Position numbers and translations under genes: made by a program
Notes under the pieces: model-generated
What the model was told of the DNA's origin: nothing
The model's input: only the letters and a program-made list of their open reading frames with translations
The model's database searches: none
Assembly (NCBI GenBank): GCA_977020255.1
Contig: CDROCS010003742.1
Coordinates: 496,001-560,000, forward strand
From: Obrimoposthia wandeli
Lineage: Eukaryota
DNA length: 64,000 bases
Direction: 5' to 3'
In this document: piece by piece, positions 1 to 64,000 of the stretch
Layout of the letters: each line of letters opens with the position of its first letter
How positions within the stretch are numbered: position 1 is the stretch's first letter

Positions 1-2740
1 AACCCATATGTGTATCTACCCAGCTATGTATCAACCCAGATGTGTATCTACACATTTATGTATATATCCAGCTGTGTATCTACCTATATATATATCAACC
101 CAGCTATGTATCAACCCAGATGTGTATCTACATATTTATGTATATATCCAGCTATGTATCTGCCTATATATGTATCTACCCAGGTATGTATCAACCCAGA
201 TGTGTATCTACACATTTATGTATCTACCCAGCTATGTATCAACCCAGATGTGTATCTACACATTTATGTATATATCCAGCTATGTATCTACCTATATATG
301 TATCAACCCAGGTATGTATCTACCCAGCTATGTATCAACCCAGATGTGTATCTACACATTTATGTATATATCCAGCTATGTATCTACCTATATATGTATC
401 AACCCAGGTATGTATCAACCCAGGTATGTATCTACCCAGCTATGTATCAACCCGGGTATGTATCTACCTAGCTATGTATCAACCCAGATGTGTATCTACC
501 CAGCTATGTATCAACCCAGATGTGTATCTACCCAGCTATTTATAAACCCAGATGTGTATCTACCCAGCTATGTATCAACCCAGATGTGTATATACACATT
601 TATGTATATATCCAGCTATGTATCTACCTATATATGTATATACCCAGCTATGTATCAACCCAGATGTGTATCTACCCAGCTATGTATCAACTTAGATGTG
701 TATCTACACATTTATGTATATATCCAGCTATGTATCTACCTATATATGTATCAACCCAGGTATGTATCAACCCAGATGTGTATCTACACATTTATGTATA
801 TATCCAGCTATGTATCTACCTATATATGTATCAACCAGGTATGTATCTACCCAGATGTGTATCAATCCAGATGTGTATCTACCCAGATGTGTATCTACAC
901 ATTTATGTATATATCCAGCTATGTATCAACCCAGGTATGTATCTACCCAGATGTGTATCAACCCAGATGTGTATCTACCCAGCTATGTATCAACCCAGAT
1001 GTGTATCTACCCAGATGTGTATCTACACATTTATGTATATATCCAGCTATGTATCAACCCAGATGTGTATCTACCCAGATGTGTATCTACCCAGATGTGT
1101 ATCTACACATTTATGTATCTACCCAGCTATGTATCAACCCAGATGTGTATCTACTCATTTATGTATATATCCAGCTATGTATCAACCCAGGTATGTATCT
1201 ACCCAGCTATGTATCAACCCATATGTGTATCTACCCAGCTATGTATCAACCCATATGTGTATCTACCCAGCTATGTATCAACCCAGATGTGTATCTACCC
1301 AGCTATGTATCAACCCAGATGTGTATCTACACATTTATGTATATATCCAGCTATGTATCTACCTATATATGTATCAACCCAGGTATGTATCAACCCAGGT
1401 ATGTATCTACCCAGCTATGTATCAACCCGGGTATGTATCTACCCAGCTATGTATCAACCCAGATGTGTATCTACCCAGCTATGTATCAACCCAGATGTGT
1501 ATCTACCCAGCTATTTATAAACCCAGATGTGTATCTACCCAGCTATGTATCAACCCAGATGTGTATATACACATTTATGTATATATCCAGCTATGTATCT
1601 ACCTATATATGTATATACCCAGCTATGTATCAACCCAGATGTGTATCTACCCAGCTATGTATCAACTTAGATGTGTATCTACACATTTATGTATATATCC
1701 AGCTATGTATCTACCTATATATGTATCAACCCAGGTATGTATCAACCCAGATGTGTATCTACACATTTATGTATATATCCAGCTATGTATCTACCTATAT
1801 ATGTATCAACCAGGTATGTATCTACCCAGATGTGTATCAATCCAGATGTGTATCTACCCAGCTATGTATCAACCCAGATGTGTATCTACCCAGATGTGTA
1901 TCTACACATTTATGTATATATCCAGCTATGTATCAACCCAGGTATGTATCTACCCAGATGTGTATCAACCCAGATGTGTATCTACCCAGCTATGTATCAA
2001 CCCAGATGTGTATCTACCTAGATGTGTATCTACACATTTATGTATATATCCAGCTATGTATCAACCCAGATGTGTATCTACCCAGATGTGTATCTACCCA
2101 GATGTGTATCTACCCAGATGTGTATCTACCCAGATGTGTATCTACACATTTATGTATCTACCCAGCTATGTATCAACCCAGATGTGTATCTACTCATTTA
2201 TGTATATATCCAGCTATGTATCAACCCAGGTATGTATCTACCCAGCTATGTATCAACCCATATGTGTATCTACCCAGCTATGTATCAACCCATATGTGTA
2301 TCTACCCAGCTATGTATCAACCCAGATGTGTATCTACCCAGCTATGTATCAACCCAGATGTGTATCTACCCAGGTATGTATCAACCCGGGTATGTATCTA
2401 CCCAGCTATGTATCAACCCAGATGTGTATCTACCCAGATGTGTATCAACCCAGATGTGTACCTACCCAGATGTGTATCAACCCAGATGTGTATCTACACA
2501 TTTATGTATATATCCAGCTATGTATCTACCTATATATGTATCAACCCAGGTATGTATCTACCCAGCTATGTATCAACCCAGATGTGTATCTACCCAGATG
2601 TGTATCAACCCAGATGTGTATCTACACATTTATGTATATATCCAGCTATGTATCTACGTATATATGTATCAACCCAGGTATGTATCTACCCAGGTATGTA
2701 TCAACCCAGCTATGCAAGTACCCAGGTATGGAACAGTTAA
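1..2740. repeat. Minisatellite array of 14-16-bp ATGT(A/G)TC(T/A)ACCCAG-type units with a 975-bp higher-order duplication
   Basis: Continuous tandem variants of atgtatctacccagct / atgtatcaacccag. The rare variant atttataaaccc recurs at about 538 and 1513, and identical ORF starts occur at 696 and 1671 (both 975 apart). Confidence 0.95.
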
Positions 2741-4424
2741 ATAATGATTATTTTTAAATTTCTTTAAATATTGTAGCGATGTTTTCAAACGACGTGTAGC
2801 TTGATTTTATCAGGTGAGAGTAAATCTTACGCAGAAACAAGTCAAATATCCCTAGTTCTAAAAGATTAGGAAGAAAATTAACTGAAAAAAAATGTCCATG
2901 AAAGAAATATATAATAGTGAAATTGAAACAAATCCTTCTATAAGAGCAAATACAATTGTTGCATTGTGAACCGATTGAGTTCAATAGTTCTATATTTTGG
3001 TTACACAACAGGTTGGGCGGAAGAAGTTAGCAAATAGACTCACAGAGTCGCTCATTCTCAGCAACTGGGGACGCTCCGTGACCACCCATTGGGCAATGTC
3101 GAGATGACCGCTGAGGACGGCCTCGTGAAGGGCATTGCGGCCATTCTGTGTCATTACAAGGTCATATTATTGAGCACATGAGAATGGTAATTTTACATTC
3201 AAATTTACATCAAAATCAGGAAAGTCTGTAAAGAAAGATGATACAGGTAAAATATTATCATTTGTCTATAGGGCCATTTTCAAAAACCTTTCTAAACATT
3301 GAGATCCCTTAACTAAAGATTTTCCTTAGCTAAGCTATTCTAACATCAGCACAGCTAGAATACAAACAAACATTTTTAAGGGTAAATTCAATCTTTCAAG
3401 ACTTCATTCTAATATTTCCATAAATACAGATTTGATTTGAACATCATGTTTACTTGTTTCATTTCTTGAAGTATGGAAATCTAGTCCGCAAATCGATCCA
3501 ACATTGTATCAAACGTTTAGTCCCTATTCATCGGATGTTTAGCTTCAATAATGCCTTCAGAAGACTTTGCTGAATATTGTCGATACGACTCATAGAACGA
3601 ATGAACATTCTTGAACTGGAAAAGGCCTATTTTCAACCCTGGATATCTAAAAAAGTCAGGGAAATAAAAGTTAAAGTCCGTTAACGTTATCTTTAAAATT
3701 AATATTTTTACAAAGAATAGTTTATGAAAACTAATGGATAAAGGTTCTTTGTATAGTTTGGTGCGTTTCCATTCATTTTTCGAATTTATCAACATTTCAA
3801 TAGTAACAGGATAATGTACTCAACACCACACCAGAATCCAGCTAAGAAAGCTATTCAAAATAGTAAACTCCACTTAAATGGCGACGGCTTTACTCTTTAT
3901 CAAAGTTTCAAATATAGATGCTACATATGCGATTCTGTAAACATTTTGAAGCTTTTCTAACTCAATATATGCAGGTCCTTCGTCATTCCGCTGTGTTTTC
4001 CCGTTAATTTTAACAGCTTAAATTCAAATAGTTGACTTTTTCTTGAACCAAAATTCTGTGATTAAAATAAAGCTAGTAGTTGTAACTAATAACACAAGTA
4101 GTTGTGCTAAAATAAGCAAAACGCCATTTTGTGTCAGTTGTTTTAATATGTAGATGTTTTCTGTGTGTAGTAATTCAAATAATAAATTATTAGAAGCCTT
4201 AGTTATTTTCCTCATAACAGTAGTTAGATATGATCTTGATATATTGTCCAAGTTTGAAAATTTTAGAATTTATCGACTTTGAGTAGTTAACTGCAGCATC
4301 TTCTTAAAAGAAGCGTCTTGGTGAGTCTTCTGTATTCTTCATAATCATTACATTTTCTCACTCTTAAAAGGATAATATTGTAAAGCTTGCATGGATACAT
4401 CCGATTTCTTACTTCCATATTGCC

Positions 4425-4800
4425 TTCCTCACTGCCTTGTTCATAATTACTTGTAATCTGTCTAGATGAAGTTGTGGAGGATTGTACAATAATGAGTCGT
4501 GGAAGTCGTCTGGAAGTGGCAACTGCATCCATAAACATGGTGGAGGTTTCTTTTATAGATAATTGGTGAATAATCCCCACTGCCTTGTTCATAATTACTC
4601 GTAATCTGTCTAGATGAAGTTGTGGAGGATTGTACAATATTGAGTTGTGGAAGTCGTCTGGAAGTGGCAATGGCATCCATAAACATGGTGGAGGTTTCTT
4701 TGATAGATAATTGGTGGATAATCCTCACTGCCTTGTTCATAATTACTTGTCATCTGTCTAGATAAAGTTGATGATATCATCTAGAAGTGGCAATAGCATT
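4425..4800. repeat. About 2.5-3 copies of a 148-bp tandem repeat
   Basis: actgccttgttcataattac begins at 4431, 4579 and 4727. Confidence 0.85.
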
Positions 4801-5361
4801 CATAAATAAGGTGGAGGATTCTTTGGATAAATATTTTCTAATGTTAGTTATTTTTTAATTCTTTTCATATATAATTGTATCAATTTCTGGCCAAATTTTG
4901 AGTTTGTAGAAGCATGATAAGTTCCGTATTTTGCTGCTTGAATTATATCTCCCAAATGCTGAGAGATAGAATTTGAAACAAAGAGGGTGCCTACAAAGAC
5001 GTCTTCATATTTTACAACTAAATGTATCTTTATCGGGAATTTACTGTACAAAAAACGTACTAGAACCTTTTGTGAACAGTTAAAAATTTAGTGAAGAAGA
5101 AGTGCAGATAAAATTGTAAGAATTAAATACCATTTAGAGCAAAAAGCCTAAATCATCTCTGACTGGAGTTTTATCGGAACTACAAGGTTAAATAATCTGT
5201 ATTCCGGAGCGCCATGTGAACAGAGGCGGAATGAGAATACAATATTCCAACAAAAAGGTGAACCATCTCATTGATGCAGTGAGTCATGAAAAGATTAAAT
5301 ACCACGAATCGTTTCATGAGCTCCTATTAAAGAACAGACTGGCAAACCAGAAGATATTGTT

Positions 5362-5948
5362 AGTAGGTAGATGTGTGATTTCTGGCACAAAGACCCCCCT
5401 GAGGACAAGTCAAAAATCTAGGTCAAATTTTTTGAAATTTGCGCGAAAAATTTTGAACTCAAATTTTTTATGACAGATGTTGGTAAAATTTCTCCCGAGA
5501 ACACATGATTTTTTATTTAAAGTCATGAGGACAACTTAAGGTCACGATGAGGACAAGATGTAGGTCATGACCTCATGAGGTCAAGGCAAGTTAAGGTCAT
5601 GACGTCATGAGGACAATGTACTTTAAGGTCACGGTGAGGTCAAAAAGATTATATTTTTAGTAACATACTTTAAATCTATATATCTTTTTTATCTAAAGGT
5701 GGTATTAACACCAATTCACCAAAAGACATCTCGTGTGTGTGTGTTTTATAATTTAAATTAAATTATCTACTTATAAAATAAAGTATTATATAATTTGATA
5801 AATTTATTTAAACTAAATTCAATTAAACTATCTACTTATAAAATAAAGTATTATATAATTTGATAATCATGTTTAAACGTTCCTATATCTATCTAACAAA
5901 GACAGTCACGTACTGCATCTATATTGCAAAAACCTGCAAATTTATGTA
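5362..5948 (+). repeat. Outer Polinton left terminal inverted repeat
   Basis: Reverse complement of about 30012-30894, apart from a MITE and small indels in the right copy. Rich in tcatga/ggtca palindromic motifs. Confidence 0.9.
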
Positions 5949-6046
5949 AATAAAAATATATTTAAAATAAAGACAAGTATTTCTAACACATATATTCCTT
6001 AAAATCACAAAAGAGAATAAAAATATGTACAACACATATAAAAAGT

Positions 6047-6543
6047 TTATACAACCTCATCCGGGTATAAAAAGTGACCATAGGCGACTGAACGGTTTTT
6101 CTCCACCCACTTGCGCTTATCATCACTACTGCTTAAGGCAATTTTACTTAACCTTACAGAAAAAAGTTGATGATTTAGCGAGCTTATACGTTGTTGTTGT
6201 ACACGCTCGCTAACGCAACTCTCATAGATGGCTAAGTAATTAGAATGTCTAATACTTGTCTGTCGGAGAATTAGAATGTCTAATACTTTAGCTCTCATCT
6301 GAGATTCACCTTCTGAAGTCTCTAAGCTATATGATTTTGGACGTAGAAAAACCCTTGCCTATAGCTAAATAATCCTTTGCTTTCATCTTTAACGTTACCA
6401 ATCGCTGTATTAAGCGTCGTATAAAGCGGATGGGCTTTTGGAAATGTCTAGGTATCCAACAGTCCAACAGCAATCATAGCAGGTAACAGTTATTCTTGAA
6501 CATTGACATTATTACACTTCAAGAAAAAGCTATCAGTGTCACC
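6047..6543 (-). pseudogene. Outer pPolB C-terminal part (GDTDSFFL...SSSDDKRKWVEKNRSVAYGH)
   Basis: The minus strand from 6543 reads GDTDSFFLKCNNVNVQE*LLPAMIAVGLLDT*. It ends in ALSSSDDKRKWVEKNRSVAYGHF, matching the inner PolB end. In-frame stops and a short tandem duplication are present. Confidence 0.9.
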
Positions 6544-7412
6544 AGTAGGTAGAAGGATGGAGTCTAGACCACTTTACCCCCCCCCCCCTAAAGGATGACA
6601 TACCATAAGGATGTCTCGCCACACCATAAGGGTATATGTTGCCTCACCTTCGGTGAGGCAACATATACCCTTATGGTATGGCAAGACACCCTTATGGTAT
6701 GACACCCTTTAGGAGGAGGCGGGAGGCGGGGAGGGGAGGGGTAGCGGGGAGGGGTCAAGTGATCTAGACTCCACCCTTCTTTTGGCTATAATCTATGGTT
6801 GTCCATAGTTTAAAGGGTAAAGTGGCTTAATCTCCACCCTTCTTTTTGTGATCTAGTCTCCACCCTTCTTTTTGTGGTCTAGTCTCCACCCATCTTTTTG
6901 TGGTCTAGTCTCCACCCTTCTTTTAGTGATCTAGTCTCCACCCTTCTTTTTGTGGTCTAGTCTCCACCCTTCTTTTTGTGGTCTAGTCTCCACCCTTATT
7001 TTTGGCTAACCACTAATTCAAAGGATCAAGTGGCTTAGTCTCCACCCTTCTTTTTGTGATCTAGTCCATAATGAAAATTTATGATAAAGTTCACACTTAA
7101 CTATTAAGAATGTATGACGTAATCATACACACACTATTCTATGTGAAATTTATACTAAGTTCACTCTTATTAGTTAAGAATGTATTACGTAATCACACAC
7201 ATACTATTCTATGTGAAAATTTATGATAAAGTTCACTCTTATCAGTTAAGAAATGTGGTTTTTAACACACACATACACTATTTTATGTGAAATTTAAACT
7301 AAAGTTCACTCTTATCAGTTAAGGAATGTATTACGTAATCACACACATACTATTCTATGTGAAAATTTAGATCAAAGTTTTTTTCCCAGGCTTACACATC
7401 TAAAGAATTATG
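6544..7412 (+). repeat. Inner left TIR: 60-bp-arm hairpin, G-tracts, about 26-bp repeats, about 60-bp repeats
   Basis: Reverse complement of about 17757-18564, differing by a few substitutions and by internal repeat copy number. Confidence 0.92.
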
Positions 7413-7493
7413 TTAAAATTTGTATTAAATCAAAATTAAATCAAAAATAAATAAGAAAGAAGTCAGAGAATAATACAAAATTAAACACATTTA

Positions 7494-10400
7494 TTATGTT
7501 ATTTCATAATGTCCATAAGCGCGGCTTCTATTTTTCTCGATCCAATAGCGCTTGTCATCTGATGAGCTGAGAGCAGTCTTTTGTATTATGATTGTGTATA
7601 GTTGATGATTTATTGTTCCAAACTTCTTTTGAGGTATAGTATATGCAATACCGTTTTCATACACGTCTAAATATGTTTGATGTACAACCGTTGAACCCTT
7701 AAGATTTACTCCTTTTGATTTATTATTTTCAAAGTCATCTTCAAACTTAAGTGAATAACATTTACAAAGTAAGAAAATCCATTCTTTATACATTCTTCCT
7801 TCCGATTCATCTTTAAATAAACCTATTTTACTATTAAATTTATTAGAATATAATGGATCATTCACATTATAATTTGACGTATCTAATAATCCATCTGCAA
7901 TCATTTTTGGTAACAACTGTTTTCTTAAATTAACGTTTTTACATTCCAAAAAGAATGAATCGGTATCACCGGCAACTATATTAATTGAACAATTGAATAA
8001 ATTACGATATATTTGCAAATCATGATACTGAAGAGTATACATTCGTAATTTGCTAAGGTCTAGTACAGCTTGACCTATATAATTTGGTCGATCGAGACAA
8101 ATAAAATCTTTTCTTAATAAAACAGCTATTAAATTATCATGAATTTCAATTGTTCGTTGAAACATAGGTTTGCTAGTATATGTGATTAATTTTGTAGAAC
8201 TAGTGCAGATGCGAAGATTCAATCGTTTCTTAACATTTTCAACAGTCTTTCCATACAAACTAACATTTTTAAGTTTATAAAAATCTTTGTCACATTTATT
8301 CGTTGCTTGTGATCTCATTTCTGAATTATATTCTATATATTCTGCGAATATCTTAGCCTGAGAGAATTTTACTGCTCGATGAATAATTGTTACCACTGCT
8401 CCTAAACTAACATACATCTGCAATAGTCTCCAATGAATAACATAATGACTTTTTGGCGAATGTGTCATTAAAAGTTTTTCAACTTTTTTACCAGGTGGAC
8501 ATTTCTTTTCTGGAGCTATAGGAAGATCATCTAAAAAGTCATGAAGGTTTTCTGGTATTACCAAGTCTACTTCCATAAAATAACCATATTCAATATGTTC
8601 CATGTTCACATTTTTTATTTCATGCAATATTTCGTTTAATTTTATATCATCAAGAATCCATTCAAAATCTCCTTTTGGTAAAGGTTGATCAAGAGCCCAT
8701 CCATATAAATTATTAACATCTATAAATAAAAGACTTGTTTCTTCATCAGCGACTACATGATGCTTATTGACAAATGTCATTCCTCCTCGTATACCCGAAG
8801 AAATCATGTTGTACATTTCAGGATCCTGCATCAGTTCAACCTTATGTTTTAACATTTTTAGAGCACTTGCCCAACTCAATCCAGGAATGCTAAAAAAGTT
8901 AAGTGGTTCTAAACCATCTTCACTGAGAGCTTTTCTTCTGAATGTTTGAAATACGTCAGCTAATAAATATACGTCAGTCTTTAAGTAAACTAACATATAA
9001 TCCAACATATTTCTACAATTGGTTATTTTCCAAACATCTTGTGCTTTTTGATATTCAGTGTCTGTGATTTTATCATTCCATTTTACTGGTAAACTTAACT
9101 TATTCTGGAGGACATTTAATGATGTAGCAAAATCATATGGGAATATTCCTTTGCCATCAATAAGTTTAGATGGAAAAACTGATCTTGTTAATGGAATAGT
9201 TGGTAATTTACCAGCTAAATTTTTCAAAGATGATTGTAAAAATTGCAAAGAATCTATAAATCTCAGAGTTATTTGACCTAATCTTACAATCATGGCTTGA
9301 AACTTTTCCGTTGATTGTGGTATAATATTTATATCCCAGTCAGTAAATTTATTCAATGCATGTTTTAAAATATGATGTAAATCATAACCTCTGAGATTAT
9401 GAAACACAATAGGTAAAGTTGGACGAAGTTTTCTTGATAAATTACATTCATTGCATGCAGGACCTAGATATTTACCAGTAAAGTGATCATGATCTTTAAC
9501 ATATTTTTCAGATGATTCGTGACATAAATAACATTCATTGGTATTGCTAAATGTATGAATCTCTGCATTTGTTAAGGGAATCATTACGTTTTTAAGAGCA
9601 TCTAAATACCATGGTAAAACCTTTTCTTTAGCCAAGTTCTCTATTGACTGAAGAAACTTAACTATGCAGTCATCACCAACATTATATTGATACTGGGTTT
9701 CAATTTCATCTGTACTCATAAATAACATGCCAGATGCGACAGGCATATGCTTTTGATGATAACTCTCATCTGGTACTAATACAGATTCAAAATCAGCGTA
9801 AACGACATATTTCGGTGATATAGTTTTTGACCAATCATTGAATTTAACGTACTTATTCTTAGGCATAGTATACATTGTAGTGCTTTCTTGATTATAGTCA
9901 CATAAAACTTTATGCTTTTCTAATGACAAATCGGTTTTGAAACCATGTAAACACTTTTCACACCATTTTCTGCTAATTCTAGTCGTTCCAGTTCGAATAT
10001 TTAATAGCCGGTTAAGACAAGTTATTCCTATATAATGAAACCGTTCCTTGGATTCTAGTAACAATAAATTAACTATAGTTCCTTCCTTTATTTTTGATTT
10101 GTATGCAATATCAATATAAGGATTCTTGATAACATCAGTTTTTGATTCTTTTTCACTTATCTCGTTGAATATGAATACATTTATTATTATACCAGGATTT
10201 TGCCGTTCAAATTTTGATATATTTGATATTTTCATAGGCATGTCTTCGGAATTATATACAAAATCATTTAAAAATCTTTCATATTGGCTTGGTCTATTTT
10301 TATGTGAGTCTATTTCATTATATTTAAGTATTGACAATATTGCATAAATAAAGCAAAGATTATCAGAGTTTTGAATATTGACGACTGCTTTAGATTTTGT

Positions 10401-11135
10401 AAGAGAATTTGATGATTTAATATATGAATGACCTGACAATGCACAAATTTGACTATATTTAGTAACAATAAATGCATATTCAAGTATATTCATCAATTTC
10501 CAACCACTACCTTTTTCTGAATATTCTTCAACTTTATTTTCCATTGTATTTTCCATTTCTGAAATTATAGCATGTGAAAAAATCATTGCTCGATGCGAAG
10601 CATACCATTCTTTAGTTTCTCCATCATTCTTTTCAAACCTCATTCTAATGATGTATTGTATCTTTGCTTTTCCCATTAATTGCACTATTTGCACTAGTTC
10701 GTTTAATAATGAAACTGGAACCTTAAGACTTACAAGATTGAGATGATCTACTTTCATGGATATCATTGAATAACTATTTTCTAATGATGTTTTAGTATGT
10801 ATATTATCATTTATTTTACGTTTTCGTGACGTAATTGTAGGAGCTGAAATTACTATGTTTGATGGTACATTAATTATATCAGTTCTTTTGCTTAAAGCCG
10901 GTACTTTAAATAATTCTTTCTTACTAACATTTTCATATGCTTTTAAATGACTAACATGTCGACTATAAAATAAGTTGTAATCAACATTTTCAGTGCTTAA
11001 ACATTGTGGACATATGAAATAATTTATCTTTTTGTTTGAATAACCATAATATTTTTTCATTATATCATGACATTCTTGAGGATTAAAATGTGTATCCGAA
11101 AAACAAATATTTGAATAAGTTTTACATATACTCAT
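7494..11135 (-). CDS. Protein-primed family B DNA polymerase (pPolB) with N-terminal Cys/His motif and vOTU-like/terminal-protein region
   Basis: Exo I YADFES, motif A DVNNLY, motif B KLKNVSLYGK, motif C AGDTDS, Zn insert CYLC...HDH...CNECN, and VNIQNSDNLCF. The frame is open from 11219. The first ATG (MSICK) is at 11135 and aligns with the outer PolB start. Confidence 0.95.
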   Translation of the reverse strand: MSICKTYSNICFSDTHFNPQECHDIMKKYYGYSNKKINYFICPQCLSTENVDYNLFYSRHVSHLKAYENVSKKELFKVPALSKRTDIINVPSNIVISAPTITSRKRKINDNIHTKTSLENSYSMISMKVDHLNLVSLKVPVSLLNELVQIVQLMGKAKIQYIIRMRFEKNDGETKEWYASHRAMIFSHAIISEMENTMENKVEEYSEKGSGWKLMNILEYAFIVTKYSQICALSGHSYIKSSNSLTKSKAVVNIQNSDNLCFIYAILSILKYNEIDSHKNRPSQYERFLNDFVYNSEDMPMKISNISKFERQNPGIIINVFIFNEISEKESKTDVIKNPYIDIAYKSKIKEGTIVNLLLLESKERFHYIGITCLNRLLNIRTGTTRISRKWCEKCLHGFKTDLSLEKHKVLCDYNQESTTMYTMPKNKYVKFNDWSKTISPKYVVYADFESVLVPDESYHQKHMPVASGMLFMSTDEIETQYQYNVGDDCIVKFLQSIENLAKEKVLPWYLDALKNVMIPLTNAEIHTFSNTNECYLCHESSEKYVKDHDHFTGKYLGPACNECNLSRKLRPTLPIVFHNLRGYDLHHILKHALNKFTDWDINIIPQSTEKFQAMIVRLGQITLRFIDSLQFLQSSLKNLAGKLPTIPLTRSVFPSKLIDGKGIFPYDFATSLNVLQNKLSLPVKWNDKITDTEYQKAQDVWKITNCRNMLDYMLVYLKTDVYLLADVFQTFRRKALSEDGLEPLNFFSIPGLSWASALKMLKHKVELMQDPEMYNMISSGIRGGMTFVNKHHVVADEETSLLFIDVNNLYGWALDQPLPKGDFEWILDDIKLNEILHEIKNVNMEHIEYGYFMEVDLVIPENLHDFLDDLPIAPEKKCPPGKKVEKLLMTHSPKSHYVIHWRLLQMYVSLGAVVTIIHRAVKFSQAKIFAEYIEYNSEMRSQATNKCDKDFYKLKNVSLYGKTVENVKKRLNLRICTSSTKLITYTSKPMFQRTIEIHDNLIAVLLRKDFICLDRPNYIGQAVLDLSKLRMYTLQYHDLQIYRNLFNCSINIVAGDTDSFFLECKNVNLRKQLLPKMIADGLLDTSNYNVNDPLYSNKFNSKIGLFKDESEGRMYKEWIFLLCKCYSLKFEDDFENNKSKGVNLKGSTVVHQTYLDVYENGIAYTIPQKKFGTINHQLYTIIIQKTALSSSDDKRYWIEKNRSRAYGHYEIT

Positions 11136-11241
11136 CTGATGATATGATTGATTTGATTTGACTGATTGGATATTGGTTGATTTGTAGACTGAATAAAAAA
11201 AAAATATATATAAATACAATAATTTAATTATTTTACTTACA

Positions 11242-11790
11242 ATGTTAACAAATATTAATTATAAAAGAATTTGCTTAGATGATGTATCCAAATTAAAATT
11301 TCGAACACTACCAGAACAATACGTTTATAAAGCCAAAGATTATACAATACTTATTTTTAGAAATAAGAAATGCAGGATTATGGGATGTAAGGTACCTATT
11401 AAAAATATTTCTTACCCTTTAAGAATAAATATACTTGGTATTCAATCAATTACGATATGTGAAAATTTAGAACAAAGTATCAATCTATTTATATTATCGA
11501 ATGTATTACGTAATGCATGTTCATTTGACCCTGAGGTTTTCCCAGGCTTAAGATTAAATATTTTCAATCCATTGTGTGTAAATATTTTCACATCTGGAAA
11601 GGTCGTAATTTTAGGTCTTAGAAATTTAGATTTTCAAGATCAAGTTAACGATATCATGACATACATTAAAAAAAATTATATAAATACGAAACAATTTCTA
11701 ATTAATTATGGTGAAACAAAGATTTCGGATATTCAAGAAGATGGAAGAAGTCTCATCTGGACCGATTCATACAGCGACCGAATATTTTGA
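11242..11790 (+). CDS. TATA-binding-protein-like cargo protein
   Basis: IQSITICENLEQSINLFILSNVLRNACSFDPEVFPGLRLNIFNPLCVNIFTSGKVVILG matches TBP repeat 2 (IQNMVGSCDVKFPIRL...[33 protein letters not shown]). YTILIFRNKKCRIMG resembles a degenerate repeat 1. Confidence 0.8.
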   Translation: MLTNINYKRICLDDVSKLKFRTLPEQYVYKAKDYTILIFRNKKCRIMGCKVPIKNISYPLRINILGIQSITICENLEQSINLFILSNVLRNACSFDPEVFPGLRLNIFNPLCVNIFTSGKVVILGLRNLDFQDQVNDIMTYIKKNYINTKQFLINYGETKISDIQEDGRSLIWTDSYSDRIF

Positions 11791-11878
11791 TGTTTAATAA
11801 ATATTTAATAAAATGTTGTTATTGTTATAAACATGTACTTATTCTGATATATTTATTCTATATTAATATTTATATATA

Positions 11879-12526
11879 ATGTTATTAACAAACAATTCAA
11901 CTTTTCAAGTAGTAGGACCAAGTGGTAGTGGAAAAACTTTATTTGTTTGTAAATTATTAAATTCAAAAATGTTTAAAAATAAATTTAATAAAATATATTG
12001 GCATCAAGGTGGTGATGGAGAAGCTGGTTTAACAAACCAAGAATTTAATAAAATAAAAAACATTAAGATTATTAACGGTTTTGATGAAAATTGGACGACA
12101 AGACTTGTAAAAGGTGATGTAATTGTTATTGATGACTTATATCAAGAGGCTAACAAAGAATCTGATTTTAATGATTTATTTACAAAAATTGCAAGACATA
12201 GAGAAGTTACTGTAATTTTTATAACCCAAAATTTATTTCATCAAGGAGGAAATCATCGCACTCGTAATCTTAATGTACATTATTTGATTTTATTCAAAAA
12301 TCCTAGAGATCAAACAGTGATAGATTTTATTGCTCGTCAAGCATTTCCTCATAACAAGAGTTATTTAATTGATGCGTTTCATGATGCTACATCTTTACCA
12401 CATGGTTATTTATTTTTAAATTTTACTCAATCATGTCCTGATGATTTAAGAATTGTTACTGATATATTTAATCGTAATGGTATTACAGTCTATAAACAAA
12501 TAAATAATAATAAAGTTTTAAAATAA
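11879..12526 (+). CDS. A32/FtsK-like genome-packaging ATPase
   Basis: Walker A GPSGSGKT, Walker B IVIDD, RHREVTVIFITQNLF, FKNPRD. Confidence 0.95.
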   Translation: MLLTNNSTFQVVGPSGSGKTLFVCKLLNSKMFKNKFNKIYWHQGGDGEAGLTNQEFNKIKNIKIINGFDENWTTRLVKGDVIVIDDLYQEANKESDFNDLFTKIARHREVTVIFITQNLFHQGGNHRTRNLNVHYLILFKNPRDQTVIDFIARQAFPHNKSYLIDAFHDATSLPHGYLFLNFTQSCPDDLRIVTDIFNRNGITVYKQINNNKVLK

Positions 12527-12527
12527 A

Positions 12528-12944
12528 ATGAATTTTAAAAAGAGTATTCTTAAACATAGTAAAAGGACAGATAAAGATGAAGTTAAAAAATTAATAAATA
12601 CTGTATTATATGATCGTAATAATAATATTGAATTTTCAAAAAGTTTACCTTATTTTAAAACCTTAATTGACGTACCAAAAACGAATAAAATGAAAATGTT
12701 GAAATCATTTCCAATTTATGTAGTTGATGATTTAATAAAAATTTTAAATAAAATAATTCATGGTAAAATTAAACCTGATGATAATATTTTAAAATATAAA
12801 AATTCATTAATAAATTTAGCAAATTCACGTGGTAAAATTAATAAAAGAAACATTATTTATAATCAAAATGGTGGATTCATATTGGCTCTACTGCCCGCTA
12901 TAGCATCAGTAATAGCTAGTGTTATATCTTCAAGATGGGGATAG
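12528..12944 (+). CDS. Basic putative core/structural precursor protein
   Basis: Lys-rich and ends QNGGFILALLPAIASVIAS, a Q-x-G-G motif followed by a hydrophobic helix. A homolog occupies the same slot in the outer element. Confidence 0.7.
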   Translation: MNFKKSILKHSKRTDKDEVKKLINTVLYDRNNNIEFSKSLPYFKTLIDVPKTNKMKMLKSFPIYVVDDLIKILNKIIHGKIKPDDNILKYKNSLINLANSRGKINKRNIIYNQNGGFILALLPAIASVIASVISSRWG

Positions 12945-13027
12945 TTGTCTTAATAACGAAAATAATTACATTCATTCGTTTTATACAAACATATAAACAG
13001 ATTAAAATATATTTAACTTTTATAATA

Positions 13028-13201
13028 ATGGGGATAAACAATACAAAGTTGTCTAACTTATTTATAAATTTTAATTCTTCATGCTGCAATGGAAAAGATT
13101 TGGAACAATCCAGAAGATCCAGACGGTTATACAGGGTTAGAAAAATTGACAAAAAGAGTCAAACAATCAAAAACAAACACACAAAAATGGTTAAGAAATG
13201 A
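13028..13201 (+). CDS. Small MG...SSCC protein overlapping the integrase 5' end
   Basis: MGINNTKLSNLFINFNSSCCNG. The same MG...SSCC-x-G layout occurs at the same position in the outer element. Confidence 0.55.
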   Translation: MGINNTKLSNLFINFNSSCCNGKDLEQSRRSRRLYRVRKIDKKSQTIKNKHTKMVKK

Positions 13202-14114
13202 ATTATCATATAGTCTGAATAAACCTTTAAGACGTAAATTCCCTACTAGATCATATAAAACTAATGGTATTAATTCGTTATGGCAGATGGATTTAATGGA
13301 AATGATTCCTTATTCTTCAGTAAATAATGGATTCAAGTATATTTTAACTTGTATTGTTGTATTTAGTCGTTTTGCAAGGGCAGTTGGTGTTAAATCAAAA
13401 TCAGGTATTGATTTATTACATGCAATAGAATCTTTAATTGTTGATGATGTACCAGTAAATATCCAAACCGATGAAGGTAAAGAATTTTTTAATTCACATG
13501 TTAAGAAATTATTTAAAACTGAAAATATCAATCATTATTCAGTATATTCTCAATATAAAGCTGCAGTAGTTGAAAGATTTAATAGAACGTTAAGAGAACG
13601 GTTAAAGAAATATTTTACTAAACAAGGTAATAAGAAATGGGTGAATGTATTACCAAAAATTATTTATGCTTATAATAATTCTAAACATAGAGGTTTAGAT
13701 GGTTTAAAACCTGTAGATGTAAATAATAAAAATGAATTTGATATTTTGTTGAAACAAAATCTAAAAGAAAAGAAAGTTAAATCTAAATATAAAATTGATG
13801 ATTATGTTCGAATATCAAAAATAAGTACAAGTCCATTTATTAAAAATTTTAATCAAAATTGGAGTGATGAGGTTTTTCAAATTCATGATATTAATTATAA
13901 ACAAAATCCAATAATGTATATTTTAAAAGATATTGATAACGTCATCATCAAAGGAAAATTTTATAAACAAGAGTTACAATTAATTGATAAACCTAAACTA
14001 TATCGAATACAAGAAATTTTAGAAACTAAAGGTCGTGGTAAGAATAAACAATATTACGTAAAGTGGCACGGATACTCTGAACCTTCTTGGATATTTGCTT
14101 CTCAAATTGAATAA
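13089..14114 (+). CDS. Retroviral-type (rve) integrase with C-terminal chromodomain
   Basis: WQMDL, IQTDEGKEF, KAAVVERFNRTL (DDE); QYYVKWHGYSEPSWI chromo-like tail. Confidence 0.96.
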   Translation: MEKIWNNPEDPDGYTGLEKLTKRVKQSKTNTQKWLRNELSYSLNKPLRRKFPTRSYKTNGINSLWQMDLMEMIPYSSVNNGFKYILTCIVVFSRFARAVGVKSKSGIDLLHAIESLIVDDVPVNIQTDEGKEFFNSHVKKLFKTENINHYSVYSQYKAAVVERFNRTLRERLKKYFTKQGNKKWVNVLPKIIYAYNNSKHRGLDGLKPVDVNNKNEFDILLKQNLKEKKVKSKYKIDDYVRISKISTSPFIKNFNQNWSDEVFQIHDINYKQNPIMYILKDIDNVIIKGKFYKQELQLIDKPKLYRIQEILETKGRGKNKQYYVKWHGYSEPSWIFASQIE

Positions 14115-15156
14115 TGTCAAAATATATTATTTTACCTAGTAATAGTTGTCCAAGTACTCAACCTAACAATACAGCCAATCAATTTACTGTAGATTGGGAA
14201 AACTCTCTAAATTTAGATGGTGAATGGGAGGTTGCCTTGACTGAATTTGTATTTAATTTTACTCCTTTAACAATACAAACTACAAAATTTAAAACTACAA
14301 AAAAAACTGTAATTCAAAAATACTTTATAAAACGGAAAAGATAGAAATGAAAACTTTCGATGTATCTTTTGCAATTTTAAATGGATTAATTTTTAATAAT
14401 TTAAATACTGTTTTCAATTTCAAAATTACAAAGGGTCAAAAATTAGAAATAAGTACAATTAACAGTATTCATCGAATGTTGTTAAAATTTGAAACTTTAG
14501 AAGAATCAAAAATTATAGGTTTTAATGAAATACAAAAAATTTCTAGTCATGTTATAACAAGTGATGAAATTGTTGACATAAATAAAAATATTCATGCTAA
14601 AATGAGAATTACAATTTATTCTTTAGCTGAATATGAATACGAAATAAAATTTAATCAAAATTATTTGATACAAGATAGTACTTCATTATGTAATATTATA
14701 GCCAGTAAATGTAATGAAATTTTTAAAAGCTGTAATATAGATTCAGACGGATTATTTGATATTTTATTAAAGAAAAATGTAAAATCAGTTTTATTTGACG
14801 AAAAACTTGCATCTTTATTAGGTTTTAATAATGTTTTCTTTGAGAAACGAATTAAAGGTTTTCAAAAACCAACACTTTCTAGCTCATATAATCAAATGTA
14901 TATTTATACTAGTTTAACAGATTCTGTCTTAGTAGGATCTGATTATGTTCCACTGTTAAAGTCTATTTGGTTAAAATCATTAAAATATCGATATGGAGAT
15001 GTAGTAAATGTTAAAATTGATAATCCAATGTACTTGAAAATGAGAGATTCAAGTATTAATAGAATCGAGGTAAATATACGTGATGATTCTGGTAATTTAA
15101 TTCCATTTTCATATGGAGCAAAAACTAGTTTAACTCTTCATTTACGTAAAGTATAA
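14114..15156 (+). CDS. Minor capsid protein (penton), split over two frames near 14290-14345
   Basis: The N-terminus YIILPSNSCPSTQPNNTANQFTVDWENSLNLDGEWEVALTEF and the C-terminus YIYTSLTDSVLVGSDYVPLLK...NPMYLKM...IEVNIRDDSGNLIPFSYGAKTSLTLHLR are typical Polinton penton ends. Confidence 0.85.
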
Positions 15157-15197
15157 ACAATATAAATATATTTAAAATATAAATATATATATATAAA

Positions 15198-15602
15198 ATG
15201 AATACATCAATTATAAAATTTTATAGCAAAAGTCAACAGGGCGGTGAACTTCCCTATTTCATTGGTAAACAATATGGATCTGGTTGGTATCAAACTATTT
15301 CTAGATTAGCTATTCCATTGTTAAAAAAAGTTGGTTTATCAGCAGCTACAAGTGCTGCCAATGTAATTGGTGAAACGGTAGGAACTGCGTTAACAAATCC
15401 AAAAAACATAATTTCATCTCTCAAAGAAAATACAATCAAAGAAGTCAAAACTTTGATTCCAAAATTAAAAAATAATGCTGTTGATAGTTTAAATAAAGTC
15501 GCAAATTGTATTGAACAAAATGGAAAGGGTCTTAAACGTAAAAGAAATAATTTAAATAGTATAAACAAACGTCTTAAAGGTACTATTTTCCAAAATGACT
15601 AG
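15198..15602 (+). CDS. Conserved Polinton small structural precursor (QQGG...QYGSG then amphipathic helix)
   Basis: FYSKSQQGGELPYFIGKQYGSGWYQTISRLAIPLLKKVG, lying between penton and MCP. Confidence 0.7.
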   Translation: MNTSIIKFYSKSQQGGELPYFIGKQYGSGWYQTISRLAIPLLKKVGLSAATSAANVIGETVGTALTNPKNIISSLKENTIKEVKTLIPKLKNNAVDSLNKVANCIEQNGKGLKRKRNNLNSINKRLKGTIFQND

Positions 15603-16815
15603 TATAAAATCTGAATTGTGTATTTTCGATAGACCACTACCTCAAGTAGTGATTGAAAATTCAAGTTTTGAAGAAATATTTCCAATCAATTCAATTACTG
15701 GAAAAAATTTAAATGACATAGAATTTAATATTCATGCATCTGAAGAAGATTATCTGGATTTGAATGATACTTTGTTAAATATTAAATTAAAAGTTGTAAA
15801 TGAAGATGGTACTGATTTAATGAAAGATAGCGATGTAACTCCAGAGAATTACATGTTTCAAACTTTGTTTAGAGATGTTATTCTAACACTTAATAATGTA
15901 AAGGTTGAAGGAGGAAATGGAACGTATACTCATAAGGCTATATTCGATACTCTTTTGAATTTTAGTAGTGATACCAAGTATACTAACCTTGAATGTAGTG
16001 GGTATGATGATGAAACAGAAAATCGTAAACAATGGATTAGTGAATCTAAAATATTTTCATTATGTAATTCAATTAGATTAGATTTCTTTGAACAACCAAA
16101 ATATTTGATTCCAGGGATTAATGTTCATTTGAGATTTATGAGAAATCAGCATAATTTTTCGCTCTATTCAGAAACTTCAAAACCAATTATTCAAATTCTA
16201 GATGCTAGATTGTATGTTAGAAGAGTAAAAGTTGATTCTTCAGTAATGATTGGACATCAGTTAGGTTTGCAAAGTCAGAATGCAGTTTACCCAATTAGAA
16301 AAACTCAGTTAGTAACATATTCAATTCCTCAGGGTTCTTTGGAACTTAATAAAGATCAAATATTCGGAGACTATCGTTTACCCAAGTTCATTTTGATTGC
16401 TTTCAAAGATACACCTCAGGGTGGTAAGGAATACAAAGTTAAATCTTCTACGTTCGATACATTTAATGTTTCAACAATATCATTAGCTAGAAATACAGAT
16501 TATCGAGAAACTTATAATCTAGATAATAATAATTTTTCATTAGCATATATGCAGTCAATTATTCGAAATATGAATATTTTAGATAAAAACGTGAATAATG
16601 GTATCAGATTTTCTGATTTTAAATCAGGAAGTTCGATTTTCACTTTTCTATTAGCACCAGATTTTGATATAAACACTACTCAAGTGCCTAAAACTGGTAA
16701 TTTAAGACTTGAAATTAGATTTAATTCTCCTTTGACCGTACCAACAAGTGTTTTGATTTACGGAATATTTGATTCCGAAATTCAGATTACGAAAAATAAA
16801 ACTGTGATTGTATGA
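15595..16815 (+). CDS. Double jelly-roll major capsid protein
   Basis: KSELCIFDRPLPQ, YLDLNDTLL, DFFEQPKYLIPG, LYVRRVKV, LPKFILIAF, GNLRLEIRF; 406 aa. Confidence 0.92.
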   Translation: MTSIKSELCIFDRPLPQVVIENSSFEEIFPINSITGKNLNDIEFNIHASEEDYLDLNDTLLNIKLKVVNEDGTDLMKDSDVTPENYMFQTLFRDVILTLNNVKVEGGNGTYTHKAIFDTLLNFSSDTKYTNLECSGYDDETENRKQWISESKIFSLCNSIRLDFFEQPKYLIPGINVHLRFMRNQHNFSLYSETSKPIIQILDARLYVRRVKVDSSVMIGHQLGLQSQNAVYPIRKTQLVTYSIPQGSLELNKDQIFGDYRLPKFILIAFKDTPQGGKEYKVKSSTFDTFNVSTISLARNTDYRETYNLDNNNFSLAYMQSIIRNMNILDKNVNNGIRFSDFKSGSSIFTFLLAPDFDINTTQVPKTGNLRLEIRFNSPLTVPTSVLIYGIFDSEIQITKNKTVIV

Positions 16816-17188
16816 AGTAAGCTTATTGTATATTATATTCTTTATTAAAATTAGTACTTTAGAAATTCATAAATCCGGAAAAATATTATTGAATAACAAA
16901 TTTAATGGAGTATATTCATTGGATAAAATTCCATCATTAAAACCCGGAGGTTACATTATCAATACTCATACTTCAAATCTACCAGGCGAGCATTGGATAG
17001 CAATATTCGTTGACAGATTCGAGATTCGAGTGTTTGATTCTTTTGGATTCTATTATCCTGCAAAGTTGGTATCTACACTTGAAAAAGAAAACATTCCAGT
17101 CTACTATAATCGAGTTAAATGTCAGAATCCGTTAACTAAAAACTGCGGACCTCTGAGTCTTTTATGGTTGAAACTTCAACACAAATAA
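16812..17188 (+). CDS. Adenain/Ulp1-like maturation cysteine protease; inferred exons 16812-16816 and 16855-17188
   Basis: GEHW, FDSFG, CQN and NCG catalytic residues. There is no in-frame ATG in the main ORF. ATGAA|GTAAGC...TTAG|T gives MNTLEIHKSG in frame. Confidence 0.9.
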
Positions 17189-17242
17189 TTTTAAGTATAA
17201 ACAAATATATCATTTTAGTATTTCATTTTATTTTATTTTCAA

Positions 17243-17695
17243 ATGGCTTTTATTGATTTAGAATGTTTTATTGATAATAATGGAGAATATATTCCAAAGG
17301 AATTATGTATAATGTATGTGATAGATATGACTTGTCCATTTCATTACGTGTTTAAAAATCAAATACCATGGAGTAGTTTATCATTTACAGTTAAAAGAAA
17401 AAATCTATATTTGATAAATCATCATCATCAGTTATCCTGGTTTGAAGGTGAAAGCTCTGATATTCATATTGATGATGTTGAAACAATATTCTATGTTATG
17501 GATTCTATTGATGGAAAGAAAATTAATTTAGTGAAACGAATGTTTCCAAATTTGAGAATTGTGAATTATAATAAAAGTTTCAAAAATTTAAAGAAAATAC
17601 CAAAAAATATTCGATGTCCGTTTAGAAAACACGGAAAACATTGTGCTTATTTGAAATGTTTTTCTCTATGTATTGATTATGTAAATTGTATATAA
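17243..17695 (+). CDS. DEDD/DnaQ-like (RNase H fold) protein with C-terminal CP-x3-H-x2-HC motif
   Basis: FIDLECF...KEL Exo-I-like start and CPFRKHGKHCAYLKC. Homolog in the outer element. The fold assignment is inference. Confidence 0.55.
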   Translation: MAFIDLECFIDNNGEYIPKELCIMYVIDMTCPFHYVFKNQIPWSSLSFTVKRKNLYLINHHHQLSWFEGESSDIHIDDVETIFYVMDSIDGKKINLVKRMFPNLRIVNYNKSFKNLKKIPKNIRCPFRKHGKHCAYLKCFSLCIDYVNCI

Positions 17696-17756
17696 ATATA
17701 TTTATTAAGGATATTTTATTTTAATATATAATTTATGTTATTTAAATAAATTTTAC

Positions 17757-18564
17757 CATAATTCTATAAATGTGAAAGCCTAGGAAAAACTTTAGTTTAA
17801 ATTTCACATAAAATAGTGTATGCGTGTGTTAAAAAAAAAAACGCATTTCTTAATTGATAAGAGTGAACTTTATCATAAATTTCACATAAAATAGTGTATG
17901 TGTGTGTTAAAAACCACATTTCTTAATTGTTAAGAGTGAACTTTATCATAAATTTTCATTATGGACTAGATCACAAAAAGAAGGGTGGAGACTAAGCCAC
18001 TTGATCCTTTGAATTAGTGGTTAGCCAAAAATAAGGGTGGAGACTAGACCACAAAAAAGAAGGGTGGAGACTAGACCACAAAAAGAAGGGTGGAGACTAG
18101 ATCACTAAAAGAAGGGTGGAGACTAGACCACTTGATCCTTTGAATTAGTGGTTAGCCAAAAATAAGGGTGGAGACTAGACCACAAAAAGAAGGGTGGAGA
18201 CTAGATCACTAAAAGAAGGGTGGAGACTAGACCACAAAAAGATGGGTGGAGACTAGACCACAAAAAGAAGGGTGGAGACTAAGCCACTTTACCCTTTAAA
18301 CTATGGACAACCATAGATTATAGCCAAAAGAAGGGTGGAGTCTAGATCACTTGACCCCTCCCCACTACCCCTCCCCTCCCCGCCTCCCGCCTCCTCCTAA
18401 AGGGTGTCATACCATAAGGGTGTCTTGCCATACCATAAGGGTATATGTTGGGTCACCGAAGGTGAGGCAACATATACCCTTATGGTGTGGCGAGACATCC
18501 TTATGGTATGTCATCCTTTAGGGGGGGGGGGTAAAGTGGTCTAGACTCCATCCTTCCACCTACT
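17757..18564 (-). repeat. Inner right TIR
   Basis: Inverted copy of 6544-7412, with an extra copy of the ccacttgatcctttgaattagtgg block and fewer 60-bp units. Confidence 0.92.
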
Positions 18565-19320
18565 GTCACCCGCTATAATTCTAATGTCGCAGTTAAATTG
18601 AACTCGATATTTCTCCAACTGCTCATATTGTAGCTCATACATACGAAGTTTGCTTAAATCTAATACTGCCTGGCCCATGTAACTAGGACGATCCAAAACA
18701 ATATTTTCCTTATCCAGTAGAACTGCATTAAGGTCCGTATCGATTTCGATTGTCCTACGAAAGTGGGCTTTACTGCAATAGGTAACCAGCTTCTGTGGAG
18801 TATTACAAATCCGGAGGTTAATTCTTTTCATCAGATTCTCAATGAGTTTTCCAAATAAAGAATTCACCTTCAGTTTGTAGTAATCCCGCTCGAAATCTGT
18901 TATAGCCGCAGCTCTTTTGAGAGAATTATCCTCAATATATTTTGAAAAAACATTAGTTTGTTCAAACTGTATTGCTCTGTATACAAAATCTACCTTAGCA
19001 CCAAGTCTAACGTACATTTGTAGCAATCTAGAATGCACAACATAATGTTTCTTAGGGTAATGCGTTAATAACAATTTTTCAGTCTTACACCCTGGTGGAC
19101 GCTGTTTAATGGGAGCAAGGGGAAGATCGTCGAATTTATTATGAAGCTCAAAGGGAATGGATAAATCTATTTCCAATAAATGAGCGAAGCGACTACAGGA
19201 TAAATCTACTGATTTTAAGCTGGAGATAATATTCCCCAACTCTAACCGATCAGTCACCCAGGAAAAGTTACCACAAGGTAAAAACTGGGACATAGCCCAC
19301 CCGTACAAATTGTTTACATC
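18565..19320 (-). pseudogene. Outer pPolB middle part, motif A to motif C (DVNNLYGW...IRIIAGD)
   Basis: Open 252-codon stretch homologous to inner PolB, bounded exactly by the two insertions. Confidence 0.95.
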
Positions 19321-20403
19321 AGTAGGTGGATGTGTCCGGTCTAATCCACACCCCTCCCCCTCCCCCCTTGTCCTTGTATGTGTGTGGAGTGAAATTTCGT
19401 GTATGTGTGTGGAGTGAAATTTCACTCCACACACATGCACGGTTTTAAAGGACAAGGGGGGTGTTGTGTGGTGTGGTGTGGTGTGGTGTGGTGTGGTGTG
19501 GTGTGGTGTGGTGTGGAGAATAGAGCCCGCCCCGTAGGGGCGGGTGGTTGTCGGTGGGTGTTTCCATCCAACACCTATCGACTTTCACCCTTCACCCGAG
19601 GTTGTCAGTGATATACACGAGAGCGAGACATTCGTACATCGCCAAGCTAGTCTGTGACATATATGAGAGCGAGACATCCGTACATCGCAGAGCTAGTCTG
19701 TGACATTTATGAGAGCGAGACATCCGTACATCGCCAAGCTAGTCTGTGACATTTATGAGAGCGAGACATCCGTACATCGCCAAGCTAGTCTGTGACATAT
19801 ATGAGAGCGAGACATCCGTACATCGCCAAGCTAGTCTGTGACATATATGAGAGCGAGAAATCCGTACATCGCAGAGCTAGTCTGTGACATATATGAGAGC
19901 GAGACATCCATACATCGCCAAGCTAGTCTGTGACATATATGACAGCGAGACATCCGTACATCGCAGAGCTAGTCTGTGACATATATGAGAGCGAGACATC
20001 CGTACATCACCAAGCTAGTCTGTGACATATATGAGAGCGAGACAATCGTACATCGCAGAGCTAGTCTGTGACATATATGAGAGCGAGACATCCGTACATC
20101 GCAGAGCTAGTCTGTACCTATATGAGAGCGAGACATCCGTACATCGCCAAGCTAGTCTGTGACATATATGAGAGCGAGACATCCGTACATCGCCAAGCTA
20201 GTCTGTGACATATATGAGAGCGAGACATCCGTACATCGCCAAGCTAGTCTGTGACCTATATCAGTCCCGAGCCTTTCGCGCCGATAGGCGCAAAAAATGT
20301 TTAGGGTGGGGACCCCCCCCCTTTTCCTTTAAAACCGTGCATGTGTGTGGAGTGAAATTTCACTCCACACACCTACACGAAATTTCACTCCACACACATA
20401 CAA
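19321..20403. mobile_element. Non-coding mini-Polinton-like element with truncated right end
   Basis: Starts AGTAGGTGGATGTGT. 19374-19451 is inverted at 20326-20403, and the counterpart of the terminal 53 bp is missing. The interior is (GTGTG)n plus a 46-bp array, with no credible ORF. Confidence 0.8.
19615..20260. repeat. 14 x 46-bp tandem array
   Basis: Unit gagagcgagacatccgtacatcgc(ca/ag)agctagtctgtgacatatat, starting at 19619, 19665, 19711 and so on; no spacers. Confidence 0.95.
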
Positions 20404-20493
20404 TCAATAGTAACAAGAACTACATTTATTCTTATACATGTATATATATATATATATGTGTTAGTGTCTAAAATTAGAAAAAATTAGTAAAAT

Positions 20494-22988
20494 ACAATCC
20501 AGGGATGCAGAAGAAATTGAGTGGCTCCAATCCATCGTCAGCAATGGCCTTGGTCCGGAATGCTGTAAACACGTCTGCTAGAAGGTAGACGTCCATCTTC
20601 ATATAGACCAGCATATAGTCCCAGATCGATGAGCAGCCGCTCTGAGTCCAGACCATCTTCGCCATTTCATATTGTGCTGGCTTGATCTTCTCATCCCACT
20701 TTGGCGGTAAGCTGGTGATTGCACGAAGAGCACTATCTGATACTGCCATATCGTATGGGAAGATTCCCTTGGCGCTCACCAGATGTTGCGGGAAGACCGA
20801 ATGTGTAAGAGGAGTCACACCCAGGTTTTCCACAAGTTTTTCAAGTCCGCTGTTCAAAAATTGAAGGGAATCGATGAAACGTATACAGACTCCTCCAATA
20901 TACACCATCATAGCCTGGCATTTCTCTGTTGATTGAGGTATAACAGATACATTCCAGTCAGGAAACTTGCACAGTGCGTGCTTCAATATGTGGTGCATGT
21001 CATAACCCATAAGATTGTGAAAAATGACGGGAAAAGATCGATTAATTCTCCTTGATAAGTTGCATTTTGCATGTGCAGCTCCCAGGTATTCGCCAGTCAT
21101 GTGATCGTGATCTCGAACTTTCTTTGTAAGTTTCTTCTTACACAGGTAACAGATTCTTGCTGCATTGAAACTCGATACCTGTTCCTGTGTGAGTTGTCGC
21201 ATCACCTCGATCGCATGCTTTTTGTACCATGGGAGTACAACCTATTTCGCCAAGTCCTCTAATTTCTGCAAAAAGGATACCACACAAGATTCCCCAGTAA
21301 AGACCGAGTAATCATGTGTGTACCCTCTCGTGGCTGCAACGGGAGACATGAGCATACCAGCCGAGATTGGAAGCTGAATCTGATGGTGGATTCCATGCGG
21401 CGGCGGCACAGCCTCAAAGTCCGCGTAAACAGCAAAAGGCGGAGAAATTGTTTTCGAAAAGTCCTTAAACTCTATATGCTTCTCTGTAGGCATTGAATAA
21501 AGTGTTGTATGATCTAAATTCATCCTACAGAGTGGAACGTGTTTGGCGTAACTTATTGGTCTCCGGAAGCCATGAAGACACTTATGGCACCAAGTACACT
21601 GGATGCGATTAGATACACCTCTGTTCCTATAATTAAGCAGCCTATTGAGTTTAGGAATACCGACATAATGAAAATTATCATTATTTTCTAAAAGGAGAAG
21701 ATTGATTGGTTTAGCGTCTGGGTTTGTGGTTCCGTAAATGACATCCACATAGGGATTTTTGAAGATATCCCCATCCGTTTGCACATTAGAGAACCTATTG
21801 AATGTAAATACGTTGATTGAGAGAGATAGATTCTTTCTCTCAAATCGCGCTATATTACATAGACGCATCGGCATCTCATTCTCATCAAAAACTAATTGAC
21901 TCAAAAGGGCATCATATTACTTAACCCGCTGAGGATTAGTGCGAAATACGTTGCGGAAAAGTATAGATAAGATACTATAAAGAAAGCAAAAAGTGATTGA
22001 GTTCTGCACATTGATAACGCAATGTGAGAGTGCTAACTCAGATGGAGTAGGTATATAACTACTCCCCTGGAGATAGTTCATTGTTGTTGTTTTAGTGACT
22101 AAAACAACAACAAACGAAATCTCCAGGAAGCGGTTCACTACCCAATTACTGCTACTTTGAGAATAATTCTCAATCTTCTTGTTGATCCCATCTACTCCCG
22201 CATCTATAAACCCCTCATCTATGGGGAGCCCTCTATTGGAAAAATTCCAAGCGCGTGTTTCTCCAATATTGGAAAATTCAACACGCACCCCGAATTGAAC
22301 CTTGCAAGTTGCAAACTTGCTGACTGTGTCCCTTAAGCTAGTCAAAAGTGATACAGGAACTTGTAAATCGATGAGATTGTCATTAGAAACATCTAATGAC
22401 AATGTCTCAATCGTGCCCCGAAGACTAGTCTTACGCTTAACAGCATTAACCCTGGACAACTTCGCAACAGAGCTACCTGAAGTGGGCATAACACCTCTCT
22501 TGCGGGTAGATGCTGGTAACGGCGCGGGGATCATACCAACTGGAGGAGGCATAACCATTGTAATTGGTGCAGCAGATGGTGGTGAAGCAATTGGGGCAGC
22601 AATTGGAACAGCAGCAGCAACTGGGGCAGATACTGGAACAGCAATTGGCAAAGCAATTGGCAAAGCAATTGGCAAAGCAACAACTGGACCAGCAACCCGA
22701 TCTTGAGAAATAGTAGCAGATCTATTCTAAAAGATGGCCTTCTTGCCACGTTGCTGGAAATGGCGAAGATGGACATGATGACGCGCCACAAACTCCGGCC
22801 AATCAATCTCCTCCGCGGAGAGACATACTGGACATACGTAGAATTGTTGTCCGTTGAACTTCTGTCCAAAGTAGCTCTTTATTTTTCCGTCACATTCCTT
22901 GTGACTCTCCTAGAAGCATAAATGTTTGTTCATATTGCAATTCTAGAAAGAAAAATAATGAATATAGAAATAACAAGAAACTTACCAT
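20494..22988 (-). pseudogene. Outer pPolB N-terminal part with ATG-only first exon
   Basis: ATG(22988)|43-nt GTAAGT...TTCTAG|NCNMNKHLCF*ESH...YVCPVCL. It continues through VINVQNSITFCF, YADFEA, CYLC...HDH and LNFFCIPGL with stops and frameshifts near 21917, 21904, 21242 and 21205. Confidence 0.9.
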
Positions 22989-23119
22989 TTTCAATTTCGT
23001 TTATAATAGGGGATTATTTGTTGATTGATGCTTGCTTATATACTATTTTCGAGCTAGTATTAAGCCAATCAGATTCATTCATTATTTAAACCAACCAGAT
23101 TAATTTAAAACAGAATAGT

Positions 23120-23629
23120 TTACTGACAGATGTGAGTAGTTGAATTTTCATTAATATTTAAATAATCCAAACTAGCTGCAAAGCATTTCTTGTATGCACA
23201 ATGCTCTCCATGTTTAATATATGGACAATTGATATTTGATGGATTTAATTGTTTTAATGTTTTCGAGTAATTTATCACTCTAAATTCAGGAAAATATTTA
23301 TTGATTGTCTTTATTTTAGCTCCATTATTTTCATCTAAAACATAGAAAATTGATTTGGATACATCACAACAACGTTTTATTTCCTCAGTTATTTCTTGTA
23401 TCTTGAAATAACTATTACCATCAACTAGTTTTAGTCGATGGTAATGCTTAATGAGATATCTATTTATTTTTCTTGATTTTCTATTCATCATGTCCTATAT
23501 GGGTTGCATTTTAAAAACATAAAGTTTAGGATAGAAGATTGCATCCACATCCATTATACATAGTTCTTTTATTACAAATTCAGTATTATTATCAATAAAA
23601 GCTTCAAAATCAATAAAATAAACAGACAT
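23120..23629 (-). pseudogene. Outer DEDD-like protein homolog
   Basis: MSVYFIDFEAFIDNNTEFVIKELC...QPI*DM...CPYIKHGEHCAYKKC; one premature TAG. Confidence 0.75.
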
Positions 23630-23667
23630 TTTTTTATAGCAGTAATTTTATTTGATATTGTTTATAT

Positions 23668-24045
23668 CTATTGTTTATGCTTTAACCAAAGCAGACAGAG
23701 TTGTCCACATGACTGTGTTAAAACATTTTGATAATGTTTCTTACTAAAATGTACTTTCTTTCCAGAGTCAAGTACTGTAGATACTAATTTAGAAGGGTAA
23801 TATATCCCAAAGGGGTCAAAAACAAAGTTTTCATTTTCTTTAACATGTATTGCAATCCAATGTTCACCACGCAAATTAGATGAATGTGTATTGATTACAT
23901 ATCCACCTAGTCGAGTCAAAGAGGGAATGTGATCAAGGCTGTAGACTCCATTGAAACGCGAACCGAGTAGTTTTCTTCCGCTTTTTGTTATCTCGTCCGA
24001 ACTAGAATATATATTAATTAATAAATTCAAAATGACTTACTTCAT
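23668..24045 (-). CDS. Outer maturation protease; inferred exons 24045-24041 and 24001-23668
   Basis: ATGAA|GTAAGT...TTCTAG|T gives MNSDEITKSG. GEHW, FDPFG, YQN and SCG are intact. Confidence 0.88.
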
Positions 24046-24076
24046 TTATATATCTTCTTTATTGTTTTCATTCTGT

Positions 24077-25828
24077 TTATACTATCACTGTTCCTCCCTT
24101 GGTAATTTGAACCTCAGAATCGAATACTCCATAGATTATAATATTAGTAGGGTGTTCAAGTGCTTTTGAAAACTTGATTTCTACTTTCAAATTTCCCTGT
24201 TTAGGGATTTGAGCTTGATTAATATCGAAATCAGGAGAGAGAACAAATGTGAACAGTGTATACTTGTCCTTGAAATCAGTCATTGAAATTCCAATATTAG
24301 CATCCTTATCCAAATGACCAAGATTTCTAATTAAAGATTGCACATAAGAAAACACATAATCATCGTTTTCAAAGTCATTCGTATAAGATTCTTGATAATC
24401 AATATTTCGTGCAAGTTTAATTGAACTCACATTCATGTGTCCAAATTGAGAAACCTCATTTTTAGACTCACCTCCATAGGTAGAAGTGTTTTGGAAAGCA
24501 ATTAAAACAAAGTTTGGAAGTTGCATATCACCAAAAATCTGATCCTTGTAATAAAATAGTGCCCCCGTAGGGATAGCGTGAGAAACAATATTAGTTTTTC
24601 TAATAGGATAACATGCATTTTGCTTCTCCTACCCTATTCGATGTGCAACGAGTACAGATGGTTCCACCTTTACTCGTCGAACCAGCAGTTTTGCTTCCGT
24701 AATCTCAATTGCGGTTTTAATAGTATCGTCGCAAACAACATTAAAACCTACTGGATTTCTCTTCATTCGAAAATGTGCACTTACACCGGGTAAAAGATAC
24801 TTTGGTTGCTGAAAAGCTAATATCCAACTAGGTTCAGTATATCCATGCCACTTAACATGATATTGTTTATGCTTTCCTCTACCTTTTGTCTCTAAAATTT
24901 CTTGGATTCTATATACATTTGGTTTCTCAGGCAAGACTTGTAATTCCTCATGATAAAATTTACCCGTGATTACATTATTGGTTTCATCCTCAATGAAATA
25001 CATTACCGGCATACGTTTATTATCAATTTTAGTTATACGAAATACTTCATCGCTCCAATTCTCTTTGAAATTCTTTATAAAAGGAGTAGTACTAATTTGA
25101 GAAATACGTACATAATCAGCAACTTTATACTTAGGTTTCCGCGCAACTTGACTTTGGTTACGGCGTTGCCAAATTTCCATAGCATTCTCATCTGTAACAT
25201 CAACAGGTCTTTTCCGGTCTAATGATGAGTGTTCACTATGATTGTATGCATGTATTATTTGAGGTAAATCAGTAACCCAGGACTTATTTCCCTGCTTTGT
25301 GAAATACTTTTTCAATCGATCTCTCAATGTTCGATTAAAACGTTCAACTAGGGCGGCTTTATATTGGGAAAATACTGAGTAATGATTAATATTATGTTTT
25401 TTCAATAGTGTTCCAACATGTTTATTATAAATCTCCTTTCCACTATCCGTTTGGAAATTTCTTGGTTTTATTTCTTTAATCAAAAGCTTCATTGCGGCTA
25501 AAACATCGGTACCAGACTTAGACTTTAATGGAATAGCTCGCACAAATCTGCTAAAGACATCAACACAAGTTAAAATATATCGATATCCGTTGTTAATACT
25601 AGCATACGGAATCATTTCCATCAAATCTGCTTGCCATAAATCATTCGGGCCGCTCGTTTTGTATGATCTCGTTGGGAACCGACGTCTCATTGGTTTGTTT
25701 AAACTGTAAGCTAATTGATTTCTCAACCACGCCTGAGTTTCCTTTTCCCCCTTCTTTGTTTCTATTACTAATTTTGAAACTCTCGTGTAACCAACGAGAT
25801 GACTTGGATCGAACCATATTTTCTCCCT
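24077..25828 (-). pseudogene. Outer integrase fused in frame to the C-terminal 60 percent of MCP by an internal deletion
   Basis: VKWHGYTEPSWILA|FQQPKYLLPG...VRRVKV...RIG*EKQNACYPIRK...LPNFVLIAF in one frame. The integrase start reads AGG at 25828 where the inner element has ATG. Confidence 0.9.
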
Positions 25829-25886
25829 TACAACAAGACGATTTGATTTTTATATTGAATTTAGGAATAGATAGAAGTGATCCCAT
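25641..25886 (-). CDS. Outer MG...SSCC small protein
   Basis: MGSLLSIPKFNIKIKSSCCKG, overlapping the integrase start as in the inner element. Confidence 0.5.
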   Translation of the reverse strand: MGSLLSIPKFNIKIKSSCCKGENMVRSKSSRWLHESFKISNRNKEGGKGNSGVVEKSISLQFKQTNETSVPNEIIQNERPE

Positions 25887-25925
25887 ATATAAATTCATAT
25901 TTTTGATTCGAATTTATGTTTATAA

Positions 25926-26318
25926 TCATCTTTTTATTAGTCTACTAGCAAGTGCACCAACTATTGAGCTAATAATTGGTACGAGAACTCTTAAAAATCC
26001 ACCATTTGGCTTATAAAGCAACCTACGTTTACCGATTCATGTTTTGCATGAAACAAAGCAAGTAGAGGTTTCTTATGTCGATTCATGTTAGCCTTGACAA
26101 TTATTTTACCAGAAACTATTTTCTATAGTAGAGAATGATTTAAGAATAACTGGGCGGCGAATAGCAGGTGCACGCATGAGAGAATTGAAATAGGCAATAC
26201 TCCTAGATTTCTTAACAGCAGTTCTTTTCGATTTTTGAGCAACCATTTTCCTTGCACTTAAAACTGATTTAATCAATTTTTTAACTTCAGGTTTAACAGT
26301 TTCCTTTTTAAAATTCAT
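25926..26318 (-). pseudogene. Outer basic core-protein homolog
   Basis: MNFKKETVKPEVKKLIK start and PNGGFLRVLVPIISSIVGALASRLIKR end, joined across two frameshifts. Confidence 0.7.
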
Positions 26319-26959
26319 CTTCTCAAAACTGGTTTCTTTGTTTGTTTATAGACGGTAATTCCCGATGGATTGAATACATCAGTTCTAACTCTAAAGTCAT
26401 CGGGACAATCTTGAGTAAAATCAATAAAAATGTATCCATGAGGAATAGTAGTTGTATCTTGAAATGAATCAATTAGGAACTTTCTATTATTCGGGTAAGC
26501 TTGTCTTGAAACAAAATCAACAACCGTCTGATCACGTGGATTCTTGAAGAGAACAAGGTAATTTACATTTAAATTACGAGTTCTATGATTCCCTCCTTGA
26601 TGAAATAGATTTTGTGTGATGAAAATAACAGTTACTTCACGATGTCGTGCTATTTTAGTGAATAAATTATTGAAATCACTCTCTTTATTTGCTTCTTGAT
26701 ATAAATCATCAATAACAATAACATCATGTCGTTGTAATCGCTCAGACCAATTATCATCGAATCCATTAATGACTTTTATATTTTTGATTTTCTTAAACTC
26801 TTTACTGGTTAAACCAGCTTTTCCATCTCCTCCCTGATGCCAGTATATTTTATTAAACTTAAAAGTAAAGTATTTATTATTTTGCAGTAATTTACATACA
26901 AAATGTGTTTTTCCACTAGGACCTACAATCTGAGAAACTGAATTATTTTTTAAGTTCAT
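26315..26959 (-). CDS. Outer packaging ATPase with damaged Walker A
   Basis: Closely similar to the inner ATPase, but GPSGKT replaces GPSGSGKT (6-nt deletion). Confidence 0.9.
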   Translation of the reverse strand: MNLKNNSVSQIVGPSGKTHFVCKLLQNNKYFTFKFNKIYWHQGGDGKAGLTSKEFKKIKNIKVINGFDDNWSERLQRHDVIVIDDLYQEANKESDFNNLFTKIARHREVTVIFITQNLFHQGGNHRTRNLNVNYLVLFKNPRDQTVVDFVSRQAYPNNRKFLIDSFQDTTTIPHGYIFIDFTQDCPDDFRVRTDVFNPSGITVYKQTKKPVLRR

Positions 26960-27002
26960 ATTAAAAATATTAGATTATCGGGATAATGTTTATAAGACAA
27001 AA

Positions 27003-27287
27003 CTATTTAAAATATTTTATTACGAAACATCCAGCAACAAACAATAAAAAACTCTTCTCGTAGAAAAAGCTCCTTTTCTCTTCTTTCTTTGCACATTCTT
27101 TCTTCTGATTGTATCCCTGAATGAGAAGATTGACTGCCTTGTCATGAACCATTCTTCTTACGTGCTCCTCCAGGGGTAGATTTGAGACATCAATGAGTTT
27201 CAGGACATCTGGTTCTATGACATTCTTCGAGATGAAGCTCTTCACCGCCTTGTCAACATCTTGCTTGAAATAGTTTGGAGTAGACAT
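27003..27287 (-). CDS. Hypothetical 94-aa protein with C-terminal hydrophobic tail
   Basis: MSTPNYFKQDVDK...SFLLFVAGCFVIKYFK. Confidence 0.5.
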   Translation of the reverse strand: MSTPNYFKQDVDKAVKSFISKNVIEPDVLKLIDVSNLPLEEHVRRMVHDKAVNLLIQGYNQKKECAKKEEKRSFFYEKSFLLFVAGCFVIKYFK

Positions 27288-27460
27288 AATGATGATGAAG
27301 AAGTAAAAAGTAATCTGCTTATATACTATACACCTGAAATCTGATTGGTTAATAAATACACTGACTAATAAAGACACTAAAGACACTAACTAATAAAGAC
27401 ACTGACTAATAAAGATACTGATTAATAAAGACACTGATTAAAGATAAAGACGAATAAAAT

Positions 27461-28276
27461 TTACACATGATAACGATTAAAAATACGTATTTGATGAAGC
27501 ATAGCTTCATTAGGAGCAGCAATAGTCCGTTTAGCTTTAACAAGATTCGAAGCAGCAGTAACACCAATCGAATGAGATAAAAATGCAATAACAATGCAAG
27601 CAGCATGTAAACTACCATAATGACCACATACTAAAATCTTACCACCATTTTCGATAGTTTCTTTAATTATATTATTAGTCTGTTTATAATACTTCATTAT
27701 TGTTTCTCCTAATTTTGAGTTTACAAAGACAGAAGTATATTTTAATTTCTTATAAGATATTTTATCCAGTATATATGTATTGATTACATGAGTGAAATTG
27801 GAGTTCAAAAGATTAGTTTCATCAATCCCATCTCGATAATTACCAATATATAATTGATTTACTAAAATCTCACTCATCGCGGTTTTGTTTAACTTTTCTA
27901 CATTAAGTTGAGTAAATCTAGCACTAAACAAACTATCAAAAAGATGGGTCATGTGGTTCATTTCCATACTCGAAGCATGAGCTATTATGGGTTCCATAAA
28001 AGCCAAAGCATTTAAAAAATCTATCCGTCTCTTATCTTCAATAATTGGATCTATAATAATTTCTTCTTCTATCGTCACTTCATCAATAGTTTCTTCTCTT
28101 CTTATAACTGTTGTTGTTGTTGGTGGTGATGATGTTACTGATGATGTTGCTGGCGATGATGTTGCTGGCGATGATGTTGCTGGCGATGATGTTGTTGGCG
28201 ATGATGTTGTTGGCGATGATGTTGTTGGCGATGATGTTGCGCCTGCTGGTGGTGGTGTTGAATTGATTTTCTCCAT
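27461..28276 (-). CDS. Dual-specificity-phosphatase-like protein lacking the HCx5R signature, with Ser/Thr/Pro repeat
   Basis: EILVNQLYIG...FTHVIN...IKETIENGGKILVCGHYGSLHAACIVIAFL...VKAKRTIAAPN matches the DSPc layout. The N-terminus has (TTSSP/ATSSP)n. Confidence 0.8.
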   Translation of the reverse strand: MEKINSTPPPAGATSSPTTSSPTTSSPTTSSPATSSPATSSPATSSVTSSPPTTTTVIRREETIDEVTIEEEIIIDPIIEDKRRIDFLNALAFMEPIIAHASSMEMNHMTHLFDSLFSARFTQLNVEKLNKTAMSEILVNQLYIGNYRDGIDETNLLNSNFTHVINTYILDKISYKKLKYTSVFVNSKLGETIMKYYKQTNNIIKETIENGGKILVCGHYGSLHAACIVIAFLSHSIGVTAASNLVKAKRTIAAPNEAMLHQIRIFNRYHV

Positions 28277-28302
28277 TTTATCAATTCCGAGTCAATTTAC
28301 TC

Positions 28303-28549
28303 TTATATACTAAGGTTTGATTTCATTGGAGCATCAGTTTCATCATATGATTTGATTGGAGTATTATTCAACCTTTCCATTGTACTTAACATCTCATGTA
28401 AATGTAGTTGATGACGTAACCTAAAGAGTTAAATAAACTACATATAAATATTACTCATGATTATTTTTTCTAATTAAAGCATTAAGAATAACTGAAGCAA
28501 GATCTTTTAATGCATCCTGAACCTCTTTACATTCAATAATTTCATCCAT
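28303..28549 (-). CDS. Candidate two-exon 70-aa hypothetical protein
   Basis: ATG at 28549. A 34-nt GTAATA...CTTTAG intron (28454-28421) joins MDEIIECK...NNHE to LRHQLHLHEML...SNLSI* in frame. Confidence 0.4.
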
Positions 28550-29241
28550 TTTATGATAAAGCAAATCAAATATTGTTTATAACCCATGAAAAATCTATTT
28601 TTAGACCACATTACAACTATTTGCAAGTAATGACATGTGATGTCTTTGTCTCTAAGATAAATCTATTTGTAGACAACATTATAACTTTTGCAACATTACA
28701 ACTATTTGCAACTATTTGCAAGTAATGACATGTGATGTCTTTGTCTTAGTATAAACAATATTTTGATAATGATTTTATTGAAAATGGATAATCAAAATAA
28801 TCAAAATAATGAAAGTAGAGCTAGTACATATATAGGTTCCGGTAGTAATTTATATTCTAATATGAATTATAATAGAAATAATCAGAGAGAAAATATTAAT
28901 CCATCAAGTCAAACAATAACAAGTCCTACGCGCGTAACCGAAGAATGTGAGCCCTTTAAGGATATGACTAATACTAGACGATTTTCATAAACAAGAATGT
29001 TAACCAATTGAGACTAATCGATTTTCATAAACAAGAATATCGACCAATTAGAATCGAGCTTTAGAGGATAAACAATTGAATATTTCAATTTATAATTGTC
29101 AATATGAAATTCGAAAAGCTGTATCAACCTATGCATACATATTATGGATATGAGATGCACTTTTTGAAGAAAGCTCATAACTAAAATTTTATTTTCCCCG
29201 TCAACATTGAGTCGCTTAAATTTGATTTTGAAATATCAAAT

Positions 29242-29493
29242 TTGACTTCTGTGGATAAAGAGAGAATCAATATTCTCTTGACTCAATTCGGAATCAACTA
29301 TACGCTTCAGGAAAACAAATTCGTAATCAAAGGATCAACTGCCACTTTCAAGCATGAGAATGGAACAATATACGAAGCACCTTCTCATAAGCTAGAATGG
29401 ATTATCTCAATCAGAATTCAAGGATGCAAGATCGGGCCCAGTGGATTGGAAACTCCGATATGGAAAATAATTGATGCTGTTAGAGTTGACTAA
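29242..29493 (+). other. Hypothetical ORF remnant in outer element
   Basis: Open frame SVDKERINILLTQFGINY...DAVRVD with no ATG; probably the end of a disrupted gene. Confidence 0.3.
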
Positions 29494-29565
29494 TAAATTT
29501 TTGTGTCTTTATTTGTATTATTTTATTTTATATATATAAACAATAGTGATACTTTAATATTTATT

Positions 29566-29920
29566 ATGAAAATGACTAAAAAACCTACTAAATCATTAAA
29601 GTCGAAAAAGGTTAAAAAGACTATGAGTAAAAAGAAAATCATGGAGGGTTTATATATTCATATGATGGCAGCAAATCTTTTAGGTAGATGGTTTGGCGGA
29701 GTTGATAAAAAAAGCTATAAAGCACAAAAAGAATGTGGATTACATGAGAGGTATACAAAATCAGAAACGAGTGCAAAAAGGAGATGGTATACAAAAGGGG
29801 GATGGTATGCTTGATATTTTTGTAAAATTAGATAAACTTACAAAAGCATTTGAAAAGGATCCTAGTGCCTATCTTGGTCCAAAACTAAACATTTTAGCAA
29901 ACCTACCGAAAACTTTGTAA
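29566..29920 (+). pseudogene. Basic protein with duplicated QKGDG motif, split over two frames
   Basis: MKMTKKPTKSLKSKKVKK... and ...VQKGDGIQKGDGMLDIFVKLDKL, resembling Polinton structural precursors. Confidence 0.4.
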
Positions 29921-30011
29921 TTACATTGCAATATAGATACAGTACGTCTTTGTTAGACACTCACACATATATATATATATATATACATGTATAAGAATAA
30001 ATGTAGTACTT

Positions 30012-30894
30012 GTTACATAAAGATGCAAGTATTTGAAATATAGATGCGTGACTGTCTTTGTTAGATAGATATAGGAACGTTTAAACATTATTATCAAATT
30101 ATATAATACTTTATTTTATAAGTAGATAGTTTAATTTAATTTAGTTTAAATAAATTTATCAAATTATATAATACTTTATTTTATAAGTAGATAATTTAAA
30201 TAAATTATAAAACACACACACGAGATGTCTTTTGGTGAATTGGTGTTAATACCACCTTTAGATAAAAAGATATATAGATTTAAAGTATGTTACTAAAAAT
30301 AGAATCTTTTTGACCTCACCTTGACCTTAAGTTGTCCTCATGACTTCATGACCTTAACTTGACCTTAAAGTACAGTAATTATTCACTTATAAGGGGTCCC
30401 ACCTATAAGGGTGTCCGGTCACCGAAAATTTCACGCTTCACCTATAATAGTACCTTTCCAAGCTTTTAAATAATGCATCTATAAGAGATTCGGTGTCGGT
30501 CTCTCTCAAAAACATGTTTTAATGAATACCCTTACAGGTGAATAATTACTGTACATTGTCCTCATGACGTCATGACCTTAAGTTGACCTTAACTTGCCTT
30601 GACCTCATGAGGTCATGACCTACATCTTGTCCTCATCGCGACCTTAAGTTGTCCTCATAACTTTAAATAAAAAATCATGTGTACTCGGGAGAAATTTGAC
30701 CTACATCTGTCATAAAATATTTGAGTTCAAAAATTTTCGCGCAAATTTCAAAAAATTTGAGCTATATTTCAAATTTTCCGCGGAAATTTCAAAATTTGAC
30801 CTAAATTTTTTGTCCTCATCAAAAAATTTGACCTAGATTTTTGACTTGTCTTCAGGGGGGGGTCTTTGAGCTAGAAGTCACACATCTACCTACT
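30012..30894 (-). repeat. Outer Polinton right TIR
   Basis: Inverted copy of 5362-5948, with a MITE insertion. Confidence 0.9.
30373..30551. mobile_element. 179-bp Tc1/mariner-type MITE
   Basis: CAGTAATTATTCAC...GTGAATAATTACTG TIRs with TA duplicated on both sides. The empty site is visible in the left TIR (caatgtactttaagg, about 5614). Confidence 0.9.
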
Positions 30895-31117
30895 ATTGTT
30901 GAAATGAGATTGTGTAATGTAAAAGTAGTTCAAAGAATTCAAAGATTTTGTTCAATAATTTTGCATGATGTTTCTTTTTGACATCTCACGTAGATACATA
31001 GAAATTCAATTTTAAAATACATAAAGTACTTTATAGACTCCCAGAACATTTTCGAAACAAATAGAGAAAGATCTCCCCGACAATGCCAAAGAGTCCATGC
31101 CAGACTAATGACAATGA

Positions 31118-31470
31118 TGAACAGGCACTAGGGGACTCCGGGACTAGGGGACTCGGGGTCTAGGGGACTCGGGGACTAGGGGTCTAGGGACTCGGGGACT
31201 AGGGGACTCGGGGTATAGGGGACTAGGGGTCTAGCGGACTCGGGAACTCGGGGTCTAGGGGACTAGGGGACTAGGGGACTCGGGGACTCGGGGACTAGGG
31301 GACTCGAGGTCTAGGGGACTAGGAGACTAGGGGACTAGGGGACTAGGGGACTAGGGGACTAGGAGACTAGGGGACTAGGGGACTCGGGGTCTAGGGGACT
31401 AGGGGACTCGGGGTCTAGGGGACTAGGGGACTCGGGGTCTAGGGGACTAGGGGACTAGGGGTCTAGGGTC
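31118..31470. repeat. 9-bp G-rich minisatellite (GGGGACTAG/GGGGACTCG/GGGGTCTAG)
   Basis: Direct reading. Confidence 0.95.
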
Positions 31471-31559
31471 AGCAACATTACCGGGAAAATGAAATCTGCA
31501 ACATTGTGTTTCTTCACGACACTGATGTTATTATTTCTGATCCCAGTCAGCAGTTGTCC

Positions 31560-34500
31560 GGCTTCAGTCTACAATGGGAATCTGAGCGTAGGTCAAGGGT
31601 AAATAAGATATGAGTAGAGAGGTACAAAAGTAATTAGCTCAAGAGGAAGTAGATCAAGCAGAAAGTAGGATACCTCCAGACGGTCGATGGCAGAGAGAAC
31701 TCCACTGAGGGTTGCCTGGACAGTCTCACTGGAGACCTCAATGCTGGAGGAGGTGACAGCTCTGAGGATCGGTAGAGAGGCCAGTGAGAGGCCCACCCGC
31801 AGCAGTGCAACGGCTCCAGATCGAGGTCGGTCGTTGATCTGAGCTGATAGTGCCGTGAAAACTGTGGCCCTTAGATCAGTACGACCATGGGCGGCACAAA
31901 ACTGCAGGAAGTTGCGACCCTGCGACAGCATCAGTGTGAGATCCTCACACAGGTGTACATGACATCACATTTGTTATGTTTGGTCTGTTCAATTGACCAA
32001 GCAAAATGTGCTGTTATCATTTGTTATTGCATTTCAAATTGGCCAGTAAAGCAGCCTGAAATCTGGGTGTGGATGTATGGTATTGGTTGGAGAGCCACTT
32101 TAGCCTCACACGTATACTCTCAGAAAGATGCTATAAATTGTGTATGTACTTTGGCGTTGAGTTCCGTGTAACATATTCGTAGGTGTGACTGAGTGACTGT
32201 GACTGTGTGACTGTGACTGTGACTGTGACTGTGATTGTGACTGTGACTGTGACTGTGACTGTGTGACTGTGACTGTGACTGTGACTGTGACTGTGACTGT
32301 GACTGTGTGACTGTGACTGTGACTGTGACTGTGACTGTGACTGTGACTGTGACTGTGTGACTGTGACTGTGACTGTGACTGTGACTGTGACTGTGACTGT
32401 GTGACTGTGACTGTGACTGTGACTGTGACTGTGACTGTGACTGTGACTGTGACAGTGTGACTGTGACTGTGACTGTGACTGTGACTGTGACTGTGTGACT
32501 GTGACTGTGACTGTGACTGTGACTGTGTGACTGTGACTGTGACTGTGACTGTGACTGTGACTGTGTGACTGTGACTGTGACTGTGACAGTGTGACTGTGA
32601 CTGTGACTGTGACTGTGACTGTGACTGTGACTGTGACTGTGACTGTGACTGTGACTGTGACTGTGACTGTGACTGTGACAGTGTGACTGTGACTGTGACT
32701 GTGTGACTGTGACTGTGACTGTGACTGTGACTGTGACTGTTTGACAATATACCTGATTATCGCAGTCTCTAAGCACCTGGCAATCTGTGATTGTGAGCAG
32801 TTTATTAAGATGAACGTCAGTGCACCACTGTTGTTTAGCCACAGCAAAGAATGGCGTGAGACCTTCAAGTGGCTCCCGCATGTGCCAGGCATTCTCTCTT
32901 GTTTCTTTAATTTCGTATGTTGAAGAGAGCAATGCAAGCAGCAAAGCAAATGGCGATTCGACTTTCAGAACAAACAATGACAAAGGAGTGCCGTCTCTCA
33001 GTCGTTGATGAGGGTCAGCTCCATATTGCAGCAGCAGCTTAACCATCTAAAGGTATGAAACACACTAAATGATTCTCATTCATTGACTGACCCAATTACT
33101 CATTCACTCTCACTCATTCACTCTCACTCATTCACTCTCACTAATTCACTCTCACTCTCACTCTCACTCACTCATTCACTCTCACTAATTCACTCTCACT
33201 CACTGACCCACTCACTCACTCATTCACTCTCACTCATTCACTCTCACTCATTCACTCTCACTAATTCACTCTCACTCACTGACCCACTCACTCACTCATT
33301 CACTCTCACTAATTCACTCTCACTCACTCATTCACTCTCACTCACTGACCCACTCACTCACTCATTCACTCTCACTCATTCACTCTCACTAATTCACTCT
33401 CACTCACTCATTCACTCTCACTCACTGACCCACTCACTCACTCATTCACTCTCACTCATTCACTCTCACTAATTCACTCTCACTAACTCTCACTCTCACT
33501 CTCACTCACTCATTCACTCTCACTAATTCACTCTCACTCACTGACCCACTCACTCACTCATTCACTCTCACTAATTCACTCTCACTCACTCATTCACTCT
33601 CACTCACTGACCCACTCACTCACTCATTCACTCTCACTCATTCACTCTCATTAATTCACTCTCACTCACTCATTCACTCTCACTCACTGACCCACTCACT
33701 CACTCATTCACTCTCACTAATTCACTCTCACTCACTCTCACTCTCACTCTCACTCACTCATTCACTCTCACTAATTCACTCTCACTCACTGACCCACTCA
33801 CTCACTCATTCACTCTCACTCATTCACTCTCACTCATTCACTCTCACTAATTCACTCTCACTCACTCTCACTCTCACTCTCACTCACTCTCACTCTCACT
33901 CACTCATTCACTCTCACTCACTGACCCACTCACTCACTCATTCACTCTCACTCACTGACCCACTCACTCATTCATTCACTCTCACTCATTCACTCATTGA
34001 CTGACCCAATAACTCATTCACTATCACAAACTCTCACCCACTCACTCTCATTCACTGACCCACTCACTCACTCATTCACTCTCACTCACTCTCACTCATT
34101 CACTCATTGACTGACCCAATTACTCATTCACTCTCACTCACTCTCACTCATTCACTCTCACTCATTCACTCTCACTCATTCACTCTCACTAATTCACTCT
34201 CACTCACTCTCACTCTCACTCTCACTCACTCTCACTCTCACTAACTCTCACTCATTCACTCTCACTCACTGACCCACCCACTCATTCATTCACTCTCTCA
34301 CTCCTCCTCAACCTCTCTTACACTCACCCTGGTGCTATGGTTGCGCACTGCCAGAGCCAGAAGTCCATATCCCGAGAGCGGGTGCACACAGCCAATGCCG
34401 CATTCTCCGCCATCTCTCTTCAGCAGCAGCTGCACCTGCTCATACTCATCAGCCCCCACCAGGTGCACCAGCAAGTTGGTCTTGTCGTAGTGCTCTGCAG

Positions 34501-35715
34501 GCATCAACTATCGCTAACTCTCCGTGTGGTTCTCCTCGTTATCCCTTGGCTATCCATATTGGGCACCCTCAATCACAGCAGAGTCCGGTAGTAATTCAAG
34601 TATTTGTGGAGCTCTACATGGTCACTATAAGGTTTGATAATTTTATCATTCGACTAATGATCAATGTCTGGTGCTGCAATTTTCGTCCAATGTTCTACTG
34701 AAATGAAATAATATCGGGTTCCATTGTGCAAACAAGTTCAGATGTTTTATTCCGTAGTTTATCCACCTTCCTCAAGGAACCAATCTTTGTGAGGTAAAGA
34801 GTGACATTGTAAATTGATATGTCATCTTGAAACATGTGCAAGTGGTGGGAGGGACTCACTGAGGGTCACGAGATCGTGTCTAGGTGGAGGGAGACAGTCC
34901 GAGGCCAGTTGTGCAGCGGTGGCAGCGCTGCGGTCCACGTTGGCAAGACTGACCCACTGTCGCAGCAGTTTCAGCGCAGTACCCATATCCCTGGGCTTCA
35001 ATCCAACCCCATCCAGCAGAGCCTGGCACAGTCCCGGACTGTACTGGTCGATTAGGATGGCCAGATCACTGCGAGCCTCCGTCTCTGCCATCTCCCGAGC
35101 CGTATGGCTCAGCTGCGCACCACAAATCATCAAGATCTTCAAGCCCCAATATCTCCACAAACGCTGATCGTATTTAATTGACATTTGGACCACAGCTCGC
35201 GGATGTTCATGGAGTTGTGCATGCAAATGTCCAGCTCGTTCTTACCATCGACTCTCGAGAAACTCGGTAGTCATTGCCTTTAAAAATGTCATTTTATCTT
35301 TGTCTTATTTGACCTATTTTATCTCCTTGTGAAGGTAATAGAGCACTTCTCCACAATGTTCAAAAGTCAATCCTACCTTCGTTCTCAGGGTGGGGTCCAC
35401 ACCACACTGCAACACCGCCTCCACCACATCGATTCTACCTCGTTTCACTGCATAGTGCAGCGCACTGAGGCCCTCCTGCACAGATGAGACTCAAATTCCG
35501 CATCACATAACCGTCTTACCGTATTTTGTTTGTTCACATTCGTCTCCAGGGCAGCGCACTTGAACAGAAGCACAAAATCAGCTTTCTTTACAGCTTTGTG
35601 CAGCAAAGTATTACCTCTCTGAAAATATCACATACTCACATTTCTAATTTTTTCAATATAATACAGACTTTGTCCAGATTTTGACGCGTATACTTTCTCA
35701 AATACTGATCATTCA
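31560..35715 (-). CDS. Multi-exon host ankyrin-repeat protein (exon structure only partly resolved)
   Basis: Exons encode [44 protein letters not shown] and [12 protein letters not shown]...GTPL, with GT-AG boundaries. A death-domain-like stretch (LLRQWVSL...AATAAQLA) lies near 34900. Confidence 0.7.
32183..32740. repeat. Intronic (TGTGAC)n microsatellite
   Basis: Direct reading. Confidence 0.95.
33085..34295. repeat. Intronic CACT/CTCA-based microsatellite
   Basis: Direct reading. Confidence 0.95.
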
Positions 35716-38448
35716 TTTATTGTAGTAGTATTCATATATGTGCAAAAACATTGCTATACCATTTGAATATTAAAACAAACTAATAATAAATAACATACAC
35801 TCTACATTGGATTTAGTTTTCATTTGTTTTCCATAAAAAATAAAAAATTTCACGTGTTTGTAATCCATACTAATTTTGACGACACTTACAATTTAATATA
35901 CTGTTTCATAAACTATTTTAAAAAATCGTACATCAGTTAATAAACTTTAATTGAAAATTCATCACTTCACAAATAATAAATGCTGTTGAATGAAATGTTA
36001 ATATATTTTTTAAATAAAAAAATGAGCAGTAATAAAAGGCTCACTGCATGAAACTCGAAAAGATTATATAAACATTTCGAATTTTATGTGAGAATGCCAT
36101 TTTGATAAAAAGTAGGATCTTGAAATATATTCTAGTGCTGAGAACCTTCTAATGCGGCTTCATTAAATGTTCACTTGTATTAGCCCTTTTCTTTAATTTG
36201 AACGTGATTGTGATGTATTTTAAAACGGTTTGCAGTGAGTTAGTCATAAGATGAAATATTAAATAATAAAGAATTTTAAAAATCAAGTCTTGATATAATA
36301 ATCACTTTGATTAAATATTTTAATAAATAACTTTAAGAACATTTTTTAATTTATTTTAAATGAATTTGGCATCAAAACTTGAAATGTATTACTAAATAGT
36401 GTTCTTCAGTATAGATTTTAACAAACAGTCCAGTTATAACAAGCAACACACTTTAAATATTTATGTTTTGATAAAGTTTAACTTCATTCTTTAAAAATTA
36501 TTTCAGTTTTTTGTTGAGCATAGTTTAAGAATTTAGTTAAAAAAATATAAATAAAATATGTGTAAATTTTTTAAAATGAATCTATTTTGTTTTATGAAAG
36601 TGTCATGATATTTAATGTGTAAATCAAAGCACTGAATTCTTAAAATTTTCATTGAGTTATTATAATACAAATTAGTAAAACTATGGTAAGAGAATAACAA
36701 AAGCATTTAAAATGAAACCAATATAATATGTAGCAACAAATGGGACCACCATTAAGTACGAGAATTCAGTTACTGAAATATTGTGATTAGATAAAGATTA
36801 AAATAAGTAAATTAGTGTTCGTTGACAATTTAATTATTTTAATTAAAAATGATTATATATGTTCTATAAGATTTATCTTACAATTGCCCTACTTTACTTG
36901 ATTCTGTCCAAAAGATTTGAAATCAAATCATTTATTCTAAAAAATCTTGGCTGATATAATTTTCTGATATATTAATTTAATTTCCATATGAATCCAGACG
37001 CTCTTGTAAAGGCACGGGAAAATCTAACCTGACATCTTATATTTAACTTTTCTTTTTGAATTGTAATATCTGTATTGATTGGTTACTTTATTAAATATTT
37101 TTGAGTAGTACCAAATTTTGTATATTTAGAAAAAACTTAATTAAGCCCTAATATAAATTAGTGATTTTTAAAACTTAAAATTTTAGGAATATTGAACATA
37201 TAAACAATATTTTAAAATATTTTATTTAAAAAAATTGCTTCAACCAGATTCTAGAATTTGGCTTCAAGACTATATTTATTTATTTATTATAAATTATTTT
37301 TATTATTTAAATTATTTAATTTTTTTTAAAATGAAAATTAAATATAAACTAACCTAAAAAAATAACAACCGTGAAATAATTAAACATTTCCACATATTAT
37401 CTTAGCTTCCACTCATTGAATGTTAAGTGTGAAATATAATCTTCTTTTCTTCCTCTATAATTTATATTTACGAGTTTCATTAGACTAAATTTGTTTTCTG
37501 TAAATTCTTCTTTTTATATGTATGAAATTGCCATTTTATTGCACATTCTTGTAATTATCTTGCAAACCTATTATAATTGGATGATATATTTCTTATAATA
37601 AATTTCGATTTTTAATATGGTTTTAGTCCAATCAAATTCAATGCTTTAGTTATATTAACCAATGAGATTCATGTCTTTGTTACAAATGAGTATAAAAGAA
37701 TGCGCCATTTGAGGACAAATCATAATAAATGCATTCATATCAAAGACAATTATCAATAATGGACGATAGCCAACGGATATTAAGTGATAACGAAGATTTA
37801 GAAATGTTTGAAGAATCAGATAAGGATATGTATGAATAAGTGAAACAATATTTCAAATACAAAGTCAGATTCTTGAAGAAGGCTCCACGGATTGCTTTAG
37901 TAAATCCTGTGACAATTGAAAGAAGAAAGTTCAGCTATTATCTATCAAATATTCAAAAACAAGATTTTTAATATCTTAAATCCCGATGGATGTAAGAAAC
38001 TGTAACAATGTTGTAAATTTTAAAAAGCAGCTATAAGACTTTACTATTTATTATTGAGTAATAAATCACAATCTTATCAGATATTTTTACTATATTTAAA
38101 AAAATATTGTTAATTTATTATTGTTATAATAACAATTGTCATTCCTTTATTGGAAAAGAACTATTTTTCTAATTTGAGGAATTAACTAAGATTTATGAAT
38201 ACTAAATGACACTGGGGATACTGAAACGAGGGCATCTTCTTAACGACTAGATAGACACGAGTTTGTGGATAACCGATACAGCTAAATATGGGGAACGAAT
38301 AATTCAACATTCAAAGATGTACCCACAAAAAGGAAACTGGTATTTTTGTAGGGTCAGTGTGGTATTCATAATTCTCAACACACACGACTCAAGCAAGACG
38401 GAGCAACAAATATGATTTGCAGTCCCCATTTCCAGGCCACGGATACGG

Positions 38449-41400
38449 TCATGACCAGACTCGGATGGTGCAGTCGCTGGCTGCAGACACCAGGAACTCT
38501 CCTTGGGGATCGAATACACTGCTCTGGACGGCCTCGGCATGGCCCACCAAGGTCGTCACCTGGTATAGACGGGTCAATCAGCAATCAGCAGCTTGACAGT
38601 ATCTTGGGGAGACTGACCAAATGCCTGATATGGGTCTCACCTCATAGTTACTGGTCTCCACCATCTTCACCACCCCGTCATTACTGCACACCGCCACACA
38701 AGCACCGCTCGAGTCGAACCGGATGTCGTTGGTGGGATGAAATCCTAGATCTAACGACTTAATTGGTTTGTCGAGACGTCGACAATCCCAGAAATTGGCA
38801 AACCCAAATGAGTCACAGGAGGCAATACAGTTTCCACGCTGATTTATATGGGCGCTGTTGACGGAGTGCTGGTGACCAATGATCATTTGACCGTTGATGC
38901 CCTGCACGAGAAAAAACAACACTCTCACTCACTCACTCTCACTCACTCTCACTCACTCTCACTCACTCTCTCTCACTCACTCTTTCACTCACTCACTCAC
39001 TCACTCACTCACTCACTCACTCACTCACTCACTCACTCACTCACTCACTCACTCTCACTCACTCACCAACTCACTCACAAACTCACTCACTCACTCTTAC
39101 TCACTCACTCACTCACTCACTCTCACTCACTCTCACTCACTCTCACTCACTCTCACTCACTCTCACTCACTCACTCACTCACGCTCACTCACTCTCACTC
39201 ACTCTCACTCACTCTCACTCACTCTCACTCACTCTCACTCACTCTCACTCACTCTCACTCACTCTCACTCACTCTCACTCACTCTCACTCACTCTCACTC
39301 ACTCTCACTCACTCTCACTCACTCTCACTCACTCTCACTCACTCTCACTCACTCTCTCTCACTCACGCTCACTCACACTCACTCACTCACGCTCACTCAA
39401 TCTCACTATGTCACTCTCACCCATCCTCACTCACTCTCACTCACTCTCACTCTCATATTGAGTCGCTCACTCACCGTCCTTGCATCCCAAAGTCCCAAGT
39501 TCTTGTCGGCGGAAGCCGATAGAACGATGTTGCTGTTCACCAGAAAGCAAACCGAGTTAACGGAGTCGGAGTGGCCACGCAGTATTCCTCTACAGCGGGG
39601 CTCGTTGCCAACGTCCCACAGCTTGATGACTCTGTCCAGACCACCACTGACGAGAATGGGAGCCCCGGGATGCCAGTCTACAGACCAGATGGCACGGGAG
39701 TGACCGGAAAGAGTACTGAGGCATTGTGCTCCTTGTAGATCCCACACCTGAAGCCATACCAAGACAGCGGCCATCAAAGACAGTCGGTATATGACCCTCC
39801 ATCTCCCTCAATCTCCATCTTTCGCTGCTCACCTTCACCGTCTTGTCACCACTGCAAGTTGCCAGTCGACCACCTGCACCATCAAAAGCAGCCCCAGACA
39901 CCCAGTGTAGGTGACCAGTCCCTGTGAGGACTGGCTCCAGTCCTTCCACCGCCCACACGCGCCACAAATTGTCCTCGCCAGTCGAACACAGCAGTCGGCG
40001 ATCTGCACTCAGCCGCACACTGCACAACAGAGGCTAGATCAATTACATCCCTTCACAACCCACACTGCACACCGCATATCATTACTCCTCGCATATTTTG
40101 TCGACTAGTGAGACTCTGTGTTGAAATAGTCAACTGCAAGGGCACAATTTATCCGCTGATCTTTGCATCCCTGCGGCTCCCCGGTGGTGGCAATCAATGG
40201 CTGTTAATGTGCGGCTCCCAAGACCGTGAATGAGCCCTCCTGTAAGAAACCCACTCACCAAGTCACAGCTGCCTCGTGGGCCTGGATCGTATTGGTTAGT
40301 CGGAACCCACCAACCCGCGTCAAGTGGCCAGGAGGTGCCTTCACCTTGCAGAGCTCCTCATTCATCCCCGTGTCCACCGGGAACAGAGACTCCTGGCAAA
40401 GAGGGCTCCATGTCAAGTTGAATACTTCCCCTCTTCCGCATTCCGTACCTGATTCATTGGCTATCCCAGAAAAGCTCGTTCCCATCGTTGTCATAGTTTT
40501 ATATCCCAAACATTTTTACCGATAACTTTGCTGTGATTCATTTGTGAAACCAAAAATAATATACGAGATGATTTTAAAGTAACTACTGCATAAGAAAGTC
40601 CCTCATTTTGTTGTTTTTATAACTAAAGAAAAATAACTGAAACAATATTTTGAGTCGATGTTCGTAATCTGTCATGTGGTCACAGTTAATTGATAATATC
40701 GAGTTCGAAAGTTGAAATCTCACAGCTGAACAGCGCATTTTGCTATTCTGCCGATGGCAGCTTATAATTCGTCAAAAGTTCTTGTGTGGAGAGCATGGAA
40801 GGCCTAAATTGACAACTGATAAAATCCCGGATTCACCTTAACAGAGATTCATACATGACCTTCACAGTTTGGTGGTAAAAGAAGCTGTCTGTGAACTACC
40901 AATCCCATATTCCAGTGCTCGCGAGCTGGGTTCCTGGACGAGTTTCACATAGCCACATAGCCACACAGCCACATAGCCACATAGCCACATAGCCACATAG
41001 CCACACAGCCACACAGCCACACAGCCACACAGCCATATAGCCACATAGCCACACAGCCACATAGCCACATAGCCATACAGCCACATAGCCACATAGCCAC
41101 ATAGCCACACAGCCACACAGCCACACAGCCACATAGCCACACAGCCACATAGCCACATAGCCTCACAGCCACATAGCCACACAGCCACACAGCCACACAG
41201 CCACATAGCCACACAGCCACACAGCCACATAGCCACATAGCCACACAGCCACACAGCCACACAGCCACATAGCCACACAGCCACATAGCCACATAGCCAC
41301 ACAGCCACACAGCCACACAGCCACATAGCCACATAGCCACATAGCCACACAGCCACACAGCCACATAGCCACATAGCCACATAGCCACACAGCCACACAG

Positions 41401-44400
41401 CCACACAGCCACATAGCCACACAGCCACATAGCCACATAGCCACATAGCCACATAGCCACACAGCCACATAGCCACATAGCCACACAGCCACATAGCCAC
41501 ATAGCCACACAGCCACACAGCCACATAGCCACATAGCCACATAGCCACATAGCCACACAGCCACATAGCCACACAGCCACACAGCCACACAGCCACATAG
41601 CCACACAGCCACATAGCCACATAGCCACATAGCCACACAGCCACACAGCCACATAGCCACATAGCCACATAGCCACACAGCCACATAGCCACATAGCCAC
41701 ACAGCCACACAGCCACATAGCCACATAGCCACATAGCCACATAGCCACATAGCCACACAGCCACATAGCCACACAGCCACATAGCCACACAGCCACATAG
41801 CCACATAGCCACACAGCCACACAGCCACACAGCCACAATAGCCCCATAGCCACTTGAAAGGTTTCTTGTCTCTGTTGTTGATGGCGTTGCAGACAACACT
41901 ACAGTCAGTTTGGGGGTTTCAAAATCCCCCGGCAGTCATGGAGCAGTGGGTCAACCCACCAAAACCCATTGTTTCGGTTAATATCAGCTTATTAGAGCCT
42001 ATGTTTGGAGCAAGGTTTTACAAATAACCACTCGCTTGAACAGATAACTCGTAAATGTTTGACAACTGATTGAATAACAATTGTGAAAATTCAAGAAGCA
42101 GCTGAAGACTTCAATACTCACAAAAATGAAAACAGGAAGCGCTTCTGAGTTAAAAATCGACAAATAGATTCATCAGATATTAGCGCTATATTAAATATAT
42201 TATGTTGTTAATAGTATATATATATATTTGAGGCCGTTATAACACATGCTTACATTTTGTTGGAAGATTAGAAAGTTTTAGAAGAGGAAGACCATATTTA
42301 GAGATTGTCACACAAAAACAGATTCTTTTATACGATCGTATGGGTATTTAAAGATTCAACAGCTTAGTTTAACTGTCGGCTATTTAACATTTTATCTTTT
42401 TAATGTCCACTTTTATTTTGAATGTATTAAACTAAATTTTTTCTTCTAAACATGGCATTATATTTTCGTCAGTTTAAAAAAACAACTCGTAAATTAATCA
42501 GAATATAAATTGTCAATACAATTAAAAATTTAAAAATAAAAATGCTTAAATATCAAAAAGAAAAAGAAATAAAAAAAATGAACCTTTGTTTCAATTTTGT
42601 AATATTTCAATGTATATTCTTATTTATGTTAGTTTTTTTAAATAAAAAATAATATAATAACTTATATAGATCATTGTAAAAAATTATTCTTTCAAAACCA
42701 GTTTCATTTGAAATTATGCCTATTTGAGAGCATTTAAACACAATTAATTTGATCATTTCGTTCAATTTTCTCATATTTTACAAGTATTTACATTAGTTAA
42801 AAAAATATATATTCAGAGGTGCTCAGTTTGGATTTTTTCCTTGTAAATGTTTATTTATGATTTCTTCCTTAAATTTCTTTACAGTGCTAAAATAATAGAA
42901 ATAATTATTTGAATAATTTTCTAATAGCATTTCTTACAATTTTCATATTTTGAAAATTACCGCATGTAAGTGTGTAAGGGAAATATTTAGCGACTTCATC
43001 TTTATGACACATTCTTACGATTTGTTGACAAAATGTTTCCTAATACTGTGAAATTTAAATTAATGTGGAAAAACACCTGGCGACCGTGTTGGTCAGGCTC
43101 TTTTTGGTCCGCAAATATTCGGGCTTCGAGCAGTCTTCGCTGGGTGGGGCCGCGTTCCGTCTTGTCCTGGGTGAGGACCCCACCTCTCTGGGCTCTACAC
43201 TCGAGGCCAACAGAACCCAGACCCTGGAGACTCGCTTGCAGACCCTGCATTTGGCCACACACACGGTCACGCTCCAGACGACTTAGCATCTTCTCCTTCA
43301 TGGCCGTCTGGTACTTTTTCTGCAGGCTTTCGATCGCCGGCTCGTACGAGGAGTAGTGCTCCCGGATCCTTTAAAAATAGCAGAGACCAGTTACAGTCAT
43401 TGTCCCACAATCACATAGTCACACAGTCACAGTCACAGTCACAGTCACAGTCACAGTCACAGTCACAGTCACTCAGTCACAGTCACTCAGTCACAGTCAC
43501 TCAGTCACAGTCACTCAGTCACAGTCACTCAGTCACAGTCACTCAGTCACAGTCACTCAGTCACAGTCACTCAGTCACAGTCACTCAGTCACAGTCACAC
43601 AGTCACAGTCACTCAGTCACAATCACTCAGTCACAGTCACAGTCACACAGTCACTCAGTCACAGTCACTCAGTCACAGTCACTCAGTCACAGTCACACAG
43701 TCACAGTCACACAGTCACAGTCACTCAGTCACAATCACTCAGTCACAGTCACAGTCACACAGTCACTCAGTCACAGTCACTCAGTCACAGTCACACAGTC
43801 ACAGTCACACAGTCACACAGTCACACAGTCACACAGTCACACAGTCACAGTCACAGTCACTCAGTCACAGTCACACAGTCACACAGTCACACAGTCACAC
43901 AGTCACAGTCACTCAGTCACAGTCACACAGTCACAGTCACACAGTCACAGTCACACAGTCACAGTCACACAGTCACAGTCACACAGTCACAGTCACACAG
44001 TCACACAGTCACAGTCACAGATTCTTTAACTTACTTTTTCAGGTCATCGATGAGTTTATTTTTTTCTTGTAGAAGACGACGATGTTGTAGCTTGTGAAAG
44101 TCGCGTTCCGAGCGCAGTTTAACGTGCATTTCTTTAGCAGATCTGACGAGTGATTTTTACAAGTATTAATTATTATTCTTGAATATGTTTGGAGAGAAAT
44201 ATATACAATACACGCACAATCTTTTACATTTAGTCAAGATACATTATATTTTACAGAAAAAACTAAGTCGTTGTCTGCACATTAATGGCCTGCTAAGGAT
44301 AGACTCCTGTCTTTCATCAAACAAACAGCCTGACGTCTCTTATCCCTTCCCAAGGGACAATTTGTCTGCAAGCCTTCGTACTTGCTCCCAAACAAAGATG

Positions 44401-46580
44401 GAGGGGTACTGAGAAATAGAGAAAATGTAAGCCACAAGCCGTCCTTGCCTCACTTTTGAGACTTGACATCTTTTAGAAGACTACTATTAAAGAATATGAA
44501 GCTCAATCCGCTGACTCACAAGGCGGCCTCCTTGTACTTGTTTCGCTCGTCTCGCATCGTCTTCAGGTCCGAGTCGAGCTCCTGATTACGCACGTAAATA
44601 TCCGGAACCTCAGCGAGGTCTTCCTGCTGTAGCAGACCTTTGTGCTTGCGCTCGAACCTTAACGGAGACAGAGCGGTCGTTTAGCAGTCACCATATTGAT
44701 GTCATCACTTAAAGAAATCAACTTCTATCTATCGTTTCTGTATTGGTGGGTTTTACCACAGTAAGAATGTATTCCAATGCAGACTGATAACGCTATGGTC
44801 AGTATAAAAACATGATCAATGAGCATTTAAATCTCATTACAAGTTCGAATTCATACTGTGTCTTTTGCAGGAGAGATCATTGATGAATGCCGCCACATGT
44901 TCGGTCCCATCAAGCCGCTTCTCCCTCCGACAGCCTTCTGCAATGCAGTGCTGATCAGAAGTTTGCAATTTTGCCATAATTCTTTACGAGATCAAATAAT
45001 GCGACCTCGGCGGTAAATCGCGATCAAATGCCAAGCAAATTCGATGGAGATTTTGTTGCCTGGCCATGCAATTAGTGTACATGTTCAGTGAGGTCCTGCG
45101 CACCAAGGAAGACACAAGATTCCGAATACTCGATTGCATCGAAATGCAGTTTAGTCAGCAACACGCCCAGCGATTATTCGGAAAGACTCCACCTGCGGTG
45201 TCTAAGATAATTCAAAGATATTTCTAAACCATTCGGACTGGCAATGGCCTTCCCAGAGGAGAGTCAACGAAATACATTTTGTTAGAACTTTATTACTTTC
45301 CAAACTTTTCACAGGAAGAAAATTAAGCGGGTTTATGAAATGAGTTTCAATTTGTTTCTGACTTGATTCTTAAGCATCCTTTTTCCTTTTATTGAAGCTT
45401 ATGAGCAAGGTAAAATCTTAGAAAACAATTACAAAACACCAATTGCATGATCAATTCTCCACGAATAAGAAAAAGAATTTGATTTGAAATGAAGAAGACT
45501 GCCCGAATAACACATCATCGATTAGAACCGAAAGCGAATTTGAAGTTCCCTCCCATTATTGAGTCAAGCAGAGTCATGGGAGAGATATAATGGGGATGTT
45601 TCAACTTGCATGAACCTGACTATGGGGAAGTCGCTACAATAATATCAACAGAGACAAAGATAGCCAAAATGACGTGCAAGTGTATAAACGTCCTAAATGT
45701 TATTGAAGATTTTACTATACAAGAATCATCGTGAAGAGTTCTTGTGACCCATAGTTCGAGCAACAATACTCTGTGTCAGTACCAGATAATTGATAATGAA
45801 TAAATATCAATGATATATCTTGATATATCCAGCAAATCACAAAGATCTTCAAGCCCCAATATCTCCACAAACGCTGATCGTATTTAATTGACATTTGGAC
45901 CACAGCTCGCGGATGTTCATGGAATTGTGCATGCAAATGTCCAGCTCGTTCTCACCATCGACTCTTGAGAAACTCGGTAGTCAGTGAGCAGTGGCTGGAG
46001 AAATCCCCGGCAAATCACAAAGATCTTCAAGCCCCAATATCTCCACAAACGCTGATCGTATTTAATTGACATTTGGACCACAGCTCGCGGATGTTCATGG
46101 AATTGTGCATGCAAATGCCCAGCTCGTTCTCACCATCGACTCTTGAGAAACTCGGTAGTCAGTGAGCAGTGGCTGGATGAAGAAGACGACTCACCATTCG
46201 AGCTGGAAACAGTCGAGGGTCTTGGTGAATCCGAGGCGCAGCAGAAACGAGCGGACGAAGTCGTCGATGGTGGGCGGAATCACCGTCAATTTAGGACGAT
46301 TGCTGAACATCACTTCATTCTGCATCGGTTCATCATCGTGCTCAACGTAATCAAAAATCAAGTTACCATAGCGCAGTCGTCGTCGTTTATTTCCTCCATC
46401 AGCTTGCTGGTGTGCTCCAGCGTTTCATCTGCTTTGTCTGGTGCAAATAATCATTAATTATAACAGCTCGATTCAGTTTTATGCTTATTTTACCTTCTAG
46501 TGTGAGAATTTCGTCAGCTTTGATTGACTGATAGTCATATTCCGAATCCTCGTAAATAGGGATTTCAACTTCTACATTAT
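38449..46580 (-). CDS. SPAG16: Sperm-associated antigen 16 / PF20 central-pair WD40 protein (multi-exon)
   Basis: Exons: IDDFVRSFLLRLGFTKTLDCFQLEW, VPDIY, ERDFHKLQHRRLLQEKNKLIDDLK, HYSSYEPAIESL...KEKMLSRLERD, WD40s (GHSRAIWSVDWH, GHSDSVNSV) and last exon GHAEAVQSSVFDPQGEFLVSAASDCTIRVWS*. These recognisably parallel vertebrate SPAG16. The start codon was not located. Confidence 0.9.
38925..39470. repeat. Intronic (CACT/CTCACT)n microsatellite
   Basis: Direct reading. Confidence 0.95.
40950..41850. repeat. Intronic 8-bp (GCCACATA/GCCACACA)n repeat
   Basis: Direct reading. Confidence 0.95.
43400..44020. repeat. Intronic (CAGTCA)n-type microsatellite
   Basis: Direct reading. Confidence 0.95.
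45838..46165. repeat. Two tandem copies (178-bp period) of a segment also found at 35131-35272
   Basis: aagatcttcaagccccaatatctccacaaacgctg...gagaaactcggtagtc occurs three times with few substitutions. Confidence 0.9.
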
Positions 46581-48299
46581 CAACATTTTAAAGTATTATT
46601 TTGACTACAATTACTTTCTAAATAATATTTTTCTTCACTTAGATCCATTTTAAAAATGTTTATTTTGAGTTACTAATAGTTATAACATATTAAAACAATT
46701 TAATAAATATTTTAAGGATGATAATTCTTTATAGTATAAAAATTGAAATAAATTATTAAATTTAAGTAAATATAACAAAAATTGTAGACATAATGTTTTA
46801 ACTGTTATTTAATAAATTAAAAATATTTTAAAATGCTTAGAAATATCTGAATTTTAAAAAAATATGAACAATAAGTGTGACGTAAGTACCAGCGGTATTT
46901 CAATATGGAGGAAGTTTTATAGAGCAGCCTATTAACTTAAGTTTACATAGTGACAGTTACTATACAGTTCGTATTGATACAGTGAAGATAGGTTTTTTCT
47001 ATTATTAAATATGAAATTTTGACTAATCCTTAGATTAATTAGTTAAAATTTAACAACTCACTGATTTTGATGTCAATAAATAGTTTAAATGACTTAATCC
47101 TAGTTGGATTAGGCATAAGACAAAATATGTTCCATTGGTAAATGTTAAAGTTACTATCCAATAAAATTTATCAAATATGTTCGTATGTTACGTATGTTAA
47201 TCATTTAAGTTATTTATAGGTGCATTTTGTTTTAAATATATTTGTTGTCGGTTTGAGATTCGCTCAATTTTATGTAAAAATAGGAAGAAGAAAATTCTCG
47301 TATTTTATCGTTTAATTGATTCTTATCTTATAACACAAAACTCATTAATGTGAACTTATATTCTGTATCATAGCATATAAAATTATCTCTCATAAATACT
47401 AATGTAATATTTTGGCAACCTCGCCAGATAAAGTCAGGTTCATCTGTATTTTGGTGCATCTAACGTTTAGGTGAGCGATGTTATTGATTTTTTCTGAGAT
47501 GATGAGAATTCGTGTTATTTTATTTAATGGCTCTTCAGTTACATCAACAATATTGATGCATTGAATGATGCTACTTAGTAGATTTATTTAGGAAACTACG
47601 AGAATGTTTATAACTCTTAAAAAACTTTCGGTTTAGGTCCAGAAACAGACAATCAATTAGATTATTAAAAGAAATTGGTAATATTTATAGTTTTAACTAA
47701 GAACATGTTAGGAACAAATAATTTTTTTTTGAAAAGAGTAAAAGTTTGAAATTAATCAAATCTTAAATAATTTAAAATAGGTTTATTTATTCTCAGATGA
47801 CCTGGGCTGACTATATTAGTAAGAATAAAAATCGATGTCGTCAGTACAATCAGAACTTAGTAAACAGGAAAATTTAGGTCCGTAAGCCAAATGCTTGTTA
47901 CATAGTTTATTTTAAAAATTATCTAAAAATTTCATTTTAACAAACTTTTAAACTATCGACCCATAACGTTGCCTTTAGCATCACCATTTAGTTCATTTAA
48001 AATCATAGTTTATTAAAACATATACCAAACCCCAAATGTATTATGAATGTCCAAAAATATGGCATATGATATCAAATATCAGAATTGTGATTTATTTTTC
48101 AACCTATAATCTTTGATTTACTTTCACTTATTCAAAATATTTAAAATTTTGATGATATTTGCTTTTATAAGACAAACACTGCCAAACACGAAATACTAAC
48201 CTTTAGATTTCAGATTAAATAGTTTTTTTTGTCTTATCTTCATCACCGGCGGCCATTGCGTAAATCGCTAATGCTGCTTTATTCTTTATATTCTTCTCA

Positions 48300-50106
48300 A
48301 TCTCTCTCGCCTTCCGTATGGTGCTGTCAAAATTATTTGTATCCGATACTGCCAATAATACTTTAATGTCTTTTTTCAGTCATACTCTGAATATATCTAA
48401 CAAAACTTCTGCCATTTCTTTTGGTTCCGATTATCTTCCGCTAATTGTACATCTTCAGCTACAGGTTCACCTGCCTCATTTCTCAATATTTTTCTTGGAT
48501 GCACTCGTGCAGCCAAGGTTCTCAAAACATACGCGTATTCATTCACGCTCTCATCATGTTTATGTTTCCGTTCTCTCAAAATGCGCTTATTCACCTTTGC
48601 TAAATCTCCCAATACCAATTTTTCTATAAAAGCATTTTCCAACGTTTCTCAATCTGCACGTTCTGCTTCTGTCAAGTGTTTATACACTTCGAGTGCTAGT
48701 CCTGTCAAATATGCTTGTACGCGGACACACTTTTCTCTATCTTTCTATCCTTGAACGTCTGTGCAGCTTGAATATTCTGCAAGGAAGTCATAAATACTTT
48801 CCTCATCTCCTTTAAAGTTTGTAATCTGTAATGATCCCGAAAATTTGTATCTCAACGTCGCATTTAAGGCTTGTGTCAACGGTTCTGCATTCATATTACC
48901 TACATTATTTCCTGATTGAGCTCCTGTGTGAGCCATGTTTTCAGCTATTTCTTCAATATTATTCAATACAATTTCCTCAATCTCTTCTGGATTTGCAACT
49001 TTAATATCTTCTTGATTCACAACTTCAATAACTTCAGCTTCTTCATGGTTTACTTAACCAATCAAATCAGTCAATTCAAAACTGTCAGTTGAAACTGCTG
49101 TTTGATTAACGTCTCTTTCTGATACGTTTTCTTCGATTTTAGCTTATTCTATTACTTCTTTTTCTGCTCGATGAACCAGTTCAACTTGGCTCAAACTATT
49201 ATTATTTATATATTCTCGTGGAATCTAACTTTTTCTTTTAGTATTAAACGCGGATCCTTTTTTATTATTCGTTGTCTTATCAATTATGTATTCGTTTATT
49301 TCTTACGATATCGATTTACTTATTACTTTTATCAAATTTTTCACTATTATTTTACAAATTATTATATCAATTTGTCTCTTCGAGGAACTTATCTACTCGA
49401 TTTATCAACCTATTTAATTTATCTCTTCGAGGAATACATCTACTCGATTTATCAACCTATTTAATTTATCTGATCAAGGAATATGTCTACTCGATTTATC
49501 AACTTATTTAATTTACTTTCTTCGAGGAACTTATCAACTCGATTTAATCACTTATTCCCTTTGTTTACTTTGAAGAACTTATCAACTCGATTTAAACACT
49601 TATTCAATTTACTTACTTCGAGGAACTTATCAACTCAATTCAACACTTATTCTCAATTTTCTTATCTCAATTTACTTATATATTCTTCCTGTATAAGTTA
49701 TTCTCAATTCGCTGTCTTATTCTACGTGAATTCGCTGTGTCCGACGAGCTATCCTCAGTCGGGGCACCAATTTAATATGTTGGGGTTTCTATTCGAAACT
49801 AGATCCTCTTAGGGAGGTCCCCAACGTGAGTTCTGTAATAGATCTTACATATGTATGTGGCCTATATTTTGATGTTTATTCTACTTAGTCTCAGTTCTGA
49901 AGGTTTTGTTTTGTTAATGTATTGGGGTGGTGTAAAGAGTTGTGTTCACAGTACACGAAAAGGTTTCCGCTACTGTAGTGTAGTGTGTTGAGGGATTTGT
50001 GACGTTCTGATCTTATATGGAATTAACCGAAGTCACTCTGCTCGAATTGTAGGAAAACACTATATTAATTCCCACTTAGCTAAAAGGGTTCTAAAAGTGG
50101 ACAACA
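48300..50106 (-). mobile_element. Truncated Gypsy LTR retrotransposon: probable LTR, PBS, repeat-rich leader, decayed gag
   Basis: gag-like FKGDEESIYDFLAEY...YLTGLALEVY...LENAF...ESVNEYAYVLRTLA. PBS TGGTGCCCCGACTGAGGAT at 49769-49751. A TGTTG...CAACA-bounded candidate LTR spans 49778-50106, and about 44-bp leader repeats lie at 49370-49650. Confidence 0.75.
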
Positions 50107-51512
50107 ACTTGTCTGTTTACACTCGCTTCAGCATAGGATAGACAATAATTACCTTAGCCTAACGTATTGATTTTATATTTTTTCTTAGTAATTCGGGCGT
50201 TCAATTCTATTAATAGTTGTTGCTGTCAAATGAGTTTCTCTTATCTAAACAACTTTTGGTTCAAATTTATTTTGTACACTTAAATTTCAGAAAGATTTTC
50301 AGATTATAATGATACTTTAATTCAAACTCTTTTTAGATTATCCTCAATATCAAACTCAAACTTTTAATTCAAGTACTTTTTTTTTATTATTCTCCAAACA
50401 CTTTTAGTAGGTGGATATGAGGATTCCGGGCCAGTACCCCTCCCCTGATGACTCAAACGTCAATCATCTCAATCTCGATTGTGTTGCTCAGACTTGTTCA
50501 ATTACTCACGATCATCGTTCTTGGCTTATGATGACTGCAAACCTGAACTCTATCACTACATGTCACTACTTGCAACTGTCATATCGCTCGAACAGCTGAC
50601 TACAGCTTGTAATGACATTTTTCTGAGCGATGTAAACAAAAGTTTCGTTTGCATTACTAGTATGAAATTGTATTTCTCTGATATTATATTATTTGGGTAA
50701 TTAAAAATGTTTAACTATGATTTTCTTATTTTAATTTAATTTTTATATTTTATTCAACTATTTGATTACTTCATTAGCCAAACACCATTGGTCATGCAAA
50801 AATATTAATTTTTTTAGTAATGAAAAAAAATTAATTTAATTTAGTTAACATAATAATTACTTTAAACAAGTTTTCGGTTTTAAAACAATTTTTCATGAAA
50901 TTTTAGTGATACTTCAAATTAAACATAAATATATATCATTTAATATAGTGCTAATTTATAGTGCTGATAAAAGCTATAGAAAAGCACTAAACTCTGTTTA
51001 CTTTTTGAAACTATTGTTAAACATAAGACTTTTTGAATAAAATCGTTTACAAATGCCCTTTGTCTAAGTATCAATATTCTTGGAATTCGAAAGGGCAACT
51101 GATTATATAATTTTCCAATATATTTTTAATAGGAGATATTCTGAACTTTTTGAAGTTCTAAATAAGAGTAATATGTTTTCTTTATCATCCTGAGATATTT
51201 GTTAGCTTTTTATACATTTCTATAAATAACATATTGCTTAAAAACGTATTTCTATTTGTATTAATTGATTTTGGTATTAATTTTAAATTGAGAAATATTA
51301 CATTTAATATCCTTTATCTTTATCTTATCTGTTATTTAAAACAAAGTTCCACGAAATGTTAATTTTTTAAATCATAAAAACATATTTTTATTAAATCATA
51401 TTAAAATAAACAGCATAAAACTTTAATATTTTTTCATGGGATTATTTAACCATGTAGATCTTGACTATTCACTTGTCAATAAATACAATACATAACAATA
51501 ATATACAAAACA

Positions 51513-52400
51513 TCAGAGAATCTTCGTCTTTAAATATATACGACCCAACGCTTCAAATAATGATATCATAAATGATTCTGAAGCTTGACATACATTAAAA
51601 TGTATGGTTAGGCTTGTTTTAGAACCGTATACAAACCTAACTAGTTTACCACTATCATCTCTAATATTAACTTCTATATTGTTTATAGATAACGAAGAAA
51701 CAGGCAAGTACATTGGATGATCAATTGGAACATGTATAATATCTCCATATTTATGTTTTTCTTGTTATACCCAAATAGACTTAAGCAAAGGCACACGAAT
51801 ACCACCAACAATTATAGGTTCTATTAAAATAGTGTACATGTAAATTTCATTGGATGCATTTGATAATTTAGGAGTATTAGATGCCTTAAACACTTGTTTT
51901 TCATTTTCAAAATCATATTTTGCAAACCCGATAATTGTGGCTAATGATTTATCTATGATAATTTTAACAATATTTTGTTTCAATTTGAATTGAATCAATT
52001 TATTAACTAGTTTAAAGTTTTCAAATACATTTGGTAACATTGTTTTAATACGTTTACACATGCTTTCACTTTCTGGAAAAAGAAAGTCATGATAATTTCT
52101 CTTGATAAACCAATATATATAGGGCAGGCAATTCTAGATTTATCTAAATTACGAATGTAACAGCTGCAATATGAAGAGCTGCAGAGATATCGAAGAATGT
52201 TTAATTGTAGTATTAAAATAGTGTTGATGTTAACTAAGATAATCAATTGCTACCTAAAATGATATCTAATGGTTTATTGGACACATCAAATTATCCAGAT
52301 AATCATCCTTTATATAATAATTTGTTGAATATCATGGTCGGTAAATTTAAGGATGAAAGTGAAGGTTGTAAATTTAAAGAATGAGTGTTTTTGATCAATA
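51513..52400. pseudogene. Relic Polinton fragments: penton C-terminus (minus, 51513-52061) joined to PolB motif-C region (plus, about 52080-52400)
   Basis: GIRVPLLKSIW and IEVNIRDDSGKLVRFVYGSKTSLTIHF. On the plus strand: LDKPIYIGQAILDLSKLRM*QLQY...FNCSIKIV, then QLLPKMISNGLLDTSNYP...GKFKDESEG. Confidence 0.85.
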
Positions 52401-55400
52401 ATGCTTTCTTCGAGATGTCCATGTTTCTGCTTGATTGTCCAGAGTCCGTAAGATTCAGATATGCTGAATTCATTATAAAGTTGCTTGAAAACAGATCTTT
52501 TGAATTTACTCAGAGGTATAATTTCTTCTTCATCATCTGAAATTATAATTGTTTCCATACTGGATATTTATGGACCATATATGATTTCCCGCGCCTTTTC
52601 ATCCTGACAAACAGTATCATACATTCGACATATTTCTTCATCTGTAGGTTCTTTCTCTTCTTGATCTCCATAAATACTAATGTTCTTCTTGTCAAGTTCT
52701 TTTTTACATTTAAAAAGCTTGAAGTTCTTCTTATCGAGGAGTTGTTGTCCCATTGCATTGTGATTATGAAAATTTCTAAAATTGATTATGTTTAAATAGT
52801 TGAATAGTGATATTATGTAATGATGATTCAGTACAAAGATGAGTAAATAATTATAATAATCGTTTTCTTATTTGATTCGGGATTTTATATATTAGAGGGC
52901 TGTAATATACTTAATTTTAATATATTTTTATATTTAAAAGCTTAGCTTTTACGTGGAAAACTATGATTCTCAGCTGTTTCTCTAATTGAAAAAAATTATT
53001 TAACTGATTTAACGTTATTTTAATTTATAATTTATTTATAACAAAGAATTATAATTTGAACTAATTTTATTAAAAAAAGTTAATTTAATCTCATTTTAAA
53101 TTTTTTTCACAAAACATTATACACATTTTAAATAGTATGTAAGTTTAAAAGACAACTTTAAACTTGAATAAACCAGAATTCCTTAATAAGAATTATAAAA
53201 TTCGTGAATTCGCAGTGATTTATGTGTTAGGACCAAGAAACCTAATAAACATGACTAGAAATAAACAGAGCTCTCACAACAACCATTGCAGTTTTTGATT
53301 TTTATCTATAATATATTATAAAACTTTTGAATATGATGAATTTATTATTTGTAAGTAACTAAATTTTGTCAAATATTTATTTAAGTACATTCAAGCTCTT
53401 GTCCTGTCAATGCAACCTACAAAAACCCTACACACAAGACTAAGGTGATTTATCGATCATGAATACTGCTAATAACAAAATCAATACAACACTACCTCTC
53501 TTACCTGGAAATGATTGGTGCTGTCTGCAACATTAACATACTTCCAGACTAAACTAGGTACTTTGATAGGTTTGACCAAAATTAGGGTTTGAAAAAATGC
53601 TCATTATTTAGAAAATAAATAACATAAATTAACTTAAATATATAACAATTCTAATTTTTAAAAAAGATCACGTCTTTTGAAACGTAGTAATTTTTTAGCT
53701 GCATACATATATTGATATAAACTTTATTTTTAAATATTATTATCATTGATTTATCTTTTATTAAATATAAATAAAGATAAAAACTTTAGAAGTTGTATTA
53801 TTATTATATAATAATATGGAATTATGTTTTGTTTTTATATTAGATGTGGTTAACATTACTTAAACAATTTGAATTTCCTTGATGTAATTATAAATTTGAA
53901 ACTTACATTTACAATCTATTATTGTCATATGAAACAATATAAAGAGATTAAAAGTATTACATTTATATAATTTTATTCAAATTTTCTTATTGTAAAAATC
54001 CAAAGTAGAAAAATACTTTTTTATAGAATTTTAAAGTTTTCAATCTGAAATGAAATATCTAACTAAATTATATTAATATAAAAATTAGATTGAGTTTTTT
54101 ATTTTATTTTGCAGAGAATGTCAGAGGAATTGCATTAAAATGTACGAAGAATATAGTTCCCAGTTTGTTATAATGTATGATTGCATTATTAAAGGCATTT
54201 TCTACTATAAAATATACTTTGAAATGATAGTATTTCACTTCTGAACCTATGAGATTTATTATCAAAGTCTCAGATATATGGAAAAAGTCACAGTTATATC
54301 AAAATTGATTATTTTTGTACCGATAAAATTTCAAATTAAAAATTTTTCATCTTAATTGTAAATAAAAATCTGATTGATGAGGTTATTAACGATAGACTGC
54401 TCAGTAATGCGAAGTTGGTTGATGTTGGATTTCGATTAGGTTATGATGGATTTCGATTAGGTTAGAGCAAATAATAATAGAGCCAAGATAATGCAAACAT
54501 AAAACATTTATTTAATATATACAGATAGATCATTAAAAATGAATTCAATAATACATCAATATATATTACCACAGATGTAATCCTTGGCAATTCAAATCAA
54601 ACTAAAATCTATTATTATTACTATTTCTATTAATACAATTATTATCATTAAAATTATTAAAATTATTATTATCATTATTATCATTATTATTATTATCCAG
54701 CATACATTATCTACCGACAACTTTATTTTAATTTTGTACTTTATTGAATTTAAATCAACTTACCATTGATTATCAAGTGATAACATGTATACTTTCATTA
54801 TTCCACATACCATCAATATATTAGCCAATTATAATGCTTACTTTCATTATTCAGCCAATAAACAAGAACACCAAATTACATTGAACTATTTAATTTATGA
54901 ATAAAACTCGATTAACCACAATTTCTCTATTACTATCGTTTAATAGTATCAACCAAGAGTAATTTCTAATTCTCTTCATAATTACACCATGTATCGATTT
55001 ATGTTGCTTCCTGAATGTCACCATTACTTTATCAACTAACATAAAATCTTTACATGTGCTTCTCTTTTTCATATATTCCATCATAACTTCTAATCTTAAC
55101 AATAATATGGTTGTGTTCATTAATTTTATGAAAGATTTTGCTCATCTGTCGCCCATAAAATAAACAAACGGAGTTTGACCCGTCTTAGCTGCAGTGGTTG
55201 ATCTGATATCAAAAAGAGCTTGTTAGACAGCATCATCTACACCATATCCATCAAAAAATAGTTTATCCATTCTTTATTAGATAGTACCATGAAATCTCTC
55301 AATTATTCCATTTGATTGTGGATAATAGACGCTAGAAAATGCATGTTTTATGCCTAACTTTTTCAGGTACTCCGCTAATTTTTCAATTCTAAATGATGAA

Positions 55401-56465
55401 CCATTTTATGTTACTATTCGTTTGGGTATACCACATAACGCAAACAACTGATTGTAACTTTTATTAATACACTTTGTATTCGAATTACTGACTTTGAACA
55501 GAAATTGAAACCTTGAGCACCAATCAATTACATTTAGAAAAGTACATCCTTTTAAACGATCTGAAGGACCGGTGAAGTCTAAGGAGATTGTATCCTTCAT
55601 GTAACATTGGTTCTTTTACTTTAAGTAGTGCTGGCTGGTCCATAGCAAAATGCTGACATGTATTGCAACGACTTAACAAATATTTAATTTAATGTCGCAT
55701 ATTGAACTTATAATCTTGTACTCGTAAAAGCCATCTCTGTATTCTAGTATTCGACTTATCGATCGGCTTCTTAAATAAGGATATAAATGAAATATTATCA
55801 GTAGATAAAGTGGATTTTCTTTCTATTAGATACATTTTTAATTGTTCCACTCGGAATAACACTGCTAGACATTTTATTTCTCAATTTGAGAATATTGGAT
55901 TTCTCCATCAAGTACTTTTTTTTGATACATATGCTACTGGCTGATTATGCTGCAGTAACACCGCTCCTAACCCGTAGCCACTAGCATCTGTCCTTACCTA
56001 TACATGCGATTTATTATCGAAGTACTTTAAAGGACTTATTTTAGTCAACTCGCTTTTTAACCTCCAAAGTTATTACTTACATATTCAGTTCATGTAAATT
56101 CTTCTGTTTTCAACATGTCCTACAATCTTCTTTTTAATTAAGAATAGAATTTCTGACCTGCATAACCAGCTAAACCTAAGAATGTACATAACTCTGCATG
56201 ATTTTCAGGTTTTGGGTATGACTTTAATACTAATACTTTTGGTTTATCCGGTTTTATTCCATTAGATGTTAACATATGTCTTAAAAACGTATCTGTACCA
56301 ACCAAAAAGAATGCAAATACTAAGTGTTTTCTATTTTCTTCATCCATAAGAATTTGATGAAAACCCTTTTCCCATCAAGGATTGAGAATAACTTTTCCCA
56401 ATTAACTTTACTATTATTTCTGAGAATGAAAGTATTTGGAATGACTCTTTTATAACTGCACTATT

Positions 56466-57701
56466 GTTGGGTAATTAATAAAAATTAATTAATTTAAAGT
56501 CAATTTAAATTGACATTTTATAGTTATCTAAAGTGCCCACAATTAGGGAGGTTTTTCAAATTCAGCCTCCGACGGGGTGGTCCCGTTTCGCCCTGCCGGG
56601 CTCGTCAGGAAGGCGGCATATAGATAAAAATAGATTTATGGCAGAATTTTCCGCCCAGTTCCTCTCTAGCGGCGGATACCGCAGACTTTGATGAAAGCAC
56701 CGCAACCTGACCAACAGCGCAATCTCCCTCTCTCTCTACTGTGTACCAACTTTTCGTGGGCCCCACACCATACTGCCTCTAATTCACCCTCCACACTGCA
56801 CCAGTCCTCGAACACACAAACAGAACCAGTAGACCGAGATCAGCCCAAACAGCTCTCCGGACCTCCCAACAGATTTGGTCCTATTCCACCTTCCTTCCCC
56901 ATCATCGGCCAGAATCATCATCAACATCATCCTCAATTCACCTATACATCCCTCTTTATGTTGTGTGTATGCGGGACCAGTTGCGTTCCCCAGTCAATCA
57001 CGCTCTACCAGAAAAGACAGCGGATGTAATTGCGGTTTGATGCAATTTTTCTCTCTAGCTGACAACAAACAATATGGCAGCGGTGGCAACAACAACGGCG
57101 ACTCTCCCAGCGCTGCTGATCCCGGCTACCCACTCTATCACATCGGCGGTCTTCATCCTGGTCTTCCCTCTCTCTCTTTATCTGCTAACACTAACATGGC
57201 ACTATACAAACACAAATTACCGATTATAGTTCTGATTATCACTGCCGGATCTCTCTCGCTCTCTGTGTCGCCAAGTCTCCTGTGCCTGTGTGTGTGTTGG
57301 AAAGTTAGATCGATTGGCAATGTTACTATAAATAGCGGTGAAAGAAGCGAATTTGGCAGTCAACCGAGAATAATCGAACACTGAAATCATAATTAATATT
57401 ATCGTCAGAATTTCTTTACACAAATATTATTACAAAATAAGAAGAAGAAGAAATTCTCAATTGAAACCTTAACAATTTACTTTTGAAGACAAATAAACTG
57501 AAGACAAGAAATCTTTTACTGTCAATTTACTCAAAAATTTGGTTATAATAAATTGTGGATTATTATAACATTTGGAATTCAATTTGGTGGCGTAAACATT
57601 ATTGGTTATAATAAATTGTGGACTATTATAACATTTGGAATTCAATTTGGTGGCGTAAACATTATTGGTTATAATATATTTTCTGGATCGGACTTCTTTA
57701 A
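56466..57701 (-). mobile_element. 1,236-bp insertion in Gypsy RT with 7-bp TSD, carrying a hammerhead ribozyme (Penelope-like or retrozyme-like)
   Basis: CACTATT flanks both ends (56459-56465, 57702-57708). Removing it restores VDFRHHNSAVIKESF. No TIRs and no TG...CA termini. Confidence 0.7.
56565..56614 (-). ncRNA. Type I hammerhead ribozyme
   Basis: GCCUUC-CUGACGA-GCCC(GGCA)GGGC-GAA-ACGGG(ACCAC)CCCGU-C-GGAGGC: complete core, three stems and a GUC cleavage triplet. Confidence 0.88.
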
Positions 57702-58107
57702 CACTATTATGGTGTCGGAAATCAACATATAACCTCACATCTTCATTTTTCTTTAATACTGGTACAAGTGGAGAACACCATTCATATCCACTCACCTCTT
57801 CTATTATATCATCTTTGAGCAGTTTATTCAATTCATTTTTCACTGCATCTTTTATAGGTAGTACCACACGTCTTTGTGCACAACATTTGGCTCAACCAGT
57901 TCATTTATCTTAATTTTATATTTAATATATCGGATACACTTATTCTTTACACTGTCATCTTTCAGGAATGATACCGAACACACCGGTAGTGCGATCACAT
58001 TCAGGTCACAACATAATTCAACACTTACTAAAATGTTATCTGAATTAACTGAAACCTCATAAAATTCGGTATATAAGCATTTCCCTTTATACATTACTAC
58101 AAAAGTA

Positions 58108-59430
58108 TATGATGAGTCTAAAAAATTTCCGGACTGACCTAATATCTTTAATCACAGACACTTAAACCTAAATTTTCTTTTGCGAATAAAGGTTCATATT
58201 ATTAGTAAAAAAATATATATAAAAATAAGTATTTTAAATAATATATTTAATCAATATTTAAGTTTATTTAGAAATTTTATCTTCAATTGTTGCGAAATGC
58301 AATTCTGTAAAATGGATTACCGATCTTGTATATTTTTGGAATTTAAAAGAAGCGTATCTGCAACAGAAATTCATAATAATCTACAAGAAATTAATTTATA
58401 TGGATGTCCCAGTCAAACAACTGTATTTGGATGGTATTGTAGATTTAAAAATGGAAATGAATTTTTTTTTGACAATCCAAGAAATGGAAGACCAGTTACA
58501 AGTCTCACTCAAGTTAACATTGATGCAGTGAAAAATGTATTGGATGAAGATCCAAGAATTAGTCTACAAATGATAAGTGATGCAATTAGTGTAAGCAAAG
58601 ATTCCACAAGATCAATTTAATTTGAAAAATTGGGATTTCGTAAATTATGCTCTAGGTGGGTTCCCTATCACCTTTCAAATAAAAACAAAGAAGATAGAGC
58701 AATTTTTTGTAAAGAAATGGTAGACTTATTTCAATATAATTTAATAAACAATTGTAAAAACATTTGGGTAACTCAAGATGAAACATGGGTTCTCTACGAA
58801 ACTCCAAGCACTAAGTCACAAAACAAATGTTGGCAAGATCCAAAGGTACCTCGTTTACAAGTTGTGAAGCCAAAATTGACCAATCACAAAGTCTTACTGA
58901 TGGTAGCATTTACTGCGAATAAAAACTCTATATACAAGGAGTTTCTAGTGGACAATATGTAAATTCCAAAGTGCAAAAAATATTTATTTGGAATGTAGGA
59001 GAAAATTGGCGCTGTTGTAAAATAAACCAAACCTAGTTCTCAAAATTATGGTGGCAGCATGATAATGCAAGGTCACACACGTCTTTAGAGACTTCACAGT
59101 TTTTACAAAGAAGAAACGTTTTTCTAATAAAACAGGCTCTATATAGTCCAGATACAAATTTATGCGATTGCTGGCTATTTAAAATTTTAAAATCTAAATT
59201 TAGAAAAAATGCATTTAAAAGCAATCGTGAAATGATAGATTATTCGTGCCAAGTCATGAAGTCTCTGAGGAAAATGAATACGAGAATCAAATAAAGAAAC
59301 TTATTGTGGATTGTAAGAAAATAATACAGTAAGTGGTTGTTGTATTTCTTAAATATATGTATTATTCTTATTTTTATATTTTCAATTAGATTATATTAGG
59401 TCAGTCCGGGAACTTTTTAGACACACCATA
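58108..59430 (+). mobile_element. Mariner (DD34D) DNA transposon, inactive, 1,323 bp
   Basis: About 38-bp TIRs (TATG.TG.GTCTAAAAA.TT.CCGGACTGACCTAATAT) with TA duplication. Transposase motifs WVPYHL, TQDETW, QHDNARSH and YSPD with stops and frameshifts. Confidence 0.93.
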
Positions 59431-61147
59431 TATTATATTCTAATATGTTTAATTATGGTTATTATATGTAGTTAATTTTAAAGTGGATGGCTTCCATCTC
59501 ACATCCGGGAAAAACTTTAATGGCATTATGTTTACAATGGAAACGAATCAATTATACACGTAAGTATTTTTATCATTTCTATTTAATTTACATTCAGGTA
59601 ATTTACGTCTAAATTCCTAAAGATTTAGAATCCTCTCTGTTACCATATTTATAGCTTTCTTTGTTAAGCAAAACTTATCATAATGAAATATTTTACCACA
59701 CTTATGGCACTTAATACTTTTTGCCTACAGTCAGAATTATTCGCTAAATGTTTGACAGGTCAGCAGTGGAAACATGTCGTGTGATCTTTAACTTTATCAT
59801 AATTACTATAATTATTACCTATTTTCTCATAAGATTTACTATCATAAACATTAGACACATTTGGTTTTACGGCATTTACTTTGCTATCCTCGTTTGTGTC
59901 ATTAACATTATTAACAACTACACCATCGCTGCATTCATTTATTATTACCCTATGCGATACAGTTCTTTCACATGATTCAGCCTTTTTTATTGAAAATTCT
60001 AAACTTAATTTATTATGATCCTCTACTAATAAAGTTTACGCTAACTTATCATTATGAATACCAAATATAAAATATATTGTATCAACTCAGTTGGGTTCTC
60101 CCATTCTTTCGACATACGTCTTAAGCTTAACACGAACTCGTTAATCGATTCGTTTTTGCCCTGTTTTAACCCAAAATATTTCCCCTGGATATGAAGATCG
60201 ATTCATTATAATTGTTATACTCCTTAAATCTCTCAAACATATCTGTATATTTATCTTTAGGTTCTTTCAAACCATCAAAAATATCCAATCCATCCCTCCC
60301 CAATGAATTTAAAAATATTGGTAATTTTTCAATTCTTTAATGCCATTTCTTTTAATTAAATTATCAAACATTCTTATAAAATGTCTCAAATCATCAATTT
60401 TTTGTTTATTTCCCAACATAGGCATATTGCCACTACAACCACCCTATATTTTATTAGACATTAGCGGTAGATAGGAATGAAAACTATGGAAATTAAACTA
60501 GTAGAAAAGAAAAGTGCTGAAAATGTATTGCAATTGTTTTTTTAACGCTATAGTTTTATTTTGTATAACTATTCAATATTGAATTATAATTAAATATACT
60601 ATTTAGTATAGATAGGTTCAAGAGAAATCTAGTTTTTGTGACCAGGAATTGAACCATTGAACTATCTCAGTAAAGTAATCATTCCCAACAACCTAACTGA
60701 GAATCTCTGAGTAAGATAAATTCATTTATAGCTCATAGTAGCTGATTTTTATTTAATATTTATTTTAACAGTCTATTTATTTATATTTCTCAATTAAATA
60801 TCAGTTTTAATTGTTAAATAATAATGAAAACCCAATTTTGTTAATTAATTTATAATTACATCTTGATAATATATTATAGCATCTATTTTTTGTCATTTAT
60901 TTTGTCATTTTTCTGTTCTTTTTCGTTATAATATTAATATAATTAAAATGTTTTTTTAATTTAATTAATTAAAAATGTTATGTTCATATGATTACTTTTA
61001 AATATTTCCACATACATAATAAGTTTATGTTTAAACCTTTTCGTTTTAATTTCGTGTACTTGTTGAAAAATGAAATTTATAAATTTCTGCATTTCAGTAA
61101 TTTTTACTTTAACTTAAGCATACAATTTTTCTAAAGCGTATTATTAG

Positions 61148-63901
61148 ATTATTTTCAAGATCACCGAAATCATGTGAAGAGCGGCTCAATGAAATCACAG
61201 CTGTTAGTATTAAACCGCCAAAGTTATGATGTTTTATCTATTTAATTGATAGGCCCTTAAGAAGTACGAGAGTCAGAAGTCTCACAGTTTATCGTCTGAA
61301 AAGCAGTTGGTTAAGGGTTTTCTGATTTACTCTATGATGCTGTACTTCATTTTGACTGCTATCACTGTAATTTATGTCAGACCGACTCAAACACGGTATT
61401 GGTTCATTTATATCCTGCCTGTCGTGGCTCTGCCAGTTATGTGAGTGATGCATTGTGTATTTTGTCATTGACGGCTGTATAGGATCCTCTATATTAAGCG
61501 CATCATCCACTGGTTCTACGTCCGGAGGATCAACTTCGTAGGTGAGATTAATTCTTTTCCCCTACTTTTGACGACCGCTTATGCAGACGAGAAGATCACC
61601 GAGCTGAAGAAGGAGACTAAACAGCTGGTGAGTGGTTTTTCTGCTGCAGTCGTCCAATGAAATGGTCACCGAATAAATACCAACATCATCCCACCCTTCA
61701 GGACTACACAAATAATTGCTTGGCCATCTCACACCTTCCTCGCCACTCCCAGGGGCTCTTTGAGCATGTTCATGGCGATTTCTGCCCGAATAGAGCCGCC
61801 ACTAATCCGTCCTTGTGCGACAACACCACCACGCAGTTCTCTCCTTCTGATTGCAATGGTTTGTACAATAACAATTTCTGTGACGGACTACGACAAATTG
61901 GCTAAAATCTGCAGTTAGATCCTGCAAGATCCCCACAGCTCTATCGGTTCTTACATTTCTGACTCCCACCGTGTTACTGGACTTTGTCATTTGGACACGG
62001 GACAATTTGCGCCACCCTCAATCTCAGCAGCACCATCGGCGCAGTTGTACCAGCTCCCCACCTCCCTCTTATGATGAGGCTCAATCTTGCCCATCTTCAC
62101 ATTGTCTGGGCATTAACCCAATCGAGATGAGGCCGCATATACTGAAGGAGGAGTAACAGCAGCGTCACTGTTTTGGGTTGTCAACAATTTGTCCAATCGA
62201 TGTTCGACTGCAGCAGTTGAGATTTTAGGCCCTGTGCAGTTGTCCCAGCAACCTCTTATGATGTGGCTCAATCTTCCCCTTCATGTTTGTTTCGGTTTAA
62301 CTTATTGGTGACAGACGGACGTTTAAGACGCCATGAGATTCTTCTACCGCAATTCTTCCTCAATTGCTAAATAAATGTAAATCTCAGTTTCACTGTCATC
62401 TAGGCTTTGCAATACCTTATTATTAGAGTCACCCTTCTTCCTAGACTTCATACCCAGGTTTCATAGATGCCTTGATGTCATTGACTACAGTCTCTTCTCC
62501 TTTCTGCGTCCAGTAAACTATGGAGATGAATTCTAAAGCTACTTTTGAGTAATTAAATGGGAATTGTAGGTAAACTTTATTCTAAAAATTGGTCCTACAC
62601 ACAAATATTTCCCAGAGACTTCCAGCTTCATAAGGTTCTCTTTTTATAAATGTTCATACATTTAATAATACAGCACTATCCATAATACAGAAATAATGTA
62701 GAGCCAATTTCACCTAATTCAGCTGACACGTGAAGATTAAAATGATCAATGTCGATTTCTGTTCTGCTGAAACAAATCTGTAAATAAGTCGTAGCTGGAA
62801 TTTGGGTGCCCACGTCATTTGCTGTTTCTTGTGCGCAGCTGTGTCGAGTAATGCAGGAGGAGAACTACATGAATGCCAAGAAGCTGCTCGACAAATTTGA
62901 TCCTCGTGGCAACTTGCGTGACGGGGACATGCGCATTGGTGACTCTACTGCCCAGCAACAAGACAACGGCCCTGAAGGTGATCAATCAATAAAGGAGAAG
63001 CCGAATATGATGACTTCGAGAAAGGCTGGCTCTGTCTTCGATCTGCGACCAACTTGTCTCGAGAATGAAGATTACAGTGAGCAATGTTTCGGGGTCTACA
63101 TGTAGTATGGTGCAGTGTAGAGTGACAAAAGCGGTGTAGTGGGGAGAGAGAGAAGTGATGCAGTGTGGAGAGAGAAGTGGTGCAGTGTGGAGAGAGAAGT
63201 GGTGCAGTGGGGAGAGAGAAGTAGTGCAGTGTGGAGAGAAGTGGTGCAGTGGGGAGAGAGAAGTAGTGCAGTGTGGAGAGAAGTGGTGCAGTGGGGAGAG
63301 AGAAGTAGTGCAGTGTGGAGAGAAGTGGTGCAGTGGGGAGAGAGAAGTAGTGCAGTGTGGAGAGAAGTGGTGCAGTGGGGAGAGAGAAGTAGTGCAGTGT
63401 GGAGAGAAGTGGTGCAGTGGGGAGAGAGGGAAGTGGTGCAGTGTGGAGAGAGAAGTGGTGCAGTGTGGAGAGAGAAAAGTGGTGCAGTGGGGAGAGAGGG
63501 AAGTGGTGCAGTGTGGAGAGAGAAGTGGTGCAGTGTGGAGAGAGGGAAGTGGTGCAGTGTGGAGAGAGAGAAGTGGTGCAGTGTGGAGAGAGAAGTGGTG
63601 CAGTGTGGAGAGAGAAAAGTGGTGCTATATGGAGAGAGAAATAGTGCAGTGTGGAGAGAGAAGTAGTGCAATGTAAATATATATATTTTGACACAGATGT
63701 CCCCTCCCATAGGACCCCAAACGACACCACAACGTGCTCCCATTCGTCTGCCTCGTCCTCTGATAGAGCAAAATCGCTCAGCTCTCGACAAAGTTGTAGA
63801 CTTCCTGGTGGGTGACGGATTTGGGCAGCGGTACGCTCTCATTTGTGGGCGCTGTCACAGCCACAACGGTATGGCCCTCGCCGATGAATTCCAGTTCATA
63901 T
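61148..63901 (+). CDS. LNPK: ER junction formation protein lunapark (multi-exon, both ends outside the resolved part)
   Basis: LFSRSPKSCEERL, two TM segments, VMQEENYMNAKKLLDKFDP and RSALDKVVDFLVGDGFGQRYALICGRCHSHNGMALADEF (lunapark Zn finger). Short introns, e.g. 61441-61482 (42 nt). Confidence 0.92.
63105..63670. repeat. Intronic GTGGTGCAGTGTGGAGAGAGAA-type minisatellite
   Basis: Direct reading. Confidence 0.95.
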
Positions 63902-64000
63902 GTGAGTTCCTTGTTGAGTCAATCTATTTTCTATGGTCAACTATAATTATTAGAAGAGAATCGAATTTTGTTGTGCATTGTTAGATTAATATTTCAACAC

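Follow-up and report, generated by a model that had tools for sequence, protein, structure and literature searches.

Polintons (Mavericks) are the closest described systems, and introns have little place in accounts of them. Intact vertebrate Mavericks are given without introns, with reference to Kapitonov and Jurka 2006, in the available text of PMC8097293; in Caenorhabditis Polintons, the core genes are intronless and introns occur in host-derived cargo (available text of 10.1101/2022.07.12.499685); endogenous viruses are taken as intronless in the accessible part of PMC10120064; and Polinton introns are not considered in the accessible part of 10.1101/2025.04.19.649669. As far as the available portions go, Polinton core genes are assumed to lack introns, and prokaryotic gene finders are the routine means of calling them (PMC8097293, PMC10120064, 10.1101/2025.04.19.649669). 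The original prediction had stated that Polinton genes are generally described as intronless, and the core-gene descriptions in the same partial texts agree (PMC8097293, 10.1101/2022.07.12.499685, PMC10120064).

No conserved spliceosomal intron in the protease gene of a Polinton was found described in the literature, where Kapitonov and Jurka 2006, Pritham 2007, Repbase, and supplements could hold such a description; the available portions of PMC8502044, 10.1101/2023.08.22.554363, PMC5803895, 10.64898/2026.07.28.741278, PMC11296320, 10.1101/2024.03.25.586562, and PMC6451197 contain nothing on Polinton introns. Intronless core genes are a common description of the group and not a defining criterion, and the Polintons analyzed here do not conform to it. 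The intron predicted in their protease gene is contrary to the usual description of Polintons, and the regulation proposed for it is unproven.

Two nested Polintons and their protease genes

The window (the whole stretch of 64,000 nucleotides that was analyzed) contains two Polintons, the inner one inserted in the polymerase gene of the outer one (Table 1). Both have terminal inverted repeats, AG ends, a 6-bp target-site duplication, and an integrase above the Pfam cut-off (PF00665). The DNA polymerase domain PF03175 is above cut-off in pieces of the outer element; the 1254-aa frame of the inner element has no PF03175 match and was assigned as a polymerase by its evident similarity to the outer pieces. 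An A32-like packaging ATPase is recognized in the inner element (PF04665, E = 6.7e-6), and its outer homologue is 75% alike in DNA. The outer copy is decayed, with an interrupted polymerase and a deletion that fused the integrase and capsid genes.

Table 1 Features of the window discussed in the text
Feature	Position	Strand	Remark
Outer Polinton	5362..30894	.	AGTAG ends, terminal inverted repeats, 6-bp target duplication
Inner Polinton	6544..18564	.	AGTAG ends, terminal inverted repeats, 6-bp target duplication
Inner putative major capsid protein gene, 406 aa	15595..16815	+	Named by position and size, no Pfam match
Inner protease exon 1, coding part (ATG and two bases of codon 2)	16812..16816	+	Overlaps capsid stop
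Inner predicted spliceosomal intron, 38 nt, phase 2, GT-AG (GTAAGC..TTAG)	16817..16854	+	
Inner protease exon 2, adenain-type cysteine protease, no Met	16855..17188	+	
Second predicted start-proximal intron, 43 nt, phase 0	22943..22985	-	Directly after ATG 22988-22986 of outer DNA polymerase
Outer protease exon 2, no Met	23668..24001	-	Peptidase_C5 E = 9e-4, below curated cut-off
Outer predicted spliceosomal intron, 39 nt, phase 2, GT-AG (GTAAGT..CTAG)	24002..24040	-	
Outer protease exon 1, coding part (ATGAA)	24041..24045	-	
TATAAAC, TATA-like motif across outer capsid stop	24075..24081	-	About 35 nt before protease ATG
Host lunapark predicted intron, 42 nt	61441..61482	+	Size comparison

Other features of the two elements were also recorded. 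The outer Polinton carries a dual-specificity phosphatase gene (27461-28291, minus strand; PF00782, E = 1e-12), and an endonuclease VII-like (HNH) stretch, PF02945, lies within both polymerases (7494-11258 and 20474-21241, both on the minus strand). GC content is 41-47% in the outer polymerase gene (18541-22900 of the window) vs. about 23-34% elsewhere in both elements, and this gene is co-oriented with the capsid module, whereas the inner element's polymerase is not; on GC and orientation, it is possibly a swapped polymerase. An insertion of about 1 kb with 88-nt inverted ends in the outer polymerase gene (19374-20403) is missing from other copies.

The best solved match to the inner protease by profile is adenain (E = 1.9e-6; structures 1avp and 4ekf), and comparison of its structural model (pLDDT 92) with known folds also returned adenain (E = 1e-5). 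The His/Asp/Gln/Cys motifs of clan CE, with the His invariant and the Asp and Gln nearly so, are those of an adenain-type enzyme. The first helix of the model starts where exon 2 starts.

Predicted removal of either intron joins the ATG in frame to a 110-codon exon 2 devoid of Met; unspliced, both window proteases read Met-Lys-stop. The original prediction had placed the two introns, in phase 2 and with the frame restored, correctly to the base. It had also held that no other in-frame ATG precedes the catalytic His in these two proteases, as the Met-free exon 2 bears out, and that the two interiors are dissimilar, which agrees with an alignment no better than shuffles (score of -4 vs. 1.0 for shuffles, z = -1.6). 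The inner protease ATG does overlap the capsid stop, the TGA at 16813-16815 lying inside ATGA, and the outer protease ATG is clear of the capsid stop by a 31-nt gap. In the window copy, the frame is open across the inner intron segment from a TTG at 16808.

Conservation of the intron among copies in the genome

We searched the 1.35-Gb assembly with the inner and outer proteases and took the best 150 scored matches to each (99-100% identity) of about 26,700 first-look candidates. Three further queries added four protease families, which brings the genome to at least six, with protease identities of 48-76% between the six. The Polinton load is very large, at about 20,000-27,000 first-look candidates per search of the assembly.

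We examined 161 loci, which are best-scoring matches and not a random sample, and 160 of them were assigned to the six families. The ATG..GT..AG pattern is in frame in 149 of these 160: the inner family keeps the intron in 30/30 loci (one of them with 37 nt), the outer family in 49/54, and the other four families in 10/10, 26/30, 27/28, and 7/8. Of the 11 failures, eight appear to be individual decayed copies, and the remaining three have a rearranged 5′ end in common. Intron length varies within families (37/38, 41/42, and 42/43 nt), and variants common to several copies fall in the intron interior, some shifting the length by one base. For 100 of the 150 best inner-family matches, the open frame measures 112 codons, a stop preceding exon 2 by two codons; in the five such loci that were read, the closing stop sits within the intron.

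An exact intron-loss copy was not found in the assembly with a degenerate motif for the intronless start, a motif built for the window's two families that would miss others (2 places vs. 1 in the control). On visual inspection, one of these two places resembles the capsid gene; no protease motif is present in the other (L236).

Relatives in metagenomes and constant features of the intron

A metagenome scan returned 41 loci, 21 closest and 20 more distant. Among the 21 closest, 14 have an intron at the same position and form eight lineages, which may stem from few samples; four are intronless (L175, L177, L183, and L185), and three are cut off by contig ends. An in-frame Met was seen by eye in 19 of the 20 more distant loci, the remaining one being cut off. 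A survey of protease 5′ ends in related Polintons had been proposed as a check on the original prediction, and it recovered the GT-AG pair in 149/160 loci of the genome and in the eight metagenomic lineages. IMG/VR gave 16 pattern matches, none confirmed as a relative.

Over the 14 lineages with the intron, typical lengths are 37-47 nt with all three frames represented, and the frame changes with length within families as well, so that the intron segment is not coding. Protease identity is 42-76% among the tested lineages, and capsid identity 45-76%. Residue 2 after predicted splicing would be Asn in 13 lineages and Asp in one; Asn or Asp holds this position in 45 of the 84 homologues whose start is full-length. 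The acceptor invariably precedes a conserved aromatic residue by 15 codons, and this fixed position gives a Met spacing of 17 codons, the same as in the intronless L175 and L177 and in P0004.

GT and AG were required by the test; the independent evidence lies in a donor tail common to the lineages, a position that does not vary, and interiors without relation to one another. Donor positions +3 to +6 are common to 75-100% of 12 lineages, and the interiors are barely above shuffles. From shuffles of the 70 nt upstream, the chance that an ATG-NN-GT would stand 30-60 nt ahead of an AG at precisely this place is 0.0009-0.004 per lineage, values that are not to be multiplied since the lineages share ancestry. 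Donors are mostly close to the consensus, the acceptor is AAG in one family, and a branch-point-like word, loosely defined and counted without a control, occurs in 7 of 12 AT-rich introns. The GTRAG-like donor, the GT-AG ends conserved over a drifting interior, and the frame restored whatever the length are features of U2-type introns. In 10 of the 14 lineages, the stretch up to the catalytic His contains no further in-frame ATG; the other four have one, within the intron in L169, at residue 9 in L174, and at residues 26-29 in L238 and L178.

Judged from protein sequence, the N-termini of database proteins P0006-P0009, P0163, P0165, and P0166 look like read-through of the same intron. P0154 and P0001 belong to one 90% cluster, one having the full Met-Asn start and the other starting at an internal Met, which could reflect a spliced vs. 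a genomic sequence or only a different start call. In the intronless-protease relatives L183 and L185, a GTAAGT...TAG stretch lies directly 3′ of the protease stop (after about 2767 and about 1483, respectively); these stretches are possibly introns of a small downstream gene.

History of the intron

In a capsid-plus-protease tree of 22 rows (two later-found families not included, bootstrap not fully settled), the 12 intron lineages and the intronless L175 form a clade with 100/100 support, and the two nearest rows outside it, L183 and L185, are intronless. Two changes are required on this tree, consistent with a single gain and a single loss; a topology that groups all intron lineages is not rejected (p-AU = 0.081), so that L175 may also be an early branch. 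The protease-only tree is poorly resolved. The intron is dispensable, as L175, inside the clade, and L177 lack it. The original prediction had called the intron ancestral, which is upheld by its clade-wide position, conserved splice sites, and unconserved interior, and we infer a single gain in the ancestor of this Polinton clade.

A promoter-like motif before gene starts

We took 55 gene starts, from both Polintons of the window and from 13 metagenomic loci, and 28 of them have ATAAAC 10-60 nt ahead (shuffles: mean 2.6, maximum 9), the 55 starts being non-independent because the genes are homologous. Relative to the next ATG, the motif is concentrated at 30-47 nt upstream, and its distances from the previous stop are scattered. 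TATAAAC-type sites in the window are at 11826, 12491, 15152, 15560, and 17196 on the plus strand and at 24081, 23666, and 23005 on the minus strand, with others in loci L165-L185. A poly(A) signal was considered and rejected: the motif tracks the next ATG and often lies within the previous gene by 30-45 nt, and AATAAA shows no enrichment (8 vs. 8.3). Its presence before most gene starts, often inside the previous gene, suggests one promoter per gene. The inner Polinton encodes a TBP-like protein (11197-11790, plus strand; PF00352, E = 2.5e-11), with a similar gene in L183, and this protein could be the reader of the TATA-like motif.

ATAAAC is found 31-37 nt before the protease ATG in 11 of the 14 lineages, often within the last capsid codons, pointing to a gene-specific protease promoter in these 11. 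It is missing there in three lineages, all of them families of this genome and the inner family among them. Two of the six families of this genome have the ATGA stop/start overlap, and both are without the motif. The original prediction had offered a timing switch on a polycistronic or read-through transcript. As a general account the polycistronic part fails, since the motif before the protease ATG in 11/14 lineages fits a promoter; for the inner family, with no motif and an overlap with the capsid stop, it is possible, and coupling of the protease to the capsid message is likewise possible in both ATGA-overlap families, the inner element included.

A second predicted start-proximal intron

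The predicted intron after the ATG of the outer polymerase (Table 1) is present in 24 outer-family loci, with lengths of 39-58 nt; a donor or acceptor is missing in 3 of the 26 loci that show the polymerase N-terminal motif. The polymerase case is weaker than that of the protease because the outer polymerase has an in-frame ATG four codons later and the inner polymerase has no start-proximal intron.

Host introns and sequence data

The host gene lunapark also has predicted introns of 45 and about 30 nt, and among 15 host CCT gene junctions one intron is 41 nt, one junction is not resolved, and the rest are about 63-590 nt. The Polinton introns had been said to match host short introns in size, which is correct insofar as a short class exists (42 nt in lunapark and 41 nt in CCT), but other sizes are common, most CCT introns being about 63-590 nt. 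Four sequencing runs cover genes, spacers, and terminal repeats alike and so look like DNA; neither intron is among the 15 joints listed from these runs (of which there are 1025 more), and this has no bearing on splicing either way. About 20 full-length intronless GroEL-like matches were obtained, some in contigs >1 Mb (contigs of L128-L151), and are probably bacterial sequence in the assembly.

Discussion

Taking together the DNA pattern, its conservation, the frame logic, and the motif, all of which are direct observations, we regard the intron as almost certainly real. The reading that we favor, and consider fairly probable, is that of a real, old, obligatory, cap-proximal U2-type intron that is unregulated and hard to lose. 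A promoter about 31-37 nt before the ATG in most lineages would have host RNA polymerase II start a few bases before the ATG; TATA elements stand at a usual distance from the transcript start, and with this spacing exon 1 would be about 10 nt. The host spliceosome would remove 37-47 AT-rich bases and complete codon 2 as Asn or Asp, a step that would be obligatory and probably constitutive. Unspliced RNA would read Met-Lys/Glu-stop because the phase-2 GT(A/G)A donor itself supplies the stop. Protease synthesis most likely requires host splicing; the original prediction had made capsid maturation dependent on it, and for protease synthesis the Met-free exon 2 and the unspliced Met-Lys-stop indicate that it should be. 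The intron would persist mainly because the protease is needed, so that its splice sites cannot decay, and would rarely be lost because copying is DNA to DNA and loss needs a rare exact deletion. Polintons are not known to have a reverse-transcription step. Retention needs no special function.

A regulatory role for the real intron seems unlikely to us. Slow or regulated splicing would set the dose or timing of the protease, with stop/start re-initiation on the capsid message in the ATGA families; unspliced RNA would be a clean off state, both ATGA-overlap families are without the promoter-like motif, a second start-proximal intron is found at the polymerase start of the outer family, and adenovirus produces its homologue of this protease from a late transcript through a choice among alternative 3′ splice sites (PMC7851563, in its available portion). 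However, any phase-2 GT(A/G)A donor brings the stop with it, most donors come close to the consensus, the interiors have no common sequence to serve as a regulatory site, 11 of the 14 lineages have an apparent promoter of their own, and intronless relatives exist within the clade. A more general form, in which the ATG is placed on a micro-exon in enzymes to be kept scarce or late (the protease, and the polymerase in one family), is speculative and in our judgment improbable. Were such gating true, the host splicing state (germ line, stress) would decide particle maturation, and promoterless families would couple the protease to the capsid message by stop/start overlap.

We are more doubtful that the real intron is kept as an expression aid, by which a cap-proximal intron would raise expression, export, or stability, or would shield the message from host surveillance of intronless RNA. 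Intron-mediated enhancement and the silencing of intronless mobile-element RNA are known phenomena, and a position few bases from the inferred transcript start would agree with such a role, but the other core genes of the inner element, including the abundant capsid gene, are continuous frames with no such intron.

It is very improbable that there is no cis-splicing and that GT and AG are incidental, with a non-AUG start (the inner window copy being open from the TTG through the segment), a downstream Met (some lineages having a later one), or an AUG from a trans-spliced leader, because a stop closes the inner frame in 100 of the 150 best matches of that family and length changes close it in other families, 10/14 lineages lack another in-frame ATG before the catalytic His, and the chance per lineage is at most 0.004. 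A trans-spliced leader ending in AUG at this acceptor was rejected, as it would be out of frame and close within 1-23 codons in all 14 lineages.

The favored reading, an old and obligatory intron, has practical consequences. Prokaryotic-type gene callers mis-start the protease, several database proteins beginning at an internal Met or within the apparent intron. A conserved spliceosomal intron in a virion-maturation gene would imply that, over its history, the clade has relied on transcription in the nucleus and on splicing by the host. Furthermore, a junction read cannot derive from genomic DNA and would therefore be a handle on whether integrated Polintons express virion genes, an advantage in a genome where near-identical copies number in the hundreds or more.

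Comparison with known systems

The elements share with animal Polintons/Mavericks the protein-primed DNA polymerase, retroviral-like integrase, packaging ATPase, adenovirus-like protease, inverted repeats at the termini, and a target duplication of 6 bp (PMC8097293; 10.1101/2022.07.12.499685); in the available text of these sources, introns are only in host-derived cargo, whereas in the present clade a core virion gene has a clade-wide intron. Dinoflagellate introners resemble our case in being intron-forming sequences inside integrated Maverick/Polinton-like proviruses, but they are mobile repeats mostly inserted after integration (PMC11957031, accessible part), whereas the present intron holds one position in deeply diverged lineages and has unrelated interiors. 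In cryptophyte Polinton-like viruses, group I introns also adjoin the capsid gene, but these are self-splicing, 309-376 bp long, and in a small upstream gene, and not spliceosomal (PMC12220804, accessible part). The polymerase and terminal protein of adenovirus take their ATG from a small upstream exon. Human adenovirus 2 has in L3-23K a homologous protease whose message needs host splicing, which according to the available text of PMC7851563 is a matter of 3′ splice-site choice in a long late unit, whereas in the present Polintons an intron of 37-47 nt cuts codon 2.
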